DNA of 64,000 nucleotides from positions 256,491 through 320,490 of the forward strand of contig NIVC01001283.1 of the NCBI GenBank assembly GCA_002269645.1, given 5' to 3'. Below the pieces are notes generated by a model. The model saw nothing but the letters and a program-made list of their open reading frames with translations. It was not told where the DNA came from and made no database searches. How positions within the stretch are numbered: the first letter of the stretch is position 1; the number at the start of each line of letters is the position of its first letter. The stretch comes from Macrostomum lignano. Taxonomy: Eukaryota. Shown piece after piece: positions 1 to 64,000 of the stretch. The position numbers and the translations under genes were made by a program.

Positions 1-1980
1 ATAAAGACAAAAAATTCTAGGATCTTTGCAAAACCTCCATGCATAAATATTCAGATAGACTACATTTTGTATATTTGCCCTATACTGTTAATAATGAGAC
101 ATAAACTATAATTTCAGCATCCTAAATTTAATTACTAGATGCCAAATTGGCACCCCTATTTTCCATATTACCATACTTTAAAGTATCATTGATTTGTTAT
201 CCTATTGATTTTTAGATGTAGTCTAGGATGCTAAATGGCACAGTGATTCTAATGCTAAAAAACTAAATTTTTTTAACTCTATGGTAGTGCTAGCAATATA
301 GCACCAACAAATACATCTTTAGTGGTAAAAAAATACCTGATTCATTCTTAGATAGATTTGTGTGTGAAGTCACAAAAATGCCCATCTAAAAAAAGACAAA
401 GTACTAATTAGATGATAGAGGCATTTAGCTTTAATAATAGTCATAGTTACTCCTGCTATTTACCAAAAAATTATATTAAATTTGCTTAGGTCTCTTTCAT
501 AGGTAAATCACATTTTTGGCCAAAAAGTAAATTGTATAGCTAGTATAAATCAAGGTATTGCACATGTATGATCAAGTATCAATATGAAAAGGCTCATTTT
601 TTATAAGTTAGCCACCCCATGCTACACTAGTTGCTAGATCTTATTTGGTGATAGGCTATAGAAGTAAAGTAAGGTAAGTGCTAATAATAGTGCAACATTG
701 GCTTTTGTTATGATGCCATTGTTGACTGGCAAAACTTTATTAGAGATAAATATGCCTAGTACAATATCTCATCGATCATCCAATAGTATTTAGTAATATT
801 AGTGGAGAAATAGAAATAAATGAATCTTATTTGTTTCATTGAAAATAGGCCTGTCATTAACATATATACTAGCCTAGTGAATAAATAATAGTTGAACATA
901 ATACTAAGAAATATATCATGATTCTCATTATTGACTATACAGCTATGGTGCTACTATATTTGATTTATTGTCATGTTTTCCTTGGTAAATGTGTGATCAT
1001 TAATAGATACCAAGTATAAATACATAGCTAGATAGCTTTAGAATCATGATATCAATAGTACAACTAGAAATTTGTTGAGAAAAGTAGATTCTGGAGGGTA
1101 AAAACTAGTAGCATAGCTAGAATGAGAAATACAGGGATATATCCCCCATATTGATGATTTATAGAAAGCTAAAAGATGTTTTTTTGAAAAAACAAAATAA
1201 AGTGGCTTTAGATTTAGAAAAAATACCCAAAATGATATAGTAAACATTCATAAATTATCATTAAAAAATTTTGAACAATATTTTCATGAATTCTAAGTTC
1301 TCAAAATGCCAGAGTTAGGATTTTTTATTTTAATAAAAATAAAGTTTCTGAGCTTATTAATAATGATATAAAATACTTTTCAATGTATAGTAGGCCTAAC
1401 ACAAAAATACAAAACAAACTATTTTATGAGACTGTGACTTTGACCTTTTTCAATTATCTTCCCATTTCAAAATCCTAGCTATGCCACTAGTAAAGGCCCA
1501 AGGAGGGCAAAAGGAGTATGGCTCTATATTTTGACTAAAATTTGCTTGGTCTCCCCTTTGATTTTTTCTAGGTTCCACCTACTTGGCAACCTCCTGCCTT
1601 CCTAATTGCATTATTGGATATTGATTATTTACCATTGGCTTGCCTTTGTTAATCTTTAAGATCTGTATACGCAAACCTCATCATCAAATGGACATAGTCA
1701 TAGGCACACTATAAAGCAAAATTTTTAGCTAGACCTATACATTTTACTAATAGATTTTCAATGGAATTTCAATAGTCAATTTTCAGTGTTAAATATTCAG
1801 TAGTTCTTCCAGAGAATATTTTTAAAAAGACTGTCAGTGTAAACTTTTCAAAATTAAGATCTAATATTCTTATCTCATGTTTTTAATATAAGTGTACCTG
1901 TCCCTGTCTGAACTCTGAATATCTATTTTTGCTGAAACCCACACATTGTTAGACTAGCAGTGTGTTTTAGGCAAACTGAA
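1..1980. other. AT-rich, strongly CpG-depleted non-coding segment
   Basis: Only two CG dinucleotides found by eye (~772, ~1670) before 1985; no credible ORF. Confidence 0.7.
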
Positions 1981-3090
1981 AAAAACGTCGTACAATAAAT
2001 TTTTATTTAGTATTACTATACAATATACATAGTATTATTAGAGCGGCAAAATTATATCACTAAATCCGCGGCGATAATAAATAAAAAAACCTTAGCACTG
2101 TTTGCATTCGAAACATTAGCACTTGTTTTCTATGAACCTTTAGTAATTTTAAACAAAAAAAAATTGGTTACAAAGAAGAGCTTATGCGTATTTAGATTTA
2201 AATCGTATGGGGGTATTGAAAGCTACATTAAACCACAATTGTCTCATGGCGAGTAAAGCAAGGTGATTAGGACGGCGAAGGTGACTGCGATAGACGAAAT
2301 GTAAATTAAATTGTTTATTATCAAATAGATGTAGTATTAGGTGGTCAATATTACTGCCCCGAAGTTGTCCAAAGACTACCGCCTTTTACATTTTACAGAC
2401 CCAGAAAGAATCTTAAGGAAGCAACAGAATTTTTGCCAAACTGGCCTACTTCGCCGCGACCCTGCTGCACTGTCGTTGCCGTATTAGGCAATTCTTGCGG
2501 ACCGAAATTAGACGAAACTATAGCTTCCACATTTCCATGGTTTTCACTGAATTATGGCCTGCATTGCACCAAGATCAGCTCTCTCCAAAGTTCTGGTCGC
2601 GTCACTGCTGCCCTGGGAAAGTTTTTCGACACGCTACTGTATTTGTGTGAAATAAGTGAAACTGAGGTTTTACGGGTGATACTGTACATTTACTATAATA
2701 TGTGAAGGTAAGATAGAAATATACGTTAGACATGTATTTCTCCAGAAAGAATATAGGTACAATGCATGCACATTAGCCAGCATTTATCTTCTTAGCAGTT
2801 TTGTCATTATACCTACTAATAAAACATTATTCAGATAGGATCCGGCAGAAAAAAAGTTTTATATATAAAGACCATGACAGCGTCAATTTCGGATTGCTCT
2901 CCTAATCAAATGCGGTTTTCGAAGATAAAATTTACTGATTTTTACACAGGTTTTCTTTCGGTATGTAGCTTAGCTAGATATATCAGGGTATGTGAGAGCC
3001 GAAAGAAGAGTCAATTGAAATGGTAAGTTTTTTTGGGACACGGCCGCTATACTGAGCATCAATCTACACTCGATATTACATGTATCTGGG

Positions 3091-3281
3091 CAAGGAGTTC
3101 TATAATTAGCAATCTGGAGTGGAAACGAGTTTTACCTCATGAGGCCACGCAAATTGTTAAGATAAGGAGCTAGCACTGAATGTCTATGGCTCCGTCGGAC
3201 TCTGTCTATGCTACTCTGGCCTCATGAGGTATAAGTGAAAAACTCTTTTCCACTCCAGGTTGCTAATTATAGAACTCCTTG
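3091..3281. mobile_element. P-family-like MITE
   Basis: ~55 bp TIRs beginning CAAGGAGTTCTATAATTAGCAA; 7 bp TSD ATCTGGG (3084-3090, 3282-3288); GTCTATGGC in the centre. Confidence 0.8.
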
Positions 3282-3295
3282 ATCTGGGTTTAGAC

Positions 3296-3612
3296 CATGG
3301 AGGAAAGAATAGAATGGAGTGCTAATGTGAGCCAGTTATTTTTATCTCGCTCGATCTTCACTTTTAACATCCCTTTCCCCCGTTCTTTCCTATTGGCTCG
3401 TGACTGCCATAGACAAAGTATTTTTCGTGTCGCTTTCGTTTTCGTTCCCCTCTGAAAGGTATGTCCCAGCATAGTACGAGCTCGCATCAAAATATGCTTT
3501 CAGCCAATAGGAAGGAACGGGGGGAAAGGGATGTTACGACGTAAAAGCGAAAATCGAGCGAGATAAAAATAACTGGCTCAGATTACCACTCCATTCTATT
3601 TTTTCCTCCATG
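3296..3612. mobile_element. P-family-like MITE
   Basis: ~100 bp TIRs beginning CATGGAGGAAA; 8 bp TSD GTTTAGAC (3288-3295, 3613-3620). A related fragment occurs inverted at ~17370-17490. Confidence 0.85.
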
Positions 3613-4699
3613 GTTTAGACGTACATTTGACTATAATTGCGATTGCTATATATACATGTAGATTCTGTCAGTGTCTATGGTCGAAATCTATGTGAGAGCG
3701 CGGTTTGAATCAAACTTGCATACGATGGCCACAGACTAATTGAGCTTTGCATGCGCTAAATGGTGGTTACATATCGATCGATAAAATTCAGTCTTAAACT
3801 GACAGCAACCCCGGCCAAGACTTTAGTGCACGCAATTTAAAAAAAAATACAGGATAAATTTTTCTGAGAGTTTTAAAAAGGGTAGGCCAATTCACAAGGA
3901 AAAATAATATCTGCAGCTAGTCCTGAGGCTAGGCTATATCAGCATCACAGAAGCGAATAAGAAGCTTTCAATTTTTTCTATAGCTCTTCAGAGATTACAC
4001 TACATGTACGCGTAGTAACAGTGTAGCAATTGGAATATCCTTAACTTTGCATAGAATTCACGCAAGGCTGCTTTCTGAGCGGTAAGTGTTTTTGAGCTTT
4101 TTTATGCATTTGAATTTTTTAAGACAGCGAAGTTGCTCGTAATTTCGATGTCCTCAATTTTAAAGTGACTTGTTGGTATTATGGGAAAATCAAGTATTTG
4201 CATGAGGAAAGTTCTCAACAATATACAAATTTGTACATTCAGACTGAACAGAAATATTTTGTGTAAACTTAACAACGGAGAAAATTTAATGTAAACATGC
4301 ACAGGATTCATAATAGGAGAATTAAGTGTGCATTATTGAATACACAGTAGAGATCTTAGGAGTTTTTATGAGCTTCGTAAGTTGTTGCACAAAGACAATA
4401 AGTGTCCACCATTTTCTCGAGAATTTCTTCCGTCAGTTGAAGTGGCAAATCGGAGACTGTGGGCCATAGAAAAATTTATTCTGATACACGATTCAATGCG
4501 CATCGCTCAATCCACAGGATTTTGAGGTAAACAGTTTTAGGAAAACGAATGACAGCAGGAAATGAGAACAAAGAACTGAGGGGTGTTTCTCGAAAGCTTG
4601 CTTAAGATCTATGGTAAGACAGACTGCGTATGATTAATCGTAAGGGCGTATCAACATCCAGAAGGTCGACAGCGAGCATTCAATCGCGAGCTCAGGCTA

Positions 4700-5190
4700 C
4701 TTTGTGGCGTGTTTGCTGATGCCACAGACGGAGATGGTGGCCTCGAGCTGGCTTCCTCTGCCATGCCAATCCTCAATCCAGAAGACAATGGGCGTCAGTC
4801 GTGGATTGTCTTCGCCAATTATTTGCAGCACCTTCAAGTCAGTAGCCGACATTTCGGCGGCGGTCCGTCACCGGTTTTCTCTACGTTTTTCTCCTTGATT
4901 CGCTGCAAGATCTTCTTTCAACTTTTTTGTAACTTTTCAAAAGGGTAGCTAGTCTTGCACTGCTCATTGATCAGAGCTGTCACGATCTCCCAGGCCGTTT
5001 GCTCGTCGTTTCTGGCACGCAGGCGGTTGGCCTTTCGACAAAATGGCAGACGAATGTCCCTGCAGGGCATCGAGAAGAATGTCTTCGTAGTCTTTTGCTT
5101 ACATGTGGTTGTGTAGTAGTGACATTTAGTAGCGCAGAAGAAACAAGTGTAAGAAAAATCAATTTTGAGCTTGCCTTTTCATTGTGCTCC
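4700..5190 (-). pseudogene. Degenerate Myb/SANT-like gene of the Harbinger-accessory type
   Basis: Broken frames give AWEIVTALINEQCKTSYPFEKLQKK and KTGDGPPP..SATDLKVLQIIGEDNP, typical of Harbinger Myb-like proteins; a Harbinger-like end GGGTGTTTCTCGAAAG lies at 4581. Confidence 0.55.
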
Positions 5191-5459
5191 GTTTTTATGT
5201 TCTACTGACTTTGGCACATAGATTATAGGTAATTTCTTTAAAAATTGAACTTGAGTTTGGCGTTCGGTGCTTGCCTAGACCACAGATTCTATAAACACTA
5301 GATGGCTCCTCACTCAGCGAAAAATCTTGCTCCCAAACAGATCGTCTATGGTTGGAATCGCTATTTTTAGCCCTAGTGTTAAACGCAGGCTTTTAATGTG
5401 TTCTATACTCTTCTACTTTGTTCTATTCTTCTAGCTATGGAAAGTGAAAGCGAGGCATT

Positions 5460-7046
5460 GGGCCGTATGAATAAAACGTGAGAAAATCTTTAAAGATTAT
5501 CTTTCGAGCCAAGAATTTCTTTAAAGAAATTCTTTTCCGGCAAGAAAATCTGTTGGAGAAAATCTTACGAGTCAAGATATTCTAGAAAAGACATGAATAA
5601 AAGTTTCTCGGCTCGTGAGATTTTCTCGGCGACTGCCACTTGGCTGAAAGTTGTCTAGGGCCCAAACCAAGATGTCGGTGACGTGGAATCGACGGCCGTC
5701 TCCTCAGGCTTGGGCGCAGCCCATGCTGTGTCTATGGCTAAAACCACGTGAAGACCGAAAATCCGTCCAGAAAAATCCTACTAGAAAGTGGCAAAATCCA
5801 TGTGGAGTTTACCTGAACATCAGGTGACAGGAAAGTCACTTTGCTTTGAAATTTTACCCTGAGATTGAGCGTCCTGGCATCGAATGGTTGCCAATTTTTT
5901 ACATGTATATCGTGATTACTCTTTGCAGGAGCCCAGAAACAATGCAAAAAAAACTGCGAGCATGTTATAAGACGCTGCGTGAGGGGTAGAAATGGGAGCT
6001 GCCGTGTGTACAAAACTGTGTCCTTGGACCGTTCGCAAGCTGAGCGACGTAAATAGCCTACCAGTGAAGTATGCTACCAGATTTCATTGAAACCGCGCAA
6101 TCTTCTCTCGAGAAACATGTCTGCCGCATCGGATGCCGAGTCTGAAAGTCAACAGGAAGCCGAGGAGGAAGCCGACTACATTGTCAACGTACTCTCTAAG
6201 CACCCGGTTCTTTTATCAAAGAGTAGCACGCCCGTCGTGAAGAAGAAGAAGGAGGCGGCCATTGCAGCATTGTGCGCTGAGTTAGAAATGCTGACAGGAA
6301 AGCTGTTCGAGACCGGCAAAACATCGAAGAAGATCGCCAACATGAAGACGCGTATGAAGGGCAAGGTGGATCGAAATAGGACAGGGAATCGTCCCATAAA
6401 ACTTCTTCCATGGGAATCCAGGTTGGCCCGCATAATGGACGCGGATTCGAATCCAACAATGTCGCAAACTCCAGGGGCAAGTGCGGCTGGATTCCAAGCA
6501 AGTGCAACCGTCGTCTCGCCACAGCCAGCTGATGAGAGACGTTCACCCTCCGTGCAGCCTAAGGAACCAGCGAGGAAGCGTCGCATGTCTGGCGAGACAG
6601 AGGAGACGGAGAAGTTGGGCAACGCCGATTTGCAACGACTGGTGCTGCTGGAGCAGCTGCGCTACGTCAGACTGAACGTCAGTCAGATATGTCTCCACTG
6701 GAGTGGCCTGTCGGGGCAGGTACTCCTTGGTCTTTCTGATCTGAAGGAACATCTCGTGTCTCGTGTTATGGGCGCTGAAGATTCGCTTGAGCCAGAGAAA
6801 GAGTTGCTCGCATAAAACTCAAGTGTCGGCTCTCTCGGCGAGAAAATCACGTCTTTTATTCATCAGAAAGCAAGAAAATCTTTTCCTCGTGAGATTTTCT
6901 TGCCGAGCAAATCTTTTCTTGTGAAAGCTCGAGATTTTCTTGGCGAGAAAATCTTGCAAGAAACTCGCAGTTTTTTATTCTTATAAACGCAAGAAATTCT
7001 TGGATTTCTTGCAAGAAAAAAATTTCTTTTTTTATTCATACGGCTC
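5460..7046. mobile_element. Non-autonomous PIF/Harbinger element
   Basis: TIR G(G/A)GCCGTATGAATAA; 3 bp TSD ATT (5457-5459, 7047-7049); subterminal GAGAAAATC/GATTTTCTC repeats; Myb-like ORF inside. Confidence 0.8.
6117..6815 (+). CDS. Myb/SANT-like DNA-binding protein (Harbinger accessory ORF)
   Basis: Open frame from ATG 6117 with KHPVLLSKSSTPVVKKKKEAA...KKIANMKTRMKGKVDRNRTGNRPIKLLPWE; the 3' end may be spliced. Confidence 0.7.
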   Translation: MSAASDAESESQQEAEEEADYIVNVLSKHPVLLSKSSTPVVKKKKEAAIAALCAELEMLTGKLFETGKTSKKIANMKTRMKGKVDRNRTGNRPIKLLPWESRLARIMDADSNPTMSQTPGASAAGFQASATVVSPQPADERRSPSVQPKEPARKRRMSGETEETEKLGNADLQRLVLLEQLRYVRLNVSQICLHWSGLSGQVLLGLSDLKEHLVSRVMGAEDSLEPEKELLA

Positions 7047-7660
7047 ATTTACCTCAAAATTGCCGAACTTTTTGCCATAACGTTTGATAGAAAAATCGGA
7101 AGATGTCTCAAATTTCACACTGTCCTTCGTTTAGATAAAAGCAGACATCTGTGAAAAGACGACATCAATAGGACCTGCTTGTCACACGTTATACCACAAT
7201 TATCGGCACTTTAAAACAAAGGCATATCGTAAAGAAGTCTCTTAAAGTGCCGATAATTGTCGCATAAATTCTGATTGGAAAATCCTACTGCCTTCAGATT
7301 TTCACAACCTGGTGCCATCATTTGTGGAGGTGGCTGGGTAAAACTGGAAGCCTCTGAATTTGTTGAATCAAAATTTATAGCGAAATTTCGGCACTTTTGA
7401 GGCGAAAACATTAAGCATTGAACAAATAGGAGATTTAAAGGCACTTTATTGTATACATTATATTTAAGATATATACTTTATATGGGTTGCAAAAATATTT
7501 AAGCAGAAACCAAATTGTTTGGGCGATAAAGTTCATAATTTGCCCTGGCAACTCGCAACAGCGTATGCAGTAAGAAAGTGACACCCATTATTCGAAAAAA
7601 GTGAAAACAGAGATACGAGTAGGTAGGAAGAAGTGCACAACTATGAAGCAACGATGAGTA

Positions 7661-8287
7661 TTGGTTTTTGCATGCTAAGTGAGACATTTTTCAAGCAATC
7701 TAAGACTGAATAGCAAAAACACTATTGTCTATGGCCACCCCTCGCTGCAGCCCAGCTTTTTGGGATCGCCTTGCAAGCAAAGTGAGAAATTTTTTCAAGC
7801 TAAGTGAGAACCATATTGAAAACAAAAGCTGGGCTATGGCAAATCAACCACCAGGCATGACACGAGATGATTGGCGATACATGCTGATGGATCGGCTTGG
7901 AAGAGAATCGCTGCATGTCATTACTCCGCACAAGATCGCAGGCTGGGAGCTCCACTGCACTCGAAAGTTTGCTCAGTGTATCAACATGCAACCCTTTATT
8001 TGAACGCTTATAACATTATCAACAATTTTTGTACCGCTTGTTTTGTTGTGTTCCTGCGTATCCTTTTCTAAATATATAGTTTCCGACAGTACATCATTTT
8101 GTAATTTCGTAAAACCACCCGTTTGTTTTCAATATGGTTCTCACTTAGCATGAAAAAATTTCTCACTTTGCTTGCAAGGCGATCCCAAAAAGCTGGGCTG
8201 CAGCGAGGGGTGGCCATAGACAATAGTGTTTTTGCTATTCAGTCTCAGATTGCTTAAAAAATGTCTCACTTAGCATGCAAAAACCAA
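7661..8287 (+). mobile_element. Internal-deletion derivative of the IS630/Tc1-like element at 44543-46084
   Basis: Same TIR TTGGTTTTTGCATGCTAAGTGAG, TA flanks; N-terminal MANQ is joined directly to the C-terminal PPGMTRDDWRY...QPFI. Confidence 0.9.
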
Positions 8288-8289
8288 TA

Positions 8290-8888
8290 TCGCTTTTGAC
8301 GCTCTAGATAAGACTTTAGACATTCAAAATAAGACTGCATAGGATCGCATGCAAGGCCAGGCTAGCCACGGCCAGAGCATGCCCAGTCTTGGCTGCAGGA
8401 ATGGCTTGGCCATAGACTAAAAAATGGAATATCAAAATGAGAATAAGACGCTCAATATGAGACTGAGTGTGAAAGCCTTCAGATATCGCTCTAACCCTCT
8501 GACCTTCAGCCAGCTCTCCTTCTTCACCCCTTGGGTTGCATCTGACCCCTTGGATTTCACTGTGATGGCACCATCGATTCCTGCAGCAGACCAGTAAACA
8601 ATGGATCAACCATCCTAGCTGCCGCTCAAATTCTGCTTCTTGTTTATTGCCTAATTTCTCCTTAGCTGTTTGTATGGTGACTGCCAAAAAGCAAATAAAT
8701 TACGTTCACTCCCGGTCTCATATTGAGCGTCTTATTCTCATTTTGATATTCCATTTTTTAGTCTATGGCCAAGCCATTCCTGCAGCCAAGACTGGGCATG
8801 CTCTGGCCGTGGCTAGCCTGGCCTTGCTTGCGATCCTATGCAGTCTTATTTTGAATGTCTAAAGTCTTATCTAGAGCGTCAAAAGCGA
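8290..8888. mobile_element. TA-flanked MITE with ~175 bp TIRs
   Basis: 8290-8464 is the near-perfect reverse complement of ~8713-8888 (TCGCTTTTGACGCTCTAGATAAG...); TA on both sides. Confidence 0.85.
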
Positions 8889-9192
8889 TACTTACAGGAG
8901 TTTAGTACGCCAATAACATGCTCGAAACAATGCATCTAACTATGCTTCCACTGTTGAAAAACTGCTTTGTGTCAAATTCTGTTTTTTATTGAGGAAATCG
9001 AGGTCTGTTTAGCTTAATTAAGTGTATGGCAGACAGCTGTTCTTATAAGACTTGCAGATTATGGCGCTGTGGTGTGAATTAGTTCAACCTTCTTAACTTA
9101 CGCTTAGATGCGATCGCCGATCTAGAAGCATCGAATGCGCGTGTCTGGAGGCGACACCAATGGTGCAGCCGCAGACGAATGAAGCAGCAGAC

Positions 9193-9585
9193 TTACTCGA
9201 ACACCTGGTCACGGTGGATGTCGCACGCGGACATGTTGTCCGCCTCCTCATCACTCCGCAAGATGACAGACTCCAGATTCTCTGGCAGCAATCGAGGCAT
9301 CACTAGCTGCAGATCGAGAGGAGCGTTCCACTTCAGCCGAGAGCCTGGTTCATGTCGCATGGCAGCTGGGCAAGAGCACGCCTCTTCCACAAAATGATCG
9401 CTGCACACTTTTAAGTCTCTGCATCGAATTTCCTCGAGCGGGAACGGCAGCTCCAGAATCTGCATCCATCGCGTAGCGGTTGCCGTATCTTGAGGAAATC
9501 GGTGCAGCTTGATAGGGGTGTTTTGAGGCGGAGAGGTAACTGCCTTATTTTTGCAGCCTGCAGCACAGCAGATTTTTGAGTTCAT
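9193..9585 (-). CDS. THAP zinc-finger domain (N-terminus of a P-type transposase, truncated)
   Basis: C2CH signature CCAAGC...LHRFP...W...VCSDHF; lies inside the TSD-flanked element 5281-9839. Confidence 0.85.
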   Translation of the reverse strand: MNSKICCAAGCKNKAVTSPPQNTPIKLHRFPQDTATATRWMQILELPFPLEEIRCRDLKVCSDHFVEEACSCPAAMRHEPGSRLKWNAPLDLQLVMPRLLPENLESVILRSDEEADNMSACDIHRDQVFE

Positions 9586-9881
9586 TACCAGAAGCTTGTT
9601 GGTCTTCGCCTTCGGTGTTCAGTGTCAAATATATAATTCTATCTAGTTGTTGCAGGAGAAAGAACTGGGTGTGCTAGAATCAGTGAGAGAAAAGTTTTTT
9701 TGCTGGCTCTACGCTAGTTATAAGCTGCTGGCGCGGGGGGCGAAGTCTCGCGAGCGAGGGATTCCAACCATAGACAGTGAGAATTTGGCCTCCACTGAAG
9801 GAATGGAGAGTGAGCCATCTAGTGTTTATAGAATCTGTGGCCTAGACTAGAGTAGCCTAGATTCTTCTCCTTAGTTAGGAC

Positions 9882-10380
9882 CATAGATAAAAAAACACTA
9901 GATGGATCCTCGCCTATTTCATGAATATGCTACTTTCAATTGGGCGTCTGTATAGAGTTTTTTGGATATATTTTTGCATCTAGTGAAGTGTTAATTTTAT
10001 ATTTAGATTATGATGCAGAATGCAGATTAAAAAGTGCACGTGCACCAGTGAACCACTTTTTGCTAACACGTAGCCAGCAACATATTCCATGGCTTCGATT
10101 GATGCGTCAGGAGAAGCAAACGACTGCAAACTGCATTGGAGCCCCTCATCTGTGCGTGTCGTCGGCACGGTTTCAGAAAAAGATGCGCTTGATCCAGCTG
10201 GTAAATTTGGCGCTTGAGTAATGCATGCTGCTGTGACGCCAGCAGAGCAGTAGTCGCTGCTGCAATTCCCAGTTTTTTACTCGGGTTTCATTATGCCACT
10301 CGCAGAAATCGATCGAAGGGCACCAAATAGAGGCTGGAAGTTCTGGCTTTTCATTGAACCTGTAGAGGGTGCTACAACTA
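9882..10380 (-). pseudogene. End and C-terminal remnant of a second P/THAP9-like transposase
   Basis: TIR-like CATAGATAAAAAAACACTAGATGG at 9882; minus frame reads SQNFQPLFGALRS..TGNCSSD..EAMEYVAGYVLAK with a stop. Confidence 0.6.
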
Positions 10381-11180
10381 AGAACAAAAGGCAGATAATT
10401 GCAGTGGAACGAAGGGGTGAAGCTAGCGGTAGGGAATGCCGCTCTGGCTTCTTAGCTTAGCGCTGACGAACTGTATTTGATCATTAACCTCTGCCATAGA
10501 CAATAGAAGCATACTTAGTGTTGTAGTGTTGTAGTGTTATATTAAAACGCATAGTGCTATAACTACCCCCTCCCAAAAGGAAGATAACTAGATGTGCATC
10601 GGTTCGGTACAGTAACATTATGAAAACGGCATCATGCACAAACAAGAACATGTTCGTAGTGTCCGTAGGGACACACGTACGAGCAACATAAATATATAAA
10701 CTAATTGAACGTACATATAGCTATTGCAAACCCCAGACGCAAAAGTACAAGCATAGACAGCTCCAGAACAATGACTACGCTGTGCATTTCATCACTAATC
10801 TTTATCCATGTTCTTGGCTGCGGGCCGTCACCTTGCTACTCTGGGGCTATTTCATAGCTAGCGTCGCTATCTTCATCTTCCAAGCTCATATTGTTGCTGA
10901 TTTGTAGGTTAGAGAGCGATGGTAATCCTTTAGCAGACATGAGAGGACTTCCAAAGATGAATTCTTTGCTCACCAGTCACTTTTTATGCCATAGACTGGG
11001 GGCAGCAGTTGTCTCGAGTGTAGCGCTCTGCCACTGTGAGTTAAGCCAACTGCTGCTAAGCTCAAACTGACTGCAAAAAGCTATAATACATCCTTTTTGT
11101 AAGCAGATGCCATATTGCTTAAGTAAATTAAATAGGAGCTACTTTTGGCTTCGAAAACTGAGAAGTAAAATAACTTTAAT

Positions 11181-11400
11181 TTATATTTGTACGGCACGCC
11201 AGTCGGCAAAACAGGGGGCTGCGCACAGTCCAGGGTTGCCTTCACATGAGCCACAGCATAAGACGGTTTTCTTGGCCTGGCCGTTCCTGTAGCTCTGTCT
11301 GCACCGCTTCGTTGGTCGGGCCTGCGCTTCGGTGGCTTCAATGCGCTTCAGCGAGTGCTGTTGGCGAGCCACTGCTAACTGCTGCTGTGCCCGAGCAGCT
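11181..11400 (-). pseudogene. piggyBac cysteine-rich C-terminal domain remnant
   Basis: ARPTKRCRQSYRNGQAKKTVLCCGSCEGNPGLCAAPCFADW aligns with the C-terminus of the piggyBac at 25978-27809. Confidence 0.75.
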
Positions 11401-11526
11401 CGTATACGACCTGGTCCCGAGGAGTCGATTGAGTTTTTGAAACTAAAAACTCGAGTGTACCTCAGCAAGATCGGTACACAATCCATCCGTTTCTGGCCAG
11501 CACAGGAACAAGATGATAGAACACTA

Positions 11527-12970
11527 CAGGAATTCAATTTAGACTCTCTTTCATATTCAACCGAGTCCTTTCGATTCAGTCAGGCAAAATTGTCTATGGA
11601 TTTTCTCTCTTTATTTTTCCACTTGCAGAACCATTAGAGGAAATTCTAAACAGACACAAGACAATCAAAATAAACACTTTCAAACTGAAACGGTAAACAT
11701 TAGGACAGTCTCAGCACTCAGCAGGAACCTACAACGCTGCAACCTGCAACGCTACAGTACACGCATCTGCGGCAAATCAACCATCTAAAATAGCTTGTCG
11801 AACAAAGTATCTTTGCACGTAGGTGAAAATGTGGTTGAACCACGCGTTGCACTTGTCCGCAGTCACGCAGTGTGCCGTCTGCTGTATCATGGCCACGAGG
11901 GTCTCCTTGAGATGAGCAGTCGCCTGATCGTGGCAGAATCTGGCATCTCGTAGTACTCGGCGTCGTTGTGGGAGCTAACCTTGTCGATGACAATGTGGCA
12001 CTGCGATCATGGGAACTCCGATTGGATGTGCAAAAATTCTCCAAATCACTCCTTAGTCATCCCCCTGTTGTACGTCTGATAATGCACAATGCCGACCGCA
12101 GGGCAGACTGCGACACGCACAGTCACGCGGAGCCGCTTCTGCGAGCCGACCTGCCTGTAGACGCGCTCTCCACGTTGGGATCGTCGCTGCGATCGGCGCA
12201 TCCACGTATCGAAGTCGAATTCGTCGATGAAAATCTTGTGCACAGCAAAAACCTCAGCCGAACAGATCCATTCACAGAAGTCCACTCGTTCTTGAATTAC
12301 GTGTGGCGAGATGCGTCCCGCAGGCAGGTCCCTGGCTAGCTTGGTGGTGTAAAGAGCCCCATTCAACTTGGCACTCACGGTCTTGTCAGTGACGACCAGC
12401 TAAGCTGGCAGATGCTGGCGCAGAAGTGAGTTGAGTTGCTTCAGTTTAATCAGAGGATTGGCTTCCACCTGAGCACAAATGAACTCCTGCATCCCTGCGT
12501 CCCACTTGATTCGCTTGGCACCTCCTTTAGGCAGCTTGTCCACTCTCTCGGATCTCACAATCGTGTGCGCAGTCGCGCGCTTGATGTTCAGCCAGAGCGA
12601 CGAAGTCTTCCCCTTTTTCAGAGGTTTCAATGATCCGGCGTCCATCGGTGTCACCGATATTGTTGTACGTACGGGGCTGTTGACCCTCTGCGTCTTCTGA
12701 ATTTTCATCTTTTTTATCCTGATCGTCCTCTCCTGTTCCTTCTTCGCCTTCCTCTTCAAACAGCTCATCTTGCACGTCTCGTCTTCTTTCATGTCTTCAC
12801 TCCCGACCTCAGTCATTGTGTTTGATTTGATAAGACGTCTGTCTCTTTCGGTTTTCTTCTTTTCACCTGAGTCGGTTATAAACTTGCATGTTTAGCCATA
12901 GACAATTTTGGCTGACTGAATCGAAAGGGTTCTCTTGAATATGAAAGGGAGAGTCTTAATTGAATTTCTG
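11527..12970 (-). mobile_element. Degenerate IS630/Tc1-like element
   Basis: ~75 bp imperfect TIRs (11527-11599 vs 12896-12970) containing GTCTATGG; frameshifted transposase fragments (QVEANPLIKLKQL, KIFIDEFDFDTWMRRSQ, VAVCPAVGIVHY) homologous to the ORFs at 45014 and 46460. Confidence 0.8.
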
Positions 12971-13883
12971 CAAGTACTGTATTTCATAGACAGTGTCTGA
13001 ATTGCTGTTTCGATTGTTTGAATTAAAAGTGTGCTTGGTCAAAATAAGCGGTAAAACGGTGTATACAGCTGCTTTGCGCTTCAATGGTCTTGGTCTGTGC
13101 GCCTAGCCCAGCAGCTATACATAAATCCTACAATGTTACCAGGTTATCCCAAAATTAAGTTTCGGTCACAAAAACTGTTATGATTGACGCTCAAGGCTCC
13201 AAGGTCTGTTCAATTATTGATTTGTGCTCAGAGGCACGATTTTTTGCGCGTTTATTGGGTGCGCCTCACAGCGTCTTAATTGTTGTTTCTTTTTGGGCAC
13301 TGGGCTCTTTCTATGAGTATTTAATCTGCTTCACAGCAAGTACAGGCGGGGCTCGCATCTATCATTGTCTATGTTGCATACAAAAAATAAATATATACAA
13401 AGTACGAACAAAATGAGTCTGCTTGGGCCGAGCCCACAGCACCTCCCTTTCTTTATGAAAGTCCATAATGTTCACATGCACAGCACTGTTCACTCCTTGT
13501 ACAACACTTTAGGCTCCAGCAGCAATCTCTCGCTCCGCCGAAGTTGCACCGCCTCTGAAGTGCCCCCCAGAACTTTGATGTTCTCCGGGTTCATTGGGTG
13601 GAGACTCAGAGACCTCGTCCCGCAGGCCTCTCTGGGTCCGGGTCCTGCTCGTTAGTTCCTGTTATAGCTTGCATATGAATGTTGTATACGGCGGCATAGC
13701 CGTCAGTGCTGCGCTTAGTGCGTATGCAGCTTGTGTATTTAGCATAATAAAGACAAGGGAATATTAAGGCCATAGACAACTTTTGTCTGTCTGAAACATC
13801 CATTTTTCCAAAAATTTGTCATACGCAGTAATGGATGAATGAATGAAAATGGCACTGTCAGTTAATTCAGTTTGAGTGCATAA

Positions 13884-14250
13884 TTATGTAGCTCTGTAAA
13901 ATTGAGTTGGCTTTACTTCACGTCCATATCGCGTGATGTATTTTGTTCCACCAGATTTTCCAGAATCCAGCTGAGAATTGTGTACTGTATCTGATGCATG
14001 AGCGTCTGAGCTGGGAGGTGAAATGGTCCCATTGTTAGAATCCTGATTAGGCATTTGAATCTTGGAATACTCTGGTATGGTCTGCATTCTGCGGTCTGTA
14101 TTGCGCTGAGCCAGAAATCAGACCTCTCAGACCCAATCGTCAAGCAATAACCGGCTGAGCAAATGCCAGCAAAACTCAGCAATGTCTCCCTCATCGGGCT
14201 GCTCGCGGAATCGGCCTCGGGCGACGCTGCACCGCATGCAGCGATTCGTT
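13884..14250 (-). pseudogene. Possible LTR-retrotransposon integrase C-terminal remnant
   Basis: Ends in YITRYGREVKPTQFY, resembling the TRxGRxVKPP tail of Gypsy pol; no catalytic motif seen. Confidence 0.35.
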
Positions 14251-14596
14251 CATTTGTTCACTCGTCCTTTTTGATAGGGAAAACAGCTTAACGGTATCTA
14301 AATCTTTAAGAATATCTGTTTATACCCTCGTAGTTTATGCACATTACCAGCGTAATTCCAGTTGTACAACGCTCAAGCGTGCAGATAACGCCTATGTCTA
14401 TGGTAAAATCCTATACTCAATCTATGCAAAAAGCGTGCAGATAATTGATGTCTATGGCAAAAATTTAACGTGGCTTGTCAGTGTGTATAGTTTAAGTAAC
14501 AATTTAACGAAACAACAGTACTGCAAAGAACTGTATGAGAGGCCTGCCTCACTTTCGCAGTATTGTCCATTTTAAAGTAGAAAAAAAAAGTTACCT

Positions 14597-15083
14597 TCAT
14601 TTTGGCAAATTTAAGGTGCACCCACTCACGTTTCCATGAAAGTTGAGTGTCAAGGTGACCTGTCGTGGCTCTGCATGGTTGCCGCTGTTAGCCACAGCGC
14701 GCTCTGCTGGCATAGACGTCTCCATTCGATTTGTGCCGCCCATGGATGAGTTAGCTCCATGCAGCGATGAATGCAGTGCGCTGCACATGGCCCGCATCTC
14801 GGATGTGCGTCGACTTCGGAATTGCAGGTACCGTTCGACTGTTTTCACCTGCTCGTGACCAGTCACTTCACCAGACACTGTCTTCTAGGTCGTTGATAGC
14901 TTTTTCCAGGTCTTCAACGCTGGGCACGCAGTCGAACATGCCATCCAGGTCAATATCCTCGGGCAGCACAAACTCGCCGTCTCCATTTGACGGTTGCTCG
15001 ACCAGACGCTCGTCCATTTGCTTTTCCATAAACCGCTCCTCGGTTTGCTGTTGAAGGAGAATGTCAATCTGTGATGATGACAT
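14597..15083 (-). pseudogene. Internally deleted Crypton-like YR gene
   Basis: Acidic N-terminus joined to EVTGHEQVKTVERYLQFRSRRTSEMRAMCSAL, which matches VTGHKATASVERYL*FGSRRVGEMQDMCSSL at 43 kb; flanked by AAGCGTGCAGATAA motifs (~14376, 14430, 15245). Confidence 0.75.
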
Positions 15084-15960
15084 TCCAGAAATGGCTTCTC
15101 CTGGCAGTTTCTTGTAGTCTACATATAGTAGACACGCTTATCCGGTGGCTCCTCGGTCAAGTTGTAGATCGCGTGATTTCTGGGTTCTTCTTAACTTCAA
15201 ACGCTCTTAAGTTATATAGATATATGTCTATCGCTGATACCCGAAAAGCGTGCAGATAACGGATGTCTATGGCCACGAGAGAGAATAATTTCGCGTTCGT
15301 ACAATGCGTCTAACACTAACTTTTGAGTGCTATTAACGTCTATGCGCACTCTTAGTGTCAAATTTAGTGTCAATCCATCATTGATAGACTCTTGTGACAA
15401 GATTAATGGCACAAGTTAAGAGATATTTTTAATGAAATCATTTTTTAGCTGTCAGTGAGTAAGAGGCTGCTAAATGTCTATTGTAAAACGCTTATACCAT
15501 TTATGTACTGTAAAGGGCTCTTGTCTGTGATACAATCATATCTCTGGCAGTGCAGAAATCGTTCGGTATATGCAAGGACTTCTTAATCACTCGGGACGGG
15601 AAACTAAAGCGTGAAATTAAAGCGAGGGCTTGTGGGTGTCTCCGTAGTGGTTCCGTCCGTTAAAATCAAATCAACAAATCTAGCTATATCAGCGTCAATA
15701 GTGGCAAAGTTGTCATTAAGGTCGTCAGTCCTATTTGCAAATTTTCAGAATCAGAATCGATCGATCAGAAAGATCGGGGACAAGTTGGGGGAAAATACTA
15801 TGTCTCAGGTTTATTCATTTTCAATGATCAAAACAACTTCTCAGCCATTCTGATGGCCATAAATGAACGAATAACCGAGAGATATGTTATACCTAATTTC
15901 CTGTGACTGACCCTCATCAATTCACAGTTGCTTTTGTTGATAAGAAAATGGTAAACTCAT

Positions 15961-16270
15961 TCAATTTATTCTCATATACCGTACTTCGGGATTCGGGTGT
16001 GTCATAAGTAATGTCCCTGGGTAAAAACAGACTAACTGAAAATTGCAGGTGAAGAAATCTGTATCGCTTAACAACGTAGATGTCAATGATCCTCTGCAGT
16101 TCTCGTGCAGCTTCTCCTGCTTGTCCTCAAGCTGCCAGAACCAGTGCAACGCGGCCTGCTTTACATCTTCATGGTTTGCGAAACTACTCTTGTAAAAGTC
16201 AGTCTTCAGCCATTTGAACAGAAATCTGTCGCACAAGTTAAAGCCCGGGCTGTAGGCATTCTGCCAAAGC
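15961..16270 (-). pseudogene. mariner transposase C-terminal remnant
   Basis: AYSPGFNLCDRFLFKWLK...FANHEDVKQAALHWF matches the YSPDLxPxD region. Confidence 0.6.
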
Positions 16271-16391
16271 AGATTCACTATTGTACTATCTCAAGTGTCA
16301 AATTGAAAACGGGAGGAAATGGGAAACCAGTACAATAATAGTACAATCGTTTGCTTATTTATATTGAGTGCTTCGTTCAATGATAAAATAT

Positions 16392-16430
16392 ACCCTGACG
16401 ACGGCCCTAGTGGGTTGAAACGCGTTGGTT
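16392..16430 (+). ncRNA. Minimal type I hammerhead ribozyme motif (Penelope-like)
   Basis: ACC-CTGACGA-C-GGCCC TAGT GGGTT-GAAA-CGCG-TT-GGT: both core boxes, stem II, a palindromic short stem III and a 3 bp stem I. Confidence 0.6.
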
Positions 16431-16747
16431 TTCGCCATAAATGTTGATCTTAAGCTTTATTTATTTGCTATTAATTAAGCGAGCAACTCTACCACAGCAT
16501 ATATATAGACTCTGCGTATGATTCTATAAACTTAGATATTGCTTCAGAATTGAAAATTAGCGGGTTTGGCAGTGCCCAAATTGGAATAAAACCGTTAGGC
16601 GTTTTAACCAATCATTTATTTGAGACAAATAACATATTTGAAACATAATTTAATTATTATTATTAATTCACCAATTTACTCCAACATGTATTCGCTGCTC
16701 CAGTTCTAATCACATGTATGCTTTCCCCAATCGATTACATTCCTCAA

Positions 16748-19130
16748 TCAGCGTTCAGTCGCCTCAGCTTTCTCTGCACTGGTACAAGTGCAGTCCCTCT
16801 TCCGCTTTTTCTCTTCTGCACTAGAACTGTTGTACCAATGGTGCAGCCTCAGATTGGTGTACAGCGTTGCTAAACCAATAGTACAGCGTTCGTTGTGCTC
16901 AACATAATGAGTTCGTATGAGACTTCGAGCTGAACTGAGAAACAAAGCTCTAACACTGGCGCCAACACGCGGCTCGTGGAATTTATCTGACGGGTACATG
17001 AACATACCTTTCACGGTTTGCTGGGAATCGACGAAATCTCGTTTGTGCAGGAAATTTGTTTGCGTAGTTCTGGCAGCTATATGCAGCACATTCTTGATGC
17101 TGTCATAATGTTACAGTTGTCTCTGTTGGTGCCTTCTTTGCTGCTAATCACTGCCTTATTCATGTCAGTAGCAGCAGCAGCGGCCACAGAATATACAGTA
17201 TATATATAAGACTGCAGTCTCAGTCGTCTATGGCACAACCTCTCCAAGCCGCATACGCGTAAGTATAAGTGACTATCTTTCTTCACCACAAAAGGAGCTA
17301 AATATCCAAATACTTTTTGCGGCAGATTTTTCTGTGAGAGGGCTGATCGGGCATTCTGTCTATATTCTGTGGCTGTGACATACCTTTCAGAGGGGGACGA
17401 AAACGAAAAACCGAGACGAGAACGAGTTTGTCTATGCCAGTCACGAGCCAATAGGAAGGAACGGGGAGAAAGGATGCTACAGCCAAAAATGTACAAGTAT
17501 AACAAAGCTTGTAGCTATTCACTTTATCTTCTATGGTACAAGTGTCTACGTCCCCGAGGAGGCAGAGAAAGCTTCTGGAAGCAAAAAATACTCAATACAT
17601 GTTCTTCCACGCTGGCTTTTTACATTCGCTTATTCGCCGAAGATGCCTCTCTCTGCAAGTGAGAAAACGCTTCTGTTAGAGAAGATACGCGAAGTCAAAA
17701 GAACACTATTTGGTCGCTGTAGTTGACGTCCCAGATGAAATTCACACGCTCTTTGAATGTGCGCCGGCGCTTGGGTTCGACGGAACCGTCACTCTCCTCG
17801 TCAGACGAGTCAAATAACATACTACTTATCTAAGCGTACTAATAATCGAAGTCAAAAAGATTCAAAAGAACTCGCGTTTAGTGAGTGAGGTTAGATGAAT
17901 GTGTGCTTTGAAAACAAATTTACAAGCTTGAGAAAAAGAAGACGACTCTTCAACTTGTCAGCCACTACACGTGGTGGGGCTCGTAGCCATAGACACTATA
18001 TGAAACAAAACGCTTGTAGCACGAACTTGTAACTATCCTGTAGTTTGTAGGAACTTGTAGCTTTGTTAAAGTTTATGAAACGAAATTCACGTGTAACATG
18101 TCACTAGTCGCACTAGTAGCCACTACAAGTCGTATATGAAACAACCCCCTGGTAACTGATAGGCTACCAGTGATTTTTTACCACTGGTTATTAACCAGTG
18201 CTTCGTAAAATTGGCCCCTGGTGGTTAGACAATAAAAAGAAACGCTTTCTGTTTGTGGGATGATTTTCACAGACAGTGCTACGATCCGACTTCCGTTCTG
18301 GTTGACCTTCGCAGGTGCAGTTGCAAGAATTTTGCTCTAAGAAGAACACTGACAATAGTCGCAGAACGACTGGCTTAGCACTAAATGGATTTTCAACATA
18401 ACTTTGGGCACTGTTCGAGCAGTTTTGTTAGAATTGTCATGCTCGGTGATTGACCGAGCATATACGGGCATCGATAGCGGATAGTCAGTTCCAGGTTGGT
18501 AAAGAACTTCATGCGCCTGAGCCGGGCACTTAGCAGCACCTGCTCAACTGAAATAAAGTAATTTCCGCCACTCATTTGACGGTCCACACCGAATTCGCCT
18601 TCCAAAGGATCTGCGCGGAATGTAGAGAGCAGTACATACTCCAAGATTATGTACAGGAGTATGTACTCCAAGAGTATGTACTACTCCAAGCCTCCAAGAG
18701 CTTGCAGCACATTTCAACAATTCAGAAAGGCTATTACATAGTGCAGTCTTTGTCTCAGCAGTAAAGCGCTGGTGACGACCTCTACCACCGCCACGCTCAG
18801 AAACGGCCTCTGCAAAAGCACGCAAGAAAAAGAGACGTTCATCAGAGACAGACGATACTGCTTTCGATTAGGATCATTTAGCTTTACATGCAAGTGGGGA
18901 TTGCTGCAGTTTACTGTCTTCCAGAACTTCAAAATACATCGAACAAATTTGCAGTATCGAAAAGCCACCTTGTCGTCGAATACCTTAGAGCTAGGGAGAC
19001 GTATGTCTTCTGGATTCCATTCGGGTAGCACGCTCAATGAATTAGATTTTTCCGTCGGACAACGTTGTCCCCTCAGCCTTGAAAACCTGTACAATGTGGC
19101 TGTTGCGATGTATTTAAATCAATACGATAT
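16748..19130 (-). pseudogene. Fragmented P/THAP9-like transposase interrupted by insertions
   Basis: 18714-19094 CKFVRCILKFWKTVN..KLNDPNR; 18393-18671 LLSTFRADPLEGEFGVDRQMSGGNYFISVEQ; 16748-17089 MYPSDKF..LYTNLRLHHW. Confidence 0.7.
17642..18150. mobile_element. Harbinger deletion remnant (convergent Myb and transposase starts)
   Basis: Plus strand MPLSASEKTLLLEKIREVKRTLFG meets minus strand MLFDSSDEESDGSVEPKRRRTFKERVNF; end TATGAAACAACCCC at ~18136-18149. Confidence 0.5.
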
Positions 19131-19927
19131 ATTTCTTGGGTATACCATAGACAACAATACAACAGTGGACCCAGTGTCACTTCCAGGTATGCGAATTATG
19201 GTGCTGTATCGCTGTTACTTTGGTTCAATTGAACTAAATTCGTTTTAAAAAAACGTTTTACTGCTTTCTCATTCCGATTTAAAAAATTCTGTATACGAGT
19301 AGAGGTTGTAGCGAGTGAATCAAAACGCAGTGGAATTTATTTTGTGGAAGTGAGATAGAACGGTTGTAAATCCTTGACGGGCTCTAACTTCGGCTTTATT
19401 CGATTTTAGAGACAGTAACGAGAACAGCTTAAGAATATTGTCTATGGCCAAAAGAGGCTTGCTGCTAGCTGATTAATGCTTCTCACTGCTACAAGATACT
19501 CCCCCTCCTAGAGGAAGTACATCACTATGCATTAGATAATCCGAGACAAAATTTCGAACAGCGCAGGGGAACGAGTAGGTAAGCAATGCAGAGGTCATAT
19601 GTGTTGTGTCTTCTGTTTTTTTAATGAAAAATCAAATGAGCAAATCTGGAACTTAAAATGTTAAATTAACCAGCCGATCTTCGACTCTTGTCTTATTATT
19701 TATTTCTGCAAGCCTAGCTTGCTCTTGTTACGCGTAAATCACTAAAGCGTACGGTGCGCTGGGAAGCAAATCATTTTGTTTATAGTTCGGCTTGGCTTAT
19801 AGCCACAGCAATAGGTTGATCAGTTTATGAACACTGTCGGGTATTGCTAGGTGGACTGTCCTTCTATAAGATTTGCACGGAGGTCTCGCTCTTGAATAGC
19901 ACGCGATTTTCGCTGCGCGACCTTGTG

Positions 19928-21300
19928 TTAGAGGCGGGCGCGTCGCTTGGCTTGGCCGGTGTAGCTGCTGGCTGCTCTTGTTGGGCTGTTGGTAGGGTGG
20001 CGGGCTTGACACGATCGATCGACACTAACGGTAGGCTTGCCGTTGATCTTGAGTGTCATTTTGGTGTCTTGCCTGTCCAGTACCGCGTACGGGCCTTGGT
20101 AAGGAGCCTCCAGGGGCCGTCGCACACGGTCCAACCGCAACCAGGCGTGTGTGCACGAACTCAGCGCGGCTGGCTCTCTCGCTTTGGCTCTCTCCCGAGA
20201 TCTCTCGCGTTCTCGGCTGCCGGTATGGGAAGAAAAGCTGATGTAGCTCGTAGACTAGTCGAGAGCTCCTTGAGCCCAGAAGTGTCGGTGACGACTGGTG
20301 GGACCAACGGTTGCTCACCCATAACAACGGAGAACGGAGAGGCACCTGACTCATCTGGGAAAATGCGCATGCCCAGGAGCACGACGGGCAGCTACTGCAG
20401 CCAGTTCTTGCCGCGCGCCTTCAAACCGACCTTTAGCGTCCGGTGTGCACTTTCGATGATACCGTTAGCTCTCGGATTATAGGCTGAAGTGCGGATGTGG
20501 TGGATGCCGAGTAGATCCTTCAAGTTCTTCATGAGCTCCGCTCAGAATTGGGATCCCTGGTCACTGATCAGCGTCAAAGGTGGGCCGAACCGAGAAATCC
20601 AGGTGTCCAGGATGGCTTGTGCGACTGATGTGGCGGCAATGTTCGAAAGCGGTGCTGCTTCGAACCAGCGTGAGTAGGCATCGATAATGGTGAGTAGGTA
20701 GCGAGGCTTCGGCCCGGGATCTTCAGACTCAGGAGGCGGTAACGGTCCGACCAGGTCAATGTGTACCGTCGTGAATCTCCGTCTTCTCGATGTCCTCGTT
20801 TGCCATTGGAACGAAGTGATAGGCCTTGACGACGTCAAGGGTGCTGAAAACTTTTGCACCGTGCAGCTGATGATGTAAATGGTTGATGTTAGGGATAGGG
20901 TAGCGGTCTGGCTCGGTTTCCGCGTTTAAGGCTCGATAGTCTCCGAAAGGTCTCCAGGAGCCGTCCTTTTTCTTTACTGTGTGAAACGGGGAGCCCCACG
21001 GACTGGCGGAGGGGCGGACGATGCCAAGTCGCAGGAGCTTGTCGAATTCCACTTTTGCAACCGCGAACTTGGCAGGGGCAAGCGGTCGCGGTCGACAAAA
21101 AATGGGCTCGCCAGTGGTCTCAATACGATGTCGAACCGACGTGGCGGATGCTGCAGTGTAGTCCGGAGCTTCCAGAACTCGAGGGAACCAAGCAAGCGGT
21201 GTGGTGGGCTCAAGCAGCGTGGTGGTGTTGATTTGAGGGACTGAATCACTAGAAGAACAGAGAGTCGAACGCAAAGATGTCGAACGCGCAGTACTAGTAA
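19928..21300 (-). pseudogene. pol: Gypsy pol remnants (partial RT fused to integrase core)
   Basis: RT SASPWGSPFHTVKKKDGSWRPFGDYRALN..FSTLDVVKAYH; integrase VHIDLVGPLP, YLLTIIDAYSRWFEA, LISDQGSQF, PLEAPYQGPY. Confidence 0.85.
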
Positions 21301-21309
21301 CAATGAACG

Positions 21310-22271
21310 TCACAGGGTATGGTCTACGAAGGCCGGGGATAGCAAGTGTGACACAACATTGGCCGAAGCAGCAGCGTGGTGGCCTTTGACGGGTCGCGGC
21401 TCGGCCGAGGCACGTGACCAACTAGTTTGACACCTGGCTTGGCGTTGGGCTAGACGCCCGGGACTGAGCCGGAGTGGGCTAGTGGGCTGATGGCTCTCCA
21501 AAAATTTCGGCGGTTTCGAGCCTGGCCACTGGCACCATGGTCGGCAGGTGCGAGCATCGGTGGCGTAGTAGAGATGACCGTTGCAGATCTTGGGTCGTCG
21601 GCGTGAGTTCCGGTTGGAGCGCGAGTCGTCGGGCTTCCTGCTACGAAAAGAACCAGCGTTGCCTCTCGGGTGCTCTTGGCCGGTGGCCGAGGTGCGGTTT
21701 ACAGAGGCGTACGGGGTGGCACAACCGGCGACACAAGCCAGCATGCTGTCGGCGATCTTCGCAAACGCGTCCAGCTCCGCCTTTTCGTGACCGACCAAGG
21801 CGGAACGGATGTGGGCCAGGTGGGCAGTGCAGTTAGGAGTCGAGACTTGATAATGCTGTCATCGACTTGTAAGCCTACTTCGCTGAATCGCCGCTTGATG
21901 TCGGTTACCAACTGAGATGGGCGGCGATCCCCGAGCTCCACCGCGGCGAGGGCCTCCTCGATTCGTTGGTGTCGGTTGGTGCGCAAAGCTTCTAGCACCG
22001 ATGTTTTAAGCGAGGCGTAGTCCTCTGTGCCTAGGTCGATCGAGCAGGCAACGTCCTCAGGCAGGGCCGCTAACGTATGATGGAACTTGGTCGCAGCGCG
22101 GGTGATTCCAGCCAGAGTAAACTGCGATTCCAGTTGCCGGAACCAGATCTCAGGCGACTTCCGGTAGAAGGCGGGAGGTTTGATAGCGATGCATTGCACG
22201 AAGGCCTCTTGTACTGGTTTCGCCAGGGCTCCAGCTTCGGGCGCTAACGGCTGCTGCTGTTCGTCCTCCAT
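21310..22271 (-). pseudogene. gag: Gypsy gag (frameshifted)
   Basis: IKPPAFYRKSPEIWFRQLESQF..TKFHHTLAALP, LGDRRPSQL, then C-terminal CNGHLYYATDARTCRPWCQWP in a second frame. Confidence 0.8.
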
Positions 22272-22584
22272 ACCAAACGCTCTGCTACCACTTTGTAGCG
22301 AGTAAATCAAAACGCAGTGGAATTTATTTTGTGGAAGTGAGATAGTGCGGTTGTAAACCCTTGACGGGCTCTAACTTTGGCTTTATTCGATTTTAGAGAC
22401 AGTAACGAGAACAGCTTAAGAATATTGTCTATGGCCAAAAGAGGCTCGCTGCTAGCTGATTAAGGTCTCCATCTATTTGTTTGTTTATTTACGAATATGT
22501 GATAAGCATTAAATAAGAAAAGCTCAACAATTAAACAATTAACCTTAAAAATTGACATTGAATGTTTTTTGACAACGACATCCA

Positions 22585-23415
22585 GTGTTTTCATGTTCTT
22601 TGTCTCAACTTCCAGTCGAGCCTTCCAATAGCCAGTCGCTCACGCTCGATAGCCAGCCGGTCTTTCGCTACCTCCAGGCGTTCCCTTTCCACCTGCTGTC
22701 TCTGTTCTTCACATTTACAGATGCCTTCCGTGTCGTTCATCACGGCGCACTCAATTTTGTCCCGATCTTCGGAGACGTCCACGATCCACAGGCCTGGCTA
22801 GTCTCGTGCGGGGTTCGCTCAGAGCTGAGCCTTTGGCATCATCAGTGCCAATGGGCCAGACAATTCATTAAATGGGCTCGAGCACCGATCCGAGGAATCA
22901 GTCTGTCTGCATTGGATCTTGTCCGCCGGAAACTCTGATGATACTTTACAATGCTATCATTACAGCGGTATTCTGCTCAAAAGAAGTAAGAACAGCTGCA
23001 GTTGGATCAGCTGCCTCCTGTGGCCTGCTTGTCCTGCCGTTGCGACTGCATCTTCGCTGTGACTTCGGACTCTCACACAATCACAATCACTTCTTGCGGC
23101 ATTCTTCACCCGTCCGCTTATTGGTACCAATGGCGTTGATGCGAGCTGCGATAGTCTCCCAAACTGCTTTCTTCTTCCTTTGCATCTCGACTATCGGATG
23201 CATCCTTTGCATCTCTACTATCGGATGCATCCTTTGCATCTCGACTCTCGACTATTTGCAGATAGTCGAGATGCAAGAAGAAAGGAAGCTTTCTTTTTCC
23301 TTTGCGTCTCGACTATCTGATCCTTGGAATTGATAGTATCTAGGTACTTGTTGACGTAATTCAACAACTCTTCCTTTTCTCCAAGCACGAAGTTGGGTTG
23401 ACGCTTGGTTGCCAT
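22585..23415 (-). pseudogene. Myb/SANT-like coiled-coil gene, disrupted
   Basis: MATKRQPNFVLGEKEELLNYVNKYLDTINSK N-terminus; RERLEVAKDRLAIERERL tail; interrupted by a ~23 bp tandem duplication at ~23177-23245. Confidence 0.6.
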
Positions 23416-23899
23416 GATCTTAGCTCATTTCTTCTTCGCTTTTTGTCTATGGTTCAACCCAACCCATATACTCTGTTAAAATTATGGCCCATCGGCAAAC
23501 CTTCTAAATTTCTTCTCTCTCCCAAACAGAGCTCTTGCCTCTTCGCTTTTTTGTCAATGCTTTAATCCACCACTTTTTCTCTCCTGTAATAATGGCCACG
23601 GAATAATCTTGGCTAAAATAATCCCCATTGTACATATACTTACACAAGCAAACAATTGAAACAATTTTCGGTCATTATTCCACAGTTTTTTAGTACACCA
23701 TAGACATTTGGATGCAAAACATTCATCGCAGAGTACTTTTGTCAATAAATACAGAACAACAAGAAGAAAATAAACAAAAGGAAAAAAATCAATCAAACTA
23801 AAGTACCAGCTACACATAAGAGTTCATGATAAATGTCACAGTGCAGTTCATAAGTTTGTAGTCAAGATTTAAAGATACGATAATCAATATCTCACCCAA

Positions 23900-25244
23900 A
23901 GTGAACGTACAGTTCTCAAAGCGGCAGTTCCCAGAGATGCTGGACACTTTAGCCCAATGATTTAGCACTGTAAAAAGGAGTTGATCCATGTTGAATGTTT
24001 TTATAAAAGGGAAATATAGGTGCTCAATTATAATTTCAAAACTTATAATTTAAAAGATAAAAGCCTGATGAGCTTTCTTTGGTACCGGTATCCAAGCTCG
24101 GAATCTTTGGGACTGTCGGCTGCTTGACTGAATCTATTGATCACTTAATAAGCACTTAATAAGCGCTGTTTGACGAAATACACCAGCCATAGTTGCTTGA
24201 CAGGACAAGTAGCTTCTACAAACGTTTTTTAATTAAAAGCAGTGTCGTTTTAGAAAGCGTGGTTGTCGGAATTGAATGCACATTGTCAAAAATTAGCTTT
24301 TAGGATAACGCTGCGTTATTTTTCAACAGAGACAACAAATGCGAACAAGAAAGAGAAAAGGCAATGATATATTAACGGTGAGAATTAATCACAATAAGTA
24401 GTACGGCACAATTGTCCCAGTACCATCCTCCATTACAGTTGGCAATTGTTCGTTATGAAGATACTCCAGCAGTTCATTTGCCGACCGTCAGTCGCATTCA
24501 CCGCACGGCGGCATGTCGGCAGGCTTTGTAAACGATTTTTTTCAACTTTGGACCATAGACTATGGTCAAATAACAGGGTTTATATTTAGTAAAACTAGTG
24601 ATACAATATAATACACGTTTAAGCATATTTGTTAATTATGCACGAAAACACAAAAATGGCATTCTTTGAGAAATTTGCAAAAGGTACGTTTGAAAGCAGT
24701 ACAGTACAATACAGAATAGAACAGTAAGTTTTGATGTATTTTAAGCTCAGTATTCTTAATTCCTAAGCATCTTCCTAACAAAGCAGACGATCTATTACTA
24801 GCGACTGTAGGCCTAATTGCTTAAGTTGAACGTGCAATTTGAGAAGTGGCAGCCTGAGAAGACACTGGAAACATTTTGTTTACTTAGCGAAAAAGGTTTC
24901 GGAGATCGATAATGATCAGTTGTCGCGAGTGGCGTGACAAACACGTCACCGTAGGAGAACATTTGGTCTTTGGTTGTGCACGGTGGCGAATCCAACTCGG
25001 CCTTATCCATGCTGTCCGTAGCAATTAAATCTTTTCCTTCTTCGAAGTCCGGTGGAACGACACCAAGCAGCTGCTCTTTAGATCGCGAATGATCGGTAAT
25101 GAAGTGGATGAAATCCTCCAGTTGGGCATCTTCTCTGTGATCAGCACTGCTAAGCTCCGCAAGGAAAGAATATTCGCTGGATGTAACGCCGTCGAGACTA
25201 TCAGCTGGCAGATGGTACCAGTTGATAAGGTGTGAAGCAGACAT
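23900..25244 (-). pseudogene. Crypton-like YR-associated remnants
   Basis: LAELSSADHREDAQLEDFIHFI..DSMDKAELDS..FSGCHFSNCTFNL is homologous to 31999-32230 and 33000-33260; 23900-24200 is homologous to 31444-31780. Confidence 0.6.
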
Positions 25245-25721
25245 TGCTTATAAGTATTGCAGTCGTCGAATTCTCTGCTCAATCCTATTAACTTAGTTTT
25301 AGTCTAACACTACCCACTTCGTTTTCTGGGTAAAACTTTAATTGTCTATGGCATTATCTGAGTCCAACTTTAACGTCTATGGCTCACATCATAATCCAAG
25401 TTTAAACATGCATTATCAAACATTTGATAATGACAGATTATATAACATACTTTTACTGCGAAATCATGAGACAATAATATTATATAAAATACGATTGCTT
25501 ATTTAATCGTTAAAATATTGTTTATTCAGAGCTGGGAATGTGTTGTCTGTGGTAATTTTTAACAAAAACTAAGATATTATATCATATAATCTCCTTGAAA
25601 TCAGGAGCAATCGAATTTAATATATGATAAACGCCGTTTAATTCATCATAGTCTATGGTTAGAATATCCTCGGCTGCAATCAATGGTCCTCGGCTCGCTA
25701 CGCTCGCCTCGAGACCATTAA

Positions 25722-28133
25722 CCCCGCCAACACTGATGGCACGCCAGGCGTGCCATGGGTCTCATTTAACCATACACTGAGAATACGTGTCTATGGCCCA
25801 GATGGTTTAGCATAAATATGACTTTTCGATATCCCCATAAGTCACGGATGGCATGCTGTGCGTACCATGTTATTTTTTCGCATTTTTTAAACTATATTTG
25901 ACTGCAAGTACAGGATAGATAACAAAAACTTTAAAAACGGACAACAACAGAACAAAAAACAATTAGGTAAACAATATTTAAAACATCGATGAGGCATTTA
26001 GGAGGAGCGTTTTGAATTTCGTATTCTGAACGTAATTAAGTTTTGCACCGTACCACCAGTGCAACTGCTGTGCTGCTGCAGTGTGCCAATTCTGAAAGCA
26101 TGGGACAGCACACAGCCCGGGCTCTCCTGGGCAACCAGCGCATACGAACACCGTTCTTTTGGCCACACCATTGCTGTAGCAGACTCTGCATCGCTTTGTC
26201 GGCCTCGCATTGGCATCTGTCGGCGGCAGCTTCGATGGCGCGTGCTGTCGTGCTGTGAGATGGCCTTGCGCTTCGATGTATTCAGACGTTTGCCCCGGCC
26301 TGTCTGCTCCATGAGAGTACGGATCGCAGCTTCCAAAAATTCAACGAATTTGATATCGCTTCCTCCTTGGCAGTTGCAGATCCAGGCATTGCGGACCAAC
26401 TGCAGCAAAATGTGGAACCCGAGCTTCTGGTGCCATCTGTAGGTTCTTCTCCCCGCACTGTAAGGCTGCAGTGCTGCATCAAGGCGATCAACGCCTCCCA
26501 TGTACTTATTGTACTGCAGCACCGAATTCGGTTTTAAAACTGACTCCTCCGCTCCGCCTCGGATCACTCGCCTCACTTCCGTGCTTTCAGCAACACCGTG
26601 CGTGTCCAACAAGTACACAGTTTTGCGACCGCTTGCCTTCCTGCCTACCAGCTTGACTGCGAGAACATCGCCGCGGCGCATCTGGGAGTGACTGACGGGT
26701 TGTAGGGGCAGCAATTTCAGCTCATTCGGCACACCTCGATTGAGCCTCACCGTCCCAGTCAGTAAAGTACTGCGTTCCAGCAGAAACTGCGCCAGACGGA
26801 GCGATGTGAACCAGCTGTCACAGAAGACCTTGTACCCTAGGTCCAGCAAATTTTTACTTAATTCAACGACGATCTTCTCGCTCATCGATAAATTACCGCA
26901 GTTTAATCCATCTCCAAACTTGTCGTTATCCTGCTTAGCAGCATGTACATGAAAGTTCCACAGAAAACCTGTCGAAGCTTCCGTCAAGCAGTAGACCTTG
27001 ATGCCGAATCTGGCACGCTTGTTGGGCATGAACTGCCGGAAAATGAGCCTGCCCTTGTACATGACCAGTTCTTCATCGACAGACACCTCTTGACGTGGGC
27101 TGTAATTTGCTTGGCAAATATCGCGGGCAATGTTAAGAAAAGGTCGAATCTTTTTCAAGGAGTCCTGTTGGTTGTCGGTGGTGCAGTCGTAAAATCGAAG
27201 GAATGATAATATCTGCACAAACCGATCCCTTCCAAGGCAATGTTCTTTCTGGAAGTATTCGCCGCCGTAGAAGTCTCCCGTGGACCAGTACATGTGCATT
27301 TCGGGCTTCTTCACAAGACCCATGTACAGGATGATTGCTAGTGACTTCTTCACCTCATTGTCGGTACACGGTCTCCAAGTTGATAGCAAATTGGGAAGAG
27401 CTCCGTCCTGATCTTCAGCTGTCAAATGTTGAAGCTCCATGTCAGCTCGGGCGTTGGTCCAGATGCGAATGGCAGACACCAGATCAGCGGTGAGAAAGTG
27501 CTGCAGATAGAATTGCACCTGGGCCATTTTACCTTCAGGAGCTTGTGCTTGGATGTCTGGGTTCAGGCCAGGCACAGCGAGGAATTCGGGCAGATCGCTG
27601 AGACGCGAATCTTCACCATCTTGAGCAGTTGTCCATTCATTCTCGTTGGCGAACTCGACTCCATGCTCAGCTACTTCACCATTACTCTCACCATCTTCCT
27701 CGTCCAGCAACTCTTCATCGACACTCGTATATTCGCTGTCGCTGCCGTCGCTGGTGAAAACAGAACCTTCCATAATTGCAATTGCAGCATCATCAATGTT
27801 GTTAGCCATGATTTTGAGTCTCGCGTAAGTTTAATTAATTATACAGTAAAGTTGCACAAATTTGTGGTATCAGTAAAAATTTACTGCATGATTCTGGACT
27901 GTTTTTACCATAGACAGTTTTAAAATAAACTGTAGTATCAGTCAAGCGCAAATTTTAGGACAGTTGGAACTCAATAGTTAAGTAAGCCAGTCAGTAGTCT
28001 ATGGGAATTTCTTGAGCCGTAAATTGACACAGTGCTCTGTGGCAGTGGGAAAGAGATTGAAGCCCCATGGTACGCGTGGCATGCCATCCGTCAATAGTGA
28101 CTGTGTGCGGAAAAAAGCTCAGTGCGCTACTGG
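25722..28133 (-). mobile_element. piggyBac transposon
   Basis: TTAA at 25718-25721 and 28134-28137; imperfect ends CC-N7-CACTGA; subterminal GATGGCA..CCATG inverted repeats; transposase ORF. Confidence 0.9.
25978..27809 (-). CDS. piggyBac transposase with one frameshift before the cysteine-rich domain
   Basis: VSVDEELVMYKGR, VFCDSWFTS, YNKYMGGVDRLD present; the CRD (ARPTKRCRVC..CAGCPGEPGLCAVPCFQNWH) is in a different frame after ~26250-26350. Confidence 0.9.
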
Positions 28134-28750
28134 TTAAACGCAGCCTCGGACACTCTAACCACAGAATTTGAATTAAACGGCGTTTATTATTTACATAAAT
28201 TCAGAGGTAGATAATGCTAAGTTTGATAATTTTTTGTCTATGTCTCGCCATGCTATACGTGTTGCTCAATGGCGTTGCTTAACAATCAGGCATACGACAG
28301 GCCATACAACAATGCGAGTGTCCACACGGTTCTACCATTGACAATCTACCATTGTCGCAAACTTTCATTTCGACGCAATACCAATTTCAAAACGTTGTTG
28401 TTTAACACTTTTTTTACGATTTTCATAGACAACGAATCGAATAGGAGCAAGTTCATAACAAGCGTATTTATGTAACAGTTTAACAGCATGGAGAAATGAA
28501 TCCTTCATGCTTAACAGTAGCACTACTACGAGCAGTAGTCATATCGGAAAAGACAACATATAAGCCCTCAGCCCGTTACTGACGCCAGCACAGATCCAAA
28601 TTGTTAGTTGTTTAAGGTAAACGTGCAGTTTTCGAAATGGCAATTTTCAAACATTCGTAAAACTTGAGCTTGGATATTTCTAACAGAAAAATGAAAAATC
28701 TATCAAAAAAACACTGGAGGTACATCTCGAAAGTCCTAAAGTTGCGGTTT

Positions 28751-29120
28751 ACGAGGGCTATCCCAAAAATAAGTTTCGCTATACCATAAAAGACCAACTA
28801 GTAAATCCACAATAAAAAAAAACTTTGCTACCGCAAAATGAACTCATATTTACTCTACAAGGTCAACGCATTTCTGCCAGCGGCGCAGCCACGCCTCGAA
28901 GGCAGGGCTGCAACCGCCAATGGCCAGATGCCGGATAGCTGATGAAGCACTATTTATTAATTCCACCGTTGAAACGTTGAAACGGCAAAACGTTGACCAC
29001 GAAGACTCTCCTTTATCCTTGGAAAACGTAGAAGACCGCCGGAGCCAAGTCAGGCGAATAGCGTGGCTGAGACAGAAATTCCAAGCCCCAGAACTCCAGA
29101 GCTCTTCCACTCTTCTTACC
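28751..29120 (-). pseudogene. mariner remnant with TIR
   Basis: TACGAGGGCTATCCCAAAAATAAG mariner-type end at 28751; QPRYSPDLAPAVFYVF and AFEAWLRRWQKCV. Confidence 0.65.
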
Positions 29121-29152
29121 TGCTGAAAGATGCACGTCTTGACTCTGAGTGT

Positions 29153-29437
29153 TCAAGGCTTCTGTTTTGCACACGATGGCTGACCTTCTTTCCCGATTGG
29201 TTGCTTTAAGGTAGCGCTTATTGCTGTCGATGTTTGACAAACAGCGCAATCACTTTTTCTTGAGAGGTACCGTCGAACAGTCCGTTCCGTCTTTTGGCCA
29301 GTAACACACATGATCCTGCTGAGATCGTGACCTGTTTGATTCGTATAGTCACGTGACAAATTTAACTTCTTACTAAGACGTTTCATCATATTGTTCAGCC
29401 GGTTAATTCCGCAAACCTGCTGAGAAGAAAAGCGCAA
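29153..29437 (-). pseudogene. Crypton-like YR C-terminal remnant
   Basis: GINRLNNMMKRLS..SRDYTN..IMCVTGQKTERTVRRY. Confidence 0.7.
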
Positions 29438-29444
29438 TTCTTCT

Positions 29445-30383
29445 TCAAAGACCAGTGATGAACCTTTGAAAAATTATTTGCGCCGTTTTGATGCCGAAAA
29501 TATCGAGCGGAGTGGCCATGACAGTCAGGTCCTTAGACGTCTCGTCGAGCTCTATTTGGTTGTAGGTTTTCTTTAAGTCCAAAATCGTGTAGACCTTACA
29601 ACCTGACACTGCCGCAAATGCCAGGCATGTCTTGATGTACTTCGGCTTGGCCTCGCTCTTGAGCTCTAAGTGTGCCTCTTTGGTGCACTGTCCGAGGGTC
29701 CTGTCCCGCGTTCTGTGTGTCGGAGTGTCCAATTGTGATTGCACTCAGGTCGAAATTTAAAACATCTCTGCCAAGTAAGGCAAAGCGTCTACTCGAAGCT
29801 ACAACTTGGAACGTGACTTGGATTTGTCATTTGTTCCAGACTGCCGGTACAGTCAGTTGGCCTAGCAGGTCAAACTTGTGTTTGTCCATGTAGCCAATCA
29901 GGACTGCCTTGCTCAGTCGTAAGCGAGGTTTGCCGATGCTTTTCCACAAGCTGCTGGACATGACCGAAACTGTAGCGTTGACTCAAGCTGACACTAAACT
30001 TCCTGATCCCGGACTTTGGCGGAGCACACTAGAGATATTGACAGATAGGGGTCGTCATTGACTGCTGCAGCGTGCACCACGGACAGAACATCCGCCGGCT
30101 GTGCGTTTCCCGCCTGCGCCTCATGATTCTGACTCCCTGCTCTTGACTTGCCCATATTCTCAAAGTGGTTCATCTTACCACATTTCCAACAGGCCTTTCC
30201 CATGGCTGACACTGGACTTTTTCCTTGTGTTTTCCACCGCACCTTGGACACTGAAATTCTGAGGCAACGCCCGACGCTGGGTGGAACTCTTTGTCGGTAG
30301 ATCTGCCATGTTTCCACCGTGCTTGTCTGCCTATTTTCATGACCGTCCCTGGTCCAGCCGCAAGAACCCAGACGCAATAACAA
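29445..30383 (-). pseudogene. Gypsy gag/RT remnants
   Basis: Zinc-knuckle-like ACWKCGKMNHF; RT ILDLKKTYNQIELDETSKDLT..FGIKTAQIIFQR. Confidence 0.65.
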
Positions 30384-30666
30384 AAAAATTTTCAGGTTTT
30401 AGGCCATAGACATAAGGATTTGAAATAACGTAGCTGTTATTAAGTGTATTTTAAACAAGAAAAAACGTCGAAACAGACGAAACTGCAAACTAGCAAGGTA
30501 GCAGAAACAGGAAGAAAGACGACCTAGCAGGCGACGACATCATCGGTGGCGTCCAATTCGTCGCCGAATTCTTAGTCGAGGGCGTCCAGATCCGCGGTTG
30601 ACGCTCCAGGGCCGGCTTTTGTGATATGACAACATTGAGCGGCGACGATGGCAGTGCTAGCTGCTG

Positions 30667-30921
30667 CTAGCGGGCGCGTTTGGCCACCGGCGGCGTCAGT
30701 GGTGACGACAGTCGGGATTGGAAGTCGTCGTCGTCGTCGCCGAATAGTTCTCGTTTAATTCTGCTGCTGCTAATCGGCTGGCCCGGTGTCTCTTCGTCAC
30801 TGTCCGGGACCACGATCGCGGTGATCATAACATCATCATCAGCTGCCTGCCGCTCGGCTTCCTCACACGCCTCGATCAAGTCATCGACATCTTCGGTATC
30901 TTCGGCATCGTAGTTGTCCAT
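30667..30921 (-). CDS. Small acidic ORF of unknown function
   Basis: 84 aa open frame MDNYDAED..PVAKRAR in a GC-rich island; GTCTATGG ~140 bp upstream; no recognisable family. Confidence 0.3.
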   Translation of the reverse strand: MDNYDAEDTEDVDDLIEACEEAERQAADDDVMITAIVVPDSDEETPGQPISSSRIKRELFGDDDDDFQSRLSSPLTPPVAKRAR

Positions 30922-31443
30922 GTCGCACCAAATATTCAATTTTTTAATAGGAAAGTGCACCAAAAGAACTAAAACAGCAACAGCAGCGACTAAAGCGTTC
31001 TCTTGGTTTCCTTTCTCCTACTATATATATGACTGGGCACCGCTGTTAATTTTGTTGTCTATGGCTAAAAGACCCTTTTGCTTGACCAAGCAGAAGAAGA
31101 GAGAGCCATATCTATATATATTTTTTTTTAGGAAAAAGTGCTGGGCATCGCTGCGGCGCAGTGCTATTAATATGTTTTGTCTATGACACGAACTCGACAA
31201 CTTGAATACTGATTTACCATGCACGCATGCAGAAAATGAATTTCTTCTAAACCTGCTTTACCATGCAGAGCCGCTTTACTATAGCGCTTTACCAGAGCAC
31301 ACGTTTTCAAAATTGATTTTTTATTTTGGCTATTTTTCACTACTGATGGCTGGTCCTAAGAGTAGTGTGAGAGTAAATTAACCGAGTGACCTTTCTAGTT
31401 ATATAGTATCTGTGGTTTGTAGTCAACATTTTACAGCGAATGT

Positions 31444-32230
31444 TTATTTACTCGCCCCGAAATTGAAGGTGCAGTTCTCAAAGCGGCAGTTACCGAATAT
31501 GCTAGACACCTGACCCTGGCTATTTAGCACTGCAAATGCAAAAATAATTTTTCCTGAATTAGGCTTCTCAAGTTTCCTACTAATAAGAGCTCTCGGTGAC
31601 TGCATGGTTACCTGACTTACCGCTAGATAGATGCACTTCTTGGCTTGTGGTGACAAGTTCATTTGGGGATTTCGTTTTGGCACTGGTCTTCAGACTGGGA
31701 GTCTTTTTGACTGTCGGTTGCTCGGCTGAGTCTATTGGGCGCTCCAAGGCACTGCGTATAGCCGTCGAAGGGGTGAAGACGGCTCGATCGGTAGCGCCGC
31801 ATAGTTCGTTCACTTTTTTGCCCGGTAATACACATGATGTCACTCAGGCTATGACTTTTCTCTTTCAGGTCAGCGATTCTCGTCACTCGTATGCAATGGT
31901 TGGTGTACTCTCGAGACAAGCTGCACCGCTGGCTCAGGCGTTTCATCAGAGAGTTAAATCAATTTATGCCTCGTACTTGTTGAGTAGCGATGCGCAGGTT
32001 ACCAGCCTTGTCGTTCGGTAGAGCTCGTGGGAATTGTCGAGATCAACTGTTCATTGAGGCCATCCACTTCCGGCAGGTCCGGCAGTTCTTCAGTTCCATG
32101 GTCGTTCTCAATCCAATCAATGAAATCCCGCAAGGCCTGGTCATCGTGATGGTCCGTTGAACTAAGCTCAGACAGCAGTTGCAACTCGTCCATCTTGACT
32201 CCGTTTAGCGAGTCCACGGAAAGATTTTTC
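31444..32230 (-). pseudogene. Internally deleted Crypton-like YR gene
   Basis: LSELSSTDHHDDQALRDFIDWI; REYTNHCIRVT..IMCITGQKSERTMRRY; IFGNCRFENCTFNF. Confidence 0.75.
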
Positions 32231-32999
32231 CAATAGGGTGTTTTAATTTTTAAGAATCGCATAACATAATCAAAGACAGACTTTGAGGAAATTGTTTTGT
32301 CTATGGCATATCTAAGTATATGGTAGACCTCGTATAAGCTCTCGTGTGTTTCGTAAATCGCAAAAACAACCAATAGCACCAGAGCAAAAAAGTGTGGAAT
32401 AATGACATGGCGCTGCTTAAAAGTATAAATACAATTCACTTGTATAGTATGTAACTTAATTGAATACTATACAATCTACCTTTATTCTGCTCGTATGAGT
32501 CCTAATGATTGTCCTAATAACGCTATTAGTTCAGGCTTCCAAAGAACACTAGAACCATAAACAAAACGTGCTGAAAAATCAGCCAACATTTTATTTGAAA
32601 CACGTAACAAAAAATACAATAGGCAATAAAGAATGCATAAATGGATGCCTGTCTTCATCTTCAGTACCATTCTAAGGTAACGCTAAGGTAACCGAACGGT
32701 TCCGCCGCGGCCAAGGGCGGACTCAGACGCTCCGGGAGACACTTGTTGCCGACCTGGAGGCAATTGGACTGACCCCCTCCCCCCCAGACTGCTGCGACCT
32801 GCCCTGCCCCTCTTTTTCGCAATCGTGTGCGCGCTAGCGCCCCCCCCCCGATCCTAGCGTCGTTGTAATGTAATGTAATTTAAGGTAACGCTGCACACCA
32901 GCTCGAGCGCACACAAGCGTAGCAGGCGAACACAGACTTCCATCAGCTTTCTTTAGTCCAAATTAGTAAAAACGAAGGTAGTCCCCAATCTTATCCTTT

Positions 33000-33966
33000 G
33001 TCACGTTTTCTACCTCTTCAGCTGTATGCTTGCGAATGAAGTCAACCTCCCTGTTGCATAATTTGTTTTTTGTAGATCGCGGTAACGAGTCCAACTCGAC
33101 TTTGTCCATGTCGGCAGCCACGGACTCGGGTACTTCTGGCAATTCGACTCCCGAAACATAATCTTCAGTGTTTGCCTGAAGATCCGTGAGAAAGTTAATA
33201 AAATTCTTTAGTTCGTCCTCGTCGTTGTGATCCGTAGAGCTTTGTGCAGTATTAAAGCTAGCTCGTTGTCGCTAACTCCATTCAAAGATTTCCAACATTG
33301 AGACGAGAGCCGAATTTTTCTGCTCCTGTCTTAGAAAACAGTCCCTTACAGATATAGTTTTAAGCTTAGGAAAGTCCTAGTCTATGGCCGACATAATTCC
33401 CCTAACTCTTTTATGTGATCTTTTCACCAAAAAACAAAATTCTCGGGACTCGTTTCGGTCATAGAAAATGCGCGTGTGTGGCATGTCTTAGCCGTAGATA
33501 ATGCTCGCAGTCGCGAGTGGCGAAGCATTAGATGGACTCGTCCAATGATTCAATGATTTGAAAACCACTTCACACCGGGCTTGACCAACGGTTGCCAATA
33601 GAAACAGGTCTGGACACTTGAGTAAGTATTTTTTCAAATAGGCTCACATGGCGCCTAACAGAATCGGTAGACTCAAAGTGGACAGCCTTCTTTGGCTTAA
33701 TTCTTTTTGTGACTGGCCAACTCTCCTCCAGCGTTAGTCTTTGAAACACATTTACGGTATACCAAGCACCGTTTCTCGTCTCTAATCTCAATTGACAGAT
33801 AATCGGTTGTCATAGCGCTGTGCTCCTCTCCTCCTCTAAGGACAATATGCAACCAATTTAGATAGAAAAGTGTCCTGAGTAACTTCTTCGGAGTAACATT
33901 GCCCAGCACATTGGTCCAAAAGGTGCATTCAAAAAGTTCTTTTCGGTGCCCTACAAAACTGAACAC
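33000..33966 (-). pseudogene. Crypton-like YR fragments from two copies
   Basis: 33697-33966 TPKKLLRTLFYLNWLHIVLRGGEEH; ~33000-33260 STDHNDEDELKNFINFL..DMDKVELDS. Confidence 0.65.
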
Positions 33967-33974
33967 AAAACAAC

Positions 33975-35045
33975 TGGAACTATGAAAACACTGTTAAATT
34001 GTTTAACATGACTCTGTCACTCAATATATTCACCGCCAATGTCTTTGCACTTTGCCAGCGATGTACCAGACCTCTGATTCCGGAACTCACATCACTCGCG
34101 TCCGTTTGACGAACAGTTAGATTACAAGCAGCTTCGATGTGCTCGACGCTGTCGAATCGAATGCTTCGAAGGTGCCTCTTCACAGATGGAAATAAAAAAA
34201 TTCGCATAGCGAAAAATCAGGCGACTAAGGTGGATATTCGAGCACTTTCCAGCCCCATTTGCTCAGGAGTTCCACGACGTTGTGCTTGCGATGTGCTGGC
34301 GCATCACGCCAGATTCCAGCAGACCAGGGCGCTTCTTTCGTATTTCTGGGCGCAACTTCTCCTGCAGAATCCACTTGTAGTAGTCCCCATTGACGGTGGT
34401 TCCTTGTTGGACTGCCCAGTTCAGCACGATTCCTTGGGAATCAAAAAGCATGACGTGCATGATCTTCATCGCACCCTACTTCCTGATGGCCTTCTGAGGT
34501 CTTGGAGAATGTGCTGGAAGGCATTCGGCAGACTGGGACCTTGTCTCAGGATCCCAGCTGTAAACCCACGTCTCGTCTCCAGCAACAATTCTCGATAAAA
34601 AATCCTCTCCTTCACGATGGAACCGACACAGGTGGCTGCTTGAAGCCACAGTTCGCTGCATATTTTGCTCACCTGTCTGCAGGTGTGGCAACCACCTGCT
34701 GAACTTTTTTTGCAGGTGAAGATGCTCAGTCAGAATGGTGTGGACGCTTCCTACTGACACACGAATGTCTTCTGCCAACTCTTCGCAAGTCCGTCGCCGA
34801 TCATCATCCAGGAGTTCCTGCACTGTCTTCACAGCAGTCTCGTTGGTTGCTGTCATCGGCCTTTCAGAGCGATCATTGTCTTCAACGCTCTCTCGTCCCT
34901 CAGCGAATAGCTGGTACCATTTTCGAACTGTCTGCTCAGTTGGTGCACAGTTGCCAAGCACTTACTGAAGCTCCCTAAACATATCCGGTGGCTTTTTTCC
35001 TTGCAGAAACTGAAACTTCATCAAGCTTCGAACGTCTGGTTTAGA
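33975..35045 (-). pseudogene. mariner transposase pseudogene
   Basis: IVAGDETWVYSWDPET, LFDSQGIV, TVNGDYY, LRPEIRKKRPGLL, FPSVKRHLR; several stops and frameshifts. Confidence 0.85.
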
Positions 35046-35059
35046 ACTGAGGCCTAACA

Positions 35060-35280
35060 ACAGTATACCTAGCAACATTTCTCGTCTCTAATCTCAATTG
35101 ATAGCTCGTAGTTGTTCGATTGTAAGTCAGTTCGGCCTCTCACCTCTCAGGTGCCGAGCTCTCAGATTCAGCTTTTATTTCATTTATCGGTTGCTATATC
35201 TCTCGAGAGTCTCCTCTCTAGTGATGCTCACACGAACAGGCAATTCAGCCTAGCAAACACCATTGACAAATTAATAATAA
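35060..35280 (-). pseudogene. Short YR remnant
   Basis: TTTCTCGTCTCTAATCTCAATTGA is shared with ~33774-33797 (LSIEIRDEK). Confidence 0.4.
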
Positions 35281-35792
35281 ATGTTCTAATAACTTAGAAA
35301 AACTTTTCTGCTGTGCCCCAGCCTTTATCTCTGTTTAATCCCCAGTGTGGCTCAGTCCAGTGTCTATTGTATGTAACGCATTTTATTTTATGGCCGGGTC
35401 AGGAAATATTTCACGGCCGGGCCGTGAAATCAGCTAGTGCAGAACAGTGCCTGGCCGAGCCACACTTAGGTTCAAATATGATAACACCCTCTAGATTTGC
35501 TGTCTATGGCGTAAAGAATGGCTTCGGACTGCGCTTCTAGGCCTCCTCAACCATTCTATACGCCAAAAAAACAAATCTGGGGGGGGGATTTTATCTTATA
35601 CTTATTCCCCACTTGGTCGCACATTTATTTCTTTCTTTGGCCGAGTCATAGAAAAAGGCACCGGGCCAAAGAAGCGGGCCAATAAAAGGTGGAAACGAGT
35701 TTTATTTGGAAACTATAATGCAATTAATAATGAATTTAATAGGGGAGCATGTAGAGTAGCCATATTGTCAATACGGATCAGCCAAACGTAGT

Positions 35793-36022
35793 CTACTCGA
35801 ATATATTGGTCACGCTGTTCGTTTCACCACAGATGTTAATCTTCATTTTCTTAGTTGTTCCCATCATCCCTACCGTCGCAGAAGATTCTCCCTTGACAAA
35901 AGCGATCGAATCAGAGCCTGCTGATTCGTCCGGTTGGTCTCCGTAGGCAGCAGCGACTAAATTTATGTCAGATGGGGGCGAGATGGCCGAGGTCAGGCAA
36001 ACAGACGTAGACTCGACCATCG
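35793..36022 (-). pseudogene. C-terminal part of the YR gene split by the 12 kb insertion
   Basis: Joins in frame across the GACAAGAG TSD to the frame ending ...GHSSAALERYIGVSLSQQKRHSAIHSGSC at 48067. Confidence 0.75.
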
Positions 36023-36329
36023 GACAAGAGCAAAGAGTATTGAGGTCGCCTAGTATAGAGTGCCAATAAGGATGAAAATCTGAAGCCGATTTTTAGAATC
36101 CACCCACCCCTCCGGTCACCAAGCTTTTTAGTCTATGGCACAAGTTGTGGCTAGAATGGTGTACAAAGCCGATGCTCAGAAATATACATAAAGTGCATGA
36201 GAAAAATACAAGTAGCTAATGTAGCTGGACGAATACCATGTATGCTTAAAACGTCCTCAAGACTTTATTTCTGTATCCATACTGTAACTGTACGTACATT
36301 TATTGCATTGTGTAAGGAGAAAAGAAGTT

Positions 36330-39300
36330 ACTACTATATGAACCCGTATGTGTTGATTTTGGAGGGGGGGGTGGGTGTCAACCCTCCTCGCCTCTCATTG
36401 GCTGGCGCCCCGATCACTAGGTGATCGATACCCGTATCGATATCGGCGCTCGGCGCGCGCGCGCCGCAGGCGCGTGGCGCCAAGCGCCGCAGGCGCACCC
36501 TCCCGATATTAGATCCCAATAAATCAATCAGATCCCAAATCAATCAGATCCCAAATCAATCAGATCCCAAATCAATCAGATCCAAGCGCACCCTCCAGAG
36601 CAGCAGGCGTCCATGCCGCAGGCGCCCCTCCCCACCGCACGCGCCCTCCCCCGACATGTATGCCGCAGGCGCCCTCCCCGCCTCAGGCGCCCCTCCCGAT
36701 ATGTATGCGCACTCTCCCTATATGTACACCGATATGTATGCAGCAGGCGCCCGAGTGTACACTCTCCCGATATGTGTGTACACCGATATGTAGTCATCGA
36801 TACGGGCCTCTTCCCCTCTCTCACCTACATCTCAACTAGCGAAATCGAACCCAGGTCGCGCCCATACTAGGACACTACACGGTTGTGGGGTATAGGGAGC
36901 GAGAAGTTTCAACCCTAACGCTGACGCAGCCCTGTACAGTGAGAGTGTACGGGCAGAGAGGGGTGGGGCGGACAGAGAACCAGCCACTAGGTTGTTATAC
37001 TGTTGAAGCATAGGGAGCGAGAAGTTTTAACCCCGATGCTGACGCAGCCCTGTACACTGAGCGTGTACGGGCAGAGGGTGGGTGGAAAGAGATGTGAATA
37101 ACACAGCCTGCTGCAGGAGCCGGATAGAGAGGCGCATGCTAGGACAGAGAGGTAGTGTGAGTCACACACACCCCACAGAGAAAGCCATACAGAGGATAGA
37201 GAGCTCCCTCCCCAGTTGCAGGGGACAGAGAGGCAGGCAGGGTATGCAGGGGCATGCGAACCGTCAAGGGGCCACGCGAGGATAGAGTGGAGGAGCAGAG
37301 ATGTGTTTGGACAGAGAGCCAGCCACGTGTGCGTAGTGTGAGGGAACAGAAACATATGGAGCAGGAGGGAGATAGGAAGCAAACGCGCAGGGTAAGGGAG
37401 CCACACAGGGCGGTACAGTGAGACACGGGCAGGGGTGGAGCCGTGCGTGGACAGAGCTGAACGGCACGGTCAGCTGCAGGAATAGGATGATAGAGAGGCG
37501 CGGAGGGGGACAGAGAGCAGTGTGCAGGGGTAGGCAGCCACGCAGGCTGGGGAACAGAGAGGCGCGTGTCAGCCAGTTGCAGCCCGGGACAGAGAAGTAT
37601 GAAGGGGGCCTGGGACAGAGTTCCGAGCAAGGCACAGAGGTAGGGTCCTGTAGCTATGTATAGGCAGGGAGCCACGCGAGGGCAGGACAGGGGAGCAGAC
37701 ATGCAAGTTGCATGCAAGGCCAGAGAGGTGTGCGCGGAGGGAGACAGAGAGCAGTGTGTAGGGGTAGGTAACAGCAAACTTTAGTAGCGGCGCGTGCGGG
37801 GACGGAGAAACCAGTCAGAGCATACAGAGACGTTACAGAGAGGTACACAAGCAGAGACCAAAGCGAGCAGAGCACATGTGTAGGGACAGAGACGTGAGGG
37901 AGAATCGACCAAAACACGCTATGTATTTTCAAAAGTTGGTTTTAGTGCAACATGTTTAATAGTGGGTAGTATAATAGTATGTACATAGTAGGTATAATAG
38001 TAGTAATAATAGTAAGCATATTAGCCCAAAAGGTAGACTAAAACAGGCTAAACTGTGTGTACGCATCCTCATCACCCCACAAGCCCCCTCTCCCGCCAGA
38101 CTCACTCTACCAAACCCTCCTGTATTGCTGCATGAAGGAAAATATAGTGTAAAAATACAGATCTTAACCGTCAGACCGCTGAAATCAGGGCACACTAGAG
38201 GGGGTTTCGGGGTCTGCATGCTCTATGTAAGCTGCTTGAGGAGGTTCCAAGGGCGTTGTGAGGGTTTCCATTATGTTTTGAAAAAAAACTAGAGGCTTAA
38301 ATACAACGTTTTATTCAAAAGTAGGTTATTTTAATGAAATAGCTGACACAATCATTGTCGAGAGTAGAAATTTTTATAAGAAACCAGGCATTTTAGCAAA
38401 AATAAACCTTCAAACCACATAAAATTGAATAAAAAGCAGACATTTTCAATTATAAACCGCAAGTATTTTAATAGAAAAGTAAGCAAACAAGGCACAAAAC
38501 CAGCAAATTTTACCTTTTTATTTTAATGTTACTGATAAGGTAGAGAGTAGAAACTTGTGAGCTGTACGGAGTTAGAAAGTATTAACCATTATGTATCGTA
38601 TGAATTATTAGTTCAGTACCAGCCATTGGTCAAGCGAGCATTTATGAAGTTATTACGAGTGATGAAGGGATAGAGAGCTATATACAGGAAGACAGTATCC
38701 TTCTAAACCACCACGAACAGATTGCTAATAGAGATAAGCTTTGTCTGTGTGCAGTATGAGTAAGCGAAGGCGGGGCAAATACTTTTCCACATGCCGGACA
38801 GAACAGTATTGTGCTAGGATTTCTCTCGAAATCGCGGTACGTTACTAGTTTTTATCACACCATCCAGATGCGTCAACTAGTCAGCAGTAGTCATTTATAT
38901 GTTATTAGAACTTACAAACCCAGGTCAAGTAAATATTACAAAGAGTATATTACGTACACACGCCAACTCCGAATACCAAGCCATACTAGTCTACTTGCAG
39001 TGCTCCTGGAGGGAAGGGACGGCGGGGTGTACATCCGGCAGGGTGGGCGTCCAGCGAGTGTACATCTGACAGGATGGGTGTTCAGCAAGTGTACATCTGA
39101 CAGGGTGGGCGTTCAGCAAGTGTACCTTCAGCGTCGAGTAGGTGTACACCCGTCAGTGGGAACTCAGCCCCTCCCACCAATGTCGTGTGCATGCGGTTAG
39201 TCAGTATAGTGGTGGGGTAGACGGTGCAGGAAGGAAACCCAGATGCTGACGCTGCCCTGTACAGCGAGCAACCAGCCCTCCTGTAGCAGGAGGGGGACAG

Positions 39301-41423
39301 AGAGTGCGTGGAGGCAGTAGGAGATAGAGGACGCTACCCGGCATGTCGCAGCACGCGGCGCGGGACAGAGAGGCAGTGTGTAAGTCACCCCCACAAGGAG
39401 AGCTGCCCTGGCAGGAGGCGCGGGACAGAGAGGCGGTGAATCACACCCCACGGAGAGAGCCGTACAGCGAGCTTCCCCACCCGAGTCCGGTAAATATTAC
39501 AGAGTATTACGTGCACACGCCAGCCCTGAATACCAAGCCATACTAGTCTACCTGCAGTGCTCCCAGAGGGAAGGGATGGTCAGGAGTTACACACCAAGAA
39601 TGCATTCATACAAAGAGTACACAACTCGAGCCCAGACACCAAGTCACAGTCTACTTACAGTAGAGATGGTAGATTAATAGCAAGATTATATTACAATTAG
39701 ACCTCCCTAGCACATGAGGAGTGAAATTCAATAATAATTGAATTCAATAATAATACAACATTTAGACGTAGTAATTTAATTACAAAATACCACTAACACT
39801 GAGCCAACGAATTGTAGGTTACAAAGGAGTTGCCACTCATATGGAAAGCCAGTATAATGCAGGTGTATATTATTAAAACATAGACAAAAACGATGCAGAC
39901 GTATATACACACTATTGATTTTGTACATGTACATTTCGGCATATTACCACACATCGCAGGCACATATTATATATCGGGGATAGGTTAAAATACACACATC
40001 GTAGATGTAGAAGCAGACACAATGCAGGAAAATTATGATACGAGTGTACATATTAGTGCGTAAAAGTATCATATTATGACACCCTGTAGCACATATTGAC
40101 ATAATGCAGGGGAAAATATTGACAGAAATAGTACACAATTGTAGAGGTAACAACCCGCCAACTAGTAAGGACATCCAGCACTTGTTCAGGTTTTTATTAT
40201 TTCGAGACGAGTGTCATGCCCCCGCAAGAGATCTTATCAGAAATTTGTTGAACTCCACTGCAACTCTCCCCAGAGCCTCCAAATGTGAGTTTTTAACCCA
40301 GGGTCGAGTACAAAGGACCCGCCCACTCTTAACCCCAAGGGGTGATCGTAGCGGAGACCAAGTACAGTGCGGACGGAGAGGGGTAACAGAAAGCGCTACA
40401 TCAGACCGTAGGGCTGCATTCCTCCCCCGAGGTAGGCGCGTCAGCTCCCACTCCTCATTTAACCATCAAGTAAACTAAAGAAGTCAAGCAGAAAGCCTTA
40501 CAATCACCCGCAACCAGCACAAGTAAGAGTACTTTCCACTAGAGAGCCATAGTGCAAGATTCGCGAGCCAAGTTGAAGAAGCACACCAAATTACACTAAA
40601 GACATATGTATTAAAAAGCATACCGGCACCTCTACAAAAACACAGTATGTACCGATTAAAGTTGCTTTTGGTGCAGTGTATTTAATAAAAAGCAGGTACC
40701 TAACACAAAAGTAGGCATCAATGCAGTGCACGGGCTAAACTGTATTTACAAACGCAGGGCAACGAACTACACACAATGTAGCGCATAGACATAATTGTAC
40801 GCATAAATGTACGCAATTTCCGGTATATAGGACCAAATGTACACAATGTACACAAACACACACACACACACTCAGGCGTATTCACAGCAAGAGCTTCCTG
40901 CCGATGGCGCCATCGCCTGCGGCGATCGGTGCTGCAGGATGCGCTGCAGGATGCGCCTGAGTGTCCACACAGGACACACATATCGGGAGAGTGTACACTC
41001 GGGGCGCCTGCTGCATACATATCGGTGTACATATAGGGAGAGTGCGCATACATATCGGGAGGGGCGCCTGAGGCGGGGAGGGCGCCTGCGGCATACATGT
41101 CGGGGGAGGGCGCGTGCGGTGGGGAGGGGCGCCTGCGGCATGGACGCCTGCTGCTCTGGAGGGTGCGCTTGGGATCTGATTGATTTGGGATCTGATTGAT
41201 TTGGGATCTGATTGATTTGGGATCTGATTGATTTATTGGGATCTAATATCGGGAGGGTGCGCCTGCGGCGCTTGGCGCCACGCGCCTGCGGCGCGCGCGC
41301 GCCGAGCGCCGATATCGATACGGGTATCGATCACCTAGTGATCGGGGCGCCAGCCAATGAGAGGCGAGGAGGGTTGACACCCACCCCCCTCCAAAATCAA
41401 CACATACGGGTTCATATAGTAGT
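36330..41423. mobile_element. Non-autonomous Polinton/Maverick-like element
   Basis: ~450 bp near-identical TIRs (36330-~36778 vs ~40975-41423), termini ACTACT...AGTAGT, 6 bp TSD GAAGTT (36324-36329, 41424-41429); no pPolB or integrase recognised. The structure is certain; the superfamily is inferred. Confidence 0.7.
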
Positions 41424-41652
41424 GAAGTTGAGCAGGATTCTTGCAGCAGAGTCGGAAAGACAAAAACATAAGTGATAAACGCGTTATGTTAAGGCAGAGT
41501 GAAGGTGCAGCAGTGGGAAAAGCAAAAAGCATAAGTGATAAACAGGCAGAGCGAAAGAAAACAGTACTATGAGCAAATAAGCAGGAAGTAATGTAGCAAA
41601 CATGTCAAGTGAGAGAGGAGAGGAGTCATAGCCTTGATCGCCAGAAGAATAT

Positions 41653-41955
41653 CTAAAAATTCATGAAGATTATTGTTCTGTGCAACCGATTCCGCACAGA
41701 TAGACCATGTAGCTTGTCGCGACTGGCCTTTTCGATGTGTTTAGAACGCAGGAGGAAAAAGAATTCGGCAAAGAAGGAAATTAGCTGCGGTCCGTGGTTG
41801 TTGCTTAAACTGTTGCAGGTCAGTGAGTCAATGAGTTGCAAGTCCATTGCCAGCGCGAAAATAGAAGATTTATATTTACTGAGAACATTTTTATCCTGAT
41901 AGGCTTGTCGAATTACAATATCTCTGATGGTTGATGATACGCATCCATTTGACAT
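41653..41955 (-). pseudogene. P/THAP9-like transposase C-terminal remnant
   Basis: HGPQLISFFAEFFFLLRSKHIEK..RTIIFMN resembles the THAP9-family tail; lies inside the P-family TIRs. Confidence 0.45.
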
Positions 41956-42477
41956 CTCCAGCAGATCTTAGTGGCACCCGCGCTCGCCACTCTCTCAGAC
42001 GATCGACGTCCTTGAAAGGCAGACGAAAGAAGGATACAGATGCATCAGAAACGCAGTTATTGCAATTAGCTACCGCGCACTTTAGTGGCTTGGCTGTTGT
42101 TGTTCAGACGTAAGGGCTATATGACATGGCTGTTACGGAGTTGTGTATCGACGACGGCAACTGAGTCTGGTGACTGAGCGATGTTGTCTTGCTTATTTGA
42201 TACATGCATTTTCTAAGTGTGAAATGTCTTATATTTCTGAGCATCGGCTTTGTACACCATTCTAGCCACAACTTGTGCCATAGACTAAAAAGTGTTATGC
42301 TTTTCGTATTGTGCTTTTGGAGACCGTGATGCGCAAAGACCGCTCTTGAATTGTTAAGTTCTTTTGGAGCTCTTGGGCTCTCAGCTTTTCTCAAATTTTA
42401 TTGTCCCATGACTGAGCGTGCGTTTTTGGTCCAAAAAGCGTGCATTAATCTTACAGCCCAACCCTATGCGGCGTAGC

Positions 42478-42555
42478 CAAAAAAGCGTGCAGATAATGAA
42501 AAAAGCGTGCAGATAATGAAAAAAGCGTGCAGATAATGAAAAAGCGTGCAGATAA
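42478..42555. repeat. Four tandem 20 bp repeats AAAAAGCGTGCAGATAATGA
   Basis: Directly visible; single copy at ~44459 near the other end of the element. Confidence 0.9.
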
Positions 42556-42898
42556 TAGCGTACAGCGCCACAAAAAACAGCAGTTTGCAAGTGTGAGTTT
42601 TGGTGTTCGTTGTGTTGGCTGTTTTGGGGGTTGGCCTGCGCTGGGAGGTTGGGCACGCTTTTATTCACCTGAACCTATATTGATCGGAATGTACGCGCGT
42701 ACATAGTGAATGACAAATATATATATATATCGACTAACTTGGCCTTTGAGCCCTCGTACTGATTTTCTCGCAATTCTGGTCTTACACAAGCAACGTTTAT
42801 TAAAACAAAGGGGAAAAACACAGCAAAATTTAACACCGATGCACAGAAACAAAAAGTCAGCAGTAAAACAGATGACAGCAGAAAGGTCGACGAAGATC

Positions 42899-44337
42899 TT
42901 AGATGCGTCCAAACGTGCAGCCGGTGACGTGACCACTGAAATTAAATACAACCTGTGGTACAGGCCCAATAGTATTGGTGGTTGGGGGCTCCGCGATCAC
43001 ACGAGCAGCAGGATCGTCCGTATTCGCCACGGCCCGTCGCGGGACCTTGCACAGAAGCGCCAAAACCTCCTTATCGACGCAGGCCACCTGGTTCGCGTGC
43101 ATCACCGTGTTCAACGACGAGCACATGTCCTGCATCTCGCCAACGCGGCGTGACCCGAATCAAAGGTACCGCTCGACAGAGGCCGTGGCCTTGTGCCCCG
43201 TGACCTTGCAAATGTCGGATACTGAATGGCCGGCCACGGAGAGCTCCTTGATGACGGTGGACCGAACGCAGTGCGCAGTGTAGCGCCGGCTCAAGCTGGC
43301 TGCCTCGCAAATGCGTGGGAAGAGCTCGGCAAAGCCATTAACGCCAATAGGCTGCTTGGGCGAAAACCACGTCCCCTTCTCGAAACCACTAACCTTCGGC
43401 TTCAGGAAGAACGCCACGTCATCGGACGCCTTTTCGCCACAAGATGAAGAGCTAGGAATTGACGCACTTCTCTTCAGGAGGTAAAGTCGGAGGCACTCGA
43501 CCGGGCACTTCACAGGAGACTCGGTCATCACAGCCTCCTTGACATTGTCGCTAGCGGCACGGCCCAAGTCCCTGGCGACATTCTTCACCCGCTTCTCTCG
43601 AAGGCGAACGATCTCGCGACCGTCGGGGGCCTTGTCGAACTCGAAGCTGTCCACCCGCAAATCCCTCAACCACTCTCGACCACGGGTGCCGAAGTAGAAG
43701 ACGACGTTGTAGTACGTCTCATGCAGAAGGCGAGTGGGAGTGCTCCGGTCGAAGTAGTCACCCAGTTTCTGTAGGTCCGATGGCTCCATAGCCTGGAAGT
43801 GGTCCACGCGGCCACCGCGGGCAAAGAAAAGACGCCCACCGGCCTTCAGCATTTGATTTGCAGAGTAGAATCGACCATCGGAAATGATGTTGATGCCCCG
43901 GTTCTTCATCAGGTAGCGGAACAAGGCAGCGCGAATGCACACGAGGCTGCTAGGAGCATACGGCTGGCCATCAGTCTTGCGAAGAGTGCCGTAAAAGTAG
44001 CGCAGGCCAACGCTCAGCTCCTCAGGTTGCGAGGTGTCCAAATCGACGCGCAGGTGCGGATACTTGGCCAAGAAATCGCGAAATTTCGCGACGTATTGAG
44101 CCTCATGCTTCTTAGACGATTTACATCGGTCTCTTGCTCCAGCGCCCGGATTGATGCGTCAAGGTCGATCGAGGCCAAGTCGTCGTTCAAATCAAGGATG
44201 GAGTCGAATAGGCGGTTCAGCTCCTCGTTGTCGTCCACACTAGTTGCTTGGAGACGTAACTGCTCGTCCACAAGCTTCTCAACGTCGGCCCACTCAAAAT
44301 GGTGGGAGATCTCACCGGCCGTCATGCCGCTTCTCAT
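42899..44337 (-). pseudogene. Tyrosine recombinase (Crypton/DUF3504-type) with one frameshift and one premature stop
   Basis: Catalytic R (GTRGRE), HxxR (TAHCVRST) and Y (TGHKATASVERY) present; frameshift near 44075; TGA at 43160-43162 reads through in frame to 42899. Confidence 0.88.
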
Positions 44338-44542
44338 GCCGTTAGGAAATAATGAATCCATATGGGGCCAAACTCACGATCAGAAGCTTGTGCATAGCAA
44401 GAAATTGTCTATGGTCACTAAGAAAATGTCTATGGTAGGAACTCCTAGCTGCAGGAACAAAAAGCGTGCAGATAATAAAGTACAGTGCTGTGACAAAGAA
44501 TTTTTTCAACGCACGCTCAGTCATGGGACAATATGCCTACTA

Positions 44543-46084
44543 TTGGTTTTTGCATGCTAAGTGAGACATTTTTCAAGCAATCTGAGACTGAATAGCAAAA
44601 ACACTATTGTCTATGGCCACCCCTCGCTGCAGCCCAGCTTTTTGGGCGCGCCTTGCAAGTAAAGTGAGACATTTTTTTCAAGCTAAGTGAGAACCATATT
44701 GAAAAAAGGGGTGGTTTTACGAAATTACAAAATGATGTACTGTCGGAAACTATATATTTAGAAAAGGATACGCAGGAACACAACAAAACAAGCGGTACAA
44801 AAATTGTTGATAATGTTATAAGCGTTCAAATAAAGGGTTGCATGTTGATACACTGAGCAAACTTTCGAGTGCAGTGGAGCTCCCAGCCTGCGATCTTGTG
44901 CGGAGTAATGACATGCAGCGATTCTCTTCCAAGCCGATCCATCAGCATGTATCGCCAATCATCTCGTGTCATGCCTGGTGGGCAACCGTTTTCCTCAGCC
45001 ACGATTGCGGGCTCTACAAGGCGACGCTTAATCTCACTCTTAAGAACGTTGTGCGCCATGCCATCTCCACGGGATTCAAAAACGGCGAGTACGCCGGTAA
45101 GATTTGCAGACGAATGAGATCCTCAAACTGCTCAGGTATCTCAATCCCTTGGTGAAAATTTGGACCATCGAAAATGAGAATAACTCGTCTGCCAGGAGCA
45201 TCGGCCTGTATGATGTTAGCCAGTTCCAAAATAAACTGCTGAAATCTCTCTCGTGTTTGACCACCTCGCTGCAGCGTACAGTGGACAAGACCCAGTTCAG
45301 ATGACACTGCTAAGCACATCGTCATGTTGGGACCCCTCTGCGTTACCACCGTTCGTCGCACAGGCTGGCCAACTCTTGCTCGACCCTGCGTCCTTCTCGT
45401 CCATAGGTTGTAGCCAGTCTCATCGATAAACACAGCCAGGTCATTCACAGGCAGTCCCGTCATCATCATAGCATAGTCGCGCCTCGCTTGTATCACATCC
45501 TGTGTATTCGCAGCAAGCCTCACGTCGGCATCCTTGGTGGCGACTTTCAGTGAGATAAGCATGGAGCTCATCGCTCTAGCAATGGTGGATTCAGAGATAG
45601 CCGGCTTTTGTGGCAACTCCAAAGTTAGTTTTCTCTGCACATCCGTCAGAGTAACATAGGGATTTTGCTCAACTATCTGCTCAACGGCGTTCCGCATTTC
45701 AGCATCCATTTTTGTTGACCCCGGCTTGCGGCCACCGCGTTGCAACGCATGGAATTCACCAGTAGCTGCGTAGCGACTCCATATCCGATAGGCCGTCTTC
45801 TTGTTCAGATTAAGGATTTTGGACGCAGTCGAAATTGAGTAACCATCTTCGACGGCATTGACCAGGCGCTCTCTATCCTCGTTGCTTGTTAGACGCAGTT
45901 GATTTGCCATAGCCCAGCCTTTGTTTTCAACATGGTTCTCACTTAGCTTTAAAAATTTCTCACTTTGCTTGCAAGGCGATCCCAAAAAGCTGGGCTGCAG
46001 CGAGGGGTGGCCATAGACAATAGTGTTTTTGCTATTCAGTCTCAGATTGCTTGAAAAATGTCTCACTTAGCATGCAAAAACCAA
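44543..46084 (-). mobile_element. IS630/Tc1-like transposon A
   Basis: ~165 bp TIRs TTGGTTTTTGCATGCTAAG, TA flanks; transposase from ATG 45910 with FIDETGYN / FDGPNFH / PAYSPFLNPVE; a 5 bp duplication (GCCAT) near 45060 frameshifts the C-terminus. Confidence 0.93.
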
Positions 46085-46151
46085 TACTAGGCTTACTCGT
46101 GCGATAATAGTCTATGGCACTCGTGCGCTTCGCGCACTCGAGCCAAGACTA

Positions 46152-47739
46152 TTGGTTTTTGCGAGCTATCTCAGCCAAGGAGCAAGCAAACTCATCCATC
46201 CCATAGATTTCAATACGACGAAGGAGGTGGTTTGAACCATAGACTATCACGTTTTTTCAACCAAACTCATCCAACGGGCGAGCAATTTCAGCCATAGCTT
46301 GTTTATTAAGCGAAAAATTTAATTGGTTCGTATATAAGAGACTTTATGATAGAGCAGCACATCAGAACACAGGAAATTGACTAACGGAACAAACAAATGA
46401 CTCACTAAATAAGCACTGGTTGCATCTGATGCACGGTGTCAATTTGTCAGCTAGTCTCATTAGACAAAGGGCTGCTGCTGGATGCACTGAGCATAATTTC
46501 TGCCGCAATGAATTTCCCAGCGAGCCACCTTCAGTGGTGTCACCGTGTCCAAGGCAATGCGGCCAAGTCGCTCCAACAGAATACAGCGCCACTCGGTACG
46601 GTTCATTCCATCCGGAATTCCACCAGCTTCCTCTTCCACCAGGGCAGGATTGACCAGCTGCCGTCTGATGTCAGCCTTCACCGCGCTATGCGCCATTTCG
46701 CATGGGTTTAGGAACGGCGAATAGGCAGGAAGCAGCTGCAGTGAAATCCTCGGCTGATGATTCTGTGGCACGATGACTCCACGGTGGAAGGTCGGCCCGT
46801 CACAGACAATTACAATTCTCGCATTGTTAACCTGGCCTTGGACTTGCTCCACTAGCTCGTTTACAAACTGTTGAAACCGCGGCCGCGTTTGGCCTCCTCG
46901 GAAGATCTCACTCTTGACCAAACCCAGCGCAGAGGAGACGGCAAGGCAAATGGTCAAATTTGGTCCTCTCTGAGTGGTGCAGATGCGACGCACAGGCTGA
47001 CCTCTGATTGCTCGGCCTTGTGACCTTCGGCTCCACAAGTTATATCCAGTCTCATCGATGTACACCACCACGGCATCGTGTGGCAGCGTCGTCATCATCT
47101 GGGCATAGTCGCGTCGTCGGGCAAGCACTTCATCCGAGTTGGCTTGCAGGCGAATGTCCGCGTCCTTAGTCGCAATTTTGAATGTGTACAGAGAGCCCTG
47201 CAGTGCTCTGTGCACAGTCGTGGTCGACACCACGGGTTTGTTTGGCAGTCTTTCGTGCAGCTGCTGACACATGGTCTCGAGTGTTGCAAACGGATTGGCA
47301 TCCACAATGCGAGTCAACTCTTGGCGCATTTCTGCGTCAATCTTGCTTGATTCCTCCCGTATTCCGCCACGTTGGAGAGCAGCAATTCTTCCAGTAGCTA
47401 CGTAAGTCCGAATTATATGTCTGGACGTCTTCAGCTTTATCCCGAGAATGCGTGAAGCAGTGCTCAAATTTTGTCCGTCATTCCGGCCATGCGTTGATTA
47501 GCTTCTCTCTGTCGGAGTTGGATGTTTGTCGCAACTGAGCCATCGGAGGAGGAGGAAAGAAAGAAGGGAAGAGGAAATGAATGGGCAGACAAGCTATGGC
47601 TGAGATTGCTCGCCCGTTGGATGAGTTTGGTTGAAAAAACGTGATAGTCTATGGTTCAAACCACCTCCTTCGTCGTATTGAAATCTATGGGATGGATGAG
47701 TTTGCTTGCTCCTTGGCTGAGATAGCTCGCAAAAACCAA
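46152..47739 (-). mobile_element. IS630/Tc1-like transposon B
   Basis: ~165 bp TIRs TTGGTTTTTGCGAGCTATCTC, TA flanks; 335 aa frame 46460-47467 with YIDETGYN / CDGPTFH / PAYSPFLNPCE; first ~20 codons out of frame near 47490. Confidence 0.93.
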
Positions 47740-48066
47740 TATTATCGCACTCGAAAGCCTAGTAGTAATCTAAATATACTAAATCTCTAATATTTGTTTG
47801 TTTGTATGCTTGTCCATAATCTTACATTAACTATGTTTAAGAGAGTCGAGCTCTACTGGCTCAAGCAGCCGTTAGCTGCCTACACAGCCATAGACAAAAA
47901 TGAACTGAATTACGCTCGAAAATACAAGTGAAGCTCGCAATAAGTTTGCTGTGCTCAACCCACAGCAAAAAGCTTGGTGACCGGAGGGGGTTGGTGGATT
48001 CTAAAAATCGGACTCAGATTTTCATCCTTATTGGCACTCTATACTTGGCGACCTCAATACTCTTTG

Positions 48067-48822
48067 GACAAGAGCCAGAGTGAATGGCGCTGTGTCGTTT
48101 CTGTTGGGAGAGCGAAACCCCTATATATCGTTCCAGAGCCGCGCTGCTGTGCCCAGTGACACGTGCAATATCTGCACGCTGTACTCCCGCCTCATTAAGT
48201 GTAGTCGCACACGTCTTGTGCAGGCTAGCGGCCTGTCGGCTCCTAGGACGCCCGTAGCCCATAGCTTGTCTTCGACACTTGACGGGATCGGCTCAGCCCA
48301 CCGGAGTCCAGAGCCCTTGCCGTCGCGCGTGCTAAAATTCATAGAGGCATCCAAAGCGCGTCTAGAGTCAGCAAACTCCTGGTCCCTTCACAGGCTCCAC
48401 GTCTGCTTGCACTGATTCACGATATAATACTGAATCATGCTGAAGAAATCCTTTAGCGACGAGGCAGAATAGCGTTCACCATTCTTATTACGCACTTTCA
48501 ACATGAAGAATCGCAGGACATAGTTTAGATCACTCTTGCTCATGTCTTTAAGATCTTTCAGAACCATCAAGTTCATCACACTCCCATTTGCCTAATGCTG
48601 CTTCTTCAGTGCATGCCAGGCACTGAAGGTGTTGACCATCTGTAGAAAAGTCAATGCCGCGATATTGTGCTAGGCAGGCATGAAAAATAACTCAAGGCCC
48701 GCTTGCACTTAGCAGGGCCGACTTATATATTTGGCTATGACTAATTGCGTAATAAATCAATTATTGAAGTGGTTGGCTGTACGTACTTGTACGGGGCAGT
48801 GATAGCGCCGGACCAAGTGAGC

Positions 48823-48884
<62 letters not shown>

Positions 48885-48980
48885 CAGATGTACACTGCCC
48901 CACACCATCCATTCGCATTTCTTCTTCGTCGTTACTGGAGTCACTGCGTCAATTGCATCAAAGACGTCCTGCTCATTCAT
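48067..48980 (-). pseudogene. Crypton/DUF3504-type YR gene, main part
   Basis: DAVTPVTTKKKCEW; LNYVLRFFMLKVRNKNGERYSASSL; AEPIPSSVEDKLWATGVLG; IARVTGHSSAALERY; contains a (GA)n tract at ~48822-48883. Confidence 0.8.
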
Positions 48981-49216
48981 AGACGCCGCATTCGGTTCAG
49001 CAGATTGAATTTGTCAACAGTTAAATTTGTTTCAGTGAGGCTTTCCTGCTATTTATCTGTCGTCTGTCTGTCTTTATAAAATATGTATACAGTATTGATG
49101 TCTATGGCCAATTTGCGGGTTGTAGTTAAATACAACCCGGAGATTTCTTACTAGCTGTTATATAAATTAGCGGGTTGCATTTCGTACAAACAAACAAGCA
49201 AGATTTTCATTTCTAG

Positions 49217-49345
49217 TATATGGATTTAAGTGAGATGACACAGAGTTGAGGGATGTATTTTTCTTAAACCCCTCGGGCCTTCGGCCTTCGGCCCTCGGTG
49301 CTAAAATAAATACATCCCTCAACTCTATTTGTTATCTTATACATA
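49217..49345. repeat. Imperfect hairpin element with GC-rich centre
   Basis: Arms AGAGTTGAGGGATGTATTT / AAATACATCCCTCAACTCT around CCTCGGGCCTTCGGCCTTCGGCCCTCGG. Confidence 0.8.
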
Positions 49346-50135
49346 TCCTGCTTGACCTCAAAACCATAACTTTTGGCTCTCTGAAGATCAGCCATCATGT
49401 TCTTGATCTTCGATGGTGATAAAGCGTAGGACATCCTTCCTTCAGAATCCTTGACTACAACCAATTCCTTAGGTCGTTGCAGTTACGGAAATCTCTCTCA
49501 AAATGTTACTTTAAAAAGTTTCAATGCATTGAATTTTTACTTATAGTAGTGTTTTATGCTAAAATTTGCCGATTTTAAATAAAATATACTATAAAGATAT
49601 TACGGTACAAAATAAGCCCTGATACAGCTAAATGTATTTCAGTCAGTAAAACCCCACATTAGGGCTAAAATAGCAATTTAAAATATGTAAAAAGTTCGAC
49701 AAATACGAGCTTTTACGAGAGTTGTTCTAAAAATAGCCGAGTTTAGTAGTGCAGTCGGCAGCAGTAGCTGGGTTAACACCCAAACTATCGCCCCTGTCCG
49801 TACCAGACGTCTACGAATTCTCGACTACCAGTAAATTGCACTCTGAAACAGTTTGGCGAAAACAAATGCAGTAAAACAATAAACACTTTTTTTGCCTGAA
49901 ATGTGTGAGAATTCAGACAATAAAGTTTTTTATCGCATATATACATATTTGAGCACTGCTCAGCTAATAGGTAAACAACACGAAACAATTCAAGCAGAGG
50001 GGACGCTGTAAATTTCGATCGAGGCCTGTTTCCGCAACAACACTATGTAGGCTCCCCTAAGCATCAGCGAGACGGGAGTTTTTACCTTCTTAACACTAAA
50101 TTTACAAAATCAAACCTCAATGCATTCCGATCGAA

Positions 50136-50330
50136 GGGGTTGTAGCCTAGTGGTCAGAGCGTCGGTCTCACAACTGAAAGGTCTGGGTTCGATTCTCGAC
50201 CCACTTAGGACAATTTGTGTCCTTGAGCAAGACACTTAACTCTGCATTGCTTCAGTTCACCCAGCTGGAAAATGGGTGCCAGCATTAGCTGGGGTAATTG
50301 AGGGTGTGTGGCGACCCCCCCTTCCCCCAG
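50136..50330 (+). mobile_element. tRNA-derived SINE with CORE-like domain
   Basis: A box TAGCCTAGTGG, B box GGTTCGATTC, followed by GTGTCCTTGAGCAAGACACTTAAC..CAGTTCACCCAGCTGGAAAATGGG. Confidence 0.75.
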
Positions 50331-50496
50331 TCCTTGGACTGAACAGCCGTACGCAGCCTTCAGATGCGCCGCGCAATAGCTGCGGCTGAGCTGTCGGTTG
50401 CATATCTGCACATTGGGGCACATGTAATGAAAAATATTCTGAATATCAAAGAATGAAGAGTAAAGGGTCAGACGGAGATTGAGATATTTGAGGAAT

Positions 50497-50882
50497 CACA
50501 CAGAGCTCACAGTTCACAGAGCTCACAGTTCACAGAGCTCACAGTTCACAGAGCTCACAGTTCACAGAGCTCACAGTTCACAGATCTCACAGTTCACAGA
50601 GCTCACAGTTCACAGATCTCACAGTTCACAGATCTCACAGTTCACAGAGCTCACAGTTCACAGATCTCACAGTTCACAGATCTCACAGTTCACAGAGCTC
50701 ACAGTTCACAGATCTCACAGTTCACAGAGCTCACAGTTCACAGATCTCACAGTTCACAGAGCTCACAGAGCTCACAGTTCACAGAGCTCACAGTTCACAG
50801 AGCTCACAGAGCTCACAGTTCACAGATCTCACAGTTCACAGAGCTCACAGTTCACAGATCTCACAGTTCACAGAGCTCACAG
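50497..50882. repeat. 16 bp minisatellite GA(G)CTCACAGTTCACA
   Basis: More than 20 tandem units alternating GAGCTC and AGATCT variants. Confidence 0.95.
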
Positions 50883-51538
50883 TATCGTGTCCATATAAAC
50901 GCACAGTAGAACTCTCAACTCAGGGAGTGAAAGTGAACTGGGCTTCGCGGCTCAAAAACAATGCTTAAAACTTGGTCAAAACTCTCCAATACTGTCAGCT
51001 GCTACTGCAGTGGGCGGAGCTGGCCGAAAATGTGTCCCCTTATCCCCTAATGGTAAATAATTCAATGGGAGCTTGCTTCATTGATTTGCTCACCCTCTGT
51101 CTCTCACTCTATTCCTCTCTGAAGTGGCGATTTATTGTCGCTATTGGCGCTTAGTTGGCGCCGTAGAACTGCCTGCCTGACGAGTTCTGTGCAGACACGT
51201 TCGTAGGCGTCCTTGCCTATTTGCTATATACAGATATAGTTGGTAGCATAGAGTTTTATGTGTTGCTAAGCTAGACCGCCGATTACGTAATAATATTAGT
51301 GAATTGCACAATGCAGCTCAAGTATATGGTCCGGTCTAATTGTCTGTGTGTTTTTTTCTTTTTACCAATTCATTTCTGCAAGTCTGAATTGAGTCGCTTT
51401 CTGTAAACTTGGACAATTTTAATTATCTCAGCAATGCATTTGGCATGCTTAAGTAGCGATATATTTCTTGGCATGTGGCTAATATTATTTGATAATATTA
51501 CTCATAAACTTTTTCCGAATTCGTCCGAATAAGCAGAC

Positions 51539-52045
51539 CAAAGAGTATTGAGGTCGCCTATAGTATAGAGTGCCAATAAGGATGAAAATCTGAGGCCGAT
51601 TTTTAGAATCCACCCACCCCTCCGGTCACCAAGCTTTTTAGTCTATGGCACAAGTTGTGGCTAGAATGGTGTACAAAGCCGATGCTCAGAAATATAAGAC
51701 ATTTCACACTTAGAAAATGCATGTATCAAATAAGCAAGACAACATCGCTCAGTCACCAGACTCAGTTGCCGTCGTCGATACACAACTCCGTAACAGCCAT
51801 GCCATATAGCCCTTACGTCTGAACAACAACAGCCATGCCACTAAAGTCCAGCTACATTAGCTACTTGTATTTTTCTCATGCACTCTATGCATATTTCTGA
51901 GCATCGGCTTGTACACCATTCTAGCCACAACTTGTGCCATAGACTAAAAAGCTTGGTGACCGGAGGGGGTGGGTGGATTCTAAAAATCGGCTTCAGATTT
52001 TCATCCTTTTTGGCACTCTATACTAGGCGACCTCAATACTCTTTG
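51539..52045. mobile_element. P-family MITE (507 bp)
   Basis: ~155 bp TIRs CAAAGAGTATTGAGGTCGCC; 8 bp TSD AAGCAGAC (51531-51538, 52046-52053). Confidence 0.92.
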
Positions 52046-52650
52046 AAGCAGACGTTTTCCTGTCCTCAATTTCGCTGCATTTAATGCCTATTAATATATA
52101 TACATATATATATCATTCTTCAAGCCAAGAGCCCGCATCGGTGCCAGTGTTGGGCTGCTAAGGCCAAATAGACAAAGCAGCGCGTGCTGGCTGCGAGCCA
52201 GCGAATCTAAGGCCGGGGGGGGGAGAGAAGGGGAGAGAGTGAGGAGAGAGCGGGGGCAGTCAGTCGGGTGTGAGGAAGGAGAAGAGAAACAGGCCATCCG
52301 CTGCATTTCTATTTCTAGGAAAGCCTACACGGCCTCTACGGTTTTCAATGCAGCAAAACTTCCCCCGTGGCTTCCCACGCTCCCTTCTGCAGCTCTCCGC
52401 CTGAGCAGCCAGCTTCTGCATTGAGTAGGAACACCAGACCAGGGAGAGTTGCTTCTCTGACGCACCTGGCAATTACGCAACAATCGGTGGAACACAAGCA
52501 GCTCGAGTAAGGAGAGGCAATTCCGCCAGAGCAAACAGCACTATTTGCTCCTGCTACTGCCTGCCGCTGCTCAGAGCGTTCGCCAGGCTGGATTCCTGAC
52601 TCACCCCCGGGCGTTGGCACACGCAGCCAGGCTGACAGCTGCACCGCATC

Positions 52651-53199
52651 ATGCTGAAGTGGGCCAGCGGCAGCTCACCCGCTCCAGCTGGCCAGGCAGG
52701 CAGCCAAGCCTGCCCCGATCAGGTCGGCCTCGAGCACCCACCGGCTTCGAATACCTCGGAGCAAAGCACAACTCCTGCCGCTGCCGCCTCGGCCTCGTCG
52801 CCAGCCGTGTCTCTTTGCCGGTTCGGTCGCGGGCTTCGTCTGGCGTCGCTCTTCAACTCGACGGCTCAGTCGAGTCGCTGCGGCAGCAACAGCGGCGGCG
52901 GAGGCGGCGGCGGCGGGTCTCTGACGGAGCTCGCCTCAGTGGTGTCGGCCGCCACCACGACTGACAGCGGCGCCGTTGTGGAAGCGGCCTCGTCAATTTC
53001 GTCGAAATCTTCCAAGTCGTCATCAAAATCGTCGAATTCTACGAAATCGTCAAAGTCTTCGACGAGCTCGTCGCCGTCGTCATCGTCAGCTTCGTCCGCT
53101 GCTTTGTCGAAGTTCAAGCTTGTTGGCAGACGGTTGCAGCAGCAAAAGCACAGCCGGTCTCGCAGCGTTGACCGGTGCTCTCTGACTGCCAGCTCTCCG
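52651..53199 (+). CDS. Probable first coding exon (Ser-rich, low complexity), possibly of the TTC28-like gene
   Basis: GC-rich open frame from ATG 52651; strong donor GTGAGT at 53200; linkage to the downstream exons is unproven. Confidence 0.45.
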
Positions 53200-53254
53200 G
53201 TGAGTCTCAGGAAACAGACTTTGTCAGCATCTGATGAAGAATAGATGCCATTAC

Positions 53255-53945
53255 AGTGTGTCTACCATTCCTTTGTTGTGTCTACCATTCCTTTGTTGTG
53301 TCTACCATTCCTTTGTTGTGTCTACCATTACAGAGCGTGTGTCTGTGTCTCCCCACTGGAGTGTCTGTGTCTCCCCACTAGGGTGTCGGTGTCTCCCCAC
53401 TGGAGTGTCTGTGTCTCCCCACTAGGGTGTCTGTGTCTCCCCACTGGAGTGTCTGTGTCTCCCACTGGAGTGTCTGTGTCTCCCCAATGGAGTGTCTGTG
53501 TCTCCCCACTGGAGTGTCTGTGTCTCCCCAATGGAGTGTCTGTGTCTCCCCACTGGAGTGTCTGTGTCTCCCCAATGGAGTGTCTGTGTCTCCCCACTGG
53601 AGTGTCTGTGTCTCCCCAATGGAGTGTCTGTGTCTCCCCACTGGAGTGTCTGTGTCTCCCACTGGGGTGTCTGTGTCTCCCCACTGGAGTGTCTGTGTCT
53701 CCCCACTGGAGTGTCTGTGTCTCCCCAATGGAGTATCTGTGTCTCCCTACTCGAGTTCTGCTGTTACATGTGCGTTCAATAACCCATAGATGAATCTGTC
53801 ATATCCGATAGATGAGTCTATCATATCCGATAGATGAGTCTATCATATCCCATAGATGAGTCTGCCATATCCCATAGATGAGTCTGCCATATCCCATAGA
53901 TGAGTCTGCCATATCCCTTAGATGAGTCTGCCATATCCCTTAGAT
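53255..53945. repeat. Three adjacent ~21 bp minisatellites
   Basis: GTGTCTACCATTCCTTTGTT; GGAGTGTCTGTGTCTCCCCA(C/A)T; ATAGATGAGTCTGCCATATCCC units. Confidence 0.95.
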
Positions 53946-54376
53946 GTTTGAAACACCACACTGACAGCAGCTTACAAGAGTGAATTATTGTAATATAAGA
54001 ACTATTCACCATACGAGCAGTGACCTCGACTGACTCTGGGAGAGCTGCACAACTGTCTTTAGTATTTCTGCACAAGCAAATCAACTTCAGCATGGCCTGC
54101 TGCTGCCTTCCCTTGCACCCCACGGCGAAACTCAACAGAACTTCTTTTGTTTCTTTTGTGCGCGAGAAAGAGAAGGAGAAGAGAGAGACGAGGCAGTTAA
54201 CGATTGAGAAGCTGAAAGACAGGGAAAAAACCGAACAAATAGACGACGGGAGTTTTAAACAGCTCCTAGCAGAAGGAAAATGTCATCAGGGCCGAAGCCA
54301 CCTCTGCCGCCAGGACAAAGCGGTCGGCTGCTGCTGGCTTTAAGTTCCCCTTTTCTTCAAATTTTTACTAGTAGCG

Positions 54377-55695
54377 TTACCCTCTCTCCCTAGAGCCCCT
54401 ACCCTCTCTCCCTAGAGCCCCTACCCTCTCTCCCTAGAGCCCCTACCCTCTCTCCCTAGAGCCCTACCCTCTCTCCCTAGAGGCCCTACCCTCTCTCCCT
54501 AGAGCCCTACCCTCTCTCCCTAGAGCCCCTGCTCTCTCTCCCTATAGCCCCTACCCTCTCTCCCTAGAGCCCCTGCTCTCTCTCCCTATAGCCCCTACCC
54601 TCTCTCCCTAGAGCCCCTACCCTCTCTCCCTAGAGCCCTACCCTCTCTCCCTAGAGCCCCTACCCTCTCTCCCTAGAGCCCCTACCCTCTCTCCCTAGAG
54701 CCCTACCCTCTCTCCCTAGAGGCCCTACCCTCTCTCCCTAGAGCCCTACCCTCTCTCCCTAGAGCCCCTGCTCTCTCTCCCTATAGCCCCTACCCTCTCT
54801 CCCTAGAGCCCCTACCCTCTCTCCCTATAGCCCCTACCCTCTCTCCCTAGAGCCCCTACCCTCTCTCCCTAGAGCCCTACCCTCTCTCCCTAGAGCCCTA
54901 CCCTCTCTCCCTAGAGCCCCTGCTCTCTCTCCCTATAGCCCCTACCCTCTCTCCCTAGAGCCCCTACCCTCTCTCCCTAGAGCCCCTACCCTCTCTCCCT
55001 AGAGCCCCTACCCTCTCTCCCTAGAGCCCCTACCCTCTCTCCCTAGAGCCCCTACCCTCTCTCCCTATAGCCTCTACTCTCTTTCCCTAGAGCCCCTACC
55101 CTCTTTCCCTAGAGCCCCTACCCTCTCTCCCTATAGCCCCTGCTCTCTCTCCCTATAGCCTCTACTCTATTTCCCTAGAGCCCCTACCCTCTTTCCCTAG
55201 AGCCCATACCCTCTTTCCCTAGAGCCCCTACCCTCTCTCCCTATAGCCCCTGCTCTCTCTCCCTATAGCCTCTACTCTATTTCCCTAGAGCCCCTACCCT
55301 CTTTCCCTAGAGCCCCTACCCTCTCTCCCTAGAGCCCCTACCCTCTCTCCCTAGAGCCCTACCCTCTCTCCCTAGAGCCCTACCCTCTCTGCCTAGAGCC
55401 TTACCCTCTCTCCCTAGAGCCCCTACCCTCTCTGCCTAGAGCCCTACCCTCTCTCCCTAGAGCCCCTACCCTCTTTCCCTAGAGCCCTACCCTCTTTCCC
55501 TAGAGCCCCTACCCTCTCTGCCTAGAGCCCTACCCTCTCTCCCTAGAGCCCCTACCCTCTTTCCCTAGAGCCCTACCCTCTCTCCCTAGAGCCCTACCCT
55601 CTCTCCCTAGAGCCCCTACCCTCTCTCCCTAGAGCCCTACCCTCTCTCCCTAGAGCCCTACCCTCTCTCCCTAGAGCCCTACCCTCTTTCCATAA
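54377..55695. repeat. 21-22 bp minisatellite CTAGAGCCCCTACCCTCTCTCC
   Basis: About 60 tandem units. Confidence 0.97.
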
Positions 55696-56214
55696 AGCCT
55701 TGCGCTAAAATGGGCAACTCCCGTAACTACAGCTTTACCCCAGCTAACTCACTCGGCATGTCAACTACAATTAAGTTAAATGACAGTGTGCAGATGATCA
55801 CGGAAACCATTTATTATACATTAATCAAAGATTAGTTTACACACTGATTGGCACAATACAGACAGAATATAAAATAGGGCTTGGCGCACTGGTGACTAAT
55901 AATAATATTAATTAGGTGTACTGCTATACAGTAGCAATTAGAGAATAGTGACAGAAGTCAATCTGGCGAACCCGGGAACCCCGCTGAGAGTCCTTCAATT
56001 ACTGCAGCTGATTCAGCAGTGGCTGCTGGCCCTGCAGTCCCCGACATGCACGGGTACTGATGCAAGTGTTTCCATTCATTTCTTGTCCTCTTGTTGTCTG
56101 CCCCTGGTCCCGTCTTCTATTCGCCTTTCTCTCCTGTATATCTCCTCAGGTCTCTCTCACCCCTGCATCTCCCTCTCCTCATCCGTAAGCCTCTTCTTTC
56201 CTCTCTCCTCCCTC

Positions 56215-57020
56215 TACCTCTCCTCTCCACTCACTACCTCTCCTCTCCACTCACTACCTCTCCTCTCCACTCACTACCTCTCCTCTCCACTCACTACCTC
56301 TCCTCTCCACTCACTACCTCTCCTCTCCACTCACTACCTCTCCTCTCCACTCACTACCTCTCCTCTCCACTCACTACCTCTCCTCTCCACTCACTACCTC
56401 TCCTCTCCACTCACTACCTCTCCTCTCCACTCACTACCTCTCCTCTCCACTCACTACCTCTCCTCTCCACTCACTACCTCTCCTCTCCACTCACTACCTC
56501 TCCTCTCCACTCACTACCTCTCCTCTCCACTAACTACCTCTCCTCTCTTCTCCCACTGCCTCTGCTCTCCACTCACTACCTCTCCTCTCCACTCACTACC
56601 TCTCCTCTCCACTCACTACCTCTCCTCTCCACTCACTACCTCTCCTCTCCACTAACTACCTCTCCTCTCTTCTCCCACTGCCTCTGCTCTCCACTCACTA
56701 CCTCTCCTCTCCACTCACTACCTCTCCTCTCCACTCACTACCTCTGCTCCCCACTCACTAACTCTCCTCTCCACTCACTACCTCTCCTCTCCACTCACTA
56801 CCTCTCCTCTCCACTCACTACCTCTCCTCTCCACTCAATACCTCTCCTCTCCACTCACTACCTCTCCTCTCCACTCAATACCTCTGTCTCCACTCACTAC
56901 CTCTCCTCTCCACTCACTACCTCTCCTCTCCACTCACTACCTCTCCTCTCCACTCAATACCTCTCCTCTCCACTCAATACCTCTCCTCTCCACTCACTAC
57001 CTCTCCTCTCTTCTCCCACT
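56215..57020. repeat. 20 bp minisatellite CTCTCCACTCACTACCTCTC
   Basis: About 40 tandem units. Confidence 0.97.
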
Positions 57021-57511
57021 ACCAAAAAATTAAAAAAACTATTATTTCCTAGCAATTAATATATGCATCATAAGTCAGGGGAGACACCCTATTTAATAAA
57101 GCTGGCGTTGACTTGATCTCTGAAATGAAACCAAGCCCAATTAGCATAGGGCCAGCGGACAGACAAAGACACGCAGCGCGCAGCTACGAGCTACTTCGTA
57201 CTATCAGAATATCGCGTTTCTCGATTCTTTTTCGAGACGGCTTTTCAATTCCCAGTCACGCTTCAAGCGCGAAGATCGGGTTGCTGAGGAAGCCGGAATG
57301 GCAACCCGACACTCAACTTGAATGGCAATCGGCATTTTCAGCTTGCATTTGGATATATCATTTAACAATCGTGTAGCACACAAAAAAATGGATATAGAAA
57401 ACACAAAAGAGCCTCAGAATTTATTCCCTCCGCGATAAACGTACAGTAATTAATAAGGAAAGTTTCATGCGACACAGCGGATCCATAAGAGTTACATTTA
57501 CTCTTCATCAG

Positions 57512-57653
57512 GGCCTTCCATCGACCAGCGGCCAGTCCATGGCCCAGTTCGCGGACACTGCTGCCGCCATCTGCCTCAGCCTCGGCCAGAACTCCGACGA
57601 TGCGAGCCGACTTTGCGACCTGATCGACTGCGCCATGGAGTCACCTATCGGAG
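57512..57653 (+). CDS. TTC28: TTC28-like exon
   Basis: AG/GT bounded; ..DLIDCAMESPIG splices in phase to DQFRATRAQLSQL, matching my recollection of TTC28 EAAMKSPMRD. Confidence 0.65.
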
Positions 57654-57659
57654 GTGCGT

Positions 57660-58390
<731 letters not shown>

Positions 58391-58409
58391 TAACTCGGTA
58401 AACTTGCAG

Positions 58410-58694
58410 ACCAGTTCAGAGCCACTCGAGCCCAGCTCAGCCAGCTGTCTATGGCCGAGAGTCCGTTCGTCATCACCGCCGCTATCGGCCAGGAGCTGGA
58501 GAGTCGCGGGCTGCACAAGCAGGCGGCGACGTGTCTGGAGAGCGCGCTGCGCCTGCCGACGGGCGGCGGGGCGGACTTCGGCAGGCTGAGGGCTTCGGTG
58601 ATCAGCGCGCTGAGCAAGGCGCACTGGCTGCTGGGGAATCTCGACAGGGCGGTTTGCCTCATGCAGCAGGACCTGGCCACGGCTGAGAAACTTG
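58410..58694 (+). CDS. TTC28: TTC28-like TPR protein exon
   Basis: SPFVITAAIGQEL..LESAL..LRASVISALSKAHWLLGNLDRAVCLMQQDLATAEKLG resembles TTC28 (SPFVVVSVVGQEL..LRGSVFSALSSAYW..MQQDL); AG/GT bounded. Confidence 0.82.
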
Positions 58695-59279
58695 GTCAGT
58701 TAACGATTCGATTTCAATTATTTTGTGATTTAATGAGTGCATGAGTGCTTTAGCTCAGTTCATGGATTCATGAGGTAGAGTTGTAAATCTGTCTGTCTAA
58801 CTTTGAGTCGTAAATCTTTTTTGTTTCTGGGAGACTGAAAATTGAATTAAAAATTCAAGCTAGGTAGAACAAGTCCCTGAAAGCTCAGCTCCCAGCTCCA
58901 AGGATGAGCTGACAGAGGTCACTGTCAAGGTGATACCTCAGTACTCCATTCTATTCATGTTTTATTATTTCTAACCAAACCCACTGCTTTGTGCGTCTCT
59001 CAGCTGCGCTTGTAAACGGATCAACTTCAAATGGGGTCTGAATTTCCAGATTAAAAATTAACAAGGGTGATGTGCTTCTTACTCTTAGCCGACAGGAAGT
59101 TCAGACGTGGTTGAGCTCATCCTTTGATTTGAAATTAGAGTTTGCATGTCTGGCGTTAGTTAACTTTCTTCTGCAGTAAGGGACTCAATCTCCAATAAAC
59201 TTTTTACTGGAGATTTAGGCTCAGGTCAGGAGGCTGCGCCTTTTTCAGTAGGAGAGTTTCGGAGAACAGGAAGAGGTGG

Positions 59280-59780
59280 AGAGAGATGGGGAGAGATGGG
59301 GAGAGATGAGAAGAGATAGGGAGAGATGGGGAGAGATGGGGAGAGATGGGGAGAGATGGGGAGAGATGGGGAAAAATGAGGAGGTGGGGAGAGGTGGGGA
59401 GGGATGGGGAAAAATGGGGAGAGGTGGGGAGAGGTGGGGAGGGATGGGGAAAAATGGGGAGAGGTGGGGAGAGGTGGGGAGGAATGGGGAAAAATTGGGA
59501 GAGGTGGGGAGAGGTGGGGAGGGATGGGGAAAAATTGGGAGAGGTGGGGAGAGGTGGGGAGAGGTGGGGAGGGATGGGGAAAAATTGGGAGAGGTGGGGA
59601 GAGGTGGGGAGGAATGGGAAAAAATGGGGAGAGGTGGGGAGAGGTGGGGAGGAATGGGAAAAAATGGGGAGAGGTGGGAGAGGTGGGAGGAATGGGAAAA
59701 AATGGGGAGAGGTGGGGAGAGGTGGGGAGGGATGGGGAAAAATGGGGAGAGGTGGGGAGAGGTGGGGACAGGTGGGGAGA
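59280..59780. repeat. Purine-rich ~10 bp repeat (GGGGAGAGGT / GGGGAAAAAT)
   Basis: Directly visible. Confidence 0.95.
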
Positions 59781-60393
59781 GAATAATGATGGTAAAAAGA
59801 AAAAAATTGTTTGCTGATAAAAAAACGTCGGGTTATAGCAGCTGGTTATAACCGACTTAAAAGAGTCACCGACAGGTCAGAGGGCAATTAAAAAGTGCGC
59901 AAAAGTGCAAAAAGCACAATAAAATATCTTTCTTCAGCATCTAACGCGAGTTTGACAAAGCGCTACGTGAAATGATTTCCTTATTTTCGTTTCTCTTTCT
60001 TTCGGTGTTGCCGAGGTCAGAGGTGGAGGGAGAAGTTTTGCGCAGACAAATTAAGAATTAATATTCGTGCCCCGGATCCAACTGCGCAGTAACTGGGCTC
60101 TGCTTTTTTTCAAAACTTATCCAAAGCTGCCAGTTCTTGATGCACCTCGTGTTTCGCGCAAATTATCATTCTTTTTAAGTGAGGCGCTGTTTGCAGTCTG
60201 TGGATTGGGTCGCCTGGACGTGTTACGACTTATCTTGCAACTGGGTCACCGCCGTCTGTAGCCAGAGGAAGTGGAATTATTTTTATAGAGAGAAATTTTG
60301 TAGTAAAAAGCAGCGGCCTGGGTTTTATTGGCATTAGCTCTGACTCTTTTCTTGGCACTGCGATATTGCTGAGTCTGTTGTAGATGCTGGTCT

Positions 60394-61172
60394 GAGAGGA
60401 GAGGAGAGGAGAGGAGAGGAGAGGAGAGGAGAGGAGAGGAGAGGAGAGGAGAAGAGAGGAGAGGAGAGGAGAGGAGAGGAGAGGAGAGGAGATGAGAGGA
60501 GAGGTGAGGAGAGGTGAGGAGAGGAGAGGAGAGGAGAGGAGAGGAGAGGAGAGAGAGAGGAGAGGAGAGGTGAGGAGAGGTGAGGAGAGGAGAGGAGAGG
60601 AGAGGAGAGGAGAGGAGGAGAGGAGAGGTGAGGAGAGGTGAGGAGAGGAGAGGAGAGGAGAGGAGAGGAGAGGAGAGGAGAGGAGAGGAGAGAGATGAGA
60701 GGAGAGGAGAGGAGAGGAGAGGAGAGGAGAGGAGAGGAGAGGAGAGGAGATGAGAGGAGATGAGAGGAGAGGAGAGGAGAGGAGAGGAGAGGAGAGGAGA
60801 GGAGAGGAGAGGAGAGGAGAGGAGATGAGAGGAGAGGAGAGGAGAGGAGAGGAGAGGAGAGGAGGGAGAGGAGAGGAGAGGAGAGGAGAGGAGAGGAGAT
60901 GAGAGGAGATGAGAGGAGAGGAGAGGAGAGGAGAGGAGAGGAGAGGAGAGGAGAGGAGAGGAGAGGAGAAGAGAGGAGAGGAGAGGAGAGGAGGAGATGA
61001 GAGGAGAGGTGAGGAGAGGTGAGGAGAGGAGAGGAGAGGAGAGGAGAGGAGAGGAGAGGAGAGGAGAGGTGAGGAGAGGAGAGGAGAGGAGAGGAGAGGA
61101 GAGGAGAGGAGAGGTGAGGAGAGGTGAGGAGAGGAGAGGAGAGGAGAGGAGAGGAGAGGTGAGGAGAGGAGA
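60394..61172. repeat. (GAGGA)n microsatellite
   Basis: Directly visible. Confidence 0.98.
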
Positions 61173-61727
61173 CCAGAGAAAGTAGGGAAAAGTTATTGAG
61201 AGAATGAATAAGACTGAATAGACTGGATATGACAGATAGAATGGACTGTTGCTACCCAATGTCAGACTCGACCAAGCAAAATTGTCAGCCATCATGAGAT
61301 CATGAGCATGTTAAACAAAGGACCCGTTTTTCGGCTCTCCGGCTTCCAAACTAGCTAGCAATATCCACCGGGATCAAGACAGAAAAGTGCTAACTGTATT
61401 AGCTAATCAACTGATTTCCCTGGAGTCACGCATCCCATCAGTGCGCCTGATCTTTTTTGTCGCTTAAAATCCCCATCGTTAAAGCCTCAGAGATCTCCAG
61501 ATAGCGGTTCATAAGACAGATGGAGCCTCTGGATGCAGGGTTCCTTGCACTCGGAGCAACTGGCCAAGCTTCCTTAAAGCACCTGTCAGTCAAAGGTCGC
61601 TTAGGGACTAACTTGCCTTCTTGGAAGCTCCTGGATAATTTTGTCCGCCCATTCTGAACCGAAATAGTTTGTCCCCAGTTTGGGAAATCGGTGATGACAG
61701 CCGGGACTCTCGAGATTTGGGCTAGAG

Positions 61728-62010
<283 letters not shown>

Positions 62011-62738
62011 TGAGTGGTGAAGGCCAGTGCTTCCAACTGGGATAAGCTTTTATCTCTCTGACATTTCCTAGCAATGTATTGCGCAACAGTGCACACTGCA
62101 ATGTAAATATTTTCTCTTCGGGCCAGATTTTATACGACGAGAAAAAGATGGCTGGATGCCAAACGCACAAATGCATGGCAACTGGAACGGGACGGAAACT
62201 TCTGCAACTATAAAACCCCTTTTATCTCTGATGCATTTCTGGATAATGCAGAATTCTGCCTATGTTGCCATGGGAGACAAGGATTTATCACCCTCTCGAG
62301 GCTCCAGGGCAGCTATGCCGCAAGAGACCCAGCCTGACAGGAATTTCATGCTCGCTAGTTGAATGCCCAGACTAGAATTATAAAGCTGTCGATCAATTTA
62401 AAATTGCATTGAAATCTTGAAGGTGACAAGTAACCCAGAACTGCTGCATGTTAGCGGCGGTATTCCAGAGTTGTTAATTCTATTATTCACTGAGGCTCAT
62501 AAATCACTCTGATCTGTGCATGCATGAGTCATGCAGCTCAACTGGGCATGGCAAATCCCAAATTTCACTTTGAAAAGGGGAAAAGCTGCCTCAAGGCATT
62601 CTCAACCTAGTCTAGACTTGTACTCTAAACAGACACCAAGACAGAAATTAGGACAGATTGGACAGACACTAGGACAGACACTAGGACAGACACTAGGACA
62701 GACACTAGGACAGACAGGCCTCTCAATCAACCCCGCAG

Positions 62739-63224
62739 GTGACGAGGCCGGCCAGTGCCGAGCGCACGGCAATTTGGGCGCGGCGCGCCTCCTTCAGGGC
62801 GACCGGTCGGCGGCGATGCGCCACGAGCGGCAGCGGCTCCGTCTGGCCGCTGGTCTCGGCCTGGACGAAACGGTGGCGAAGGCGCTTTCGAGCCTCGGCC
62901 ACCTGTACGCCGCGGCCGGCGACCCGGCTGGCGCGCTGGCCAGCCACCGTCGATGTGCCGATATTTGGCGCGGCGCTGGGCGGCGTTGGCGCAGGCGGCG
63001 GAGCTCGGCAGCATCGGCTGCCTACACCGGCAGCTCGGCAGGCCGGCCGAGGCGGCCAGCTGGCACCGGAGCAGCTGCGGCTGGCCGAGGCTGCCGGCAG
63101 CCGCCGGGGAGCGGGCGCGGGCGCTGATCAACCTGGGTGAGGACGCGATGGCGGCCGGCCAGCCGGACGAAGCGGCCGAGCATCTGGCCGAGGCTCTTGC
63201 CGCTGCCGAGGCTGCTGATGGAAG
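62739..63224 (+). CDS. TTC28: TTC28-like TPR exon with apparent frameshifts
   Basis: GDEAGQCRAHGNLG..ALSSLGHLYAAAGDPAGALASHRRC, then TPR continuations AELGSIGCLH and ERARALINLG in other frames; AG/GT bounded. Confidence 0.8.
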
Positions 63225-63239
63225 GTGAATGTCAGCGGC

Positions 63240-63430
63240 GGGTGGATGATCTTAGGGGCGGATTTAGGATTTTATTAGGGGCGGATTTTAGGATCTTAGG
63301 GGGCGGATTTAGGATCTTAGGAGCGGATTTAGGATATTATTAGGGCGGATTTAGGATCTTAGGGCGGATTTAGGATCTTGGGGGGCGGATTTAGGGTCTT
63401 AAGGGCGGATGTAGGATCTTAGGGGGCGGA
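63240..63430. repeat. ~20 bp intronic minisatellite GGGGCGGATTTAGGATCTTA
   Basis: About 9 units. Confidence 0.9.
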
Positions 63431-63480
63431 AAATTGTAATTGAATCTTTTAACTTCTCTCGCATTCGAAAATTCTACCAG

Positions 63481-63811
63481 CTCGGGGTCCCAGCAACCGG
63501 ACAGCAAGGATCTCGAAGGCGCTGAGAACTCGGTCGACGCAGCCTTGCTTGTCGTCGTGCCTGCGGCGCACTTGGCGAGTGCCGCCGTCTGGCCGGCCGG
63601 CTGTCCGAGGCGCGCGCGCTGCATGAGCACCAGTTGAGTTGCGCCCTGCGCGCTGTCAGTCGCGAACTGGAGAGGGCGCCTGCGGCGCCCTCGGCTGCAT
63701 CTACGCTGAGCTGGCGACCCGAGTCGGCCCTGAAGCTGCACAAATCCCAGCTTAGGCTGGCCAGTCAGCAAAGGGACAAGCCGGCCATGGCCAAGGCGCT
63801 GGGTGGCATAG
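63481..63811 (+). CDS. TTC28: TPR exon of the same gene, with apparent frameshifts
   Basis: ALGECRRLAGRLSEARALHEHQL, ACGALGCIY and ALKLHKSQLRLASQQRDKPAMAKALGGI across frames; donor GTATGT at 63812. Confidence 0.6.
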
Positions 63812-64000
63812 GTATGTCCAAGTTCTTATGGATTTTCCATGGTTTTTCATGGCATTTCCATGGATTTACCGTGGGAGTTCCTTCGTTTCCCATATATTTT
63901 CTGCTGGAAATCAGGATCTCTATCTAAGGATTTTCAATAAAACTTCAGTGGTAATTTGATATAAGTATCTATTTATCTACATTTTTGCATACTCGGTATC

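Follow-up and report, generated by a model that had tools for sequence, protein, structure and literature searches.

The window, a stretch of 64,000 nucleotides from Macrostomum lignano (contig NIVC01001283.1, positions 256,491 to 320,490), contains a DUF3504/QRICH1-type (CryptonA-like) recombinase gene interrupted by an insert of 12,036 bp (36031-48066). The gene lies on the minus strand, with its 3' part at 35793-36030 and its 5' part at 48067-48980. The insert has a terminal inverted repeat (TIR) at each end, and the 8-bp target duplication GACAAGAG flanks it on both sides (36023-36030 and 48067-48074), the left copy closing the 3' part of the gene and the right copy lying within the 5' part; the sequence-only reading had identified these ends correctly. 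It had also proposed that the gene rejoins in frame upon removal of the insert. Both peptides quoted for it are present in the translation of the window, and the homolog G000:C296, a natural empty site, reads through in frame (...HSAILSGSCPMFESASV...), but this is the preinsertion state of a dead gene. The host gene is dead irrespective of the 12-kb insert: its translation has two in-frame stops and a frameshift, and the catalytic core is missing. The stops and the frameshift lie in the 5' part, which also carries an ~260-bp high-copy insert at about 48641-48903. The empty site of the outer element occurs as a joint in all four short-read runs as well.

Without its inserts, the outer element is a nonautonomous, P-type element of about 1.36 kb in three parts. 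The left part (36031-36329) closes with the 6-bp duplication GAAGTT (36324-36329), the middle part (41424-42292) extends from the second GAAGTT (41424-41429) to AAAAG (42288-42292), and the right end (47968-48066) consists of AAAAG (47968-47972) followed by the TIR. Both TIRs are intact and are 95% complementary. A 507-bp deletion derivative with the same ends, already noticed at 51539, was confirmed at 51539-52045 with the duplication AAGCAGAC. The label “P family” given to these elements is plausible in view of the 8-bp duplication and the TIRs, but no transposase could be tied to the ends: no P transposase was found between them in 17 single-end loci and C1484 or by a search with the internal open reading frame (ORF). 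P transposase frames as such gave 138 matches in the genome, several of them in frames of 900 to 980 amino acids. When the flanks of both ends were pooled, the target had G at position 1 and C at position 8 in 45 of 62 cases and A/T three bases outside the duplication in 58 of 62, a preference that we take to resemble P rather than hAT targets. The outer element may instead be a hAT element.

The AAAAG duplication flanks a 249-bp solo long terminal repeat (LTR; TG...CA), the left half of which (42293-42402) ends in ATT (42400-42402) and the right half of which (47826-47967) starts from a second ATT. Between these halves lies a Crypton-like tyrosine recombinase (YR) element on the minus strand (42403-47825). 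Its YR gene (44373-43160, minus strand, in two frames here) is real, with PF12012 above the Pfam cutoff and QRICH1 and Phage_integrase below it, and this DUF3504-type recombinase is the only gene of the element. The earlier description of the element as TIR bounded did not hold, however. Its true end is at 47825, the 26-bp repeat at 44533 being an internal inverted copy of the left end (44508-44533), and ATT is found as a direct repeat at both ends in the window and at three other loci. What had been listed as a separate hairpin passenger is the right end of this YR element, and it is broken there by two IS630/Tc1-type elements, both called correctly before. These elements (a, 44543-46084; b, 46152-47739; both minus strand) each have a DDE_3 transposase (Pfam), TIRs, and a TA duplication, and their empty joints are present in the reads. 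A second solo LTR of 195 bp (42592-42786; TG...CA, 4-bp duplication CAAG) lies in the 3' region; like the 249-bp LTR, it had been overlooked, and both LTR types occur paired around gag-pol elsewhere, in elements on C1195 and C17. At three other loci (five records), the Crypton-like element lacks all three passengers. Joint movement of the Crypton-like element with IS630 cargo was considered and rejected: a YR-IS630-type junction was present in five records, of which four have one flank in common, and the ones that were read had a different insert at that TA and a relative of IS630a at another TA in the same hairpin. The hairpin is thus a repeated target. CryptonA elements, as far as PMC3212892 describes them, carry only a DUF3504-type YR, and no terminal repeats were found in animal Cryptons; our element resembles them in its single gene, its lack of TIR-bounded ends, and its short direct boundary repeat but differs in the 3-bp ATT repeat, the internal inverted copy of the left end, and the terminal hairpin.

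The history of the insert can be read from a sister locus, G000:C2183, which has the same outer ends, insertion site, and duplication but an element of only 1.6 kb. It shares the 249-bp solo LTR with the window and lacks the palindromic layer, the Crypton-like element, and either IS630, with clean empty sites kept at GAAGTT and ATT; the 507-bp derivative is also missing there, and its AAGCAGAC site is empty. Homeologs of M. lignano are given in PMC10733133 as differing by 32 to 36% when long indels are counted. The sister locus keeps a smaller, earlier state with empty sites, and the insert was built stepwise in place. The 1.36-kb P-type element entered the Crypton-like gene and received the solo LTR, as still seen at the sister locus. 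In the haplotype of the window, the P-type element then received the palindrome, and the Crypton-like element landed inside the 249-bp LTR; the two IS630s lie in the hairpin end of this Crypton-like element, and the second solo LTR lies in its 3' region. Each layer belongs to its own multicopy family, and canonical duplications are found at all junctions of the composite other than that between the palindrome hairpin and the arm remnant. As judged from these comparisons, the 12-kb insert is an in-place stack of seven insertions that did not move as a unit, one of the two histories that the sequence-only reading had offered. The composite as such is ordinary; like other nested transposon clusters, it consists of unrelated elements inserted sequentially, with intermediate states on homologous chromosomes, and we see no substantial difference from them.

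The 5.1-kb layer at GAAGTT (36330-41423), for which the sister locus has an empty site, had been described as a Polinton-like element. It does have Polinton-type TIRs and a 6-bp duplication, but it has no coding content and represents a 9-kb palindrome reduced to one arm. Its terminus, ACTACTA-N20-TTTTGGAG (36330-36364, plus strand), contains a hypervariable 20-nt cassette (36337-36356) and is mirrored at 41389-41423. The left arm (36330 to ~40870) leads into an imperfect central hairpin common to the family (40868-40964), after which the right arm retains just its outer ~450 bp (40974-41423), about 4 kb being absent. Folded as DNA, positions 40860-40985 gave a z score of -4.8, and the fold-back continuation beyond 40964 is present in all four short-read runs. 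No Pfam match was found in 16 ORFs of at least 85 amino acids from one arm or in three ORFs of the window, and no Rfam match was found in 36000-48200 at an E value of 0.5. Long palindromes are difficult to assemble, and one family copy (L082) has mirrored flanks that look like an assembly error, so the one-armed form might be a collapsed full palindrome of 9.1 kb within a true insert of about 16 kb. We regard such a collapse as rather unlikely: nine extra bases separate the hairpin from the arm remnant, as would often be expected of repair scars, other copies also lack part of an arm (L081 and L083) or show one arm only (L271 and L275), and all the other junctions have canonical duplications. 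Four contig sets from the reads gave no coverage of the deletion junction itself (40965-40973), which speaks neither for nor against the clipped form.

Across the genome, the family consists of noncoding palindromes of 8.1 to 9.4 kb, with arms of about 4.5 kb around one fixed, imperfect central hairpin of ~97 bp, and these elements are self-complementary over their whole length. We found 25 distinct insertion sites with 6-bp duplications, and of the 20 copies for which both ends were present, 18 had a perfect duplication. A further 15 loci were chosen by the center motif alone; 13 of them proved palindromic, and 8 combined both ends with a perfect duplication. The arms of one copy differed by 0 to 1.7% substitutions (median, about 0.1%; 14 copies), with those of L156 (1.7%) and L083 (1.3%) among the diverged ones, and the median for arms of different copies was 1.4%. 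The two end cassettes of a palindrome differed at no more than 1 of 20 positions in 19 of 19 copies. Assembly polishing could have inflated the identity of the arms, yet the matched cassettes are so near the ends that unique flanking sequence is reached within 27 bp. A literature search found no such element, although Repbase, subscription journals, and supplements, which were outside its scope, may list the family.

The ends of the palindromes are shared with a family of coding elements. The end pattern gave 225 matches in the genome (control, 0), and 12 of the 20 end pairs examined delimit coding elements of 8.8 to 9.8 kb with 6-bp duplications; four measured copies of a sister family are 9.5 to 10.4 kb. 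A scan of viral contigs with the same pattern gave a single match with no further similarity, which was taken as chance. The coding relative, of about 9 kb, encodes an intron-split, protein-primed DNA polymerase B (PolB; PF03175 above the Pfam cutoff) and a PC4-like protein. The GT-AG boundaries of two PolB introns are kept in 13 of 13 coding copies, and the polymerase exon shows 450 synonymous versus 152 nonsynonymous codon differences, counted pairwise to one copy and so not independent of one another. Neither an rve integrase nor an A32-type ATPase was found by Pfam in 37 ORFs of one coding copy (L147), a scan that a gene of short exons could escape; the same scan detected rve in each of the two full Polintons and A32 in one of them. 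The coding relative gave no Pfam match for a capsid or protease, in a test of such low sensitivity that it named none in the full Polintons either, and its third ORF gave no Pfam or Atlas lead. Four cassettes of 20 nt are exactly the same in palindromes and coding elements, and L146 is a half-and-half recombinant with two different ends inside a perfect duplication. In 3 of 12 coding copies, the two ends differ at 8 to 14 of 20 positions, against 0 of 19 palindromes, a small contrast. Similarity between the palindromes and the coding element is confined to the outer 0.3 to 0.5 kb. Because the interior of the arm (beyond about 0.5 kb) is dissimilar, the palindrome is not a simple snap-back of the coding element.

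Full Polintons are also present in the genome, at 16 to 17 kb. Published Polintons/Mavericks are listed in 10.1101/2023.08.22.554363 with lengths of 13 to 25 kb, TIRs of 100 to 1,500 bp, and duplications of 5 to 8 bp. Our family resembles them in its long TIRs, 6-bp duplications, and short-repeat ends and, in the coding relative, in PolB and the PC4-like gene. It differs in that the palindrome is all TIR and without genes, with no Pfam match to a PolB or retroviral-like integrase, and in that the coding relative measures about 9 kb, carries its PolB interrupted by GT-AG introns, and yielded no integrase or packaging ATPase. Among six full-Polinton loci, a TIR pair was found in three; all three start with AGTAGTA, in contrast to the ACTACTA of the palindromes and coding elements, and none has DNA in common with that family. 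The polymerases of the full Polintons barely match that of the coding relative (phmmer E value of 0.12 or worse), and ORF and DNA comparisons of 20 stretches inward from further ends revealed no full Polinton with ACTACTA ends. The differing ends and polymerases weigh against the cycle proposed below, in which a putative Polinton-type integrase would act on the palindrome in trans.

Taken together, these observations lead us to propose, with a probability of about 0.7, that the insert is an in-place seven-layer stack and that its 5.1-kb layer is a clipped, gene-less palindrome, likely a snap-back satellite of the polymerase-coding relative. From the anatomy of the elements, we can outline how such a palindrome may replicate. 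A single strand would fold on itself as a 4.5-kb duplex with the hairpin as its closed end. From the open ACTACT end, the polymerase of the relative would prime synthesis that continues around the hairpin and yields the 9-kb form with two ends. A strand freed by displacement would immediately snap back, its repair while folded would hold the two arms, and likewise the two end cassettes, similar to each other, and the Polinton-type integrase would then insert the palindrome. The broader scheme of three tiers of protein-primed replicons, in which Polintons lend the integrase, the ~9-kb element provides replication, and the hairpin-closed satellite swaps cassettes with its helper, is put forward tentatively, at slightly worse than even odds.

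The palindromes could alternatively be foldback-type elements that an integrase or transposase cuts and pastes or copies from the chromosome, have no free replicating stage, and owe the likeness of their arms to chromosomal gene conversion. Foldbacks such as Tetris, FB, and Galileo are likewise noncoding and nonautonomous with long inverted repeats, and no free hairpin or linear form of the palindrome was observed. Tetris elements, as characterized in PMC4079207, have TIRs of up to 1.7 kb, a variable middle domain, and 8- to 10-bp duplications, whereas the palindromes have arms of about 4.5 kb, one fixed hairpin, and 6-bp duplications. Moreover, their ends and cassettes are held in common with polymerase-coding elements, and the different ends within the one perfect duplication of L146 point to exchange before insertion. 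We therefore consider a foldback origin unlikely. Still less probable is that packaging in a Polinton capsid holds the family near 9 kb; the sizes of the palindromes, coding copies, and sister family are similar enough to suggest it, but the full Polintons of this genome are nearly twice as long, some derivatives with the same ends are shorter, and the low-sensitivity Pfam test detected no capsid gene in the family. Finally, the suggestion that a miniature element became a cargo carrier, its P-type ends moving the 12-kb composite as one unit, has in its favor the intact ends, the many P transposase frames, and a 25.6-kb end pair with matching duplication at C1484, but it is most improbable given the earlier state at the sister locus, inner junctions seen in the window only (among the scored candidates, 40 of 155, 40 of 888, and 40 of 248), which within this scope is the outcome that the sequence-only reading had named as refuting mobility as a unit, end pairs spanning at most 2.3 kb in 26 of 28 cases (among the first 100 of 138 end matches), and an interior at C1484 unrelated to the composite.

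The proposed satellite has partial counterparts among viruses. Snap-back defective genomes of AAV, as presented in PMC8235507, are also self-complementary, hairpin-closed duplexes, and the palindrome, like them, would need a helper. The palindrome differs in being a stable, integrated, multicopy family with a fixed center, in matching its putative helper over the outer 0.3 to 0.5 kb only rather than being derived from the helper genome, and in that its priming would be by protein and not by a nicking Rep. The shared cassettes and the recombinants would point no more than indirectly to helper-dependent replication outside the chromosome.

In the hairpin telomeres and concatemer junctions of poxviruses and parvoviruses, an incompletely paired hairpin becomes, in the duplex, an imperfect palindrome between perfect arms. 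The central hairpin between near-perfect arms is similar, but it is GC rich and lies inside an integrated element, neither a resolvase nor a Rep was found, and flip and flop forms would be indistinguishable in a symmetric element.

The interest of the family lies in the fact that, for animal Polinton-type elements, the free, protein-primed stage has mostly been inferred. A high-copy, recently active, self-complementary satellite offers an easily detected target in a laboratory flatworm, namely, 4.5-kb hairpin DNA that renatures instantly. If our reading is correct, the palindrome would amount to a snap-back genome that is inherited and transposes, and it would naturally record the free replicating stage of Polinton-type elements. 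The integrase-less elements with an intron-split polymerase suggest that replication and integration are divisible between cooperating elements. In this genome, rearrangements and assembly errors probably also arise from the dozens of near-perfect 9-kb palindromes. Lastly, avoidance of GGNCC sites was considered; one Polinton stretch has 0 (9.5 expected), but such sites occur in the palindrome (6; 15.8 expected) and in the coding elements.

The 12,036-bp insert in the window runs from 36031 to 48066 with a copy of GACAAGAG on each side, as the sequence-only reading had it, and its ends are identical in kind to those of the 507-bp MITE located at 51539-52045. Searching the 764-Mb assembly (G000), in which the window is C1283:256491-320490, we found a sister locus, contig C2183, colinear with the window over almost all its length (99.7% in 4.6 kb next to the insert and 99.4% in 8 kb further left). 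The C2183 element has the same ends and the same duplication but is 1,612 bp long, of which 249 bp are a TG...CA piece and the rest is P-type sequence, and this locus has empty sites for a 5.1-kb element (GAAGTT), for the inner block (ATT), and for the 507-bp element (AAGCAGAC). The third homolog, contig C296, is 86 to 95% identical and has no P-type element; a total of three homologs fits the three subgenomes described for M. lignano, whose paralogs are reported to differ by ~2% in SNPs and by 32 to 36% with long indels (PMC10733133). The P-type element came first, followed by LTR1 (the 249-bp piece), both common to the sister locus, and then by a palindromic element and a Crypton, in either order, in the window only; most simply, the three passengers of the Crypton inserted after it. 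The joint of an empty P site appeared in short-read contigs from four of four runs; the other empty joints (palindrome, one run; 195-bp piece, two; IS630a, two; IS630b, four) may belong to further copies of these families. As a whole, the composite is ordinary nesting, and insertion in place, one of two explanations originally offered, very probably accounts for it. The other explanation, a MITE turned cargo carrier that moves the 12 kb as a unit, is unsupported given this stepwise order, the smaller state at C2183, and the outcome of the junction search that had been proposed: among the candidates scored (40 of 155, 40 of 888, and 40 of 248), the inner junctions matched the window only. At G000:C1484:15359-40973 (L233-L235), the same P-type ends, each flanked by a matching GGTTGAAC, are separated by 25.6 kb, and the interior is unrelated to the composite.

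The host gene is a relic of a DUF3504/QRICH1-type recombinase, with two in-frame stops, one frameshift, an additional insert, and no catalytic middle. The claim that this gene is split and rejoins in frame holds for the reading frame, which crosses the natural empty site at C296, but not for a functional gene; any insertion that duplicates its target should leave such a frame, and with the defects just listed the host gene is not restored. The 249-bp piece and a 195-bp piece are solo LTRs; at C1195 and C17 they occur in pairs that enclose gag-pol genes. The Crypton, the YR element of the earlier reading, has its right end at 47825. Three other loci show the same gene leading into an intact hairpin and ATT, so the hairpin is the element's own end rather than a separate insert; both IS630-type elements do lie inside the composite, in TA sites of this hairpin. 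The window's Crypton end carries an extra 47-bp piece (47773-47819) missing from other copies, and one copy (L095, C3986) has the hairpin end ahead of the left end, like a circular junction, an arrangement consistent with a circular intermediate. Elsewhere in the window, a short IS630a deletion derivative adjoins another element with 186-bp inverted repeats (7657-8289 and 8288-8890). The sister locus lacks a 2.7-kb insert (25487-28200) that contains a frame for a piggyBac-type transposase (PF13843), C296 lacks a segment carrying an HTH transposase relic (34043-35784), and closely packed minisatellites (50400-63400; periods, ~4 to 22 bp) are shared with the sister locus.

The novelty is not the composite but a putative palindromic satellite and its integrase-less partner. 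The layer at 36330-41423, read as Polinton-like, does have a 6-bp duplication (GAAGTT, at the empty site), but its arm has no gene and it is a one-armed copy of a palindrome, the right arm as assembled being short by ~4 kb. Copies matching it (19 of 346 candidates scored) were 93 to 99% identical and had the arm twice, head to head. A perfect 6-bp duplication flanked 18 of 20 palindromes with both ends (one was off by a base, and one had mirrored flanks). When 15 further loci were picked by the centre motif alone (36 exact matches), 13 were palindromic and 8 had both ends and a perfect duplication; the two samples together gave 25 distinct target sites. Full copies span 8.1 to 9.4 kb. Arms differ by a median of ~0.1% in substitutions within copies (range, 0 to 1.7%; 14 copies) and of 1.4% between copies. 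The centre is a fixed imperfect hairpin of ~97 bp that runs on into a mirrored (GT)n stem in four of four short-read runs, so the fold-back is no long-read artefact. A search of the arm for genes and Rfam families found none. Two palindromes (L077 and L078) have the central hairpin region duplicated, and at L082 (C201) and L003-L005 the two flanks mirror each other, as assembly fold-backs or real inverted duplications.

The palindrome shares its ends with a coding element. The motif ACTACTA-N20-TTTTGGAG occurred 225 times (control, 0). Among 20 end pairs fetched from these matches, all with a 6-bp duplication, 12 were elements of 8.8 to 9.8 kb that carry a gene for protein-primed PolB, 6 were palindromes, 1 combined half a coding element with a palindrome arm, and the last was a short derivative whose interior is an LTR retrotransposon. 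The half-and-half element, an 8.7-kb recombinant (L146, G000:C428:214927-223625), joins a polymerase-coding left half to a palindrome arm and has two differing end cassettes within a perfect GAAGCC duplication. GT-AG introns interrupt the PolB gene; for two of them, both borders are conserved in 13 of 13 copies. Change in the gene's long exon is mostly synonymous. Another ORF resembles PC4 (Atlas lead, 0.86; ~30% identity with a full Polinton's PF02229 protein). Screening the 37 ORFs of one copy gave no integrase or ATPase.

The cassette, the 20 bases following ACTACTA, is highly variable (51 variants among the loci examined). Palindrome cassettes differ from one another at a mean of 10 of 20 positions, with very different ones on arms as little as 0.4% apart. 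The two ends of a palindrome agree (identical in 17 of 19, one difference in 2), the ends of 3 of 12 coding copies and of the recombinant differ at 8 to 14 positions within a perfect duplication, and four cassettes are common to both classes. From these patterns we infer that palindromes and coding elements exchange sequence in a free state, ahead of integration, and that palindrome arms are made or corrected from each other.

The anatomy, duplications, copy numbers, shared ends, and recombinants of the two classes are observed, and protein-primed replication by strand displacement is an established mode, on which a cycle can be proposed. A displaced palindrome strand would self-anneal into a duplex of 4.5 kb, closed by the hairpin at one end and with an open origin at the other; copying round the hairpin would restore the 9-kb form, whose two open ends could be the substrate of an integrase supplied by a full Polinton. 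We give such a snap-back satellite cycle a probability of roughly 0.6; against it, no free form was observed, the helper (the coding element) shows no relation to the arm interior, and the integrase donor is putative. The palindrome would resemble a snap-back defective genome in its mode of working (PMC8235507), here in a Polinton-type setting (10.1101/2023.08.22.554363; PMC4028283; PMC6431247). It is not a Polinton, having no genes, nor a foldback as described for Tetris (PMC4079207), nor a simple snap-back, its sequence not being helper-derived. A literature search, with Repbase and subscription papers outside its scope, found no description of such an element.

A sister family of polymerase elements (L213-L216 and L221-L226; C1159, C1263, C2757, C566, and C1945) has a 65% identical PolB. 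Its ACTACGTA ends carry a separate variable cassette, and its target duplications are 6 bp long; four copies span 9.5 to 10.4 kb and one spans 15.1 kb. At L207-L208 (C1485:44724-62000), its polymerase gene lies within a large inverted repeat with arms 92 to 99% identical. Full Polintons (16 to 17 kb, with rve integrases and, in one, a 6-bp duplication) begin AGTAGTA, and their PolB is a barely detectable match to that of the coding element. One of them (C114) has an ORF matching TATA-binding protein (L186:2267-2896; PF00352, E 1.7e-23), and a Polinton on C506 (L180) has 0 GGNCC sites in 10 kb versus 9.5 expected.
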